Part shown: piece by piece, positions 1 to 32,000 of the stretch
Position numbering within the stretch: the stretch's first letter is position 1
Layout of the letters: every line of letters begins with the position of its first letter
Source: Haloferax volcanii DS2
GTDB lineage: Archaea; Halobacteriota; Halobacteria; Halobacteriales; Haloferacaceae
Length of the DNA stretch: 32,000 nucleotides
Reading direction: 5' to 3'
Assembly (NCBI RefSeq): GCF_000025685.1
Contig: NC_013966.1
Span: 360,001-392,000 of the forward strand
Made by a program: the position numbers and the translations under genes
The notes under the pieces: model-generated
What the model saw: only the letters and a program-made list of their open reading frames with translations
Database searches by the model: none
Told to the model about the DNA's origin: nothing

Positions 1-951
1 AATCGAGAGGGTGGCAAACTTGAACGCACGTCCATCACCGTCTTTCGTCCCGCTGACCATTGGCATTCCTTCAACATCACCGAAGTAGGGCACTGCGGTA
101 ATGTCAAGAGCCACGGTCACTGGCCGCCGAAACGAGACTTCAGACTCGATTACTGAGAGTAGCCGGTTGGTAGCGGTGTCGAACCCATCGAGAAGTGATT
201 CGCTATCGAACTGCTTGACTGCCCGGAGGTGCGTATCACCGTGTGGGCCGTACTCTTTCCCACGTCGGTACTGAAAGCGTGCTGCGCCTTGGGCAGTTCC
301 ACACCCGACCATCCCCATGAACGTCTGTAACTCGAAGAATCGAGAGTCATCGTACGACGCGTTCTCTGCTCTGCCAGAGTCAAATGGCGTGAAACAGTGT
401 TCACGAGCAAGGCGAGTCGTACGAAAAATCTCCTTGTCGTCGAACGTGTCTCTCTGTTCTTCTCCATTACCAGACTCCCCTGAGCCACGTTCTTCGAAAT
501 CGAGGACTTCGTGCTTAGGACGTACTTCAGCAACAGATGGACCGAAATCGTGGATATTTTTGACGAGTAGATGTGCGCCTCGTTCGACAAACTCACGAGT
601 GACTGTGTCGAAGCGATTACGCCACGTTCTCGACAAGACCGACACATCAGGAATACGGTCGAGACCACACGCTGAGGCGAGTTCATGGTAGCCGGAGAGT
701 TTCCGATAGCTGTTTCCAGTGATTTCGCGGTAGAAGAAGAGCTTGAGTATTCCCTGAAATGGGTACGATGCTGGATGCCACTCAGGATAGCCGTCTTCAA
801 GCGTCTCAAGCCGAATTTCAAGTTCTTCGAACGCTTCAAGTAGTGACTTGCCGAGCCGGAGATGTTCCCGAAGGTCGAGGCCAACAAGAAAAGCATCGGT
901 CATTCGAGCAGCACGGGTTTCCATACGACCGATATTTTCAACACTCCTCAT
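1..951 (-). CDS. DDE transposase, ISH3/IS4-like, a different lineage from the other copies; 3' end runs off the window
   Basis: The minus-strand frame with triplets 1-3, 4-6... has no stop from 981 down to 1, with ATG at 951. It is absent from the ORF track because there is no stop in the window. The translation reads MRSVENIGRMETRAARMTDAF...YPFQGILKLFFYREITGNSYRKLSGYHELASACGLDRIPDVSVLSRTWRNRF...VTVALDITAVPYFGDVEGMPMVSGTKDGDGRAFKFATLSI. This has the same layout as the ISH3-type transposases in this window (compare VEVCADLHLRPYYGDEDDTD...TTAFHAYATLYA). Confidence 0.75.
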   Translation of the reverse strand, partial: MRSVENIGRMETRAARMTDAFLVGLDLREHLRLGKSLLEAFEELEIRLETLEDGYPEWHPASYPFQGILKLFFYREITGNSYRKLSGYHELASACGLDRIPDVSVLSRTWRNRFDTVTREFVERGAHLLVKNIHDFGPSVAEVRPKHEVLDFEERGSGESGNGEEQRDTFDDKEIFRTTRLAREHCFTPFDSGRAENASYDDSRFFELQTFMGMVGCGTAQGAARFQYRRGKEYGPHGDTHLRAVKQFDSESLLDGFDTATNRLLSVIESEVSFRRPVTVALDITAVPYFGDVEGMPMVSGTKDGDGRAFKFATLSI

Positions 952-996
952 CAATACCTCGACAAGCGATAGTTCAAGCAGTTATCTAGACAGTGC

Positions 997-1123
997 CGGC
1001 TCTGTTGAAATCCTTCAGCGTTGACATTGAAGAGAGCGCTCCATCTGGCTAGTTTCCGTGGGTCACAGTGAAAACTAGTCTCTCAACAAATCGCAAGACG
1101 GAAAGAGGGTTTCAACAGAGCCG
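997..1123. repeat. Inverted repeat pair about 100 bp apart, just upstream of the left-edge transposase start
   Basis: CCGGCTCTGTTGAAA (997-1010) and its reverse complement within GTTTCAACAGAGCCG (1109-1123). About 14 bp are perfect. It may be an IS terminus plus a solo end, or a small MITE-like unit. Confidence 0.45.
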
Positions 1124-1251
1124 AACGGATGATAACTCGGGTTGTTTGGAACCATACCCTTAGGATTCACTGACTGATGGTGTATGAAAACTGTACCCGT
1201 CTATCGCATTCGAACTATCCAATTACTGTAGTGAGGCGTGGACAATCTCAA

Positions 1252-1485
1252 TTAATATGTTAGATAGATATGCAAGTTTAGGAGGAACAAGAAAATAGCT
1301 ACGACGTATCTGATGAACCTAACTAGTCCAGCCGAAGGCGTCGAGTCTTTAGCTCCCTTCAATCTCATCCGAGCAAACTTTTCAGGAAATATAAACATCA
1401 ACGCCGCAATGCCCATGAAGAGGGCTCCGAATAAATTTCCCATGAGAATCCTATCATTGGTGCGTATAAATTCCTGATGGCTCAA
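1252..1485 (-). CDS. small membrane protein (77 aa, two hydrophobic segments)
   Basis: ORF-track protein with LMGNLFGALFMGIAALMFIF and YVVAIFLFLLNLHIYL segments, in an AT-rich context. No homology recognised. Confidence 0.45.
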   Translation of the reverse strand: MSHQEFIRTNDRILMGNLFGALFMGIAALMFIFPEKFARMRLKGAKDSTPSAGLVRFIRYVVAIFLFLLNLHIYLTY

Positions 1486-1519
1486 TCAATCGTGTATTCG
1501 ATCTTTTTGTACCAAGTAT

Positions 1520-2917
1520 CAGTACCTCACAAAGCATCCTCGCCTAGCTGTCTCTGAAGCCTGAATTCTGTGGCCGAGCGGTTGCATTGGCGGTCTCGAC
1601 GACAGAATCATGGACGGATCGGCGGAGAGCCGTCGCTGTCGGCGGCGGCTGCCGCCGACGCGACAGCGTCGCCACTCCCACCGTTGGCTAGCCCGGTCGG
1701 GAGTTACCGGTGGAACCGGTCGTCCGGTGGCCGGTTCGCGGGGACGGCCCGACGCGTCGCGAGGGCCGTCCACGCTGCCCGTCGGATCATGTTGATGAAC
1801 TCCTTGAATGGCCACTGCCAGAGGCGACGCCCGCCTCGGCGGGGCGTCGCCACGTACTCCCAGTGCAGATACCGCCACACGTTCTGTAACAGCAAGCTCA
1901 CCACGACGTACAGCAGCCGTACAACCGGATTTTGTGTCGAGGTCGTCGCGATACTTTGTTCAGAGAGTCGATAGCTTGCCTCGATACCGAAGCGTTTCGC
2001 GTAGTGGTATCGAGCGTCTCGTGGTGAGTCGATGAACGGCGCGTCAGCGGCGTAGCCGTGACGCGCCACCCCATGTTCGTCGTACCGTCCGTTCTGGTAG
2101 GTACAGTCGATGTAGACGGGGAACTCGACGGTCCAGCTGTGACCGTCGAGTCTCGCCGTCAGACTGTGCTGAATCACGCGACTCCAGCCTTCCGAGAGTT
2201 CTTGCTTGATTGATTGTCCCCAGCGGACGATCGGCATGACGTACGCGTGGTTGTGCGCCTGAAGCAGCGTCAAGCACTTGCTGTCGTAGAATTCGCGGTC
2301 AAGATAGACGGCCTTGACGTTGAGGTCAAGGCCGTCGAGGATACCGAGAAACCCAGCGAGGACGCTGCTGGCGGTGTCGCCGTCTTCGAGACGGCGCACC
2401 GCCAGCGTGTATCGTTTGTTCTTCACGCGCGCGTAGAGTGTCGCGTAGGCGTGGAACGCGGTGGTTCCACGCTTCGCTTGGGAATGATAGAGACCGTCGG
2501 TGTCGTCTTCGTCTCCATAGTAGGGCCGCAGGTGGAGGTCTGCGCAGACCTCCACCTGCTTGGGGAGGACGTCGAGAACGTCTTTCTGGAGGAGCGTGTT
2601 GCCAACTCGTTGGAGTTGGTCCAGTTCAAACTTCGTTCGGAGATGGTAGAGGACCGTGTTTGCGGGAGGCGCGTCTTCACTGTTTTCGCAGAGCGTGGAG
2701 ACGGAGGTCCCGTCGGTGCATGCACCGACGAGGACCTCGTAGATGTTCTCTGCATCGATTTTAGCGTTGTTGGCGAGATTCAGAGAAACTTCCTCGTCAA
2801 GTCGGTTGACGAGGAAGTTAAGGAGCTGGTCCTCGTGGATTTCACTGTCTGCTTGCTTGGTATTAGACACACCTTCTGCAAGCAGACGTCTCAACTAACC
2901 GGCTTTGTGATGTACTG
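1520..2917 (-). mobile_element. ISH3-family insertion sequence, copy 1 (1398 bp, ISH27/ISH51-like), intact with target-site duplication
   Basis: Terminal inverted repeats are CAGTACCTCACAAAGC (1520-1535) and GCTTTGTGATGTACTG (2902-2917), matching 15/16 when reverse-complemented. Direct 5-bp AGTAT lies at 1515-1519 and 2918-2922. There is a single transposase ORF. Confidence 0.9.
1704..2870 (-). CDS. ISH3-family DDE transposase
   Basis: ORF track 1704..2894. The sequence ...NTKQADSEIHEDQLLNFLVNRLDEEV...VEVCADLHLRPYYGDEDDTDGLYHSQAKRGTTAFHAYATLYARV...AVYLDREFYD...RFGIEASYRLSEQ matches my recollection of haloarchaeal ISH3-family transposases. GTG at 2870 (MSNTKQAD...) is a likelier start than the TTG at 2894, which lies in the terminal repeat region. 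Confidence 0.9.
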   Translation of the reverse strand: MSNTKQADSEIHEDQLLNFLVNRLDEEVSLNLANNAKIDAENIYEVLVGACTDGTSVSTLCENSEDAPPANTVLYHLRTKFELDQLQRVGNTLLQKDVLDVLPKQVEVCADLHLRPYYGDEDDTDGLYHSQAKRGTTAFHAYATLYARVKNKRYTLAVRRLEDGDTASSVLAGFLGILDGLDLNVKAVYLDREFYDSKCLTLLQAHNHAYVMPIVRWGQSIKQELSEGWSRVIQHSLTARLDGHSWTVEFPVYIDCTYQNGRYDEHGVARHGYAADAPFIDSPRDARYHYAKRFGIEASYRLSEQSIATTSTQNPVVRLLYVVVSLLLQNVWRYLHWEYVATPRRGGRRLWQWPFKEFINMIRRAAWTALATRRAVPANRPPDDRFHR

Positions 2918-3009
2918 AGTATAGTTCGGGTGGACTTGTCTGAATATTGGATAACTTGTCAACCGGCCATAAAGTATATGCACTTAGGATGACACATCAT
3001 GTTTGCTGT

Positions 3010-3651
3010 ATGACCAGAAATATTGACAGAAAAAGCATTGACCTTTCGAACATCAATCGTAGGAGGTTTGTCCAAGGTGTTAGTTCTACAGTAGGCGTAA
3101 GCGGATTAGGTGTCTCAGGACTTGGAAAGGCCTCTGCGGAGGGTGCACGTGAGTATATTGGGGTGTCATATGATACTAGAACTCACATCACCCAGCGGAA
3201 ATGTACTGCATCACTTAATTATAAACCAGATGGTAGACTGAGTGGGATACTGAAGATTGCAGGTTATAATATACCAGTGGGATCTGACGGAAGGATAAAA
3301 CCGAACTCGAGCTCTGATATGTGGTCTTACTGGATTGAAAAAGAAGAAGAGAAATTCCAGGAAGATGACCAAAAACTACAAATTAGGCTCAACTTCGATG
3401 GAGATAGAATGGTTGGGTGGATGACTCGTCCCACCCCAAAGTTTGCCAAACTCAGCTTCTCGATGAATGCTGTGGATAGAGGTGCAACTATGGACAAAAT
3501 AGAGAGCGCTCTTAATCCAAAGGATCTCTCAAAATTCGACAAAAACCCCACTATCCCTCAAAAAGGAATTCCAACAGAAACGTCAATTCAGAATATGAGA
3601 GTGAAGCCTGATAAGTCAGAAAACTATCTCAAAAAGAGAGGTGGTGAGTGA
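3010..3651 (+). CDS. Tat-signal secreted protein, unknown function (AT-rich cassette 1, gene A)
   Basis: Internal ATG at 3010 of ORF 2947..3651 gives MTRNIDRKSIDLSNINRRRFVQGVSSTVGVSGLGVSGLGKASA-EG. This is a twin-arginine motif (RRRFVQG), an h-region and an AxA cleavage site. The stop overlaps the next gene's start. Confidence 0.6.
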   Translation: MTRNIDRKSIDLSNINRRRFVQGVSSTVGVSGLGVSGLGKASAEGAREYIGVSYDTRTHITQRKCTASLNYKPDGRLSGILKIAGYNIPVGSDGRIKPNSSSDMWSYWIEKEEEKFQEDDQKLQIRLNFDGDRMVGWMTRPTPKFAKLSFSMNAVDRGATMDKIESALNPKDLSKFDKNPTIPQKGIPTETSIQNMRVKPDKSENYLKKRGGE

Positions 3652-4424
3652 TGGAAGATTCAGACGATGTTTCAGTTATTTCGGAGTTCCCAGATAGTGG
3701 TGAGATGTCGATTGATACTAGTACTAATGGGTGTACTACGGATATCGAGGAAACAACAAACTGGGAATACGCAGCAGCTATCTCAGCTGAAGGAGAGAAT
3801 GAGAATATCACGCTTGGGGAAAGTGAATACAAAAATATTTATATCCATGACATGTTCCCTGATCTTCCCACAGATCTCTTGGGTGGCTGTTCGTTTTCAA
3901 CTGGCAGCTACCCATCCGAACCCAGTCCTGATTCAGTAACTTACTCTCTAAATGTTGCTGATGATAAGATATCCCTGTCAGAACCAGTCCCGTGGCCTGA
4001 CGATGACGATAATGAAAATGATTACGACGACTTAGCGGCAATTTCGATAGCTATCGTTGGTGCATTCGTGGCTCCGTGGAAGTCTATTGCTCTATCTGGC
4101 ATCTCTCTTTTGCTTGACACTGATTTGCAAGATCCGATTACGTTTGATCGAGATACATCCAATGGCGAAACGTTCACTTGGGACTATCTATTGGATGCTA
4201 GTTCAGGATTAGATGGGTTTCCGGATACCCGAGAAGAAACTGGTGGTATCCGTGCAAGTGTGCGTAATGAGGGATTGGGATCTGGTGACTACACAGACAT
4301 CTCTGTTGACACGTCATTCACGTTTCGAGTCCCCTCTCTTGGTGGATACTGCCCATGTGAAGGCTATGTTTTAGTCAATGAGACTGCTGAGAGTTCGTTC
4401 CTGGAATTAGTCGAAGGCGAATAG
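3651..4424 (+). CDS. very acidic protein with a central ~28-aa hydrophobic segment, unknown function (cassette 1, gene B)
   Basis: ORF track 3648..4424; GTG 3648 or ATG 3651 overlaps the upstream TGA at 3649-3651. It has D/E-rich flanks (PWPDDDDNENDYDD) around LAAISIAIVGAFVAPWKSIALSGISLLL. No signal peptide. Confidence 0.55.
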   Translation: MEDSDDVSVISEFPDSGEMSIDTSTNGCTTDIEETTNWEYAAAISAEGENENITLGESEYKNIYIHDMFPDLPTDLLGGCSFSTGSYPSEPSPDSVTYSLNVADDKISLSEPVPWPDDDDNENDYDDLAAISIAIVGAFVAPWKSIALSGISLLLDTDLQDPITFDRDTSNGETFTWDYLLDASSGLDGFPDTREETGGIRASVRNEGLGSGDYTDISVDTSFTFRVPSLGGYCPCEGYVLVNETAESSFLELVEGE

Positions 4425-4474
4425 GTTAAGCAACCAATCAAAATATTCTACATCCTTCACTAAAATAATATTGT

Positions 4475-4622
4475 CTTGAATGTGAGAGAAAATCACTTGT
4501 CAAGACCGTTGAGAGGAAGCTAAGGAGCTGGTCCTCGTGAATTTGATCGTCTGCTTGCTGCTGTTGTTTGGACACATCTTCAGCAAGCAGACGTCTCAAC
4601 TAACCGACTTTGTAATGTACTA
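4475..4622 (-). mobile_element. diverged ISH3-family 5'-end remnant (terminal repeat plus first ~40 codons)
   Basis: GAGGAAGCTAAGGAGCTGGTCCTCGTGAATTTGATCGTCTGCTTGCTG...CAGCAAGCAGACGTCTCAACTAACCGACTTTGTAATGTACTA aligns with 2805-2917 of copy 1 with scattered mismatches. Similarity fades upstream of about 4475. Confidence 0.7.
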
Positions 4623-4629
4623 AATACGC

Positions 4630-4885
4630 GTGAAAATAAGACACGCAACAGAACCCAAACTCCGAAGTTGTGGACTCCACAACCTCGGAGGATGGGCGTG
4701 TTGCGTGCCTTCTATTCAAGCACAACAACGGAGAAATAGGTGCTGTCTATCGGTTTTGATTTCATATCACTCAGAAAACCTTTCCACGCTTTCTCACCGT
4801 GACGAACTCGGAAATCACGAGACGAGGGCCTAATCAAACACAAACCATGTGAAAATAAGACACGCAACAGAACCCAAACTCCGAA
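4630..4885. repeat. 37-bp perfect direct repeat pair (4630-4666 and 4849-4885); the first copy leads into a ~66-nt imperfect palindrome (4642-4707)
   Basis: GTGAAAATAAGACACGCAACAGAACCCAAACTCCGAA occurs twice. In copy 1, CACGCAACA (4642-4650) pairs with TGTTGCGTG (4699-4707), and CTCCGAAGTTGTGGA (4660-4674) pairs with TCCACAACCTCGGAG (4676-4690), with one mismatch. Confidence 0.8.
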
Positions 4886-4938
4886 ACTGTGCTGGCCGGA
4901 AGACCGGACTGTGTGGTGGACATCTCGGTATGAATCCT

Positions 4939-5228
4939 CAGTACATCACAAAGCCGGTTAGTTGAGACGTCTGCTTGCAGAAGGTGTGTCTAATACCAAG
5001 CAAGCAGACAGTGAAATCCACGAGGACCAGCTCCTTAACTTCCTCGTCAACCGACTTGACGAGGAAGTTTCTCTGAATCTCGCCAACAACGCTAAAATCG
5101 ATGCAGAGAACATCTACGAGGTCCTCGTCGGTGCATGCACCGACGGGACCTCCGTCTCCACGCTCTGCGAAAACAGTGAAGACGCGCCTCCCGCAAACAC
5201 GGTCCTCTACCATCTCCGAACGAAGTTT
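4939..5228 (+). mobile_element. ISH3-family 5' fragment (290 bp, same subtype as copy 1), truncated by insertion of the next element
   Basis: It starts with CAGTACATCACAAAGCCGG at 4939. The encoded N-terminus (ORF 4962..5255) is identical to copy 1 through ...VLYHLRTKF. The sequence then switches abruptly to a new terminal repeat at 5229. Confidence 0.9.
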
Positions 5229-5702
5229 CAGTACCTCACAAAGCCGTTTAGTTAGAAGGTCTGCTTGCTGAAGATGTGTCCAACAACCAGCAAACAGACG
5301 ATGAAATCCACGAGGACCAGCTCCTTAACTTCCTCGTCAACTCTCTTGACGAGGAAGTTGCTCTCTCACTCGCTGAAAACGCTGAACTCGATGCTGAAGA
5401 CATCTACGAGGTCCTCGTCGGCGCCTGCGCCGACGGGACCTCGGTCTCAACGCTCTGTGAGAGAAGCGAAAATGCACCCCACGAAAACTCCGTTCTCTAC
5501 CATCTCCGCACTAAATTCGATCTAGAAACGCTCGAACAGGTGGGCAACATGCTCCTCCAGAAAGACGTTCTCGACGTCCTTCCCCAGCAGGTGGAGGTCT
5601 GCGCAGACCTCCACCTGCGGCCCTACTATGGTGACGAAGACGACACGGACGGCCTGTATCACTCACAAGCGAAGCGTGGAACCACCGCGTTCCACGCGTA
5701 CG
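5229..5702 (+). mobile_element. ISH3-family 5' fragment (about 474 bp, subtype of copy 4), truncated by the IS4-family element
   Basis: It starts with CAGTACCTCACAAAGCCGTTTAGTTAGAAGG at 5229. ORF 5276..5719 matches the copy-4 transposase N-terminus through ...TTAFHAYA. Homology stops at CACGCGTACGC (about 5703, +/-1 nt). Confidence 0.9.
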
Positions 5703-7147
5703 CATCCGTTCTAGTTTAACGAAGAATCCAGTTGCTGTCTGTTGATTTGATATCGTCGCAACTACCTGATTGAGAAACCCGGTGGGAAGTATGACCTACA
5801 GCCCACCGGATTCGGTCATAGTTGACCGGATTCAAAGAGCGTTTCCCTCTGATGAGTTGCGCGAGCGCGCTCGCGCAACGAATCTCGTCCAACGAGAGCG
5901 GAAATTCGACATCGTTGCGCTGTTCTACACACTCTCGTTTGGCTTCGCTGCTGGCTCAGACCGCTCTCTCCAAGCATTTCTCGAACGCTACGTCGAGATG
6001 GCTGACTGTGACGAACTCTCCTACGCATCGTTCCACGACTGGTTCGAACCAGGATTCGTTGCACTCCTTCGAGAGATTCTCGATGACGCAATCGAGAATC
6101 TCGATACCGGACGAGAAGATTTGAACGGCCGTCTCGAACGCTTTCGAGACGTCCTCATTGCTGACGCAACCATCGTTTCGCTGTACCAGGACGCCGCTGA
6201 TATCTACACAGCAACCGGCGACCATCAAGCCGAACTGAAACTTCACCTCACCGAATCTCTCTCGACTGGGCTCCCGACACGATTCCGGACAACCGATGGG
6301 ACGACTCATGAACGGAGTCAGCTACCCACCGGTGAGTGGGTAGCTGACGCCCTCATCTTGCTCGATTTAGGCTTCTACGACTTCTGGTTGTTCGACCGAA
6401 TCGACCAGAACGGCGGGTGGTTCGTCTCCCGGGTGAAGGACAACGCGAACTTCGAGATCGTCGAAGAACTGCGAACGTGGCGAGGCAACAGCATTCCGCT
6501 GGAAGGAGAGTCGCTGCAGGCCGTCCTTGAGGACCTGCAGCGACAGGAAATCGACGTACGCATCACGCTTTCATTCGAGCGCAAACGAGGGTCGGGCGCC
6601 AGCGCGACCCGGTCGTTCCGATTGGTCGGCCTGCGTAACAAGGAGAGCGAAGAGTACCATCTGTATCTGACGAATCTGGCGAGAGAAAGCTACAGCGCGC
6701 CCGATATCGCGCAGCTCTATCGGGCGCGCTGGGAGGTCGAACTGCTGTTCAAGGAGTTGAAGTCGCGGTTCGGCTTGGACGAGATCAAGACGACCGACGG
6801 CTACATCATCGAGGCGCTGATCATCATGGCCGCAATTTCGTTGATGATGAGTCGTGTAATCGTGGATGAGTTACGGTCGCTCGAGGCAAGACAGCGAGAG
6901 GGCGAAGCCGCCGCAGACGCCGACTCGTCGGCGTCGCGGCTCCCTCGGCGTCGCTGTTCGCTCGCCGTGGAACGCCACGGTCATCTAATCCAGTTGTATC
7001 TCATGATCGAGTTGGGCTACGAACTGCCGGATTTGGACGAGCTGTTGCTGTGGGCGTCGCGTAATCCAAATCCACACAGGCAACGGTTACGTGAGCAGGT
7101 TGAACGAGGTGAGTTCGGCTTTGATCGCTACTAAACTAGAACGCATG
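5703..7147 (+). mobile_element. IS4-family insertion sequence (~1445 bp)
   Basis: Terminal inverted repeats are CATCCGTTCTAGTTTA (5703-5718) and TAAACTAGAACGCATG (7132-7147), matching 15/16. There is a single transposase ORF. No matching target duplication is seen in the flanks (CGCGTACG / GCTGGCCC). Confidence 0.85.
5791..7134 (+). CDS. IS4-family DDE transposase
   Basis: ORF track 5770..7134 (TTG); the first ATG is at 5791 (MTYSPPDS...). It contains YRARWEVELLFKELKS, an exact fit to the IS4-family Y-x2-R-x3-E-x6-K signature. Upstream are ADATIVSL and LLDLGFYD, DDE-like acidic positions. Confidence 0.88.
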   Translation: MTYSPPDSVIVDRIQRAFPSDELRERARATNLVQRERKFDIVALFYTLSFGFAAGSDRSLQAFLERYVEMADCDELSYASFHDWFEPGFVALLREILDDAIENLDTGREDLNGRLERFRDVLIADATIVSLYQDAADIYTATGDHQAELKLHLTESLSTGLPTRFRTTDGTTHERSQLPTGEWVADALILLDLGFYDFWLFDRIDQNGGWFVSRVKDNANFEIVEELRTWRGNSIPLEGESLQAVLEDLQRQEIDVRITLSFERKRGSGASATRSFRLVGLRNKESEEYHLYLTNLARESYSAPDIAQLYRARWEVELLFKELKSRFGLDEIKTTDGYIIEALIIMAAISLMMSRVIVDELRSLEARQREGEAAADADSSASRLPRRRCSLAVERHGHLIQLYLMIELGYELPDLDELLLWASRNPNPHRQRLREQVERGEFGFDRY

Positions 7148-7271
7148 GCTGGCCCACGAAGATCTGAGCCCGACTGACCTCCGAAACCGGATTAACACGC
7201 TCCCCAGCGGAGAGTGGATCGCCCAACTCCCGAGTCCATCATTCGGGGAGACCGGCCCAGCCCCGTTTTCG

Positions 7272-8417
7272 GTGAAGCCGCTCCCGATCGCGGCCGGCCA
7301 TCCAGAGAGCGACGAGCCGTTGTCTGTCGAACAGGCGGACCATTTTGAGACTGTCGCTCTCCCACGACTGTCGGAGCGAACACAGGCTCAGTATGGGCTT
7401 GCTGAGACTCCCATCGAACCGGAGACAGCCGAAGATGAGGGCTGGGGGAGTAGACCAAACGATAAACAGCCGGCACCAGCTGATTCGGCTAACTCGGTGG
7501 ACTCGCCGCAGTCGTCGTTCATCGGACAAGCAACCAGTGGTTCAGCAAGCGACGACGAGAAGCAAGAGAACGGCGCTGACACCACCACCTCCTTGTTTGG
7601 GAATACTGGGATGGCTGAGTCGGGCAAGCCAGCCGATGAAGAAGAGAAGGCTGCTGTCGACGAAAGTGGGTCGTCACCAGTCCAGTCTGGTGGTGTACCC
7701 GTCCCGGATGACGAGCTCCAGCGCCGTGGGCTTACTCATGATGATGTTCGGTTCTTGGCTCGCGTCTTGGACGTGATGAACAGAGATGCACCAAATCACA
7801 CGCTCCTGAATCATATGAGTGCGTTCAAGAGCGATTTTGGGAATCTGGACGTACAACGACTTGCCGAGCAAAACCTGCTGGAAGAAGGGCGAGCCTGTAG
7901 TCGGAAATACTATACTGTCCTCCCGGCAGGCCGTGAACTCCTCGGTCAGAAGCTTAAGGTCGGTCTTGGTCAGGGGGACATCGGTGAGAAGACACCGCAC
8001 AAGGTCGGTGTGAAGCTGCTCGAACGGTGGTTAGACTCCCGCGACGACGTCGCACAGGTCAAGCCGTACTACGAATACGATGAGGAGACGGTGTTCGACG
8101 TCGCCGGCTTCGACGCTGACGGGGAACTCGTGTGGGTCGGTGAAGCCGAACTCCAGAGTAACAACAAACACGCTCCGGTTGACGACTACGACAAGCAGAG
8201 TGCGGTGGATGCGAACGCTGTCTGGGCGTTCAACAGGCGCGAGACGGCCGTCGAGGTGTTGGACTGTCTCGCAGAAGCCGACCGGATAGAGCATAGCGTA
8301 GGCGGGCGCGCCGCGCGCCGGTTCTCGGATATTCGAGAAGCCGTTGAATCGCTAAACGCAGAAGGGATGACGACGATTCGGAGCTTCAACAAGCTTGACG
8401 AGGAGTTCAATTCATGA
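7272..8417 (+). CDS. hypothetical protein: disordered acidic N-half, then a winged-helix-like region and a PD-(D/E)xK-like C-terminal region; probably 5'-truncated by the IS4 element
   Basis: ORF track (GTG start). The same frame stays open upstream to 7140, inside the IS terminal repeat. The C-terminal half has RKYYTVLPAGRELLG and FDVAGFDADGELVWVGEAELQS. The stop overlaps the next start (ATGA at 8414-8417). Confidence 0.6.
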   Translation: MKPLPIAAGHPESDEPLSVEQADHFETVALPRLSERTQAQYGLAETPIEPETAEDEGWGSRPNDKQPAPADSANSVDSPQSSFIGQATSGSASDDEKQENGADTTTSLFGNTGMAESGKPADEEEKAAVDESGSSPVQSGGVPVPDDELQRRGLTHDDVRFLARVLDVMNRDAPNHTLLNHMSAFKSDFGNLDVQRLAEQNLLEEGRACSRKYYTVLPAGRELLGQKLKVGLGQGDIGEKTPHKVGVKLLERWLDSRDDVAQVKPYYEYDEETVFDVAGFDADGELVWVGEAELQSNNKHAPVDDYDKQSAVDANAVWAFNRRETAVEVLDCLAEADRIEHSVGGRAARRFSDIREAVESLNAEGMTTIRSFNKLDEEFNS

Positions 8418-9298
8418 GTTGGCGCCACGCAACCCGTGAGGAGATCTACAGGTACTACACGGAGGAGTTTCCCTCGTATGTCGACGAACTCCCGTCGTTT
8501 ATCACCGCGAAGGGGCCGAAACAGTACGCACTCGCGTTTCGAGAACCACATCCGGTACGGAAAGACGGAGTCCCAGACAAGGACTTCATCCGGCGAGATA
8601 CGTGGCAGACGAACGCCTCAGGTGACCGGACCTCAGCAGCGTTCCACGACTTCGACGACGTCCTCGAGTTCATCCGCCATCCAGCACGGAACGATCCACT
8701 TGGGCGGAGCGACTTCGCACTCGTCGATCCTGATCTACTCGACAAACCAGACCCGCGTCCTAATGCGGTCTACTACGCCCTCGACCACTGGGAACGACCG
8801 TGGGTACTCCTCATCGATATCGACGCGAAAACGATCGCTCGGGAGCGAGCAACACGGGTAGTGTCGGATGAGGATGGTTCGGGAGACAGCGAGGAATTAC
8901 TCGATGCCGCGGGTATTCTCGACGCAGACCCGGCAGGCTACCCGTATGCCTTCGATGATATCGATCAGGCCATCGAGTACGGTTTCGAGGTGCGAGACAT
9001 CTTCGAGGACGACTTCAACGCTGAGGAGACGATGGTAGTGTACAGCGGTCAGGGCGTTCACGTCTACCTCCTTGACAGCGATCCAGCCCATCGGTACGAC
9101 GCCAAGAGTCGAGAAGTGCTGAACGACCTTCTGCAAGACACCTACGAGATTCCTATCGACCCAGTGGTTACCGCCGACCGTCGCCGGGTCGCCCGGCTCC
9201 CCTACTCGTTGCACGCTGACGTCTGTAGTATCGTCACGCCCATCGAGAGCCCGAACTTCGACGTTCGGTCTGCGAGACCGGAGGTGCTCAGGGAATGA
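8414..9298 (+). CDS. archaeo-eukaryotic primase (AEP) catalytic subunit, PriS-like
   Basis: Three AEP motifs occur in order: WVLLIDIDAK (DxD, about 8801-8830), VVYSGQGVHVYLL and DPVVTADRRRVARLPYSLHAD. It is translationally coupled on both sides. Confidence 0.85.
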   Translation: MSWRHATREEIYRYYTEEFPSYVDELPSFITAKGPKQYALAFREPHPVRKDGVPDKDFIRRDTWQTNASGDRTSAAFHDFDDVLEFIRHPARNDPLGRSDFALVDPDLLDKPDPRPNAVYYALDHWERPWVLLIDIDAKTIARERATRVVSDEDGSGDSEELLDAAGILDADPAGYPYAFDDIDQAIEYGFEVRDIFEDDFNAEETMVVYSGQGVHVYLLDSDPAHRYDAKSREVLNDLLQDTYEIPIDPVVTADRRRVARLPYSLHADVCSIVTPIESPNFDVRSARPEVLRE

Positions 9299-10806
9299 CT
9301 CAGTCAACACCTGTTGAGGACGAGCGGGCCGCCTATCGCGTTGCGACGCTTCCGCCCGAATATGGGACGACGCGAATCAACCAACTGTTCACCCGGGGCT
9401 ACAATCGCTATATCGTCGACGGCGAAGAGCAACCAGGTGATCTACTGACCGACCTCGAACGGTTTGGGACGGCGGCATTCAAAGAAGATGTCAGAGCCAA
9501 CGCCGCAGAGAAACCCTTCGTCGATAAACCTGGAATACTCGCTGTCCTCGCGACGTTGAGTGCTATCTGCGTTAAGGCGCACCCGAAGTTCGAGCACGCC
9601 CCGCCACGGAAGATACAGGTCCTCTACGATATTCGCGAACTCTACGTCAACAATCTCGCCTCCCTCCTTCGAGAATTCGGTGATGGGAGTCTCCAACAGG
9701 ATATCGCAGAGGTGCTATACGCAAAAGACCCCGGAGAGGACGGACCACACCCCGGTCGCGTTTGTACGGGGATCAAAGAGATGCCCAAGTTCGGTGACAG
9801 GTTGTATCTCGAAATCCCGATGGCCGCAGCATCGAGGAAGTGCCTCGTTCATGCCGAAACTGAGACCGGAGAAGCCGGGGAGTTGCTCACTCGCGTCGAA
9901 AACAACTGCCTCTATGTGCCCGTCGGTGATTTCGACACGAAGTATCGCGAGTACGCCAGTCGTGCGTTCAAGAAGCTCCTACGGGTCCAGGAGAAGAACC
10001 TCTCTGAAGACCAGATGACGTGGCTAACGACGAATGAGTCGGCCATCACAGAGCGTATCGACCGCTTCATCGAGACGGGACACCACGAACGAATCTGGCG
10101 AGATTGGAACCCCGGTGAACGGACCATCCGTGTGCTCAGAGACGCGATTCGAGACGCTCCAGACGAGGTCGTCTCACTGGGGGAGTTCCACTCGGCGAAG
10201 GAGCTGTTTGAAGCAGTGGAGGCGTACGATCCGGAAGCGGGCTGGAAGCGAGACGTGTGTAATCGCATCTCGAGTCCTCGGAGTCTCGGGAACCTTCTCG
10301 CATCCCAGCGCGACCACCGGAGCCTGACCATTCGGGAGCACAGAAATACGAACCACTATCGGATTCAGGAGTCTTCGCGTGGCGTCCAGCCCCTCGACGT
10401 CGAGGCAATCGAAGACCTGTTCGAACTCCCCTGTATGGCCAATATGGCCGAGCGCCTCCACGAGAAGAAGCCAGTCCGAAAGGACCTGTACAACTTCGCC
10501 CGGATGGTGATGTGGCTGCCACAGTATCAGGACAGCGACCTTGAGACGATTGTTGCAGACCTCAAGGGCGTCTTCTCGCGTTGGCCTTGGTACGACGAGC
10601 AGGTCACCGACTACCAGATTCGCTACGAGTTCTCGAACACCATTGGAGGCGACACCCCGCTTCCGATGAACTGTGACAACGACGATATGCAGCGGTACTG
10701 CATCGGCCAGGAGCAGTGCCCCTACTCGATCTGGGGAAGTCTCCCCTTCCCAGACGAGATGTATGACCAACTAAGTGGAACGGAGGGTAACGGAAACGAG
10801 TTCTGA
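9295..10806 (+). CDS. PriL-like primase large-subunit homolog (putative 4Fe-4S C-terminal domain)
   Basis: The C-terminal third reads FELPCMANMAERLHEKKPVRKDLYNFARMV...TDYQIRYEFSNTIGGDTPLPMNCDNDDMQRYCIGQEQCPYS. This resembles the PriL Fe-S domain pattern (PPCM...L, Y-x-IRH-x-F/Y, a distal Cys, and C-P-F/Y). ATGA overlap with the PriS-like gene at 9295-9298. Confidence 0.7.
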   Translation: MTQSTPVEDERAAYRVATLPPEYGTTRINQLFTRGYNRYIVDGEEQPGDLLTDLERFGTAAFKEDVRANAAEKPFVDKPGILAVLATLSAICVKAHPKFEHAPPRKIQVLYDIRELYVNNLASLLREFGDGSLQQDIAEVLYAKDPGEDGPHPGRVCTGIKEMPKFGDRLYLEIPMAAASRKCLVHAETETGEAGELLTRVENNCLYVPVGDFDTKYREYASRAFKKLLRVQEKNLSEDQMTWLTTNESAITERIDRFIETGHHERIWRDWNPGERTIRVLRDAIRDAPDEVVSLGEFHSAKELFEAVEAYDPEAGWKRDVCNRISSPRSLGNLLASQRDHRSLTIREHRNTNHYRIQESSRGVQPLDVEAIEDLFELPCMANMAERLHEKKPVRKDLYNFARMVMWLPQYQDSDLETIVADLKGVFSRWPWYDEQVTDYQIRYEFSNTIGGDTPLPMNCDNDDMQRYCIGQEQCPYSIWGSLPFPDEMYDQLSGTEGNGNEF

Positions 10807-11352
10807 CGCAGATAGCCAACCATCAGTTAGATTACTATTCTCAGCGGACAACGATGTGACGGAGGTTGAAAACCCGTCATGCACTTTTCAGGCTTTCAGT
10901 CGACCAATTTGGACAAGAATGGGTACCGTGCTGGAAGGATAGTCTCGCAACTCATCAGTTGGGGTCGGTCAGTTCTGCTAGGGCTTGATTCTAACCTGAC
11001 CCCAATCCTCTCGAATACGGGGCTTTCAACACCTCGTCAAGCACAATCTCGCTGAATCACCATTTTTCGGAACCCGTCGAGGACATTAGTAACGCCTGAA
11101 AACTGCCCGACGGGCCTCTTGCTAAATCTAAGGCCGTTTCAACTCTCTCTGCACCTCCAAAATCATCCAAAGGAAGGCTAGGGTACACGGGTGCAAACGC
11201 CGCTGGCTCTCTCCGGCCGAAGGGCCATCAAACGACGACAGTCTCTAGCCGATATATCAGAATACACTCATTAGATGTGGGTGCGATCTGCGGCGGAGTT
11301 TGTCACCCCGAGAGGGGCGAGGGGGGCTGTCGTAGGCCCCCACTCAACAACC

Positions 11353-11619
11353 ATGTCTTCCGACTACGAGCAACAGCGATCACGACTTCATAGCGAGTAC
11401 ACTGAACAACCGAGCGACGAACCGTGGACAGATCTCGAACTGGCGCTCCCTCACAACAGAAGTCCGACTGGCATCGTCTCATTTGTTGAGTGCGTACTCG
11501 TCGAACTTACCTACGAAGACGTCGGAGCCGAGTTCGTCTCGACGAGCGTAGCGGGCGTGAAGCGGACACAGTTCATCGCCGTCGACGACGAGGCAGTATC
11601 TGAAACGGAAGCTCGCTGA
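11353..11619 (+). CDS. small acidic hypothetical protein
   Basis: Internal ATG at 11353 of ORF 11275..11619 gives MSSDYEQQRSRLHSEYTEQPSDEPW... with halophile-like acidic composition. No family recognised. Confidence 0.4.
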   Translation: MSSDYEQQRSRLHSEYTEQPSDEPWTDLELALPHNRSPTGIVSFVECVLVELTYEDVGAEFVSTSVAGVKRTQFIAVDDEAVSETEAR

Positions 11620-11819
11620 GTGGGTCGGAGACCGGCAGGAGTTGCTCATTCCGACTGGGAAATTGCCCTTCGAGAAGGCGAGCCTGAACCACTCCGAGAG
11701 GGGGTAACCAGGGCGATTTGGCCCTGTTGGAATCCTCAACAACCAACATACTAATGAGGGTCAGTAAGTAGAGACCAGCAACTGGACGTGGGTGTACCGT
11801 CTACAAGTTCGATGCCTGC

Positions 11820-12134
11820 TTACCAAGCGTCTCGCCAGTAACCGTATCCGATGACAGCGAGGATAGTGGCGACACCGAAACTGAGGAACGTACCGATGGA
11901 CCAAACCGACGCAATCACGAATCCCCAGAGGCCAGCAACGACAACGCCGTGTTCCAAGTCGTCGATACGGCCAGTCGCGTACGCTGAACCGAAGGCGACC
12001 GTCAGCAGTAGGCCGAATATCGGTTGCTGTGCGTACAGAAACGCCCCCGCGAGGATGGAGACCACGACAATCCCCGCAAGCCCGTCGTAGAGGTTTGGAA
12101 CATTGGCGGGCGTACGTGATTCTGACGTAACCAT
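11820..12134 (-). CDS. integral membrane protein (104 aa, 3-4 predicted TM segments)
   Basis: ORF track; hydrophobic runs GLAGIVVVSILAGAFLY, IFGLLLTVAFGSAY, VVVAGLWGFVIASVWSIGTFLSFGVATILAVIGYGYW. Confidence 0.6.
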   Translation of the reverse strand: MVTSESRTPANVPNLYDGLAGIVVVSILAGAFLYAQQPIFGLLLTVAFGSAYATGRIDDLEHGVVVAGLWGFVIASVWSIGTFLSFGVATILAVIGYGYWRDAW

Positions 12135-12420
12135 ATGAATGCGTACAGACCTCGGTCGGAAAAATGGTTGGGCTCCGTCACTTTCGCCCCCGGTATGCGA
12201 TTTCGTTATCCGAGGCCGTTCTGACGGTAAGTAGATGGTTACTTCGCAGACTCCCCCACCAGTTGTTTCGCCGAGAATAGTGTCTGGATAATATTATTAC
12301 AACAAGGCCGAAAATTTGAATTGTACCGTAGGCCGAACCCTCTGAAACAGCCACTGCAAGCACTTCGGGTGGAACGGTACGACCAAACGAACTAATTGAG
12401 TTGTTTGCCAATTCGGTATA

Positions 12421-13065
12421 ATGCCTGAGTCCCCGCGGCCTCCACAGGACGATCACGGGAGCTGGACACGTCGGCAGTTCCTAGCTGCAGGAGGAGTGGT
12501 TGCCACCGGCGCTCTTGCTGGGTGTAGTGGACTACCTGGAACCGGGCCACGAACGCTTGATACCGTCGTTCACGAAAACTCGGAAGACGAACTGTCGTGG
12601 GATTTCCCGGGCCAATCCGACGCTGAGAGCATCGGGTACGTCGAAATCCGTAGGAAACCACAATTCGACTCGGAGGGCTCGATTCCGTCACTGTGGTTCA
12701 CCTTCAACGCGAGTATCGATCCGTCATCGTCCTACAAGCTGGATCAGTTCACGGCGACGTTCGCCACTCCGAATACCTATTTCGACCAACACGGCCAACT
12801 CACCTACCTGGTCAGCCCACCAACGCGAAGTGACAGCTTCAACACCTACTATCAGCGGGCCTGGGGTGGGACGACCCACCGGCAGTTCGTAATGGATATG
12901 GATGACATCGGCCTCGATGGGACAATCCAGTTCCCGTTTGTCATTCGAGACCCGCAAGCACTCCCATCGACGTTGCAGTGTTCGTTCTCGGTTCAGGCAA
13001 CCGAATCAGGGACGTTTGGGGAGACCGTTACCGCATCTGGTTCAGGTACCTTCGAGTTTGGCTGA
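12421..13065 (+). CDS. Tat-exported lipoprotein, unknown function
   Basis: The N-terminus ...SWTRRQFLAAGGVVATGALAGCSG has a twin-arginine motif and a lipobox (LAGC). Confidence 0.7.
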   Translation: MPESPRPPQDDHGSWTRRQFLAAGGVVATGALAGCSGLPGTGPRTLDTVVHENSEDELSWDFPGQSDAESIGYVEIRRKPQFDSEGSIPSLWFTFNASIDPSSSYKLDQFTATFATPNTYFDQHGQLTYLVSPPTRSDSFNTYYQRAWGGTTHRQFVMDMDDIGLDGTIQFPFVIRDPQALPSTLQCSFSVQATESGTFGETVTASGSGTFEFG

Positions 13066-13106
13066 GATGAAGAAGGCAGTTCAGTTTGGTGTCTGAGACG
13101 GAGGTA

Positions 13107-13137
13107 CGGCAGAGTCAACCGTTCGGTGCCTCTGCCG
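13107..13137. terminator. hairpin between convergent genes (possible terminator)
   Basis: CGGCAGAG (13107-13114) pairs with CTCTGCCG (13130-13137) around a 15-nt loop, between the stops at 13065 (+) and 13202 (-). Confidence 0.25.
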
Positions 13138-13201
13138 GCGAATTTAGATCAGCAATCGAGATATTTGGTGATGGCACGACCTATCGGTCGCTGTCGGTGA
13201 C

Positions 13202-14380
13202 TCATTCACAGTTCGTTCGTAGCGTCACCGTATTCCCTGACGTGTAAAGTAGACCCCGGATGACAGGAACATATCCCGTCGAAGATGCCTCGGATACAGC
13301 CCACAGCTCGCTACCGTCCTCAATGCTCAGACCGACAGTCCGGTCAGTCGTCGGAACGACGACCGACTCCCCAACGACCAATGGAGGGCCTGCGACATCA
13401 AGGGCTTGTTCCCACTGGACGTCTCCACTCTCAACGGCCAGCGCATACACGGTTTCCTTGTCCGCGCTGAAAACGCGGCGGTGCCCGACCGCTGGCGCGA
13501 ACAGGTCACCATCGTACATCGCTTTTGACCACTGCCGGTCTCCACTGGTGGCATCGAACGCCACGAGTTCGTAACGGTCGTAGCTCGCCAGGACGATATC
13601 CTCCGTGCGGACGAGCGGTTCCGGGATATTTGGCCCAGGGATCCCCCACTGTGTTTCACCCGTCTCGCGATCCAGCGCGTAGATTCCCTGGGCGGCAGAG
13701 CCATCTGCTGTGATATACACGTGGTCGTCGTCGACGGCTGGCGGTGCAGGGATGCTTGCACGCTGGTGATCGTCACCGAACGACCGCGCCCACTGCGTAT
13801 CGCCGGTAAACGTATCAAGAGCGGTTACATCGCCCCGATCGCTCGTGGCGACGAGGAGGTCGTCAGCGACAGTCGGCGGATTGGGTCTGCCAGCCGTATC
13901 ATGTGTCCAAGTGGTCGTCCAGCTAGCGGTGTTGAGTGCGACGATCCCGCCAGTCGATGGTTCAGTATAGTCGCCAAGTACGGGCGTAACAGCAATCGAA
14001 CCTGCGAGGGCTGGCGGTCCAGTTGGACGCCGATTGAGTTCGTGGGTCGTCTCGGAGGACCCGTCGTCGAGTTGTACGGTTGTCACGATTCCACTCTGCT
14101 CGCGAGACGCGCGGCCGACGACGACAGCCGTATCATTTGTGGCAACGAGTCCGGTGATATCGATATCGTCCGCGAGGGAACTCGCCCAATAATCACCGCC
14201 AGCCGTGAGCGTCGGCTGATCGGGAACGGCGTTCGTATTGTGCGGAGAGGCACGTGTCTGTGGCCACTGTGCGACGCCAGGATCTGTCGGCGTACACGAG
14301 CTGGTCTGGCAGCCAGCAGTTGCCGCGAGAACTGTCGTGGCTGAGACTGCAAGGTATTCACGGCGCGATATGGAGGGCAT
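13202..14380 (-). CDS. PQQ-like beta-propeller repeat protein with Tat/lipoprotein signal
   Basis: ORF 13202..14428; the likely start is [24 protein letters not shown] at 14380. It has repeated G(D/E)xxW blades: GDTQWAR, GETQWGI, GDRQWSK, GDVQWEQ, GSELWAV. Confidence 0.8.
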
Positions 14381-14509
14381 CTGACCGAAACGTCGGATAC
14401 AGAACCCATAGGGGTTTTGGATATCCATCAGTGGGCGGGGTTACTCGAAGCCAGCTGCTATTTTTCGCGGGGCTTGAAGAACTGAGCCCCTCTGTAGGCT
14501 CGTGATTTG

Positions 14510-14917
14510 ATGGCCAAGCTACCAGACGACGACCCGTTTCACGACTGCAAGTTGGATCCCGAGGCGATCCTCGGGACACACACCTACGAAAACGTCCTGT
14601 TCACCGACGAGACGGAAACCCCGGTGAACGTGCTCACCGGCGAGACACCGGCACATTCGCAAGCAACCGTCGAGGAAGCGAAAGAGTTCGCTGCGAGTAT
14701 CGACACGGAGACGCCCCAGATCGCGCTCCCCGCATCCGTCGAGTCGCAGATCGAAACACAGAGCAAGCCCTACACGGCGGCCGCATTCTTCCACTTCAAG
14801 GCGACTGGCTCGCTCGAACGCCACCGCGCCTACCACGCCGCCTACGAGGCGGATGCGTTCGCGGTCGACTTCGAGGCTGACTACGCATCGGGCGACCTGA
14901 CTATTATTGTCGACTGA
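14510..14917 (+). CDS. acidic hypothetical protein
   Basis: ORF track 14507..14917 (TTG), with ATG at 14510. Halophile-like acidic composition; no family recognised. Confidence 0.5.
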   Translation: MAKLPDDDPFHDCKLDPEAILGTHTYENVLFTDETETPVNVLTGETPAHSQATVEEAKEFAASIDTETPQIALPASVESQIETQSKPYTAAAFFHFKATGSLERHRAYHAAYEADAFAVDFEADYASGDLTIIVD

Positions 14918-15336
14918 GTGGAAGTGGCCTGAAAGCGAGAATACAACCCTGTACCTCAACACGCGATACCGCTCGAAACCAACATTCGTCCTGACGGCCG
15001 CCTCCACCAATCCGAGCGGATAGCAACATGTTGACCGCAACTCCCATTCTATTACCAAGACGTGATGCCGCACTTGGTTTGTGGCGTGTCTGGGTGGGGA
15101 TGTTACAAGCGGAGTTCGTCGTTGGTAACAAGTAGCGATTGCGTCAATGATTTCGAGAACTTCACCAGAAGAAATATTGTTAGCCAACTAACTAATTCCA
15201 ATTGGATGTTTGACAGAATCTCCCGCCGAAGGTTCGTCCGCGTGAGTGGCGCTACCATTGGACTTGCCTCCTGTGTTGGACTCACATCTGCTCGTGGGTC
15301 TACTGAGAAACGACAAAATCACATTGAGGCAAAAAT

Positions 15337-16735
15337 CAGTACATCACAAAGCTGGTTAGTTGAGACGTCCGCTTGCTGAAGGTGTGTCTAATACCAAGCA
15401 AGCAGACGGTTCAATCCACGAGGACCAGCTCCTTAACTTCCTCGTCAACTCCCTTGACGAGGAAGTTGCACTCACTCTCGGTGAAAACGCTGAAATCGGT
15501 GCTGAAGACATCTACGAGGTCCTCGTCGGCGCCTGCGCCGACGGGACCTCGGTCTCTACACTCTGCAAGAGAAGCGAAGATGCACCTCACGAAAACTCGG
15601 TTCTCTACCATCTCCGCACCAAGTTCGACCTCGAGACGCTCGAACAAATCGGGAACACGCTCCTCCAGAAGGACGTTCTCGACGTCCTGCCTGAGCAGGT
15701 GGAGGTCTGCGCAGACCTCCACCTGCGGCCCTACTATGGTGACGAAGACGACACGGACGGTCTCTATCACTCCCAAGCAAAGCGTGGAACCACCGCGTTC
15801 CACGCGTACGCGACACTGTACGCACGCGTGAAGAACAAACGCTACACGCTGGCGGTGCGCCGTCTCGAAGACGGCGACACCGCCAGCAGTGTCCTCGCAG
15901 AGTTCCTCGGTATTCTCGACGGCCTTGACCTCGGTGTCAAGGCCGTCTATCTTGACCGCGAATTCTACGACAGCAAGTGTTTGACGCTGCTTCAGGCGCA
16001 CAACCACGCGTACGTCATGCCGATCGTCCGCTGGGGACGAACGATCAAGCGAGAACTCTCAGAAGGGTGGAGTCGCGTGATTCAGCACAGTCTGACAGCG
16101 AAACTCGACGGTCACAGCTGGACCGTCGAGTTTCCCGTCTACATCGACTGTACCTACCAGAACGGACGGTACGACGAACATGGCGTGGCGCGTCACGGCT
16201 ACGCCGCTGACGCGCCGTTCATCAACTCACCACGAGACGCTCGATACCACTACGCGAAACGCTTCGGTATCGAGGCGAGCTACCGACTCTCCGAGCAAAC
16301 GATTGCGACGACTACGACACAGAATCCGGTCGTACGGCTGTTGTACGTCGTGGTGAGTTTGCTGTTACAGAACGTGTGGCGGTATCTGCACTGGGAGTAC
16401 GTGGCGACGCCCCGCCGAGGCGGGCGTCGCCTCTGGGAGTGGTCGTACAAGGAATTCACCAACTTGATTCGACGGGCAGCGTGGACGGCCCTCGCGGTGC
16501 GTCGGGCCGTCCCCGCGAACCGGCCACCAGACGACCGGTTTAGCCGGTAACTCTTGACCGGGCTAGCCAGCGGTGTGAGTGGCGACGCTGTCGCGTCAGC
16601 GGCTGACCGCCGCCGACAGCGACAGCTCTCCACCGATTCGTCCATGATTCTCCCGTCGAGACCGTCAATGCAACCGCTCCGACACAGAACTCAGGCTTCA
16701 GAAACAGCTAGCCGAGGATGCTTTGTGAGGTACTG
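15337..16735 (+). mobile_element. ISH3-family insertion sequence, copy 3 (1399 bp), intact with target-site duplication
   Basis: Terminal repeats are CAGTACATCACAAAGC (15337-15352) and GCTTTGTGAGGTACTG (16720-16735). Direct AAAAT lies at 15332-15336 and 16736-16740. Confidence 0.9.
15384..16550 (+). CDS. ISH3-family DDE transposase
   Basis: ORF track 15360..16550; the likely GTG start is at 15384 (MSNTKQADGSIHEDQLLNFLVNSLDEEV...). It is collinear over its full length with the other two copies. Confidence 0.9.
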   Translation: MSNTKQADGSIHEDQLLNFLVNSLDEEVALTLGENAEIGAEDIYEVLVGACADGTSVSTLCKRSEDAPHENSVLYHLRTKFDLETLEQIGNTLLQKDVLDVLPEQVEVCADLHLRPYYGDEDDTDGLYHSQAKRGTTAFHAYATLYARVKNKRYTLAVRRLEDGDTASSVLAEFLGILDGLDLGVKAVYLDREFYDSKCLTLLQAHNHAYVMPIVRWGRTIKRELSEGWSRVIQHSLTAKLDGHSWTVEFPVYIDCTYQNGRYDEHGVARHGYAADAPFINSPRDARYHYAKRFGIEASYRLSEQTIATTTTQNPVVRLLYVVVSLLLQNVWRYLHWEYVATPRRGGRRLWEWSYKEFTNLIRRAAWTALAVRRAVPANRPPDDRFSR

Positions 16736-17659
16736 AAAATCGATACTACGATTGAAAATGGTGTGAAGTACGTCGTCTCACTCGCTCGTAACAAGAAGAC
16801 GGATGAGATTGATGGTGTAATCCTCCCGGTGTCCGTTGACGATCGTAAGGAGCAACCGCTGAAATTAGCATTTAACGACTCAGATTCGGATCTGTATGAG
16901 GTTTCAGATGATGTACTCGCACAAGTTCAGGAATCTGTTTTCGAAGCTAAGTCAGACACAATGGTGACTAAAGAGACAACTGAAAGACAAGACGTGGTCC
17001 AGACTGACATTTGGGGCCCTCTACGTGATATCGTACAGCGATCAGATCCCAGTCGCGGAGACATAGAAACGCAAGAAGAATCACTATTAGAAGATGTTGT
17101 AAAAGAAATCGCTGCCGGGACAAAAGATTCGATCAATCGAATTGGTGCGTACTACATTAAAAGTCCAGAAGGTACTGAGTGCGATGCCTCAGCAAACAGT
17201 AACCCGCACCGTCAATTGGGTGTCTCAATTGATTACGAAAAGAAATTAGGCGAGTTCACCGAGACAGCTGTTACTGGTGTATTGGGTGCTGTGCTTGGAG
17301 CCTTTCTTGCTGGTTTAGCTGGTGCTGCTCTTGGTGGCTTACTTGGCGCTATAGTTGGCTTTGGCATTAAGTATCTCAAAGACACAACTAACGTGACATT
17401 CGTCTATCGTGATATCGATAAATGTGCTCTCAGCGCCTGCTCGCCGTTCATGAAGCCACTCGTGAGTGGTATTTGGATGGACGAAGACACCGACCTACTT
17501 GAGGTTGATATCGGCCAAGCGGATCTTCCTGCAGTCCATCTTGAAAATGGTGCGCAGGTTGATGTGGGCTTTAGAGATGAGTTGAAGATCTCATCTTAAT
17601 CGAGTCACGGAAACATACGAACAGCCAAACCTACTATCACAATATTGGTGACAGACCTG

Positions 17660-17890
17660 ATGAAAGAGTTCTTAATGAAGATTAGAGATGAGGCAGACCA
17701 AGAGCTACAGCATCCCTTGCCAGGAATTATTCTCGTCGGCCTCGCCGCTGGATTAGGTGTGCTCCTCATGGGCAACCTAGTCAAATCAGTTCTGGGTGGT
17801 TCAAGTATTATCGCTGATTTTGCAGCGATTTTTGGAGCAGGTTTCTATGCTGCTGTTGCGTACTATGCTCTCGCAAAGATCGGGCTTTAA
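17660..17890 (+). CDS. small two-TM membrane protein (76 aa)
   Basis: ATG at 17660 within ORF 17645..17890 gives MKEFLMKIRDEADQELQHPLPGIILVGLAAGLGVLLMGNLV...FAAIFGAGFYAAVAYYALAKIGL. It lies 60 nt downstream of the glycine-zipper gene on the same strand. Confidence 0.5.
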   Translation: MKEFLMKIRDEADQELQHPLPGIILVGLAAGLGVLLMGNLVKSVLGGSSIIADFAAIFGAGFYAAVAYYALAKIGL

Positions 17891-17937
17891 CCGTTCAGGT
17901 AAGCCTTTTCTGAGGTGTAATGTTTCCTTGAGAGAAT

Positions 17938-18078
17938 TTTAACCAACAAAACTTGGTCTTTTCAGGTCACAACGGGACACCAACGATAGACTCCTCTACC
18001 AACGAACACGGCCGAGCCAGCCGAAGCACTCACTGTCGCATTCCAGCTGAAAAGACCAAACTAATTCTGTTGGTTAAG
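17938..18078. repeat. MITE-like unit: long imperfect terminal inverted repeats around a ~80-bp core
   Basis: Left arm is TTTAACCAACAAAACTTGGTCTTTTCAG (about 17938-17965). Right arm is CTGAAAAGACCAAACTAATTCTGTTGGTTAAG (18047-18078). Two perfect blocks, TTAACCAACA (10 bp) and TTGGTCTTTTCAG (13 bp), are separated by a 4-versus-8-nt bubble. Confidence 0.5.
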
Positions 18079-18106
18079 ATAGTCGTATCACTCCCGAAGT
18101 GAGGAT

Positions 18107-19504
18107 CAGTACCTCACAAAGCATCCTCGCCTAGCTGTCTCTGAAGCCTGAATTCTGTGGCCGAGCGGTTGCATTGGCGGTCTCGACGACAGAATCATGG
18201 ACGGATCGGCGGAGAGCCGTCGCTGTCGGCGGCGGCTGCCGCCGACGCGACAGCGTCGCCACTCCCACCGTTGGCTAGCCCGGTCGGGAGTTACCGGTGG
18301 AACCGGTCGTCCGGTGGCCGGTTCGCGGGGACGGCCCGACGCGTCGCGAGGGCCGTCCACGCTGCCCGTCGGATCATGTTGATGAACTCCTTGAATGGCC
18401 ACTGCCAGAGGCGACGCCCGCCTCGGCGGGGCGTCGCCACGTACTCCCAGTGCAGATACCGCCACACGTTCTGTAACAGCAAGCTCACCACGACGTACAG
18501 CAGCCGTACAACCGGATTTTGTGTCGAGGTCGTCGCGATACTTTGTTCAGAGAGTCGATAGCTTGCCTCGATACCGAAGCGTTTCGCGTAGTGGTATCGA
18601 GCGTCTCGTGGTGAGTCGATGAACGGCGCGTCAGCGGCGTAGCCGTGACGCGCCACCCCATGTTCGTCGTACCGTCCGTTCTGGTAGGTACAGTCGATGT
18701 AGACGGGGAACTCGACGGTCCAGCTGTGACCGTCGAGTCTCGCCGTCAGACTGTGCTGAATCACGCGACTCCACCCTTCTGAGAGTTCTTGCTTGATTGA
18801 TTGTCCCCAGCGGACGATCGGCATGACGTACGCGTGGTTGTGCGCCTGAAGCAGCGTCAAACACTTGCTGTCGTAGAATTCGCGGTCAAGATAGACGGCC
18901 TTGACACCGAGGTCAAGGCCGTCGAGAATACTGAGGAACTCTGCGAGGACACTGCTGGCGGTGTCGCCGTCTTCGAGACGGCGCACCGCCAGCGTGTAGC
19001 GTTTGTTCTTCACGCGTGCGTACAGCGTCGCGTACGCGTGGAACGCGGTGGTTCCACGCTTCGCTTGTGAGTGATACAGGCCGTCCGTGTCGTCTTCGTC
19101 ACCATAGTAGGGCCGCAGGTGGAGGTCTGCGCAGACCTCCACCTGCTGGGGAAGGACGTCGAGAACGTCTTTCTGGAGGAGCATGTTGCCAACCTGTTCG
19201 AGCGTTTCTAGATCGAATTTAGTGCGGAGATGGTAGAGAACGGAGTTTTCGTGGGGTGCATCTTCGCTTCTCTCACAGAGCGTTGAGACCGAGGTCCCGT
19301 CGGCGCAGGCGCCGACGAGGACCTCGTAGATGTCTTCAGCATCGAGTTCAGCGTTTTCAGCGAGTGAGAGAGCAACTTCCTCGTCAAGAGAGTTGACGAG
19401 GAAGTTAAGGAGCTGGTCCTCGTGGATTTCATCGTCTGCTTGCTGGGTTTTAGACACACCTTCTGCAAGCAGACCTTCTAACTAAACGGCTTTGTGAAGT
19501 ACTG
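18107..19504 (-). mobile_element. ISH3-family insertion sequence, copy 4 (1398 bp), intact with target-site duplication
   Basis: Terminal repeats are CAGTACCTCACAAAGC (18107-18122) and GCTTTGTGAAGTACTG (19489-19504). Direct AGGAT lies at 18102-18106 and 19505-19509. Confidence 0.9.
18291..19457 (-). CDS. ISH3-family DDE transposase
   Basis: ORF track, 388 aa, MSKTQQADDEIHEDQLLNFLVNSLDEEV.... The C-terminal ~160 aa are identical to copy 1. Confidence 0.9.
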   Translation of the reverse strand: MSKTQQADDEIHEDQLLNFLVNSLDEEVALSLAENAELDAEDIYEVLVGACADGTSVSTLCERSEDAPHENSVLYHLRTKFDLETLEQVGNMLLQKDVLDVLPQQVEVCADLHLRPYYGDEDDTDGLYHSQAKRGTTAFHAYATLYARVKNKRYTLAVRRLEDGDTASSVLAEFLSILDGLDLGVKAVYLDREFYDSKCLTLLQAHNHAYVMPIVRWGQSIKQELSEGWSRVIQHSLTARLDGHSWTVEFPVYIDCTYQNGRYDEHGVARHGYAADAPFIDSPRDARYHYAKRFGIEASYRLSEQSIATTSTQNPVVRLLYVVVSLLLQNVWRYLHWEYVATPRRGGRRLWQWPFKEFINMIRRAAWTALATRRAVPANRPPDDRFHR

Positions 19505-19568
19505 AGGATACTTCATTGCTCAAAAACCAGCCGCTAATTTGAGATACTGATGCTTCTTGTTCTGAAGT

Positions 19569-19850
19569 TCAATCGTCGGCAGTATACGCACCGCTTCGGT
19601 GCTCGATTCGATGGACCTCGAGGATTGACTCGTCGTAGTCCAAGACACAAGCCAGACGATACTGTCCGATACGGAGTTTCGAGAATGGCCCACCAGTTAA
19701 CGGCTCAACAAAGTCGTCAGGATCTCGCCACTCTGAGTCGACAATCTCGTCGAGCTTTGAGACGATCCGGTCTTGAACGTGCGTATCGAGCCCTTTGAAT
19801 TGGTTCGCAGCGCGTGGTGAGAACTTCCACGTCCAGTCTTCCTCACTCAC
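19569..19850 (-). CDS. relE: type II toxin, RelE/ParE family
   Basis: 93 aa. W-x-W-K-F-S-P-R-A...LD...RI...L..., GGPFSKLRIGQYRLACVLDYDESILEVHRIEHRSGAY is the typical RelE/ParE pattern. It overlaps the upstream antitoxin gene by 8 nt. Confidence 0.85.
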   Translation of the reverse strand: MSEEDWTWKFSPRAANQFKGLDTHVQDRIVSKLDEIVDSEWRDPDDFVEPLTGGPFSKLRIGQYRLACVLDYDESILEVHRIEHRSGAYTADD

Positions 19851-20139
19851 TATCCGTGTCTCGATCCATCATTTCGAGGACTTCGTCTCGCGAGACTAAA
19901 TCTGATTCACCGGACCGGAGGTCGTGTTCGCTCGCTGCGATTTGCTTCCATCCTTCTCGCGAAAATTCGGGATGTTTGATGGCGTCACGAGCAGCGTAGC
20001 GAAGGAATTCGCTCCGTGAGTTGAACCCCTGTTCTTCCCACGTTGCGTCGATGTCTTCGAGGAAGGCTTTGCTTAGCCGGAGGTTTATCTGCACCATCTC
20101 TGGGCCGTTATTGCTGGACCCTGTATCAGCATCGGACAT
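19843..20139 (-). CDS. ribbon-helix-helix (CopG-like) antitoxin
   Basis: VQINLRLSKAFLEDIDATWEEQGFNSRSEFLRYAARDAI is a beta-strand plus two helices, as in an RHH domain. It sits immediately upstream of, and overlaps, the RelE-like gene. Confidence 0.8.
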   Translation of the reverse strand: MSDADTGSSNNGPEMVQINLRLSKAFLEDIDATWEEQGFNSRSEFLRYAARDAIKHPEFSREGWKQIAASEHDLRSGESDLVSRDEVLEMMDRDTDSE

Positions 20140-20271
20140 ATACGTGTGCTATGCGTCCGTGTAGACATAAGCCTTCTCCGAAGAACTACCTGATTGCCTT
20201 GATCGAATTCTCGGTGTCGTCGAAAGATTGGTCTGTACGTATCCACATCATGATAGCGTAATCGTCTACCC

Positions 20272-20524
20272 ATGGACACGGATCTCAACCAACAGGTAAC
20301 AGAAATCGCCGAAGCGCGGGGCTTCACCCGGGTCGGAGATGCTCGAACAAGCGTTGGAACGCGGTGTCGAAGATCTCTAGGCAGAGCTTATGATCTCACA
20401 ACACGTAAACGACGGAATCGACCGAGAGACAGCCATTGATTTCGTCGGTCGAGACCGCGTCAAGCGTGCGGAGCACGAATTACAGGCCGTTGAAGATGAC
20501 GTCCGCTGGGGACTTAGTGCGTGA
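20272..20524 (+). pseudogene. small RHH-like gene apparently broken by a +1 frameshift and an in-frame TAG; its tail is coupled to the next gene
   Basis: Frame 1 reads MDTDLNQQVTEIAEARGFTR.... After the CCCGGG run (20327-20332) the sensible reading moves to the next frame: SEMLEQALERGVEDL-TAG(20378-20380)-AELMISQHVNDGIDRETAIDFVGRDRVKRAEHELQAVEDDVRWGLSA. That frame ends in a TGA overlapping the GTG at 20521. Confidence 0.35.
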
Positions 20525-21015
20525 TTCTCCGCTACTACGCCGATGCAGAAATCTCGGAGTGGCATGACCATGCGCTCCGACTCCTGAAAACGCTTCACGA
20601 CGAGTACGGCATCACAGTAGAGATCGACCGGATTGACGAACAGCATGGGCTAATCACAGACTTTCCAGGCGAAGTACGATACCCGACGCCTGAAGACGTC
20701 TACGAGCGCGATCTTAAACGTAACCGTGAGCTGAACCAAGTCATTGAGCAGACGCCGTCAGAGGCGTTCAAACGCTACGGAAAACTCGATATCGCCGGGA
20801 ACATTTCGGTCGTTGATGATGGGGGTACCGTTTGGTGGGCCTCGACACTCCCGGGCTACGCTGACGGCTATCGGCTAGATGCTGAATCACGGACTGCAAT
20901 GGACTTCTTGGAAGATATCGCCGCCTCTCCGAGCAACCGTCTCTGTGTCGAGTGCCTCTCTTTGCTGGACGGCGACGAGAGCTTCTGTCCGAACTGTGGC
21001 TACGAAGTTCCGTAA
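20521..21015 (+). CDS. hypothetical protein with C-terminal zinc ribbon
   Basis: ORF track (GTG start in a GTGA overlap). The C-terminus reads CVECLSLLDGDESFCPNCGYEVP (CxxC...CxxC). The N-terminal domain is unassigned. Confidence 0.6.
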   Translation: MILRYYADAEISEWHDHALRLLKTLHDEYGITVEIDRIDEQHGLITDFPGEVRYPTPEDVYERDLKRNRELNQVIEQTPSEAFKRYGKLDIAGNISVVDDGGTVWWASTLPGYADGYRLDAESRTAMDFLEDIAASPSNRLCVECLSLLDGDESFCPNCGYEVP

Positions 21016-21082
21016 CACAGTACACCCAATTAGAGTTCTTAGAGCTGTTTGGCATCCAGTGAGGCGATAGAATCCGAGCCAG

Positions 21083-22783
21083 TTACTGATCGGTCGCTGC
21101 ATCTGTGTCCAAGTCGCGACTAGAAAGGCGGACTCGAAGTTCCTGGCCATGCTCAAGGTCTACAGATGGATCGTCCAGCCGGAGTAGAATCGTCCCATCA
21201 CCTGCGTCAACAACGTGTGCGGTGAGTTCTCGACTAGTGACTGCCGACTCGATTCTCCCAAGGCGCTCGTCAATCGCTGCGAGTGACTGCTCAACAGTCT
21301 GTGTCTCTGCTGTCTCAGTGTCTTCGGGTGACCGGGACTCGGAGCTCGTTTCCGCTGGCATCGGGGGCGTCTCATCAGCTTTCGTCTCGGGAGCACCGTT
21401 TGACAGCCGTGGTCCCGGTCGTGATGGGATTTGTGTGCGGAGTTGTTCGAGGTCTAACCCTTCGGCGGCGAGGTCGACGTCGTTACAACGGGTCGTGATG
21501 GGCAGCGAGTATTCGAATTCAGCCGAGCCGTTGGTGAGTAATGACCCATTGGTCGTGGCTGTTGCCCGTACCTGACGAGTTGTCTGCTCTGTCACCCATG
21601 GTGGTGGTGTCCAGCCAGCGTCGTCCAATAGCGTATAGCAGTCAGTATCGTCGGTGGCCCACACGAAACTGTCATACTTGTCCTTGTACTGGGTTGCAGC
21701 GGAACCTTGTTGATGCGTGATAATCGTCTGGATGGGCGCAAATGCGTCGACAACGGCGTCGATAGTATCTGTTGTTGGGTGGTTGCTGAGCGGGAAGTGG
21801 TGCGTCGTGCAGGTGGCACTCGACAGTGGGTCGCTCGGGCCGCTCGTAAGTTGGACAAGCGTTGCACCGGGGTCATCGCGAATCGAGTCGAAGAGTCGCT
21901 TCGAGCTGCCACCGACTGGGACTTCTGGGCCGGCAATCGTGACACTACCCGCTGTGAGAACGTCGGTCGGAGAACTAAATTCTGGACTCGTAGTAGCGTT
22001 CGGGACAGTGTATTCGAGACTCTCATAGAGTTTTGCTGCGTGTCCAACGAGAGTGATTGGAAGCGGGTCGTCCCATTGGTCTGTGAGGTGCCCGAGGAGA
22101 TAGGCGGTCTGTACCCCAGTCAGACCACTCGCAGTAGTGAGAACAGTTGACCCAGCACGCGTTCGTTCGAGAATCGTCCCAATCGCGTCGGTCAGTGTTG
22201 GTTCAAACTCGTCGTTCGTTGCCGCCGTCAGGACGAGTGTGTCGACTTCGACGGGGAGGTCGAGGTTGAATCCAGGGTAACCAGCTGCCCGTCGCGTCGT
22301 AAAATCTCCAGTGACGAGAATCGTTCGCCGTACGTCGTCGTCGGTGACCTCGAAGAGGAAGCCTGTCGCACCTGGTGTGTGACCTGCCGGAACGGGGTGG
22401 ACGCGAAGTCCCGGCGCAATCTGTGTCCACGAGGTGATCAGTTCGAGGCGATTGAGGACTTCTTCGGTCTGTGTAAAGCCGTGGTGTTCACGCCCCGTTT
22501 CGAGGACGTCTTCGAGAATTCGAGCAGTACCATCCCCAGTGTATATCGGGGGTCCATGACTGAGATTCGTCCCCAGAGACTGGTAGTGGTCAAGATGTGC
22601 GTGCGTCAAACAAATTGCGGTGAGATACTCCCCGGCGTCTTCGTTGAGGAGCGTGGTCGTATCGACATCTGCTCCAGCATCAACGAGCACACAGACGGTC
22701 TGGTCGGCGAGGAGTCCGTCGAACCGGAGGATGAGCGACTCACGACCAGAATGTGGATTCGCATGCTGAAACTGGATGTGCAT
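21083..22783 (-). CDS. metallo-beta-lactamase fold / beta-CASP-like nuclease with a ~170-aa low-complexity and small C-terminal domain extension
   Basis: LVDAGAD...ICLTHAHLDHYQSL (HxHxDH), PVPAGHTPGATGFLF, VTGDF and, later, HFPLSNHPT fit MBL motifs 1-4 plus beta-CASP motifs. The C-terminal tail is E/T/S-rich and ends in SRELTAHVVDAGDGTILLRLDDPSVDLEHGQELRVRL. Confidence 0.8.
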   Translation of the reverse strand: MHIQFQHANPHSGRESLILRFDGLLADQTVCVLVDAGADVDTTTLLNEDAGEYLTAICLTHAHLDHYQSLGTNLSHGPPIYTGDGTARILEDVLETGREHHGFTQTEEVLNRLELITSWTQIAPGLRVHPVPAGHTPGATGFLFEVTDDDVRRTILVTGDFTTRRAAGYPGFNLDLPVEVDTLVLTAATNDEFEPTLTDAIGTILERTRAGSTVLTTASGLTGVQTAYLLGHLTDQWDDPLPITLVGHAAKLYESLEYTVPNATTSPEFSSPTDVLTAGSVTIAGPEVPVGGSSKRLFDSIRDDPGATLVQLTSGPSDPLSSATCTTHHFPLSNHPTTDTIDAVVDAFAPIQTIITHQQGSAATQYKDKYDSFVWATDDTDCYTLLDDAGWTPPPWVTEQTTRQVRATATTNGSLLTNGSAEFEYSLPITTRCNDVDLAAEGLDLEQLRTQIPSRPGPRLSNGAPETKADETPPMPAETSSESRSPEDTETAETQTVEQSLAAIDERLGRIESAVTSRELTAHVVDAGDGTILLRLDDPSVDLEHGQELRVRLSSRDLDTDAATDQ

Positions 22784-23311
22784 TGATGTCCAATCCTACA
22801 AAGGGACGGCCCATATATCATTCCACAATTGACAGAAGAAAAGAACCATATGAAGACAGATACAGTTGGTGTGGCACGACTGCGGTCATGAATTCAACAT
22901 CCTGAAAGCCCCCGGACGCTCGACGACCGCGACTCGCTGCGCGCCTCGTTCCTGCGGTGCTTGCGTCGTCGGGGCACGCCGAGCGTCCAGGTCCAGCCCC
23001 TTTGATCCCCCCGTGGTCTATTGTGGGGGTCAACGATGCACGTCGGTAGTCCGGTGTGATATGAACGGCACGCCCCGCTCGCCGCCCTGTGCCCTCCGTG
23101 CTCACGACTCGCGTTGCTCGCTGTTCGCGACGAGTCGCTCCTGTTAGTCGCGTCTCGCTTCACTCGCACCTTCCCGGTGCGCCAGCACCAAGCGCGCTGT
23201 CGGTCGCGACGCCCTCACAGGCTCGGTCGTCGGACGCGAAACCGGCTTGTGTGCTGGCCGCTCGCTCCGGGCGGGTCGGCGCGCGGTGCTGGTTGGGGCC
23301 ACCTCATGCAG

Positions 23312-23367
23312 GCGCGCTCTCGCTCGCGCCCGGTAGGGCGCTCGCGAAGGCGCGAGCGAGAGCGCGC
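23312..23367. repeat. perfect 19-bp GC-rich inverted repeat with an 18-nt spacer
   Basis: GCGCGCTCTCGCTCGCGCC (23312-23330) and GGCGCGAGCGAGAGCGCGC (23349-23367) are exact reverse complements. The repeat ends 86 nt upstream of the OB-fold gene start. Confidence 0.9.
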
Positions 23368-23452
23368 AGATGGTTCTGTCGGTCGTTGTCGTCGGAAAAC
23401 TGCGATGTAGGAGCATCGCGGAGTCGGCGCGTGAGCGCCTTCGGAATCTGGT

Positions 23453-24358
23453 GTGATTCCAATGTCTAGTAATAACGCTAGCGGAAAGGTCGTTACGGTC
23501 GATGAACAGGCATTCGATAAAGCGGGCGGTCAGGCGGTCGATGAAGACGGCTTCCCGGTCGTCGACGAGACGCCGGAGTTCGAGGCGGCGGTCGAGCAGG
23601 AGACGCAGGCGAAGGTGGATGCGAACCACCCGGACGGGATCGGGGACACGAGTAAGGATCGGATTCACGGTGTCACCCTCGAACAGGAGGAGCGCATTCG
23701 GGCGCGGGAAGCCGAACTGGAGCGCATCAGTGCCCAGGCCGAGCTGGGCACGCAGGATGGTCGCGAGCAGCGCACGCGAGCGGTCGCCGCCCAAGGGAGC
23801 AAGGAGCGCCGGCGGAAGTTCCAGCAGCGGGCCGCGAGCGTGGACCCGATGGCTGACCCGGAGCGAGGCGATCCTCGTGCAGAACTCACGCAGGAGCAGT
23901 TGGCGGCGGTGAACAAGCAGTCGATGCGACTGGCGAAGAAGCTGGATGGCTGGTCACGAGCAGCGATTGGTCGGCGGCTGGGTGAGGCCGTCATCGGTGG
24001 GAAAGACCTGATGAGCGCGACCGTCGGGGTGTTCGAGGAGTTGCAGACGGCGCCGAGGCAGGTGGTTCCCATCGGAAAGCTCGAGGACATCGATCGCAAA
24101 GAGGTGAGCATCGAAGGTACTGTGACGGTGCTTTGGGAGCCGTCGAGTGCAGCCATTTCCCAAGTCGGCCTCATCGAGGACGACAGTGGGAAAACGAAGT
24201 TCACGAGCTGGAAAGCGTCGGATGCCCCCTGGATTGAAGAGGGTGAGCGCGTTCGGATTCACGGGGCAGCGAAGAATTGGTACAACGGGCGTGTCTCAGT
24301 AGCCGTCACTGGATGGTCGACCCTGCATTTCCCTGAGCGCGGCCGCTGGTGGGAATAG
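23453..24358 (+). CDS. OB-fold (RPA/SSB-like) nucleic-acid-binding protein with a long charged N-terminal region
   Basis: The C-terminal ~90 aa read VSIEGTVTVLWEPSSAAISQVGLIEDDSGKTKFTSWKASDAPWIEEGERVRIHGAAKNWYNGRVSVAVTGWSTL. This is like an RPA-type OB barrel. The N-terminal 200 aa are E/R/Q-rich. Confidence 0.7.
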   Translation: MIPMSSNNASGKVVTVDEQAFDKAGGQAVDEDGFPVVDETPEFEAAVEQETQAKVDANHPDGIGDTSKDRIHGVTLEQEERIRAREAELERISAQAELGTQDGREQRTRAVAAQGSKERRRKFQQRAASVDPMADPERGDPRAELTQEQLAAVNKQSMRLAKKLDGWSRAAIGRRLGEAVIGGKDLMSATVGVFEELQTAPRQVVPIGKLEDIDRKEVSIEGTVTVLWEPSSAAISQVGLIEDDSGKTKFTSWKASDAPWIEEGERVRIHGAAKNWYNGRVSVAVTGWSTLHFPERGRWWE

Positions 24359-24375
24359 CCGGAGCAACGCACCCC

Positions 24376-24381
24376 TTTTTT
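24376..24381 (+). terminator. oligo-T tract after the OB-fold gene stop (archaeal-type termination signal)
   Basis: CACCCCTTTTTTGC begins 13 nt after the TAG at 24356-24358 (T-run 24376-24381). Confidence 0.35.
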
Positions 24382-24557
24382 GCTGGTGTGAAGCGGTCAC
24401 CGCCACGGTCCGGGCTGCTCACGGCGCTGGGAGCGCCGTTGCGCTGCCGGGCTTTCGCCACAGAGTGAACCCCCTGGTTACTGTCCTACTGGAGGTTTGT
24501 TCGCCCCAGAGTGGCTGAGGGGCGTCCCGAAGAACGCATCGTCCCCTCGTGAGCATC

Positions 24558-25298
24558 ATGGCTACCAGAGAGATCTACGAAACTAGCTTCGACGAAGACG
24601 TCCAGACAGAGTCAAGCGCCAACCAGTGTCCCGAGTGTGACGGCTGGGTCACTACAAACTCGGTCGAAACGGTCTGTGAGGACTGTGGACTCGTGATCGA
24701 TGAGAATCGAATCGACCACGGTCCGGAGTGGCGATCCTTCGACGAGGACGAACGAGAACGGACGGGCGCGCCGCTCACCGCAGCACGGCACGACCGAGGA
24801 TTGTCAACGGAGATAGGTCGGAGTACCGATGCGAACGGCAACGAGCTCTCCGGTCAGAAGCGACGTCGAATGGCTCGAATGCGCCGCGAGCAGTCTCGCG
24901 GGCGATTCCAGTCGAAGGCCGAGCGAAACCTTGCACACGGCCTGGGTGAAGTTCGAAGAGTCGCGAGTGTCCTCGAACTCTCGGACTCGATTCGTGACCA
25001 AGCGTGTCAACTGTTCCGGAGTGCTCAGAATGAAGACCTGCTTCGAGGCCAGTCGATCGAGGCGATAGCTGCAGCAAGCGTGTACGGAGCCTGTCGCTGT
25101 AACGGCCACTCGCGGTTACTCGACGACGTCGTCAACATACTCTTGGACGACAGCCTCGCGCCCGTCCTCGTCGGGAGTCGGGTCTGTTCGAGGAGCCGAG
25201 TGTCCGTGGTTTCCTCCACGACCGTGTTGACGCCGTTGAGTTCGCGGGCTTCGCTCACCTCGAACGACGGTGGGGCGTGTGCTATCCTTTTCGGCTGA
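24558..25298 (+). pseudogene. tfb: transcription initiation factor TFB, truncated after the first cyclin repeat
   Basis: It has a Zn ribbon (CPECDG...CEDCGLV), B-reader/linker (IDHGPEWRSF...GAPLT...HDRGLST) and first cyclin fold (ERNLAHGLGEVRRVASVLELSDSIRDQACQLFRSAQNEDLLRGQSIEAIAAASVYGACRCNGHSRLLDDV). After about 25132 the frame reads VNILLDDSLAPVLVGSRVCSRSRVS..., which is not TFB-like. The second cyclin repeat is absent: about 195 TFB-like residues against the ~320 expected. Confidence 0.8.
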
Positions 25299-25335
25299 AC
25301 GCCGACGAAAATCACTGGAATCTTCGAGTAACTTC

Positions 25336-26439
25336 CTATAGTGATTGCCAACCTCTCGGGGAGTCGTTAAGTCGCTCACAGCCGTTCTCGGTGACGATGA
25401 CAATGTCCTCGACGCGAACACCGAACTCATCGTCGAGGTAGACTCCGGGTTCGATGCTGAAGACCATTCCCGGTTCGAGTTTGCGGTCGTTCCCATCGAC
25501 GATGTATGGTGGCTCGTGGACCTCGAGGCCGAGGCCGTGGCCGGTGCGGTGGATGAACGCTTCACTGTATCCAGCGTTCTCGATCACTGCACGGGCAGCG
25601 GCGTCGACCGATTCGGCGGTTGCACCGGGTTCGACGGCGGCGACGCCGGCTTCGAGCGCGTCGCAGACAGTCGCGTGGATGTCCGTGAATTTGTTCGGGG
25701 GGTCGCCTGCGAACACGGTCGTGCGTGTCTGGTCGCTCGGGTAGCCGTCCACGCGCGTCCCAAAGTCGAGGACGACTGGGTCGCCGGCTTCAATCTCCCG
25801 GTCACTGTGTCGGTGGTGTGGCTTCGCGCTGTTCGGGCCAGACCCAACGATCACATCGAATGAGGTTCCATTTCCGCCGTGTGCGGTGAGTTCGGATTCG
25901 ATCCGGCTTGCGAACTCCGCCTCGGTGAGGCCGATGGCGTCTACGCCGAGTTCTCGAACCGCGACGCTTGCACGGTCTGCGACGGCGGCCGCCGTGCGTA
26001 GCGCCGCTTGCTCGTCCGCATTCTTCCGGAGGCGGAGGGGCTCGATCACGGCGCTAGCGAGCTCGAACGTGGCGTGGGGGAGGGTTGCGCGGAGGTCGTG
26101 CGTAAACCGTGCCCACATCCGGTCATCGACGAGGAGATGGCCACCCCGAAACCCGAGTTCGTCCGCGATGTCCTCAACGTGCGCGAGCGGGTCGTCGCCG
26201 TCAGCCCACGTGCGGACATCCGTTACGTGGGAGGTGTCGCGTATTTGCTCGTCGTACATCTCCGGTGCGACAAAGATGGGGTCCCCGTCGCGACCGACGA
26301 AACAGAACAGGTGGCGTTCCATCGGCTCGTCGGTGAATCCGGAAATGTAGGCCATGTCGACGCTCGGAAAGAGGACGAGGCCGTCAGCGTCAACGTCGGT
26401 GAGTCGTTCCTGCGCGGCCGCGACGCGTTGAGTGGTCAC
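25336..26439 (-). CDS. pepQ: M24-family Xaa-Pro dipeptidase / aminopeptidase P-like
   Basis: It has a creatinase-type N-domain plus a pita-bread domain with metal ligands in context: VLDFGTRVDGYPSDQTRT, HRTGHGLGLEVHEPPYI, GMVFSIEPGVY, VRVEDIV. Confidence 0.85.
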   Translation of the reverse strand: MTTQRVAAAQERLTDVDADGLVLFPSVDMAYISGFTDEPMERHLFCFVGRDGDPIFVAPEMYDEQIRDTSHVTDVRTWADGDDPLAHVEDIADELGFRGGHLLVDDRMWARFTHDLRATLPHATFELASAVIEPLRLRKNADEQAALRTAAAVADRASVAVRELGVDAIGLTEAEFASRIESELTAHGGNGTSFDVIVGSGPNSAKPHHRHSDREIEAGDPVVLDFGTRVDGYPSDQTRTTVFAGDPPNKFTDIHATVCDALEAGVAAVEPGATAESVDAAARAVIENAGYSEAFIHRTGHGLGLEVHEPPYIVDGNDRKLEPGMVFSIEPGVYLDDEFGVRVEDIVIVTENGCERLNDSPRGWQSL

Positions 26440-27218
26440 GTTGTCTCCTCGTCTGACCAGACGTCGGCGTTCGAGTAGTCATCCGTGATTCCCCAGCAGG
26501 TGATCTCGTCGGGGCGTGGCGATTCGTACCCTCCGACCTTGCTGTGCGTCCACCCTAGTTCGGCGAGGTCGGCGAGGAGTTCGGCGTACTTGAACGGCGC
26601 GGTGACCGCGTCGAGGACAGGGACGCCGAGATCGGACTGTAGCTCCTCGTGGAAGCCGTACTCAGCCGTGCAGCCGAGAATAATGACTTCCGCGCCGTCT
26701 TCCTCGACTGCCGAGCGCGCGGCGTCTCGGAGCCGGGATTTCGTGGTCTCTGGGTCGTCCTGGAAGTCAAGGACGCCAAGGTCGACCGGACGGAAGGACG
26801 CCAGCTGATCGCGGAAGCCGTAGGCGTGGATGCGCTCGCGCATCTGTGGAATCCACTTCTGCCGTCCGACGACGACGGAGAAGGATGCGCCGAGCGTGGC
26901 GGCGAGGTGTGTCGTCGCTTCCGCGGGTGCCGCCACCGGCATCGCGTCACTGACTTCGCGCGCCGCTTCGAGGCCGAGGTCATAGAAGCAACCGATGACA
27001 GTCGCGTCGTAACCGTTGTTCTCCGCGCGTTTGACGGTGTGGAGGACATCCGGTGTCACCAGCGCTTCGTAGTAGTGGTACTCGACGTGGTGCGGGCCGC
27101 GGTCGAGTGATGCCACGTCGACGGACGTGCTGTCGCGTGCGGCGTTTTGGAGGAGGGCCTCGATGTCACCAGAGAAGTCGTCGTGCCCGACCGGGTCCAC
27201 CCAGAGTATCTCAGTCAT
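26436..27218 (-). CDS. Asp/Glu/hydantoin racemase family protein
   Basis: 260 aa with two cysteines in the typical contexts, ATVIGCFYD and VIILGCTAEYG. It overlaps both neighbouring genes by start/stop overlaps. Confidence 0.8.
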   Translation of the reverse strand: MTEILWVDPVGHDDFSGDIEALLQNAARDSTSVDVASLDRGPHHVEYHYYEALVTPDVLHTVKRAENNGYDATVIGCFYDLGLEAAREVSDAMPVAAPAEATTHLAATLGASFSVVVGRQKWIPQMRERIHAYGFRDQLASFRPVDLGVLDFQDDPETTKSRLRDAARSAVEEDGAEVIILGCTAEYGFHEELQSDLGVPVLDAVTAPFKYAELLADLAELGWTHSKVGGYESPRPDEITCWGITDDYSNADVWSDEETT

Positions 27219-28993
27219 CAGCTCTCCCTCAGCTTCGCGGTCGCCGCCTCATCGACGACGCCGTCCTTGCTCACGACGACACCGTACTGCTCGCGCGCTG
27301 CCTCGGGCGTGACGTAGCCGTCAAGCACGTCCTCGCGGACCGCGTCCGGGTCGCGTTCGAACGGATCTCCGTACCCGCCACCGCCGGCCGTCCGGTTCGA
27401 GATCACTTCGCCCGGCTTGAAGTTCCCACGGAACATCCCGACGTATTTGACGCTCTTGTCGTTGTAGAGGTCGTCGTTGTCCACGAGAACTTGGATGCGC
27501 TCGTCAAAGTCATCTTCGTCCGAGTCGAGCGCGACGACGTTTTTCGCGCCGGGTTCACCGCCATCCAACCCCCAGTTCTCGGTGCGGGTCTTCTGGATGA
27601 TGGAGAGCGCCCCGACCGGTTCCAGCATGCGATAGTCGCGTCGGATACCGAGCCCGCCGCGGTGTTCGCCGGGACCTCCCGAATCCACGCGGAGAGAGAG
27701 TTCGTCGAAGCGGATCGGCGCTTTGTTCTCGAAGACCTCGACAGGGATGTTCCGGACCATCGTCTCGCTGATGTGCATCAGCGCGTTCGCACCGTCGTGG
27801 CCGACGCCGCCACCCCAGCCGACGCCTTCGTTGTTCGCCTCAACGAACGGCCGGCCCGTCTCAGGGTTCTCCCCGTAGAGCATGATGTCAGCGAGGTCGC
27901 CACCGGTGCTTGCGGGGACTCTGTCGGGCATCCCCTTCGCGAGCGCCTGGTAGACGACGTCGATCGCGACGATTCCTGTCCACACGGTGAACGTGGGAGC
28001 GGGGTAGCTCGCGTTGAAGATTGTGTCCTCTGGCGCGTTCACGCTGAGCGGCGCATACTGTCCGCCGTTGGAGTCCTCGTCGGGTGTGGTGAGCGTCTTG
28101 AAGCAGAGCTTTCCGATGGTTTCGCTCATTCCGGGCGGGATGTTGAGAGGTTCGTCGACCTCTGGCGACGACCCGGAGAAGTCAACGCTGAACTCTTCGC
28201 CGTTGATCGTGACCTCCGCACAGAGCTTGATGAGGTCGTCCGGGTCGCGGTTTACGCCGTCCGCGTAGCCGGTCGCGGACCATGTCCCGTCCGGGAGGTC
28301 CGCGACCGCGCTCCGCGACGTCTCCTCGCCGTGTTCAAGGATCTTGTCGATCGCCGCTTCGACGGTGGCGCCGCCGTACTTCTCGTAGAGCTCTTGGAGA
28401 CGCTGTTCGCCGGTTCGGACGGCGGCGACCTGCGCATTCAGGTCGCCCGTGACCTTGTCCGGCATCCGGGAGTTGAACCGGATGAGGTCCATAATCTCCG
28501 GGTCTGGTTCGCCCTCCTTGTAGACTTTCGTCCCGGGAAAGAGTACGCCCTCTTGGTGGACGTCAGTTGAGTCGAGGACGTAGCCGGAGTCCTTCGCGCC
28601 GAGGTCAAGCCAGTGTGCGCGGCAGGTCGTGTACCCGATGAGTTCCTCGTCGAGGAAGACGGGCGCGAACAGGAGGACGTCCTGAGTGTGCGTCCCGCTC
28701 CAGTATGGGTAGTTCATGATGAGAACGTCCCCGGGGTTCATGTTCTCCTCGCCAACGTGGTCGATTGCCTTCTTGATTCCGTAGTCGTTCGCGCCGAGGA
28801 AGAGCGCAAGGCCGGGGGAGTCCGCGATTAGGTTCAGGTCTCTGTCGAAGACGGAGATCCCGAAGTCGAGGATCTCGTAGATGATAGTGTTGTAGGCGGT
28901 CCTGATTAGGGTGCGCTGCATCTCGGTGGCCGCGGAGGTGAGGTAGTTCCGGATGACCTCAACAGTCGCGGGGTCGACGTCGTGCGTGCTCAT
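27218..28993 (-). CDS. hyuB: hydantoinase B / oxoprolinase family protein
   Basis: 591 aa. DPATVEVIRNYLTSAATEMQRTLIRTAYNTIIYEILDFGISVFD... is the characteristic HyuB N-terminus. It is coupled to hyuA. Confidence 0.9.
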   Translation of the reverse strand: MSTHDVDPATVEVIRNYLTSAATEMQRTLIRTAYNTIIYEILDFGISVFDRDLNLIADSPGLALFLGANDYGIKKAIDHVGEENMNPGDVLIMNYPYWSGTHTQDVLLFAPVFLDEELIGYTTCRAHWLDLGAKDSGYVLDSTDVHQEGVLFPGTKVYKEGEPDPEIMDLIRFNSRMPDKVTGDLNAQVAAVRTGEQRLQELYEKYGGATVEAAIDKILEHGEETSRSAVADLPDGTWSATGYADGVNRDPDDLIKLCAEVTINGEEFSVDFSGSSPEVDEPLNIPPGMSETIGKLCFKTLTTPDEDSNGGQYAPLSVNAPEDTIFNASYPAPTFTVWTGIVAIDVVYQALAKGMPDRVPASTGGDLADIMLYGENPETGRPFVEANNEGVGWGGGVGHDGANALMHISETMVRNIPVEVFENKAPIRFDELSLRVDSGGPGEHRGGLGIRRDYRMLEPVGALSIIQKTRTENWGLDGGEPGAKNVVALDSDEDDFDERIQVLVDNDDLYNDKSVKYVGMFRGNFKPGEVISNRTAGGGGYGDPFERDPDAVREDVLDGYVTPEAAREQYGVVVSKDGVVDEAATAKLRES

Positions 28994-31119
28994 TGGTCGG
29001 TGGTGATGATGATGTGGCCGTAGTCGTCGGTCGTTGCCGTCTGGTCGGAGTGGAAAACGAGCGAGGTCGTCGGTTCAGTGACGACCGCAGGGCCGCGGAT
29101 TTCGTCGCCGGGTTTGAGATCGTCGCGTCGGTAGACATCGAACTCCACGAAGTCGTCCTCAGCGAAGCAGTACGCCTCACGGGTATCGGCTGGCGTGAGT
29201 TCACTATCTTCGCGGGGGGTTCCCCGTTCGAGTTCGGGTTTGTCGTTCTCGCCGACCGCGCGGACACGGAGGTGGACGACCTGAACGGGGTCGTCCATGG
29301 TGTGCCCGTACCGCGTCTCGTGCTGGTCTTCGAAGCGCTCGGCGAGTTCATCGAGCGAGGAGACGCCATCAGCGTCGACCTCGACGGTGTGTTCCTGGCC
29401 GAAGTATCGCATCTCAACGGCGCGCCCGATCCGCTGGCGGTTCTCGGCGACTCCTTCCGCAGTGAGCGTTTCGCGACCTTCGGCTTCGAGGTCAGCGAAC
29501 GCGGTTTTAAGCTCGTTGAGCGTCGCGTCGTCGAGCACGGCGAGGTGCGTCTGGGAGAAGTCGTAGACGACGTCCGCCATGAGCATACCCCATGCGGAGA
29601 AGACGGAGGGAGCCTGCGGAACGAGGACTTCGCTAGCGCCGAGTTCCCGAGCGAGGAGCGGGACGAACATCGGGCCCGCGCCGCCGTACGCGACCATGGA
29701 GAAATCCCGCGGATCGAGCCCTTTTTCGACGGTGATCTCGCGAATCGCGCCGACCGTGTTCGCGAGCGCGACATCGAGAACACCCTTGCTCGCCTCGTCG
29801 ACCGTCATCCCGAGGGGCTCTGCGAGTTCCTCTTCGATCCCGTCGAGGGCGTCCCCTGCGGCGGTATCCATGTCGCCGCCGAGGAAGTCACCGGGGTCGA
29901 GGAAGCCGAGCGCGAGCGCGGCGTCGGTGACGGTCGGCTGCGTCCCGCCGTTGTCGTAACAGATTGGACCGGGGTCCGCACCAGCGCTCTCCGGACCGAC
30001 CTTGAGGAGGTCGCCGTCAATCCAAGCGATTGAGCCCCCGCCAGCGCCGATAGTCCGAATGTCGTAGACGGGAATCATGAGTGGCTGGTGTTCGAGTGAG
30101 GAGTCGTACTTCACCACGGGGGATCCGTCCTCAACGACCGCGGCGTCGAGGCTGGTGCCGCCCATATCGACCGTGATGAGGTTGTCGCGGTCGGTCACGC
30201 GGCCGACGTGGGATGCGCCGATGAGGCCGCCGGCGGGTCCAGAGAGAATCGTGTGCGCGGGCGCGGATTTCGCGCTCTCTGCGGTGAGCGTTCCACCGCC
30301 AGACCGTGTGACAAAGAAGGAGCCGTCGAAGCCGCCGTCACGAAGGGAGGCGTCGAGCGTGTCGACGTAGTTCTCGAAGATCGGTTTGATGTACCCGTCG
30401 AGGACGGCGGTGCTGGTGCGTTCGTACTCACGGTACTCGCCGCTGATGTCGCTGGAGACGGAGACGCTGATGTCGGGGTAGGCGTCTTGGACGCATTCTG
30501 CGGCGGCCTGCTCGTGCTGGCCGTTCTGGTAGGCATGGAGGAAGCAGATGGCGATGGAGTCGACATCCTGCTTCTCGACGAGGTATTCTGCAGCCTCGGC
30601 GACGGCGTCGGTGTCGATCTCTTCGACGACCGCGCCGTCCGCGTCGAGGCGCCCGGGGACGCCAACGCGGCGGCGGCGGGGAACGATAGATTCGGGCTTC
30701 TCATAGTTGATGTCGTACATCGCGGTCCGTTCAAGATTTGTCCGCCCGATCTCGTAGACGTCGGCGAACCCTTCGTTGGTGATGATGCCCGTTCTCGCGC
30801 CGTCGCGTTCAAGAACGGCGTTGAGGCCGAGGGTAGTGCCGTGGACAAACGCATTTGCGCTTTCCAGATCTGCGTCAACTCCATTGACTGATTCGATGAC
30901 ACCTTCTGATGGTTGGTTAGGTGTTGTCGCTGCTTTTTCGAGCGCGATATCTCGGGTCTCACGGTCAAACGTAATGGCATCGACGAACGTGCCGCCGATA
31001 TCCACCGCAACCCGTTGGGTGTTATCTTGACTCACGATTCCACGTTTCGTGCAATCTGTTATAAGGTTTGCTCCGATATTGACGATTCGTTCCCTACTAC
31101 GCTCGAATCGAAACATCAC
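28990..31119 (-). CDS. hyuA: hydantoinase A / oxoprolinase family protein
   Basis: 709 aa in the ORF track. It has RVAVDIGGTFVDAITFD and later ITVDMGGTSLD, which are ATPase (ASKHA-like) motifs. A GTG at 31035 (MSQDNTQRVAVDIGGTF) is a plausible alternative start. Confidence 0.9.
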   Translation of the reverse strand: MMFRFERSRERIVNIGANLITDCTKRGIVSQDNTQRVAVDIGGTFVDAITFDRETRDIALEKAATTPNQPSEGVIESVNGVDADLESANAFVHGTTLGLNAVLERDGARTGIITNEGFADVYEIGRTNLERTAMYDINYEKPESIVPRRRRVGVPGRLDADGAVVEEIDTDAVAEAAEYLVEKQDVDSIAICFLHAYQNGQHEQAAAECVQDAYPDISVSVSSDISGEYREYERTSTAVLDGYIKPIFENYVDTLDASLRDGGFDGSFFVTRSGGGTLTAESAKSAPAHTILSGPAGGLIGASHVGRVTDRDNLITVDMGGTSLDAAVVEDGSPVVKYDSSLEHQPLMIPVYDIRTIGAGGGSIAWIDGDLLKVGPESAGADPGPICYDNGGTQPTVTDAALALGFLDPGDFLGGDMDTAAGDALDGIEEELAEPLGMTVDEASKGVLDVALANTVGAIREITVEKGLDPRDFSMVAYGGAGPMFVPLLARELGASEVLVPQAPSVFSAWGMLMADVVYDFSQTHLAVLDDATLNELKTAFADLEAEGRETLTAEGVAENRQRIGRAVEMRYFGQEHTVEVDADGVSSLDELAERFEDQHETRYGHTMDDPVQVVHLRVRAVGENDKPELERGTPREDSELTPADTREAYCFAEDDFVEFDVYRRDDLKPGDEIRGPAVVTEPTTSLVFHSDQTATTDDYGHIIITTDQ

Positions 31120-31211
31120 ACTCGATTTTTCGGACTCAAAGATTGTTTCAATGAACTCTATGTAGTATTAATACCGTGTCTTTATTGCACCCTAACTCAC
31201 ATGGTGATGGT
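31120..31211. promoter_or_regulatory. AT-rich divergent intergenic region (candidate promoters for the hyu operon and the ABC binding-protein gene)
   Basis: Contains TATA-like stretches (GTAGTATTAATACC, CTTTATTGC) between the two divergent starts. There is no experimental or motif-scoring support. Confidence 0.3.
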
Positions 31212-32000
31212 ATGGTCAAGCGTGACAAGGGCCGTATCGACCGGAGATCGTTCCTAAAATACAGTGGATTGGCTGGTACTGGTATCACGGTTGCAGGATG
31301 TACTGGGAATCAGTCGGAAGAAACTACATCTGTTAATTCAGGTGGGTCAACGTCGTCCGGCAATAATCAGGCGACATCAGCTAACAAATCGTCGACTGAC
31401 TTCGAATATGTGACAACCATCACACCGACCTCACTCGATCCGATGAAGGGGTCGGACAACATCGAGGCCATCCTCCTTCACAACCTCTACGACCCACTCC
31501 TCTATTACACCGACGAGACGCCGCCAACCCTCCAGAACTGGCTCGCCACCGACTACACCGTCTCAGAAGACAAGAAGACGTACACGTTCTCGCTTCGCGA
31601 GGACGCGGCGTTCCACAACGGTGACCCCGTGACCGCTTCCGACGTGAAGTACTCTTTCCAGCGCATGATGGACATGCAACAGGGCTTCTCTTGGATGTGG
31701 TCCGGTCTCCTCGACCCCGAGAACGTCGAAGCGACCAACGAACACACGGTGAAGATGACCACGAACGAGGTCTTCGCGCCGTTCCCCTACACACTCCCCT
31801 TCTTCTTCATCGTCAACGAGAATGAGGTGTCTGGCAACGCCAAGAGCGACGGACAATTCGGTGAACACGGCGACTACGGAACTGAGTGGCTCGAAGACAA
31901 TGACGCAGGGAGTGGTCCCTATACGCTCACCAAGCGCGATCGTAAACAGCAGATCGTTATTGGTCGGAATACCGATTGGTGGGGGTCCTTCCCTGACGGA
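31212..32000 (+). CDS. ABC transporter substrate-binding lipoprotein, peptide/nickel (family 5) type, Tat signal; 3' end beyond the window
   Basis: ATG at 31212 opens a frame that stays open to 32000, so it is not in the ORF track. It reads MVKRDKGRIDRRSFLKYSGLAGTGITVAGCTG (RR motif plus lipobox), then ...TSLDPMKGSDNIEAILLHNLYDPLLYY...YTFSLREDAAFHNGDPVTASDVKYSFQRM..., typical of DppA/OppA-like binding proteins. Confidence 0.85.
   Translation, partial: MVKRDKGRIDRRSFLKYSGLAGTGITVAGCTGNQSEETTSVNSGGSTSSGNNQATSANKSSTDFEYVTTITPTSLDPMKGSDNIEAILLHNLYDPLLYYTDETPPTLQNWLATDYTVSEDKKTYTFSLREDAAFHNGDPVTASDVKYSFQRMMDMQQGFSWMWSGLLDPENVEATNEHTVKMTTNEVFAPFPYTLPFFFIVNENEVSGNAKSDGQFGEHGDYGTEWLEDNDAGSGPYTLTKRDRKQQIVIGRNTDWWGSFPDG

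What the first reader, a model, noticed from the sequence alone, without database searches (positions are those of the whole stretch)
7148..10806. Coupled three-gene module on a mobile element: wHTH/nuclease-like protein, PriS-like primase and PriL-like Fe-S subunit
Seen: three same-strand ORFs have ATGA stop/start overlaps at 8414-8417 and 9295-9298.
- ORF2 carries the three AEP catalytic motifs in order: LLIDIDAK, SGQGVHVY, RRRVARLPYSLHAD.
- ORF3's C-terminal third has four Cys in PriL-like local contexts: LPCMANMAERL, YQIRYEF, PMNCDN, YCIGQEQCPYS.
- ORF1 ends with a winged-helix-like stretch and then FDVAGFDADGELVWVGEAELQS, which is reminiscent of PD-(D/E)xK.

Known: the cellular archaeal primase is a PriS/PriL heterodimer. 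As far as I recall, its genes are usually chromosomal and not adjacent. Some archaeal plasmids carry fused PriS plus PriL-CTD replicases (the Thermococcus pTN2 type).

Inference: this is a separate PriS/PriL pair carried in an IS-rich accessory region and operonically tied to a DNA-binding/nuclease-like partner. It could be a self-contained replication-initiation module for a plasmid or provirus. Less likely, it is a DNA-targeting accessory system. I do not know of this three-gene arrangement having been characterised. It is my best candidate for the undescribed system in this window.
Basis: partly seen in the sequence, partly recalled or inferred. Interest (0 to 1): 0.75.

Follow-up and report, generated by a model that had tools for sequence, protein, structure and literature searches.

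The report
Truncated conjugation operon with primase pair
This is the tail end, cut off by an insertion sequence, of a conjugation-like (type IV secretion) operon common on haloarchaeal megaplasmids: a fragment of the DNA-pumping ATPase gene followed by intact genes for a small PriS-like primase and its already-named "primase-associated" partner, so it is a decayed copy of a known gene set and not a new three-gene system.

Summary
The ORFs, the ATGA overlaps and every quoted motif are real. The "three-gene module" is not a unit, however.

- **ORF1 is a gene fragment.** It is the last ~423 codons of a ~1,270-aa VirD4/HerA-like ATPase gene. Homology to intact copies starts at base 7148, exactly where an ISH5-like IS ends.
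- **The intact context is a T4SS-like operon.** In about 70 haloarchaeal plasmid or genome loci the order is TrbL/VirB6-like, VirB4-like, big ATPase, primase, primase-associated protein, with conserved 4-nt overlaps. None of the upstream part is in this window.
- **ORF2 is a minimal PriS-like AEP.** The three catalytic motifs are conserved across 74 homologues (the two Asp of motif I invariant), and there is no Zn knuckle.
- **ORF3 belongs to a named family.** It matches NCBIfam NF038197 (E 4e-256) and Pfam WH_Halo_primase. Its C-terminal domain, with four invariant Cys, gives recurrent but sub-threshold hits to PriL models.
- **The surviving ORF1 part is a wHTH plus a restriction-endonuclease-like fold.** The conserved acidic residues form D…ExE.

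Best reading: a transfer-associated two-subunit primase and the DNA-recognition/cleavage tail of the coupling ATPase, here a relic.

Its module boundaries and its claim of an autonomous, undescribed system do not. Interest is low to moderate.

The parts
5703..7147 (+). ISH5-like IS4-family insertion sequence (transposase ORF 5770-7134) that truncates the operon
   Evidence: Terminal inverted repeats lie at 5703-5718 and 7132-7147. Plasmid matches here are annotated 'IS4-like element ISH5 family transposase'. The left flank is an ISH3-family transposase fragment and the right flank is the ATPase fragment, with no shared target duplication. The junction is therefore a rearrangement, not a simple insertion.
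7148..8417 (+).
   Evidence: Homology to H. alexandrinus pBNX82-1 (L001) starts at window ~7145-7148 (blastn from 7145; sequence inspection puts the junction at 7148), which corresponds to about residue 856 of the 1,279-aa 'ATP-binding protein'. The P-loop (DUF87/HerA, residues ~498-548) and everything upstream are absent from the window. The first possible start codon is GTG 7272.
7698..7955 (+). Winged helix-turn-helix domain of the ATPase tail
   Evidence: AF2 model m58219856beee has pLDDT 93 and pTM 0.90. Helices 14-27, 40-46 and 52-57 plus the hairpin 61-74 form the domain. Foldseek hits include RIOK2 wHTH, MarR, ArsR, Sso10a and AspA. JGI annotators call fragments 'PadR family'.
7980..8414 (+). 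Restriction-endonuclease-like (PD-(D/E)xK-fold) domain with D134...E149-x-E151
   Evidence: The model has an alpha-beta-beta-beta-alpha-beta core at residues 99-193. Foldseek finds NucS 2vld (probability 0.96, E 8e-3), EndoMS 5gke, YaeQ, SfsA and EcoT38I, but none at E < 1e-3. E97, H101, K102, D134, E149, E151, D163, Y164 and K166 are invariant in 71 unique homologues.
8414..9298 (+). PriS-like archaeo-eukaryotic primase, 294 aa, intact
   Evidence: Profile hits are PF01896 E 1.7e-5, TIGR00335 E 9e-9 and NF001639 E 1.2e-7. PDB PriS chains 1g71, 1v33 and 9f26 align at motifs I, II and III and at the N-terminal 'R..T.EE...Y' stretch. D135 and D137 are invariant; H216, D255, R261 and H267 are conserved in at least 90% of 74 sequences. 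The protein has one Cys only, so no Zn knuckle.
9295..10806 (+). Primase-associated protein (NF038197 family), 503 aa, intact: N-terminal helical domain, central winged helix, C-terminal 4-Cys domain
   Evidence: NF038197 matches at E 4e-256 over residues 6-497. Precomputed Pfam families are DUF8140, WH_Halo_primase and DUF8111. The AF2 model has pLDDT 84.6. Its winged helix (~273-357) hits Zur, Fur and FoxP3, with weak hits to PriL chains 8g9f_C and 1zt2_B.
10387..10803 (+). Cys-rich C-terminal domain of ORF3 (C380, C460, C469, C475), a candidate PriL-type Fe-S domain
   Evidence: The four Cys are invariant. PF04104 is hit by 5 of 24 members (best E 1.2e-4). PriL NCBIfam models NF002589, NF002591 and NF002588 are hit by 11, 7 and 5 of 24 members. 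The window's own domain scores E 0.097 for residues 426-475 against PriL positions 281-329 of 348. All hits are below curated cut-offs.
11353..11590 (+). Downstream conserved small gene (DUF8030-type); similarity to the L001 copy ends at 11590
   Evidence: tblastn gives 97% identity over residues 1-79 of the 141-aa L001 protein. The DNA match to L001 ends at 11590. PF26073 DUF8030 is recorded on the 88-aa product called downstream of ORF3 in L083.

Best explanation
Window 7148-10806 is a relic of the distal end of a T4SS-type (conjugation-like) operon that forms the backbone of a large family of haloarchaeal megaplasmids.

**The intact element (shown).** The operon encodes small membrane proteins, a TrbL/VirB6-like protein, a VirB4-like ATPase and a ~1,270-aa VirD4/HerA-like DNA-translocating ATPase. 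That ATPase's C-terminal tail is an acidic linker, a winged helix and a restriction-endonuclease-like domain. Two further genes are joined to it by conserved 4-nt start/stop overlaps: a minimal PriS-like AEP primase and a 503-aa 'primase-associated protein'.

**The mechanism (inferred).**
- The ATPase tail recognises and cuts or nicks the plasmid at a transfer site, standing in for the missing relaxase.
- The ATPase pumps the DNA.
- The PriS-like/PriL-like pair acts as a two-subunit primase that primes complementary-strand synthesis on the transferred or displaced strand, as the plasmid primases of bacterial conjugation do.

**This window (shown).** An IS-mediated rearrangement removed everything upstream of ATPase codon ~856. 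No secretion machinery or motor is left. The primase and its partner remain intact, at 95-96% amino-acid identity to functional-looking copies. The wHTH-nuclease tail survives only as an ORF that could start at GTG 7272. Whether any of it is still expressed is unknown.
For: **Truncation**
- Homology to intact loci begins at the IS end, base 7148.
- tblastn finds ATPase residues 3-424 of the C-terminal part only. It finds nothing for the ATPase N-terminal part, VirB4, TrbL or the upstream proteins anywhere in the window.

**Operon context**
- In L001 and L002 the genes upstream are TrbL_3 (PF19590, E 5.7e-133), a VirB4-like ATPase (NF045975 2.5e-35; TIGR00929) and a DUF87/HerA P-loop ATPase.
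- Among 80 genome loci holding an ORF3 homologue, PriS lies directly upstream in 76 of 79 assessable loci and the ATPase N-terminal part in 68 of 73. VirB4 is present in 55 of 67, plus a divergent clade at 26-27% identity. All lie on the same strand.
- The ATGA overlaps are conserved.
- PLSDB types the intact plasmids L001 and L002 as 'MPF_T'. All 95 plasmid records with an ORF3 homologue are 'non-mobilizable', which is consistent with no recognised relaxase.

**Published context (PMC13532300)**
- 133 related plasmids share a T4SS cluster with VirB4 and VirD4/HerA-like ATPases, Orc1/Cdc6, SSB and ArdC-like proteins.
- Replication initiation is therefore provided elsewhere, and functions typical of ssDNA transfer and establishment are present.

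**Protein identities**
- ORF2 is PriS-like.
- ORF3 is NF038197 with a PriL-like 4-Cys domain. The first Cys-Cys spacing is 80 residues, the same as human PRIM2 Cys287-Cys367 (PMC8514734).
- The ATPase tail is a wHTH plus nuclease fold with invariant D, E, E and K residues.

**Recurrent decay**
- Other remnants have different breakpoints: L017, L026, L060, L068, L069, L079.
- pNRC100 keeps only the primase-associated gene, next to an ISH8C element.
Against: - No experiment shows that these plasmids conjugate, that DNA moves as a single strand, or that the primase is needed for transfer. The operon position is circumstantial.
- PriL homology of ORF3 is sub-threshold everywhere. The window's own protein gets no Pfam hit, profile searches against PDB find no PriL, and Foldseek E-values to PriL chains are 0.3-0.6.
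- The nuclease fold hits are also above E 1e-3. The canonical Lys of (D/E)xK is replaced by Glu, so catalytic competence is assumed by analogy with BamHI-type sites (my own knowledge).
- The primase pair could serve vegetative plasmid replication and simply be co-transcribed with the transfer genes.
- The ORF2-ORF3 interaction was not modelled.
Confidence: 0.6

Rival explanations
1. One reading: a self-contained three-gene replication-initiation module (a DNA-binding/nuclease protein plus PriS plus PriL) for a plasmid or provirus.
For: - The protein-level assignments hold.
- Mobile elements often carry their own primases (PMC5862659).
- In one metagenomic lineage a 1-nt deletion makes the wHTH-nuclease tail a separate 380-aa cistron starting at the same GTG. 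It is seen on contigs from at least three samples.
Against: - ORF1 is a truncated gene abutting an IS.
- In 68 of 73 assessable loci the full ATPase is present, with the T4SS genes upstream.
- Other remnants break at different points, so no three-gene unit is conserved.
- The split variant L086 still has the 885-aa ATPase and VirB4 directly upstream.
- The plasmid family carries Orc1/Cdc6.
- There are no homologues in 50,697 phage records.
Confidence: 0.07
2. The primase pair is the plasmid's vegetative replication primase, freeing it from the host PriS/PriL. It merely sits at the end of the transfer operon and has no role in DNA transfer.
For: - Plasmid- and virus-encoded AEPs are commonly replicative (PMC5862659; PMC3914693).
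- The pair is retained intact in several decayed loci where the T4SS is gone: this window, L017, L060 and L079.
Against: - The 4-nt overlap with the coupling-type ATPase is conserved across at least 61 loci.
- An Orc1/Cdc6-type initiator normally recruits host replisome components.
- pNRC100 is stably maintained, yet no primase is annotated beside its primase-associated gene, which directly follows an ISH8C element.
Confidence: 0.25
3. A DNA-targeting accessory or defence system built from a nuclease, a primase-polymerase and a partner protein.
For: A nuclease-fold domain sits next to an AEP. Defence genes such as GmrSD/DUF262 occur nearby in L001.
Against: - There are no significant PADLOC hits (best E 0.034, a spurious HNH match).
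- The nuclease domain is the tail of a T4SS ATPase.
- Synteny is with secretion genes, not defence genes.
Confidence: 0.03

Closest known systems
NCBIfam NF038197 'prim_adj_arch' primase-associated protein, with Pfam WH_Halo_primase (PF26462)/DUF8140/DUF8111, and its adjacent PGAP 'DNA primase'
   Same: ORF3 matches the model end to end at E 4e-256. ORF2 and ORF3 are annotated with exactly these names on 95 haloarchaeal plasmids.
   Different: Nothing differs in sequence terms. This copy sits in an operon that has lost its 5' two-thirds. The family has a name but no characterised function, and I found no paper on it.
T4SS cluster of the pHdsl9-3-related haloarchaeal plasmids (PMC13532300, 2026)
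   Same: It is the same gene cluster: VirB4-like and VirD4/HerA-like ATPases preceded by small membrane proteins. The DSL9 plasmid itself is locus L074 in my set.
   Different: The paper's text does not discuss the primase, the primase-associated protein or the wHTH-nuclease tail of the ATPase. The window holds only the distal remnant.
Cellular archaeal/eukaryotic PriS-PriL primase
   Same: - ORF2 shares AEP motifs I-III and the N-terminal PriS signature.
- It is a separate small catalytic subunit with a larger partner carrying four Cys.
- The first Cys spacing of 80 residues matches human PRIM2.
- There are sub-threshold PriL profile hits.
   Different: - ORF2 is shorter (294 aa) and lacks the Zn-knuckle cysteines.
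- ORF3 has a central winged helix, and its last three Cys are spaced 9 and 6 residues apart instead of 17 and 40.
- The genes are adjacent and overlapping, whereas H. volcanii priS and priL are far apart.
- It is plasmid-borne and linked to a T4SS.
PolpTN2 (Thermococcus pTN2) and nanoarchaeal fused PriS-PriL primases
   Same: These are primases of mobile elements or reduced genomes that combine a PriS-like domain with a PriL Fe-S-like domain and a winged helix (PMC5862659; PMC3914693).
   Different: There the domains are fused in one polypeptide and act as the plasmid replicase. Here they are two cistrons in a transfer operon. I saw no detectable sequence relation.
Bacterial conjugative-plasmid primases (Sog of ColIb-P9, TraC of RP4; the MobA-RepB' fusion of RSF1010)
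   Same: Each is a primase encoded with transfer functions and thought to prime the transferred strand. RepB' is an AEP-type primase fused to a relaxase (for RSF1010; Sog and TraC from my own knowledge).
   Different: Sog and TraC are DnaG/TOPRIM-type enzymes. None has a PriL-like Fe-S partner. A transfer role for the haloarchaeal pair is inferred, not shown.
Streptomyces TraB (an FtsK-like conjugative DNA translocase with a C-terminal wHTH that reads clt repeats; my own knowledge)
   Same: It is a FtsK/HerA-superfamily motor with a C-terminal winged helix and no relaxase in the element.
   Different: TraB has no nuclease domain and moves dsDNA. The haloarchaeal ATPase adds a restriction-endonuclease-like domain and works alongside VirB4 and VirB6 homologues.

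Membership tests
NF038197 primase-associated protein (ORF3) | Full-length match above the curated cut-off (100 bits) | tested here: met
   850.5 bits, E 4e-256, residues 6-497 against model positions 1-493 of 495.
NF038197 primase-associated protein (ORF3) | Adjacency to a primase gene | tested here: met
   A PriS-like gene lies directly upstream in 76 of 79 loci and in the window.
PriS / AEP catalytic subunit (ORF2) | Motif I DxD, motif II SGxGxH and motif III in order, and conserved | tested here: met
   D135/D137, S211-H216 and D255...R261...H267 align to Pfu and Pho PriS. D135/D137 are invariant and the other motif residues are conserved in at least 90% of 74 homologues.
PriS / AEP catalytic subunit (ORF2) | Score above the Pfam PF01896 gathering threshold or the NCBIfam PriS equivalog cut-offs | tested here: not met
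   PF01896 scores 25.7 bits against 26.8. TIGR00335 scores 35.2 against 143.5. ORF2 is a divergent relative, not an orthologue of cellular PriS.
PriS / AEP catalytic subunit (ORF2) | Zn-knuckle cysteines between motifs I and II | tested here: not met
   There is only one Cys in the protein, at position 271 (sequence).
[quoted passage not shown] | Four conserved Cys able to hold a 4Fe-4S cluster | tested here: inconclusive
   C380, C460, C469 and C475 are invariant in 42 sequences. The spacing is 80/9/6 against 80/17/40 in human PRIM2. Cluster binding itself is not testable here.
[quoted passage not shown] | Significant profile match to PF04104 or to the PriL NCBIfam models | tested here: not met
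   All hits are sub-threshold. PF04104 is hit by 5 of 24 members (best E 1.2e-4; 18.3 bits against 22.4 for P0086). NF002589 is hit by 11 of 24 (best E 3.4e-4), and the window's domain scores E 0.097. The hits are recurrent and specific, so remote homology is plausible but membership is not shown.
[quoted passage not shown] | Fold match to solved PriL structures | tested here: inconclusive
[quoted passage not shown] | Forms a complex with the catalytic subunit | not testable with these tools
   No multimer prediction was available. The conserved 4-nt overlap is only suggestive.
PD-(D/E)xK restriction-endonuclease-like nucleases (ORF1 tail) | An alpha-beta-beta-beta-alpha-beta core fold | tested here: met
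   The AF2 model (pLDDT 93) has H99-113, E120-128, E131-138, E144-151, H158-168 and E173-178. The best nuclease hits are NucS, EndoMS, YaeQ and SfsA at probability 0.84-0.97 but E >= 8e-3.
PD-(D/E)xK restriction-endonuclease-like nucleases (ORF1 tail) | Catalytic D ... (D/E)-x-K on strands 2 and 3 | tested here: inconclusive
   D134 on strand 2 and E149-x-E151 on strand 3 are invariant. The Lys position holds Glu. K102 and K166 are invariant and lie on the flanking helices. This resembles the BamHI D/E/E variant (my own knowledge). Activity is untested.
VirD4/HerA-FtsK-type T4SS coupling ATPase (the gene of which ORF1 is a fragment) | A P-loop ATPase domain | tested here: not met
   The domain is present in intact homologues (DUF87 at residues 498-548) but absent from the window, which starts at about residue 856. 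The window's ORF1 cannot act as an ATPase.
T4SS / conjugative element | VirB4 and VirB6/TrbL homologues in the locus | tested here: not met
   They are present in related loci, but tblastn with the L001 homologues found none in the 32-kb window. The window holds a relic, not a T4SS.

The most novel reading that the evidence does not exclude
Haloarchaeal T4SS plasmids may use a relaxase-free transfer chemistry. In this reading, the wHTH plus D...ExE nuclease tail of the VirD4/HerA-like motor recognises and cleaves the transfer origin. A dedicated PriS-like/PriL-like Fe-S primase, translationally coupled to that motor, then re-primes the transferred strand, possibly travelling with it. This would be the first eukaryote-type two-subunit primase assigned to conjugation. 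The window's intact ORF2/ORF3, and perhaps the GTG-initiated wHTH-nuclease ORF, could be a surviving and still active sub-module.
Probability: 0.3. Interest if true: 0.7.

Novelty: new member of a known kind. Interest (0 to 1): 0.33.

Why it matters
For this window it matters little. The locus is a decayed copy of a gene set that annotation pipelines already name, sitting on a plasmid backbone that has been described.

The family itself is more interesting.
- Nobody has shown how archaeal T4SS plasmids outside the Sulfolobales process and re-replicate their DNA, and no relaxase is recognised on them.
- A nuclease-tailed coupling ATPase followed by a PriS/PriL-like primase is a concrete, testable candidate for that missing DNA-processing module. 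Related intact plasmids occur in cultivable genera such as Haloferax, Halobacterium and Natrinema.
- The sub-threshold link of the DUF-labelled 4-Cys domain to PriL would, if confirmed, extend the PriL/PriCT family to a new stand-alone form encoded on mobile elements.

Tried and rejected
**Searches that found nothing useful**
- Pfam, PHROGs and PADLOC on the three ORFs gave nothing for ORF1 or ORF3 and only spurious PADLOC hits.
- Profile searches of the full ORF3 alignment, its C-terminal domain and P0086 against PDB sequences found no PriL, only chance hits to toluene monooxygenase and de novo proteins.
- Foldseek of the ORF3 model against PDB and BFVD recognised only the winged helix.
- DNA and protein searches of 50,697 phage records found no match, so a provirus origin is rejected.
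- Literature searches for the family names found nothing relevant. Makarova 2014 and Kazlauskas 2018 do not cover this family.

**Results that limit the family**
- An exhaustive HMM search of 1.84 billion representatives found only 124 proteins. This is a small, essentially haloarchaeal family with no bridge to annotated PriL.\n- A few 690-840-aa proteins share only the N-terminal two-thirds of ORF3 and have no Pfam domains.

**Ideas considered and rejected**
- A stand-alone wHTH-nuclease gene. The 380-aa ORFs in metagenomes come from a 1-nt deletion inside the ATPase gene, with the ATPase still upstream.
- A simple IS insertion. The two IS flanks are unrelated and share no target duplication.

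Full report
**1. The observation**

Three ORFs lie on the + strand: 7272-8417, 8414-9298 and 9295-10806.

They are real genes.
- The 3.7-kb stretch is 85-96% identical in DNA to at least 15 plasmids from many haloarchaeal genera.
- The ORF3 protein has homologues on 95 PLSDB plasmids and in 121 places in GTDB species genomes.

- The frame is open from 7140, but the first start codon is the GTG at 7272.
- Base 7148 is the first base after the right inverted repeat (7132-7147) of an ISH5-like IS4-family element. Its left repeat is at 5703-5718 and its transposase ORF is 5770-7134.

**2. What ORF1 really is**

On H. alexandrinus pBNX82-1 (L001) and Halopiger pHALXA02 (L002), the DNA matching window 7148-8417 is the last third of a 1,279-aa or 1,268-aa 'ATP-binding protein'.
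- blastn and tblastn show the window holds only residues ~856-1279 of it. Nothing of the N-terminal 855 residues is present anywhere in the 32 kb.
- The junction reads ...aacgcatg|gctggcccacgaag, against ...aatcgctggcccacgaag in the intact gene.
- The left side of the IS is an ISH3-family transposase fragment with no matching target duplication. The truncation is therefore an IS-mediated rearrangement, not a simple insertion.
- The P-loop (DUF87/HerA, residues ~498-548; weak CedD match) is in the missing part.

**3. The intact context**

Upstream of the ATPase in L001 and L002 lie several genes:
- small proteins;
- a TrbL/VirB6-like protein (PF19590, E 5.7e-133);
- a 373-aa protein (its 371-aa counterpart in metagenome contig L086 carries PrgI_like/TraC-like Pfam marks);
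- a VirB4-like ATPase (NF045975 2.5e-35, NF045971, TIGR02746, TIGR00929).

PLSDB types these plasmids as MPF_T but 'non-mobilizable', which is consistent with no recognised relaxase.

I fetched 80 genome loci around ORF3 homologues and scored the neighbours.

| Neighbour upstream of the ORF3 homologue | Present / assessable loci |
|---|---|
| PriS-like gene, directly upstream | 76 / 79 |
| N-terminal part of the big ATPase | 68 / 73 |
| VirB4-like (80% coverage) | 55 / 67, plus a divergent clade (L073-L082) with 26-27% identical VirB4 |
| TrbL-like | 48 / 65 |

- All neighbours are on one strand.
- The 4-nt overlaps are conserved: ATPase/primase in 61 loci and primase/PAP in 66 of 76.
- A 2026 paper describes this plasmid family, pHdsl9-3 plus 132 relatives (the DSL9 plasmid is my L074). 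Its conserved core is Orc1/Cdc6, SSB, TFIIB, ArdC-like proteins and a T4SS cluster with VirB4 and VirD4/HerA-like ATPases. Its text says nothing about the primase genes (PMC13532300).

**4. ORF2**

ORF2 is a divergent, minimal PriS.
- Profile scores are TIGR00335 E 9e-9, NF001639 E 1.2e-7 and PF01896 E 1.7e-5. The Pfam score is 25.7 bits, just under the 26.8-bit cut-off.
- Pyrococcus PriS structures 1g71, 1v33 and 9f26 align at four places: the N-terminal R-x-x-T-x-E-E motif, DIDAK, YSGxGxH and D-x-x-R-x-x-RLPxSLH.
- In 74 unique homologues the two Asp of DIDAK are invariant and the motif II and III residues are conserved in at least 90%.
- ORF2 has a single Cys and so lacks the Zn knuckle. 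It is about 90 residues shorter than H. volcanii's cellular PriS gene (1,158 nt).

**5. ORF3**

ORF3 is a full-length member of NCBIfam NF038197 'primase-associated protein' (E 4e-256). It also carries the Pfam families DUF8140, WH_Halo_primase and DUF8111. The family is small: 124 representatives among 1.84 billion proteins.

An AF2 model (pLDDT 84.6) shows three parts: an N-terminal helical domain, a central winged helix and a helical C-terminal domain. Foldseek recognised only the winged helix with any confidence. PriL chains appear at E 0.3-0.6.

Evidence for a PriL-type Fe-S domain:
- C380, C460, C469 and C475 are invariant.
- The first spacing is 80 residues, as between Cys287 and Cys367 of human PRIM2.
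- When the C-terminal domain is scanned member by member, the only families hit repeatedly are PriL families. PF04104 is hit by 5 of 24 members (best E 1.2e-4). NF002589, NF002591 and NF002588 are hit by 11, 7 and 5 of 24 (best E 3.4e-4). The window's own domain scores E 0.097.

None of these reaches a curated threshold, and profile-versus-PDB searches found no PriL. I therefore treat 'works like PriL' as likely (about 0.7) and 'is a PriL family member' as not shown.

**6. The surviving ATPase tail**

After an acidic, low-complexity linker, the last 239 residues fold confidently (pLDDT 93, pTM 0.90) into a wHTH plus an alpha-beta-beta-beta-alpha-beta core.
- Structural neighbours of the core are NucS/EndoMS, YaeQ, SfsA and a type II restriction enzyme. 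Probabilities reach 0.97 but E is never below 1e-3.
- In 71 unique homologues the following are invariant: G-D-x-G-E97-x-T-P-H101-K102, D134, E149-x-E151, S154, N156, D163-Y164-x-K166 and W176.
- The classical Lys is replaced by Glu, as in BamHI (my own knowledge).

**7. Mechanism**

Three things are shown: the operon membership, the truncation and the domain identities. The rest is inferred.
- The motor's wHTH-nuclease tail is the DNA-recognition and processing function of an element that has no recognised relaxase.
- The PriS-like/PriL-like pair primes the transferred or displaced strand. This parallels bacterial conjugative primases and the MobA-RepB' fusion (Sog and TraC from my own knowledge).
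- SSB and ArdC-like core genes fit ssDNA transfer, and Orc1/Cdc6 covers vegetative initiation.

The main rival is a vegetative replication primase that happens to be co-transcribed with the transfer genes. It is not excluded.

In this window the machine is gone. The primase pair is intact, at 95-96% amino-acid identity to L001, which points to a recent event.

Such decay recurs.
- Six other loci are truncated at different points.
- pNRC100 keeps only the primase-associated gene behind an ISH8C element.

**8. Provenance and novelty**

The exact ORF3 protein occurs on short contigs of GCA_000337315.1 and GCA_018419995.1 that break inside the same IS.

The locus is a new, decayed member of a known and named but functionally uncharacterised family. 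It is not a new system.

Noticed in passing
window 5276-5719 and 5703-7147: The ISH5-like IS sits inside or against a fragment of an ISH3-family transposase gene (ORF 5276-5719). The two IS flanks are unrelated and lack a common target duplication, so IS elements are nested or recombined here.
   Followed up: partly
window ~1704-2894 (-), 15360-16550 (+), 18291-19457 (-): There are three ORFs of about 390 aa in regions whose plasmid matches are annotated as ISH3/ISH27-family transposases. The window is very IS-rich. I did not verify the individual copies.
   Followed up: no
L089 (pNRC100, NC_001869.1 134055-135578): In Halobacterium NRC-1 pNRC100 only the primase-associated gene is annotated here, directly after an ISH8C IS4-like transposase. 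No primase, ATPase or T4SS genes are annotated in the 12 kb upstream. This is another IS-made relic of the same operon in a classic model plasmid.
   Followed up: partly
L086 6480-6620 (JGI metagenome 3300028354 contig, 26.7 kb): A 1-nt deletion relative to the window (ctccccagcgg to ctcctagtgg) frameshifts the ATPase gene. The result is an 885-aa ATPase ending at a TGA that overlaps the same GTG that opens the window's ORF1, followed by a separate 380-aa wHTH-nuclease cistron. The identical 380-aa protein is on contigs from at least three samples.
   Followed up: partly
L085 1-3928 (Halorhabdus amylolytica contig SPQG01000008.1): A divergent ATPase variant (P0125) shares only the end of the motor domain with ORF1 and has a different tail, with a weak Pox_D5 hit. 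It is followed by a 671-aa protein with no Pfam hit. That protein contains 'NKNRQYKPPLSVHADHDAVVTPI', which resembles ORF2's motif III (pairwise E 0.002). It may be a different, larger AEP in the same operon position.
   Followed up: partly
proteins P0233, P0243, P0248, P0249, P0253, P0256: Six representatives of 690-840 aa match only profile positions ~1-330 of the primase-associated protein (the N-terminal domain plus part of the winged helix). They have roughly 400 further residues with no Pfam family. This is an unexplored alternative architecture of the family.
   Followed up: partly
window 23253-24358: A 301-aa ORF (23453-24358) has an OB-fold (PF01336-like, E 1e-4). Its 5' region is 87% identical to the 'DNA-binding protein' gene of pHALXA02, which there lies ~11.5 kb downstream of the primase-associated gene. 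It is possibly the SSB-type core gene of the same plasmid backbone. G+C rises from ~0.43-0.60 to ~0.61-0.66 (1-kb windows) at about 23 kb.
   Followed up: partly
window 24549-31119: This is a higher-GC block of ordinary metabolic genes: M24 peptidase/creatinase-like (25336-26439, -), hydantoinase B (27218-28993, -) and hydantoinase A (28990-31119, -). The likely edge of the mobile-element-derived region lies just upstream of it.
   Followed up: no
window 2947-4424: Two overlapping ORFs (234 and 258 aa) lie in the lowest-GC part of the window (0.43-0.46). Neither has a Pfam family.
   Followed up: no
window 21083-22783 (-) and 13202-14428 (-): A 566-aa metallo-beta-lactamase-fold protein and a 408-aa PQQ-like beta-propeller protein. 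The latter is shared at ~97% identity with H. alexandrinus plasmid NZ_CP106969.1, which also carries only the 3' 262 codons of the primase-associated gene.
   Followed up: no

Follow-up and report, generated by a model that had tools for sequence, protein, structure and literature searches.

Antagonism is widespread among haloarchaea, and precursor sequences are known for three halocins only (H4, C8, and S8). In HalH4, an internal hydrophobic (TM) segment is essential for killing; a halH4 knock-out of Hfx. mediterranei reportedly still inhibits other strains. Pore-forming colicins, which are plasmid-borne, conceal a hydrophobic helical hairpin in a soluble fold, from which it later enters the target membrane, and the gene next to that of the toxin specifies a small immunity protein of the integral-membrane type. 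In the glycine-zipper toxins Tse4, CdzC/CdzD, TelE, and LXG-T2, an uncharged segment of GxxxG repeats is needed for membrane damage, immunity is conferred by proteins anchored in the membrane (those for CdzC/D and Tse4 being multipass), and the immunity gene of LXG clusters (LXG-T2/Imm2) lies directly downstream of the toxin gene (PMC12955049). An export signal at the N-terminus and a glycine-zipper transmembrane alpha-helical hairpin are also found in SlyB/Pcp-type outer-membrane lipoproteins (PDB 7OJF).

We analyzed a 32,000-nt stretch of Haloferax volcanii DS2 (hereafter, the window), in which a gene for a large exported protein is split by an insertion sequence (IS) and followed by a small ORF with two TM segments (Table 1). 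The original prediction had interpreted this pair as a toxin/immunity cassette, an interpretation that, taken as a whole, is partly supported by the present analysis.

The interrupted gene and its insertion element

The element that splits the large gene belongs to the ISH3 family: its 396-aa transposase scored 384.6 bits against NF033541 (ISH3 family transposase; cut-off, 225), its ends are terminal inverted repeats (CAGTAC[A/C]TCACAAAGC), it is bordered by a 5-bp target duplication, and its site is empty in a relative. It shares 91–93% identity with the other copies within the window. Its ends and the AAAAT duplication had been predicted almost to the base, and the prediction of the uninterrupted gene was exact, as removal of 15337–16740 restored a 990-nt frame (329 aa plus stop) in which ...HIEAKI is joined to DTTIENG.... 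A search of related strains, which had been proposed as a check, located the empty site in H. alexandrinus pBNX82-3 (...gaggcaaaaatcgatactac..., with one AAAAT), which is 99.8% identical to the window across 16741–18105, and uninterrupted large genes in H. lucentense pSVX82-1 and H. chudinovii. The insertion point lies after codon 43, separating the promoter and the twin-arginine (Tat) signal from the rest of the large gene and leaving the 76-aa gene intact. The empty site and the target duplication bear out the predicted inactivation of the large gene, and the window copy of the two-gene module is dead. The sequence AAATATT, 28–34 nt upstream of the large-gene ATG, may be a TATA-like box; Rfam and promoter/terminator scans of 14400–19600 returned nothing meaningful. 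A second ISH3-family copy, in inverted orientation, flanks the cassette and lies outside the cassette proper.

Table 1. Features of the two-gene module and adjacent insertion elements (positions in the window)
Feature	Position	Strand	Remarks
Twin-arginine signal MFDRISRRRFVRVSGATIGLASCVGLTSA	15206–15292	+	RR motif in all relatives
Large gene, 5' fragment (codons 1–43 plus 2 nt)	15206–15336	+	Twin-arginine signal inside
Target-site duplication AAAAT, left copy	15332–15336		Single AAAAT at the pBNX82-3 empty site
ISH3-family insertion sequence (1399 bp)	15337–16735	+	Terminal inverted repeats; NF033541; absent from pBNX82-3
Transposase ORF of the ISH3-family copy	15360–16550		396 aa
Target-site duplication AAAAT, right copy	16736–16740		
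Large gene, 3' fragment (residues 44–329 plus stop)	16741–17599	+	Variable N-domain, conserved beta-rich core, zipper, C-terminal segment
Cys191 codon	17180–17182	+	Only invariant residue of the superfamily (33-sequence alignment A2)
34-aa glycine zipper AVTGVLGAVLGAFLAGLAGAALGGLLGAIVGFGI, residues 220–253	17267–17368	+	Modeled helical hairpin (H218–232 and H235–255)
76-aa partner ORF	17660–17890	+	Polar N-terminus of ~20 aa, two TM segments, C-terminal Y..L.K.G-L
Second ISH3-family copy, inverted orientation	18107–19504	−	Target duplication AGGAT at 18102–18106 and 19505–19509

Export signal, glycine zipper, and conserved core of the large protein

The twin-arginine signal predicted for the rebuilt protein was confirmed by its conservation: the RR motif is universal among relatives after start-codon correction, PF10518 matches three family members, and TIGR01409 scored 14.7 bits against P0002, just under its cut-off of 16.7. 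The conserved S/T-R-R-x-F-L-type motif and hydrophobic region support the view that the large protein is a predicted Tat substrate. The lipobox attributed to this signal held only as a pattern: L-A-S-C, with Cys23, is present in the window protein and pBNX82-3, but it reads LAPC in H. lucentense and LASS in H. chudinovii, none of the other relatives has Cys there, and the residue varies even among orthologs with 94–98% identity. The Tat-lipoprotein reading is not supported, as a conserved lipobox ([LVI][ASTVI][GAS]C) did not hold up across relatives. Another ORF of the window (2947–3651) was rejected as a paralog, as its weak match to the family profile reflects Tat-signal similarity only. The acidic domain of ~190 aa that had been noticed is real (pI, 4.56), although such acidity is ordinary for haloarchaeal proteins. 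Cysteines are located at 191, 272, and 277; Cys272 and Cys277 are lost together in some members, as would be expected for an extracellular disulfide.

The AF2 model of the large protein had a pLDDT of 51 when run with 11 sequences and of 76 when distant relatives were added; residues 41–70 and much of 171–329 had block means of 80–95, and confidence was low in the N-terminal third. The 34-aa glycine-zipper segment, uninterrupted as predicted, is modeled as a helix-turn-helix between strands 201–209 and 261–273, within a beta-rich domain, so its two flanks would face the same side of any membrane. Among the Pfam glycine-zipper families (PF13441, PF13488, and PF05433, with the gathering threshold as the criterion), Gly-zipper_YMGG gave the window protein 14.9 bits, below the cut-off of 28.9, and PF13441/PF13488 matched 10 of the 33 relatives at E ≤ 0.01 (best E, 6.8e-08); these models span just the ~45-aa motif. 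In searches of Pfam, NCBIfam, PDB sequences, and Foldseek, the large protein matched no Pfam family, solved structure, or viral predicted structure, and the conserved domain around the zipper is, as judged from these comparisons, an undescribed domain.

What the zipper does resemble, always below threshold for the window protein, are self-membrane anchors: SlyB, YiaD, PdsO, CmpA, and TraT, together with Gly-zipper_YMGG/Omp and "Glycine zipper 2TM" models. These matches, along with the absence of any charged residue from the hairpin (GRAVY, 1.76), favor a serious rival to a toxin, which we nonetheless consider rather unlikely: the zipper hairpin would anchor the exported protein on the producer's own cell, with both flanks outside. 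Together with the two-TM partner, the protein would form a membrane complex that serves envelope organization, adhesion, or the response to stress, much like bacterial SlyB/Pcp-type anchors, but it would be an accessory trait of plasmids and islets and no weapon. The unconserved lipobox argues against this rival. The family profile hit a single PDB sequence, SlyB (E = 0.23 over 42 positions, not significant), and the 50 best Foldseek PDB matches of the large-protein model did not include it; these comparisons gave no significant similarity, in sequence or in fold, that would mark the window protein as a SlyB-like anchor lipoprotein.

The 33 sequences of alignment A2 share 20–55% identity. Conservation reaches at least 90% at His200, Asp268, Gly287, and His310 but only 43% in the zipper sequence. 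Together with the invariant Cys191, the residues His200, Asp268, and His310 hint at a metal or catalytic site, and such a near-invariant set would not be expected for a plain pore-former. From the register of strands E201–209 and E261–273, His200 and Asp268 would be expected to be neighbors. The large protein might then be an exported enzyme or metalloprotein, with a catalytic (Cys-His-Asp) or metal center at the hairpin-distal end of the sheet and a hairpin that merely tethers or targets the enzyme to a membrane; its function would be hydrolase or transferase activity on surface proteins or lipids rather than the formation of pores. We regard this as improbable, as no enzyme family was matched in Pfam, NCBIfam, PDB sequences, or Foldseek, and structural metal sites show a C-x8-H spacing more typically than catalytic triads do; such an activity would be compatible with a toxin or with a housekeeping-like role.

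The two-gene module and its relatives in haloarchaea

The two-TM ORF, predicted on the same strand 60 nt past the large-gene stop, was found exactly there, and it is conserved beside the homologs. Wherever the sequence beyond a close-family large gene could be read (approximately 20 loci, from Haloferax, Halorussus, Halorubrum, Natrinema, Halobiforma, DL31, and metagenomes), the partner lies directly downstream on the same strand, after a gap of 34–108 nt, with its size (74–80 aa) and topology retained. Both ORFs have a dN/dS of 0.13–0.19 and, on this measure, are real genes under purifying selection. The region is ridden with IS copies and neither ORF is named by any family database, as would be the case if both had arisen by chance in junk DNA rich in AT between the IS copies; this explanation has practically no probability left and is already refuted by the substitution ratios, homologs at 40–98% identity, the positional partner, and the confident AF2 core. 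The partner evolves fast (mean identity, 26–30% vs 54% for the large-protein core), and word-indexed searches enlarged the family very little: the partner recovered close relatives only, and the broad alignment contributed one member. Specific hairpin–partner co-variation was not detected (partial r, 0.06); partner divergence follows overall divergence, which makes this comparison uninformative.

The family is rare, with 12 clusters among 5.8 billion proteins and 40 representatives among 1.84 billion. A collection of 185,579 species genomes yielded 6 loci, and 241 million metagenome records yielded 5; the broad alignment proved too diverse to be used for finding loci. Full-length homologs of the large protein occur in many genera, and the homologs belong to no housekeeping family. 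Neither of two refuting conditions named with the original prediction, housekeeping homologs and an unconserved small ORF, came true. The spread of the pair is patchy, covering at least five named haloarchaeal genera and the unclassified isolate DL31, with all named hosts in Halobacteria, and flanking genes are unrelated from locus to locus. The cassette of the window has a G+C content of 46–47% (50% in the 5' fragment), against a window mean of 57%, 59% in the IS, and 56–62% in neighboring genes. The AT-richness noted earlier was thus right in direction and recurs in every carrier genome, but the values given then (about 40%, against 60–75% in neighboring genes) were too far apart. Across loci, the module has 42–56% G+C and its flanks 50–68%, the module being the more AT-rich in all 15 loci measured. 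Patchy distribution, unrelated flanks, and AT-richness bear out the proposal that the cassette was horizontally acquired, and the pair is, on these sequence criteria, a rare, mobile, AT-rich two-gene module confined to haloarchaea. The module is dispensable: ISH3-type elements have knocked it out twice independently, in the window copy and in Hrr. lacusprofundi pR1SE2. A 1.3-kb unit that hops alone into unrelated sites on chromosomes and plasmids of several genera, is always AT-rich and very rare, and is repeatedly disrupted by IS elements looks like a conflict or selfish module, which tells against an envelope protein serving its own cell.

Some copies have a plasmid and island-like context beside toxin-antitoxin pairs and IS elements. 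This setting, the patchy distribution, and weak TraT matches via the zipper in two relatives would suit an exclusion or defense module, in which a surface protein and a small membrane protein bar viruses, plasmid vesicles, or mating partners (cf. TraT/TraS and prophage superinfection-exclusion lipoproteins). We consider this highly improbable, as many copies are lone chromosomal islets with no plasmid or provirus context, relatives were absent from 2.9 million viral contigs, PADLOC (anti-phage defense) gave zero matches, and PHROGs gave low-complexity zipper matches only (E of 0.007 or worse).

H. volcanii also encodes an intact and expressed member of the same superfamily, HVO_A0133 (D4GQG3, WP_013035207.1; pHV4), annotated as a "glycine zipper family protein," which appears to share a plasmid with the window. 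HVO_A0133 (P0070; cluster representative P0040, E = 1.7e-30 against the family profile) was assigned to its cluster from its name and its relatives in Atlit-28R and Halomicrobium katesii. It shares the layout of the window family (Tat signal, variable N-domain, Cys...His motif, zipper, LKDS, D..C....C, and SG.W) and its AT-richness (47% G+C), and differs in its length (292 aa, shorter than the window protein), its longer zipper, and its sequence (~25% identity). This very abundant secreted protein has been flagged as unexplained by two recent studies: it is found in concentrated H. volcanii culture supernatant with up to 83% coverage, rises in conditioned medium and late-log cells, and is abundant in the proteomes of rod-shaped cells and of cells grown in conditioned medium. 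No two-TM ORF was found within 1.5 kb of its gene; HVO_A0133 is abundant without such a neighbor, so not every member of the superfamily needs a partner. For a zipper protein that anchors itself to its producer, the abundance in cell proteomes and the tolerance of H. volcanii for HVO_A0133 without a partner are favorable, whereas recovery from the supernatant is not.

A putative toxin and its immunity protein compared with known systems

Of the readings considered, a toxin with its immunity protein accounts best for the pair, although we hold this view tentatively. According to this reading, the large protein would fold in the cytoplasm into its beta-rich domain, with the uncharged Gly/Ala/Leu helical hairpin set between two strands of the sheet. 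The folded protein would be exported through the Tat pathway, cleaved after a TSA/ASA motif, and released from the cell like its paralog HVO_A0133. At a membrane, the zipper hairpin would insert and oligomerize, dissipating the ion gradients of competing haloarchaea, and the co-transcribed two-TM protein in the producer membrane would block the hairpin and thereby confer immunity, an arrangement that would parallel bacterial Tse4, CdzC/D, TelE, and LXG-T2. The window would then have lost its toxin gene and retained its putative immunity gene. We counted in favor of this reading the pairing, AT-richness, rarity, purifying selection on both ORFs, universal RR motif, hairpin model, joint loss of Cys272 and Cys277, fast-evolving partner, IS knock-outs, release of HVO_A0133, and the literature on zipper toxins and on the TM region of HalH4. 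We counted against it the lack of homology to HalH4 or the HalC8 domain, the occurrence of HVO_A0133 without a partner, the anchor-type zipper matches, the near-invariant Cys191/His200/Asp268/His310 set, the lack of specific hairpin–partner co-variation, and the low confidence of the N-terminal third of the model.

A bolder and more doubtful form of the toxin reading is that the family constitutes new protein halocins: Tat-exported soluble beta-rich proteins with a hidden zipper hairpin and a Cys/His/Asp/His center, which would kill by membrane insertion, be countered by two-TM immunity proteins, and travel as a 1.3-kb mobile module. If this is true, HVO_A0133 would be H. volcanii's own unrecognized antagonistic protein, and the window would have kept, in its intact 76-aa ORF, an orphan gene for immunity. 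The family offers a concrete candidate for haloarchaeal antagonism that is genetically testable in the best archaeal model organism, and it gives context to HVO_A0133, an abundant secreted protein. The value of the window lies in pointing to this family and in providing a natural case in which the large gene was lost and the small gene kept.

The pair had been called halocin-like with no claim of sequence similarity, and kinship with halocins H4 and C8 was not found. Comparison of halH4 (pHM300) with the family profile gave an hhalign probability of 0.8% (E = 0.069 over 20 columns), tblastn against plasmids did not recover pHM300, and an NCBIfam scan (E up to 1) of the restored protein and three relatives returned no halocin_C8_dom (TIGR04449), so that homology to HalH4 or to the HalC8 domain was rejected. 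HalH4 of Haloferax mediterranei resembles the large protein in being plasmid-borne, Tat-exported, and ~330–360 aa in length. However, its hydrophobic segment has no glycine zipper, and the 135-aa gene that abuts halH4 lies on the opposite strand, whereas the partner in the window is downstream on the same strand.

The window protein and SlyB have an export signal and a glycine-zipper hairpin in common, but the hairpin of SlyB is N-terminal to its domain and that of the window protein is modeled as an insertion inside the domain. Moreover, SlyB is a lipoprotein encoded by a core envelope gene, unlike the mobile accessory module of the window with its unconserved lipobox. Read as a toxin, the window protein would resemble the pore-forming colicins in its hidden hairpin, its small membrane-protein neighbor, and its plasmid location. 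Colicins have an all-helical fold with no relation to the window protein, however, and their immunity proteins have 3–4 TM segments. Compared with Tse4, CdzC/D, TelE, and LXG-T2, the window protein has no sequence homology, carries a Tat signal instead of using T6SS, T7SS, or T1SS, and comes from an archaeon; its zipper would be internal to a beta-rich domain rather than C-terminal, and its toxicity is putative. What it shares with these toxins is an uncharged zipper segment and, as in the LXG clusters, an arrangement in which the zipper gene is followed by a gene for a membrane protein, here a conserved small multipass ORF with two TM segments, 34–108 nt downstream.

An interrupted gene and its intact counterparts

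We found that the large gene of the cassette, which encodes a glycine-zipper protein when restored, is split by an insertion sequence (IS) whose 396-aa ORF encodes a transposase of the ISH3 family (384.6 bits against NF033541; cut-off 225). The originally noted AAAAT duplication agrees with this, as do the terminal inverted repeats. Deleting 15337-16740 does yield the predicted 990-nt frame (329 codons plus stop), with HIEAKI meeting DTTIENG at the junction. The repair is more than an in-silico one because the uninterrupted site, for which a search of related strains had been proposed, is found on plasmid pBNX82-3 of Haloferax alexandrinus: this plasmid has a single AAAAT there, is 99.8% identical across 16741-18105, and is colinear with the window on both sides of the IS. 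The large gene is also intact on pSVX82-1 of H. lucentense (93%) and, at 94% protein identity, in H. chudinovii. The 3' fragment is already on record for H. volcanii as a truncated product of 278 aa. The window copy is a pseudogene, in which the IS cuts the remainder of the gene off from its promoter and signal peptide, so that the points of interest are the family and the small ORF that has been kept.

Features of the window discussed in the text
Feature	Position	Details
Restored large gene	15206-15336 + 16741-17599	
IS	15337-16735 (1399 bp)	imperfect terminal inverted repeats CAGTAC[A/C]TCACAAAGC
Target duplication AAAAT	15332-15336 and 16736-16740	direct repeats bounding the IS
Glycine zipper	17267-17368	residues 220-253
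Small ORF	17660-17890	76 aa, two hydrophobic segments; begins 60 nt past large-gene stop
MITE-like inverted repeat	17936-18080	arms 17936-17965 and 18047-18080, ~80 nt apart
Second ISH3-family copy	18107-19504	inverted orientation; AGGAT at 18102-18106 and 19505-19509; 216 nt past small ORF
Upstream ORF	14507-14917	136 aa
RelE/ParE toxin and ribbon-helix-helix antitoxin genes	19570-20140	placed by colinearity with L001 (a relative's locus) 7426-7996
Second AT-rich cassette	2947-4424	two ORFs, 42-45% G+C
ISH3-family fragments	4513-5703	nested/partial; 4934-5228 is a 295-nt perfect inverted duplicate of 2628-2922

Further ISH3-family copies in the window are 91-93% identical to this IS. The one beyond the small ORF, an independent simple insertion relative to pBNX82-3, leaves the 3' part of the cassette bracketed by two inverted ISs. 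A second AT-rich cassette lies between ISH3 copies and fragments; its first ORF (234 aa) has a twin-arginine signal (NINRRRFVQGV...), and its second, overlapping ORF (258 aa) is acidic, with a single hydrophobic stretch in its middle. NCBIfam gave no match for either ORF, and we rejected this cassette as a paralogue of the large gene because the alignment was limited to the Tat signals. The fragments at 4513-5703 point to repeated IS-into-IS insertion or rearrangement there.

Distribution and mobility of the gene pair

The large protein is a member of a small family known from Halobacteria only. Among 5.8 billion clustered proteins, a word-indexed search gave 12 clusters at 40-98% identity (those named are from Haloferax, Halorussus, Halorubrum, and Halobiforma), and a profile search of 1.84 billion representatives gave 40 proteins at E ≤1e-3, 11 of them at E ≤1e-30. 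Scans of one genome per species and of 241 million metagenome records yielded six loci and five matches, respectively, and no relatives of the large protein were found among 2.9 million viral contigs. No Pfam or NCBIfam model matched the window protein at threshold; below it, matches were confined to the zipper (glycine-zipper motif families and the zipper part of SlyB, YiaD, PdsO, and CmpA).

The two-TM protein predicted downstream is indeed present, and it is conserved beside homologues: every close-family locus with readable downstream sequence (the window and, among the relatives' loci, L001-L003, L005-L011, L013-L018, L025, and L027-L031) has a 74-80-aa ORF on the same strand, 34-108 nt after the large gene. 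These partner ORFs, unannotated in Halorussus and one Halorubrum assembly, encode a polar N-terminus of ~20 residues, two TM segments, and a C-terminal Y..L.K.G-L. Between Haloferax alleles, dN/dS is 0.13-0.19 for the small gene as for the large one, indicating that the small ORF is a real gene; together with the homologue clusters and profile-search relatives, this excludes chance ORFs. The small protein diverges much faster (26-30% mean identity vs 54% for the large-protein core). We also observed discordant dS values for the large and small genes, 0.077 and 0.32 between the window (region 16741-17890) and H. lucentense (L002) and 0.087 and 0 between H. lucentense and H. chudinovii (L013), suggesting recombination between the two genes.

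The genes flanking the pair are unrelated between genomes (e.g., tRNA synthetases, PAS sensor, GAPDH, ABC transporters, plasmid toxin-antitoxin and IS genes), and in 15 of the 15 loci measured the pair has a lower G+C content than its flanks (42-56% vs 50-68%). This pattern marks a self-contained module that moves horizontally, and it bears out the proposed horizontal acquisition. In the window, the AT-richness was correct in direction, but the cassette has 46-47% G+C rather than about 40% (window mean: 57%), and the adjoining genes have 56-62% rather than 60-75%. The module is expendable: the homologue on Halorubrum lacusprofundi pR1SE2 (L004 3989-5949) is also cut, by the ISH3-like ISHla1 at locus position 4735; there, the 3' end of the large gene and the partner ORF are both missing, and the identical region is intact on a DL31 plasmid.

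The ORF immediately 5' of the large gene is shared, as a conserved gene, by the two Haloferax plasmids and is not found beside other family members; searches of Pfam-type, defence, and phage libraries gave it no match. Just downstream of the small ORF, the MITE-like repeat (no Rfam match) is probably an insertion, as the H. lucentense match ends inside its first arm (17951). The toxin-antitoxin genes just past the second IS fit a neighbourhood of plasmid or island character.

Export signal and predicted fold

The predicted twin-arginine motif occurs in every relative after start-codon correction, which supports the large protein being a Tat substrate. The RefSeq start of the Haloferax orthologues is a GTG 36 nt too far downstream (317 aa vs 329 aa from the ATG), whereby the RR is lost; the homologues P0003, P0005, and P0036 are likewise called too short, and miscalls are found among L001 5870-6859, L002 5870-6859, L007, L008, and L025. 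Such calls hid the family's Tat signal from annotation. Conversely, the proposed lipoprotein was not upheld: H. chudinovii has Ser in place of Cys23, a Pro precedes the Cys in H. lucentense, and the position holds Leu, Val, or Ile elsewhere, and a TSA/ASA signal-peptidase-type site is conserved in place of the lipobox.

In an alignment of 33 sequences (20-55% identity), the N-terminal third was variable (mean identity: 34%), and the zipper flanks were most conserved (62% before, 55% after; zipper: 43%). The zipper is uninterrupted, as predicted, with no charged residue between Glu218 and Lys254 and 10 Gly, 8 Ala, and 7 Leu in a stretch of 36 residues. The acidic domain is real (pI 4.56), but unremarkable for a haloarchaeon. 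Cys191 is invariant, and conservation is 90% or more at His200, Asp268, Gly287, and His310. Most members have the Cys272/Cys277 pair, which is replaced jointly, by Ser/Thr or aromatic pairs, as would suit an extracellular disulfide that can be dispensed with. Run on this alignment, AlphaFold2 (pLDDT 76; block means 80-95 for residues 41-70 and for much of 171-329) modelled strands at 40-49, 52-61, 67-75, 175-184, and 201-209, a zipper hairpin (helices 218-232 and 235-255), and strands at 261-273, 276-286, and 321-326. From this strand order, the hairpin is predicted to be inserted into a beta-rich domain, between two of its strands, which would place both its ends on the same membrane side. 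By the searches made, the domain surrounding the zipper is undescribed.

A distant paralogue and the possible function

The profile search also recovered, at E 1.7e-30, a cluster containing ADE02190.1/D4GQG3, 'glycine zipper family protein [Haloferax volcanii]', and a Halorubrum sp. Atlit-28R fragment; the next cluster holds a Halomicrobium katesii protein. HVO_A0133 (WP_013035207.1) has been described as a Tat-signal protein encoded on pHV4, with close homologues in those two organisms only; the content of the cluster fits this account, and we took it as HVO_A0133, apparently on the same plasmid as the window. It shares the whole layout of the large protein, including the Cys, His, Asp, and His, at only ~25% identity, and both belong to one unnamed superfamily. 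HVO_A0133, which is abundant and secreted, was unexpectedly present in each of the four major bands from concentrated culture supernatant (coverage up to 83%); a quorum-sensing study reported >8-fold higher abundance in conditioned-medium-grown cells and up-regulation of its gene in late-log phase. An IS-type transposase gene lies directly upstream of its gene (L022 5001-5879).

In this family, a mobile two-gene module encodes a large protein with a conserved Tat signal and, internally, an uncharged helical hairpin, together with a conserved membrane partner. Our best reading, held tentatively and short of probable, is that the large protein would be exported folded, released, and attack membranes of other cells through its zipper, while the partner would shield the producer. 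This keeps the original candidate toxin/immunity cassette, of which mobility, Tat export, the conserved partner, and IS inactivation hold and the lipoprotein does not. It draws on how the module behaves, on HVO_A0133 being released, and on a close parallel with bacterial toxins of the glycine-zipper type. The immunity proteins of these toxins are anchored in the membrane (those for CdzC/D and Tse4 are multipass), with the immunity gene immediately downstream in LXG clusters (PMC12955049). That a mobile pair like this serves exclusion or defence seems very improbable.

Against the toxin reading, HVO_A0133 has no two-TM ORF within 1.5 kb, although two other members of its subfamily have an 82-84-aa two-TM ORF nearby on the opposite strand, and no hairpin-specific co-variation with the partner was found. 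All weak zipper similarities are to self-membrane anchors. A self-envelope anchor complex, SlyB-like in logic, is a serious rival, though we consider it rather unlikely. The conservation of Cys, His, Asp, and His hints at a catalytic or metal site, for which an exported enzyme or metalloprotein with the hairpin as tether would account; we judge this improbable. The fold and conserved site are undescribed whether or not the toxin reading holds.

Homology to HalH4 or HalC8, known halocins, was not found for the large protein, and since homology was tested and not found, the module is placed in neither the glycine-zipper toxin nor the HalH4 class. In its proposed working, it comes closest to bacterial glycine-zipper toxin/immunity pairs and to protein halocins of the HalH4 type, HalH4 itself being Tat-exported with an internal TM segment needed for killing.
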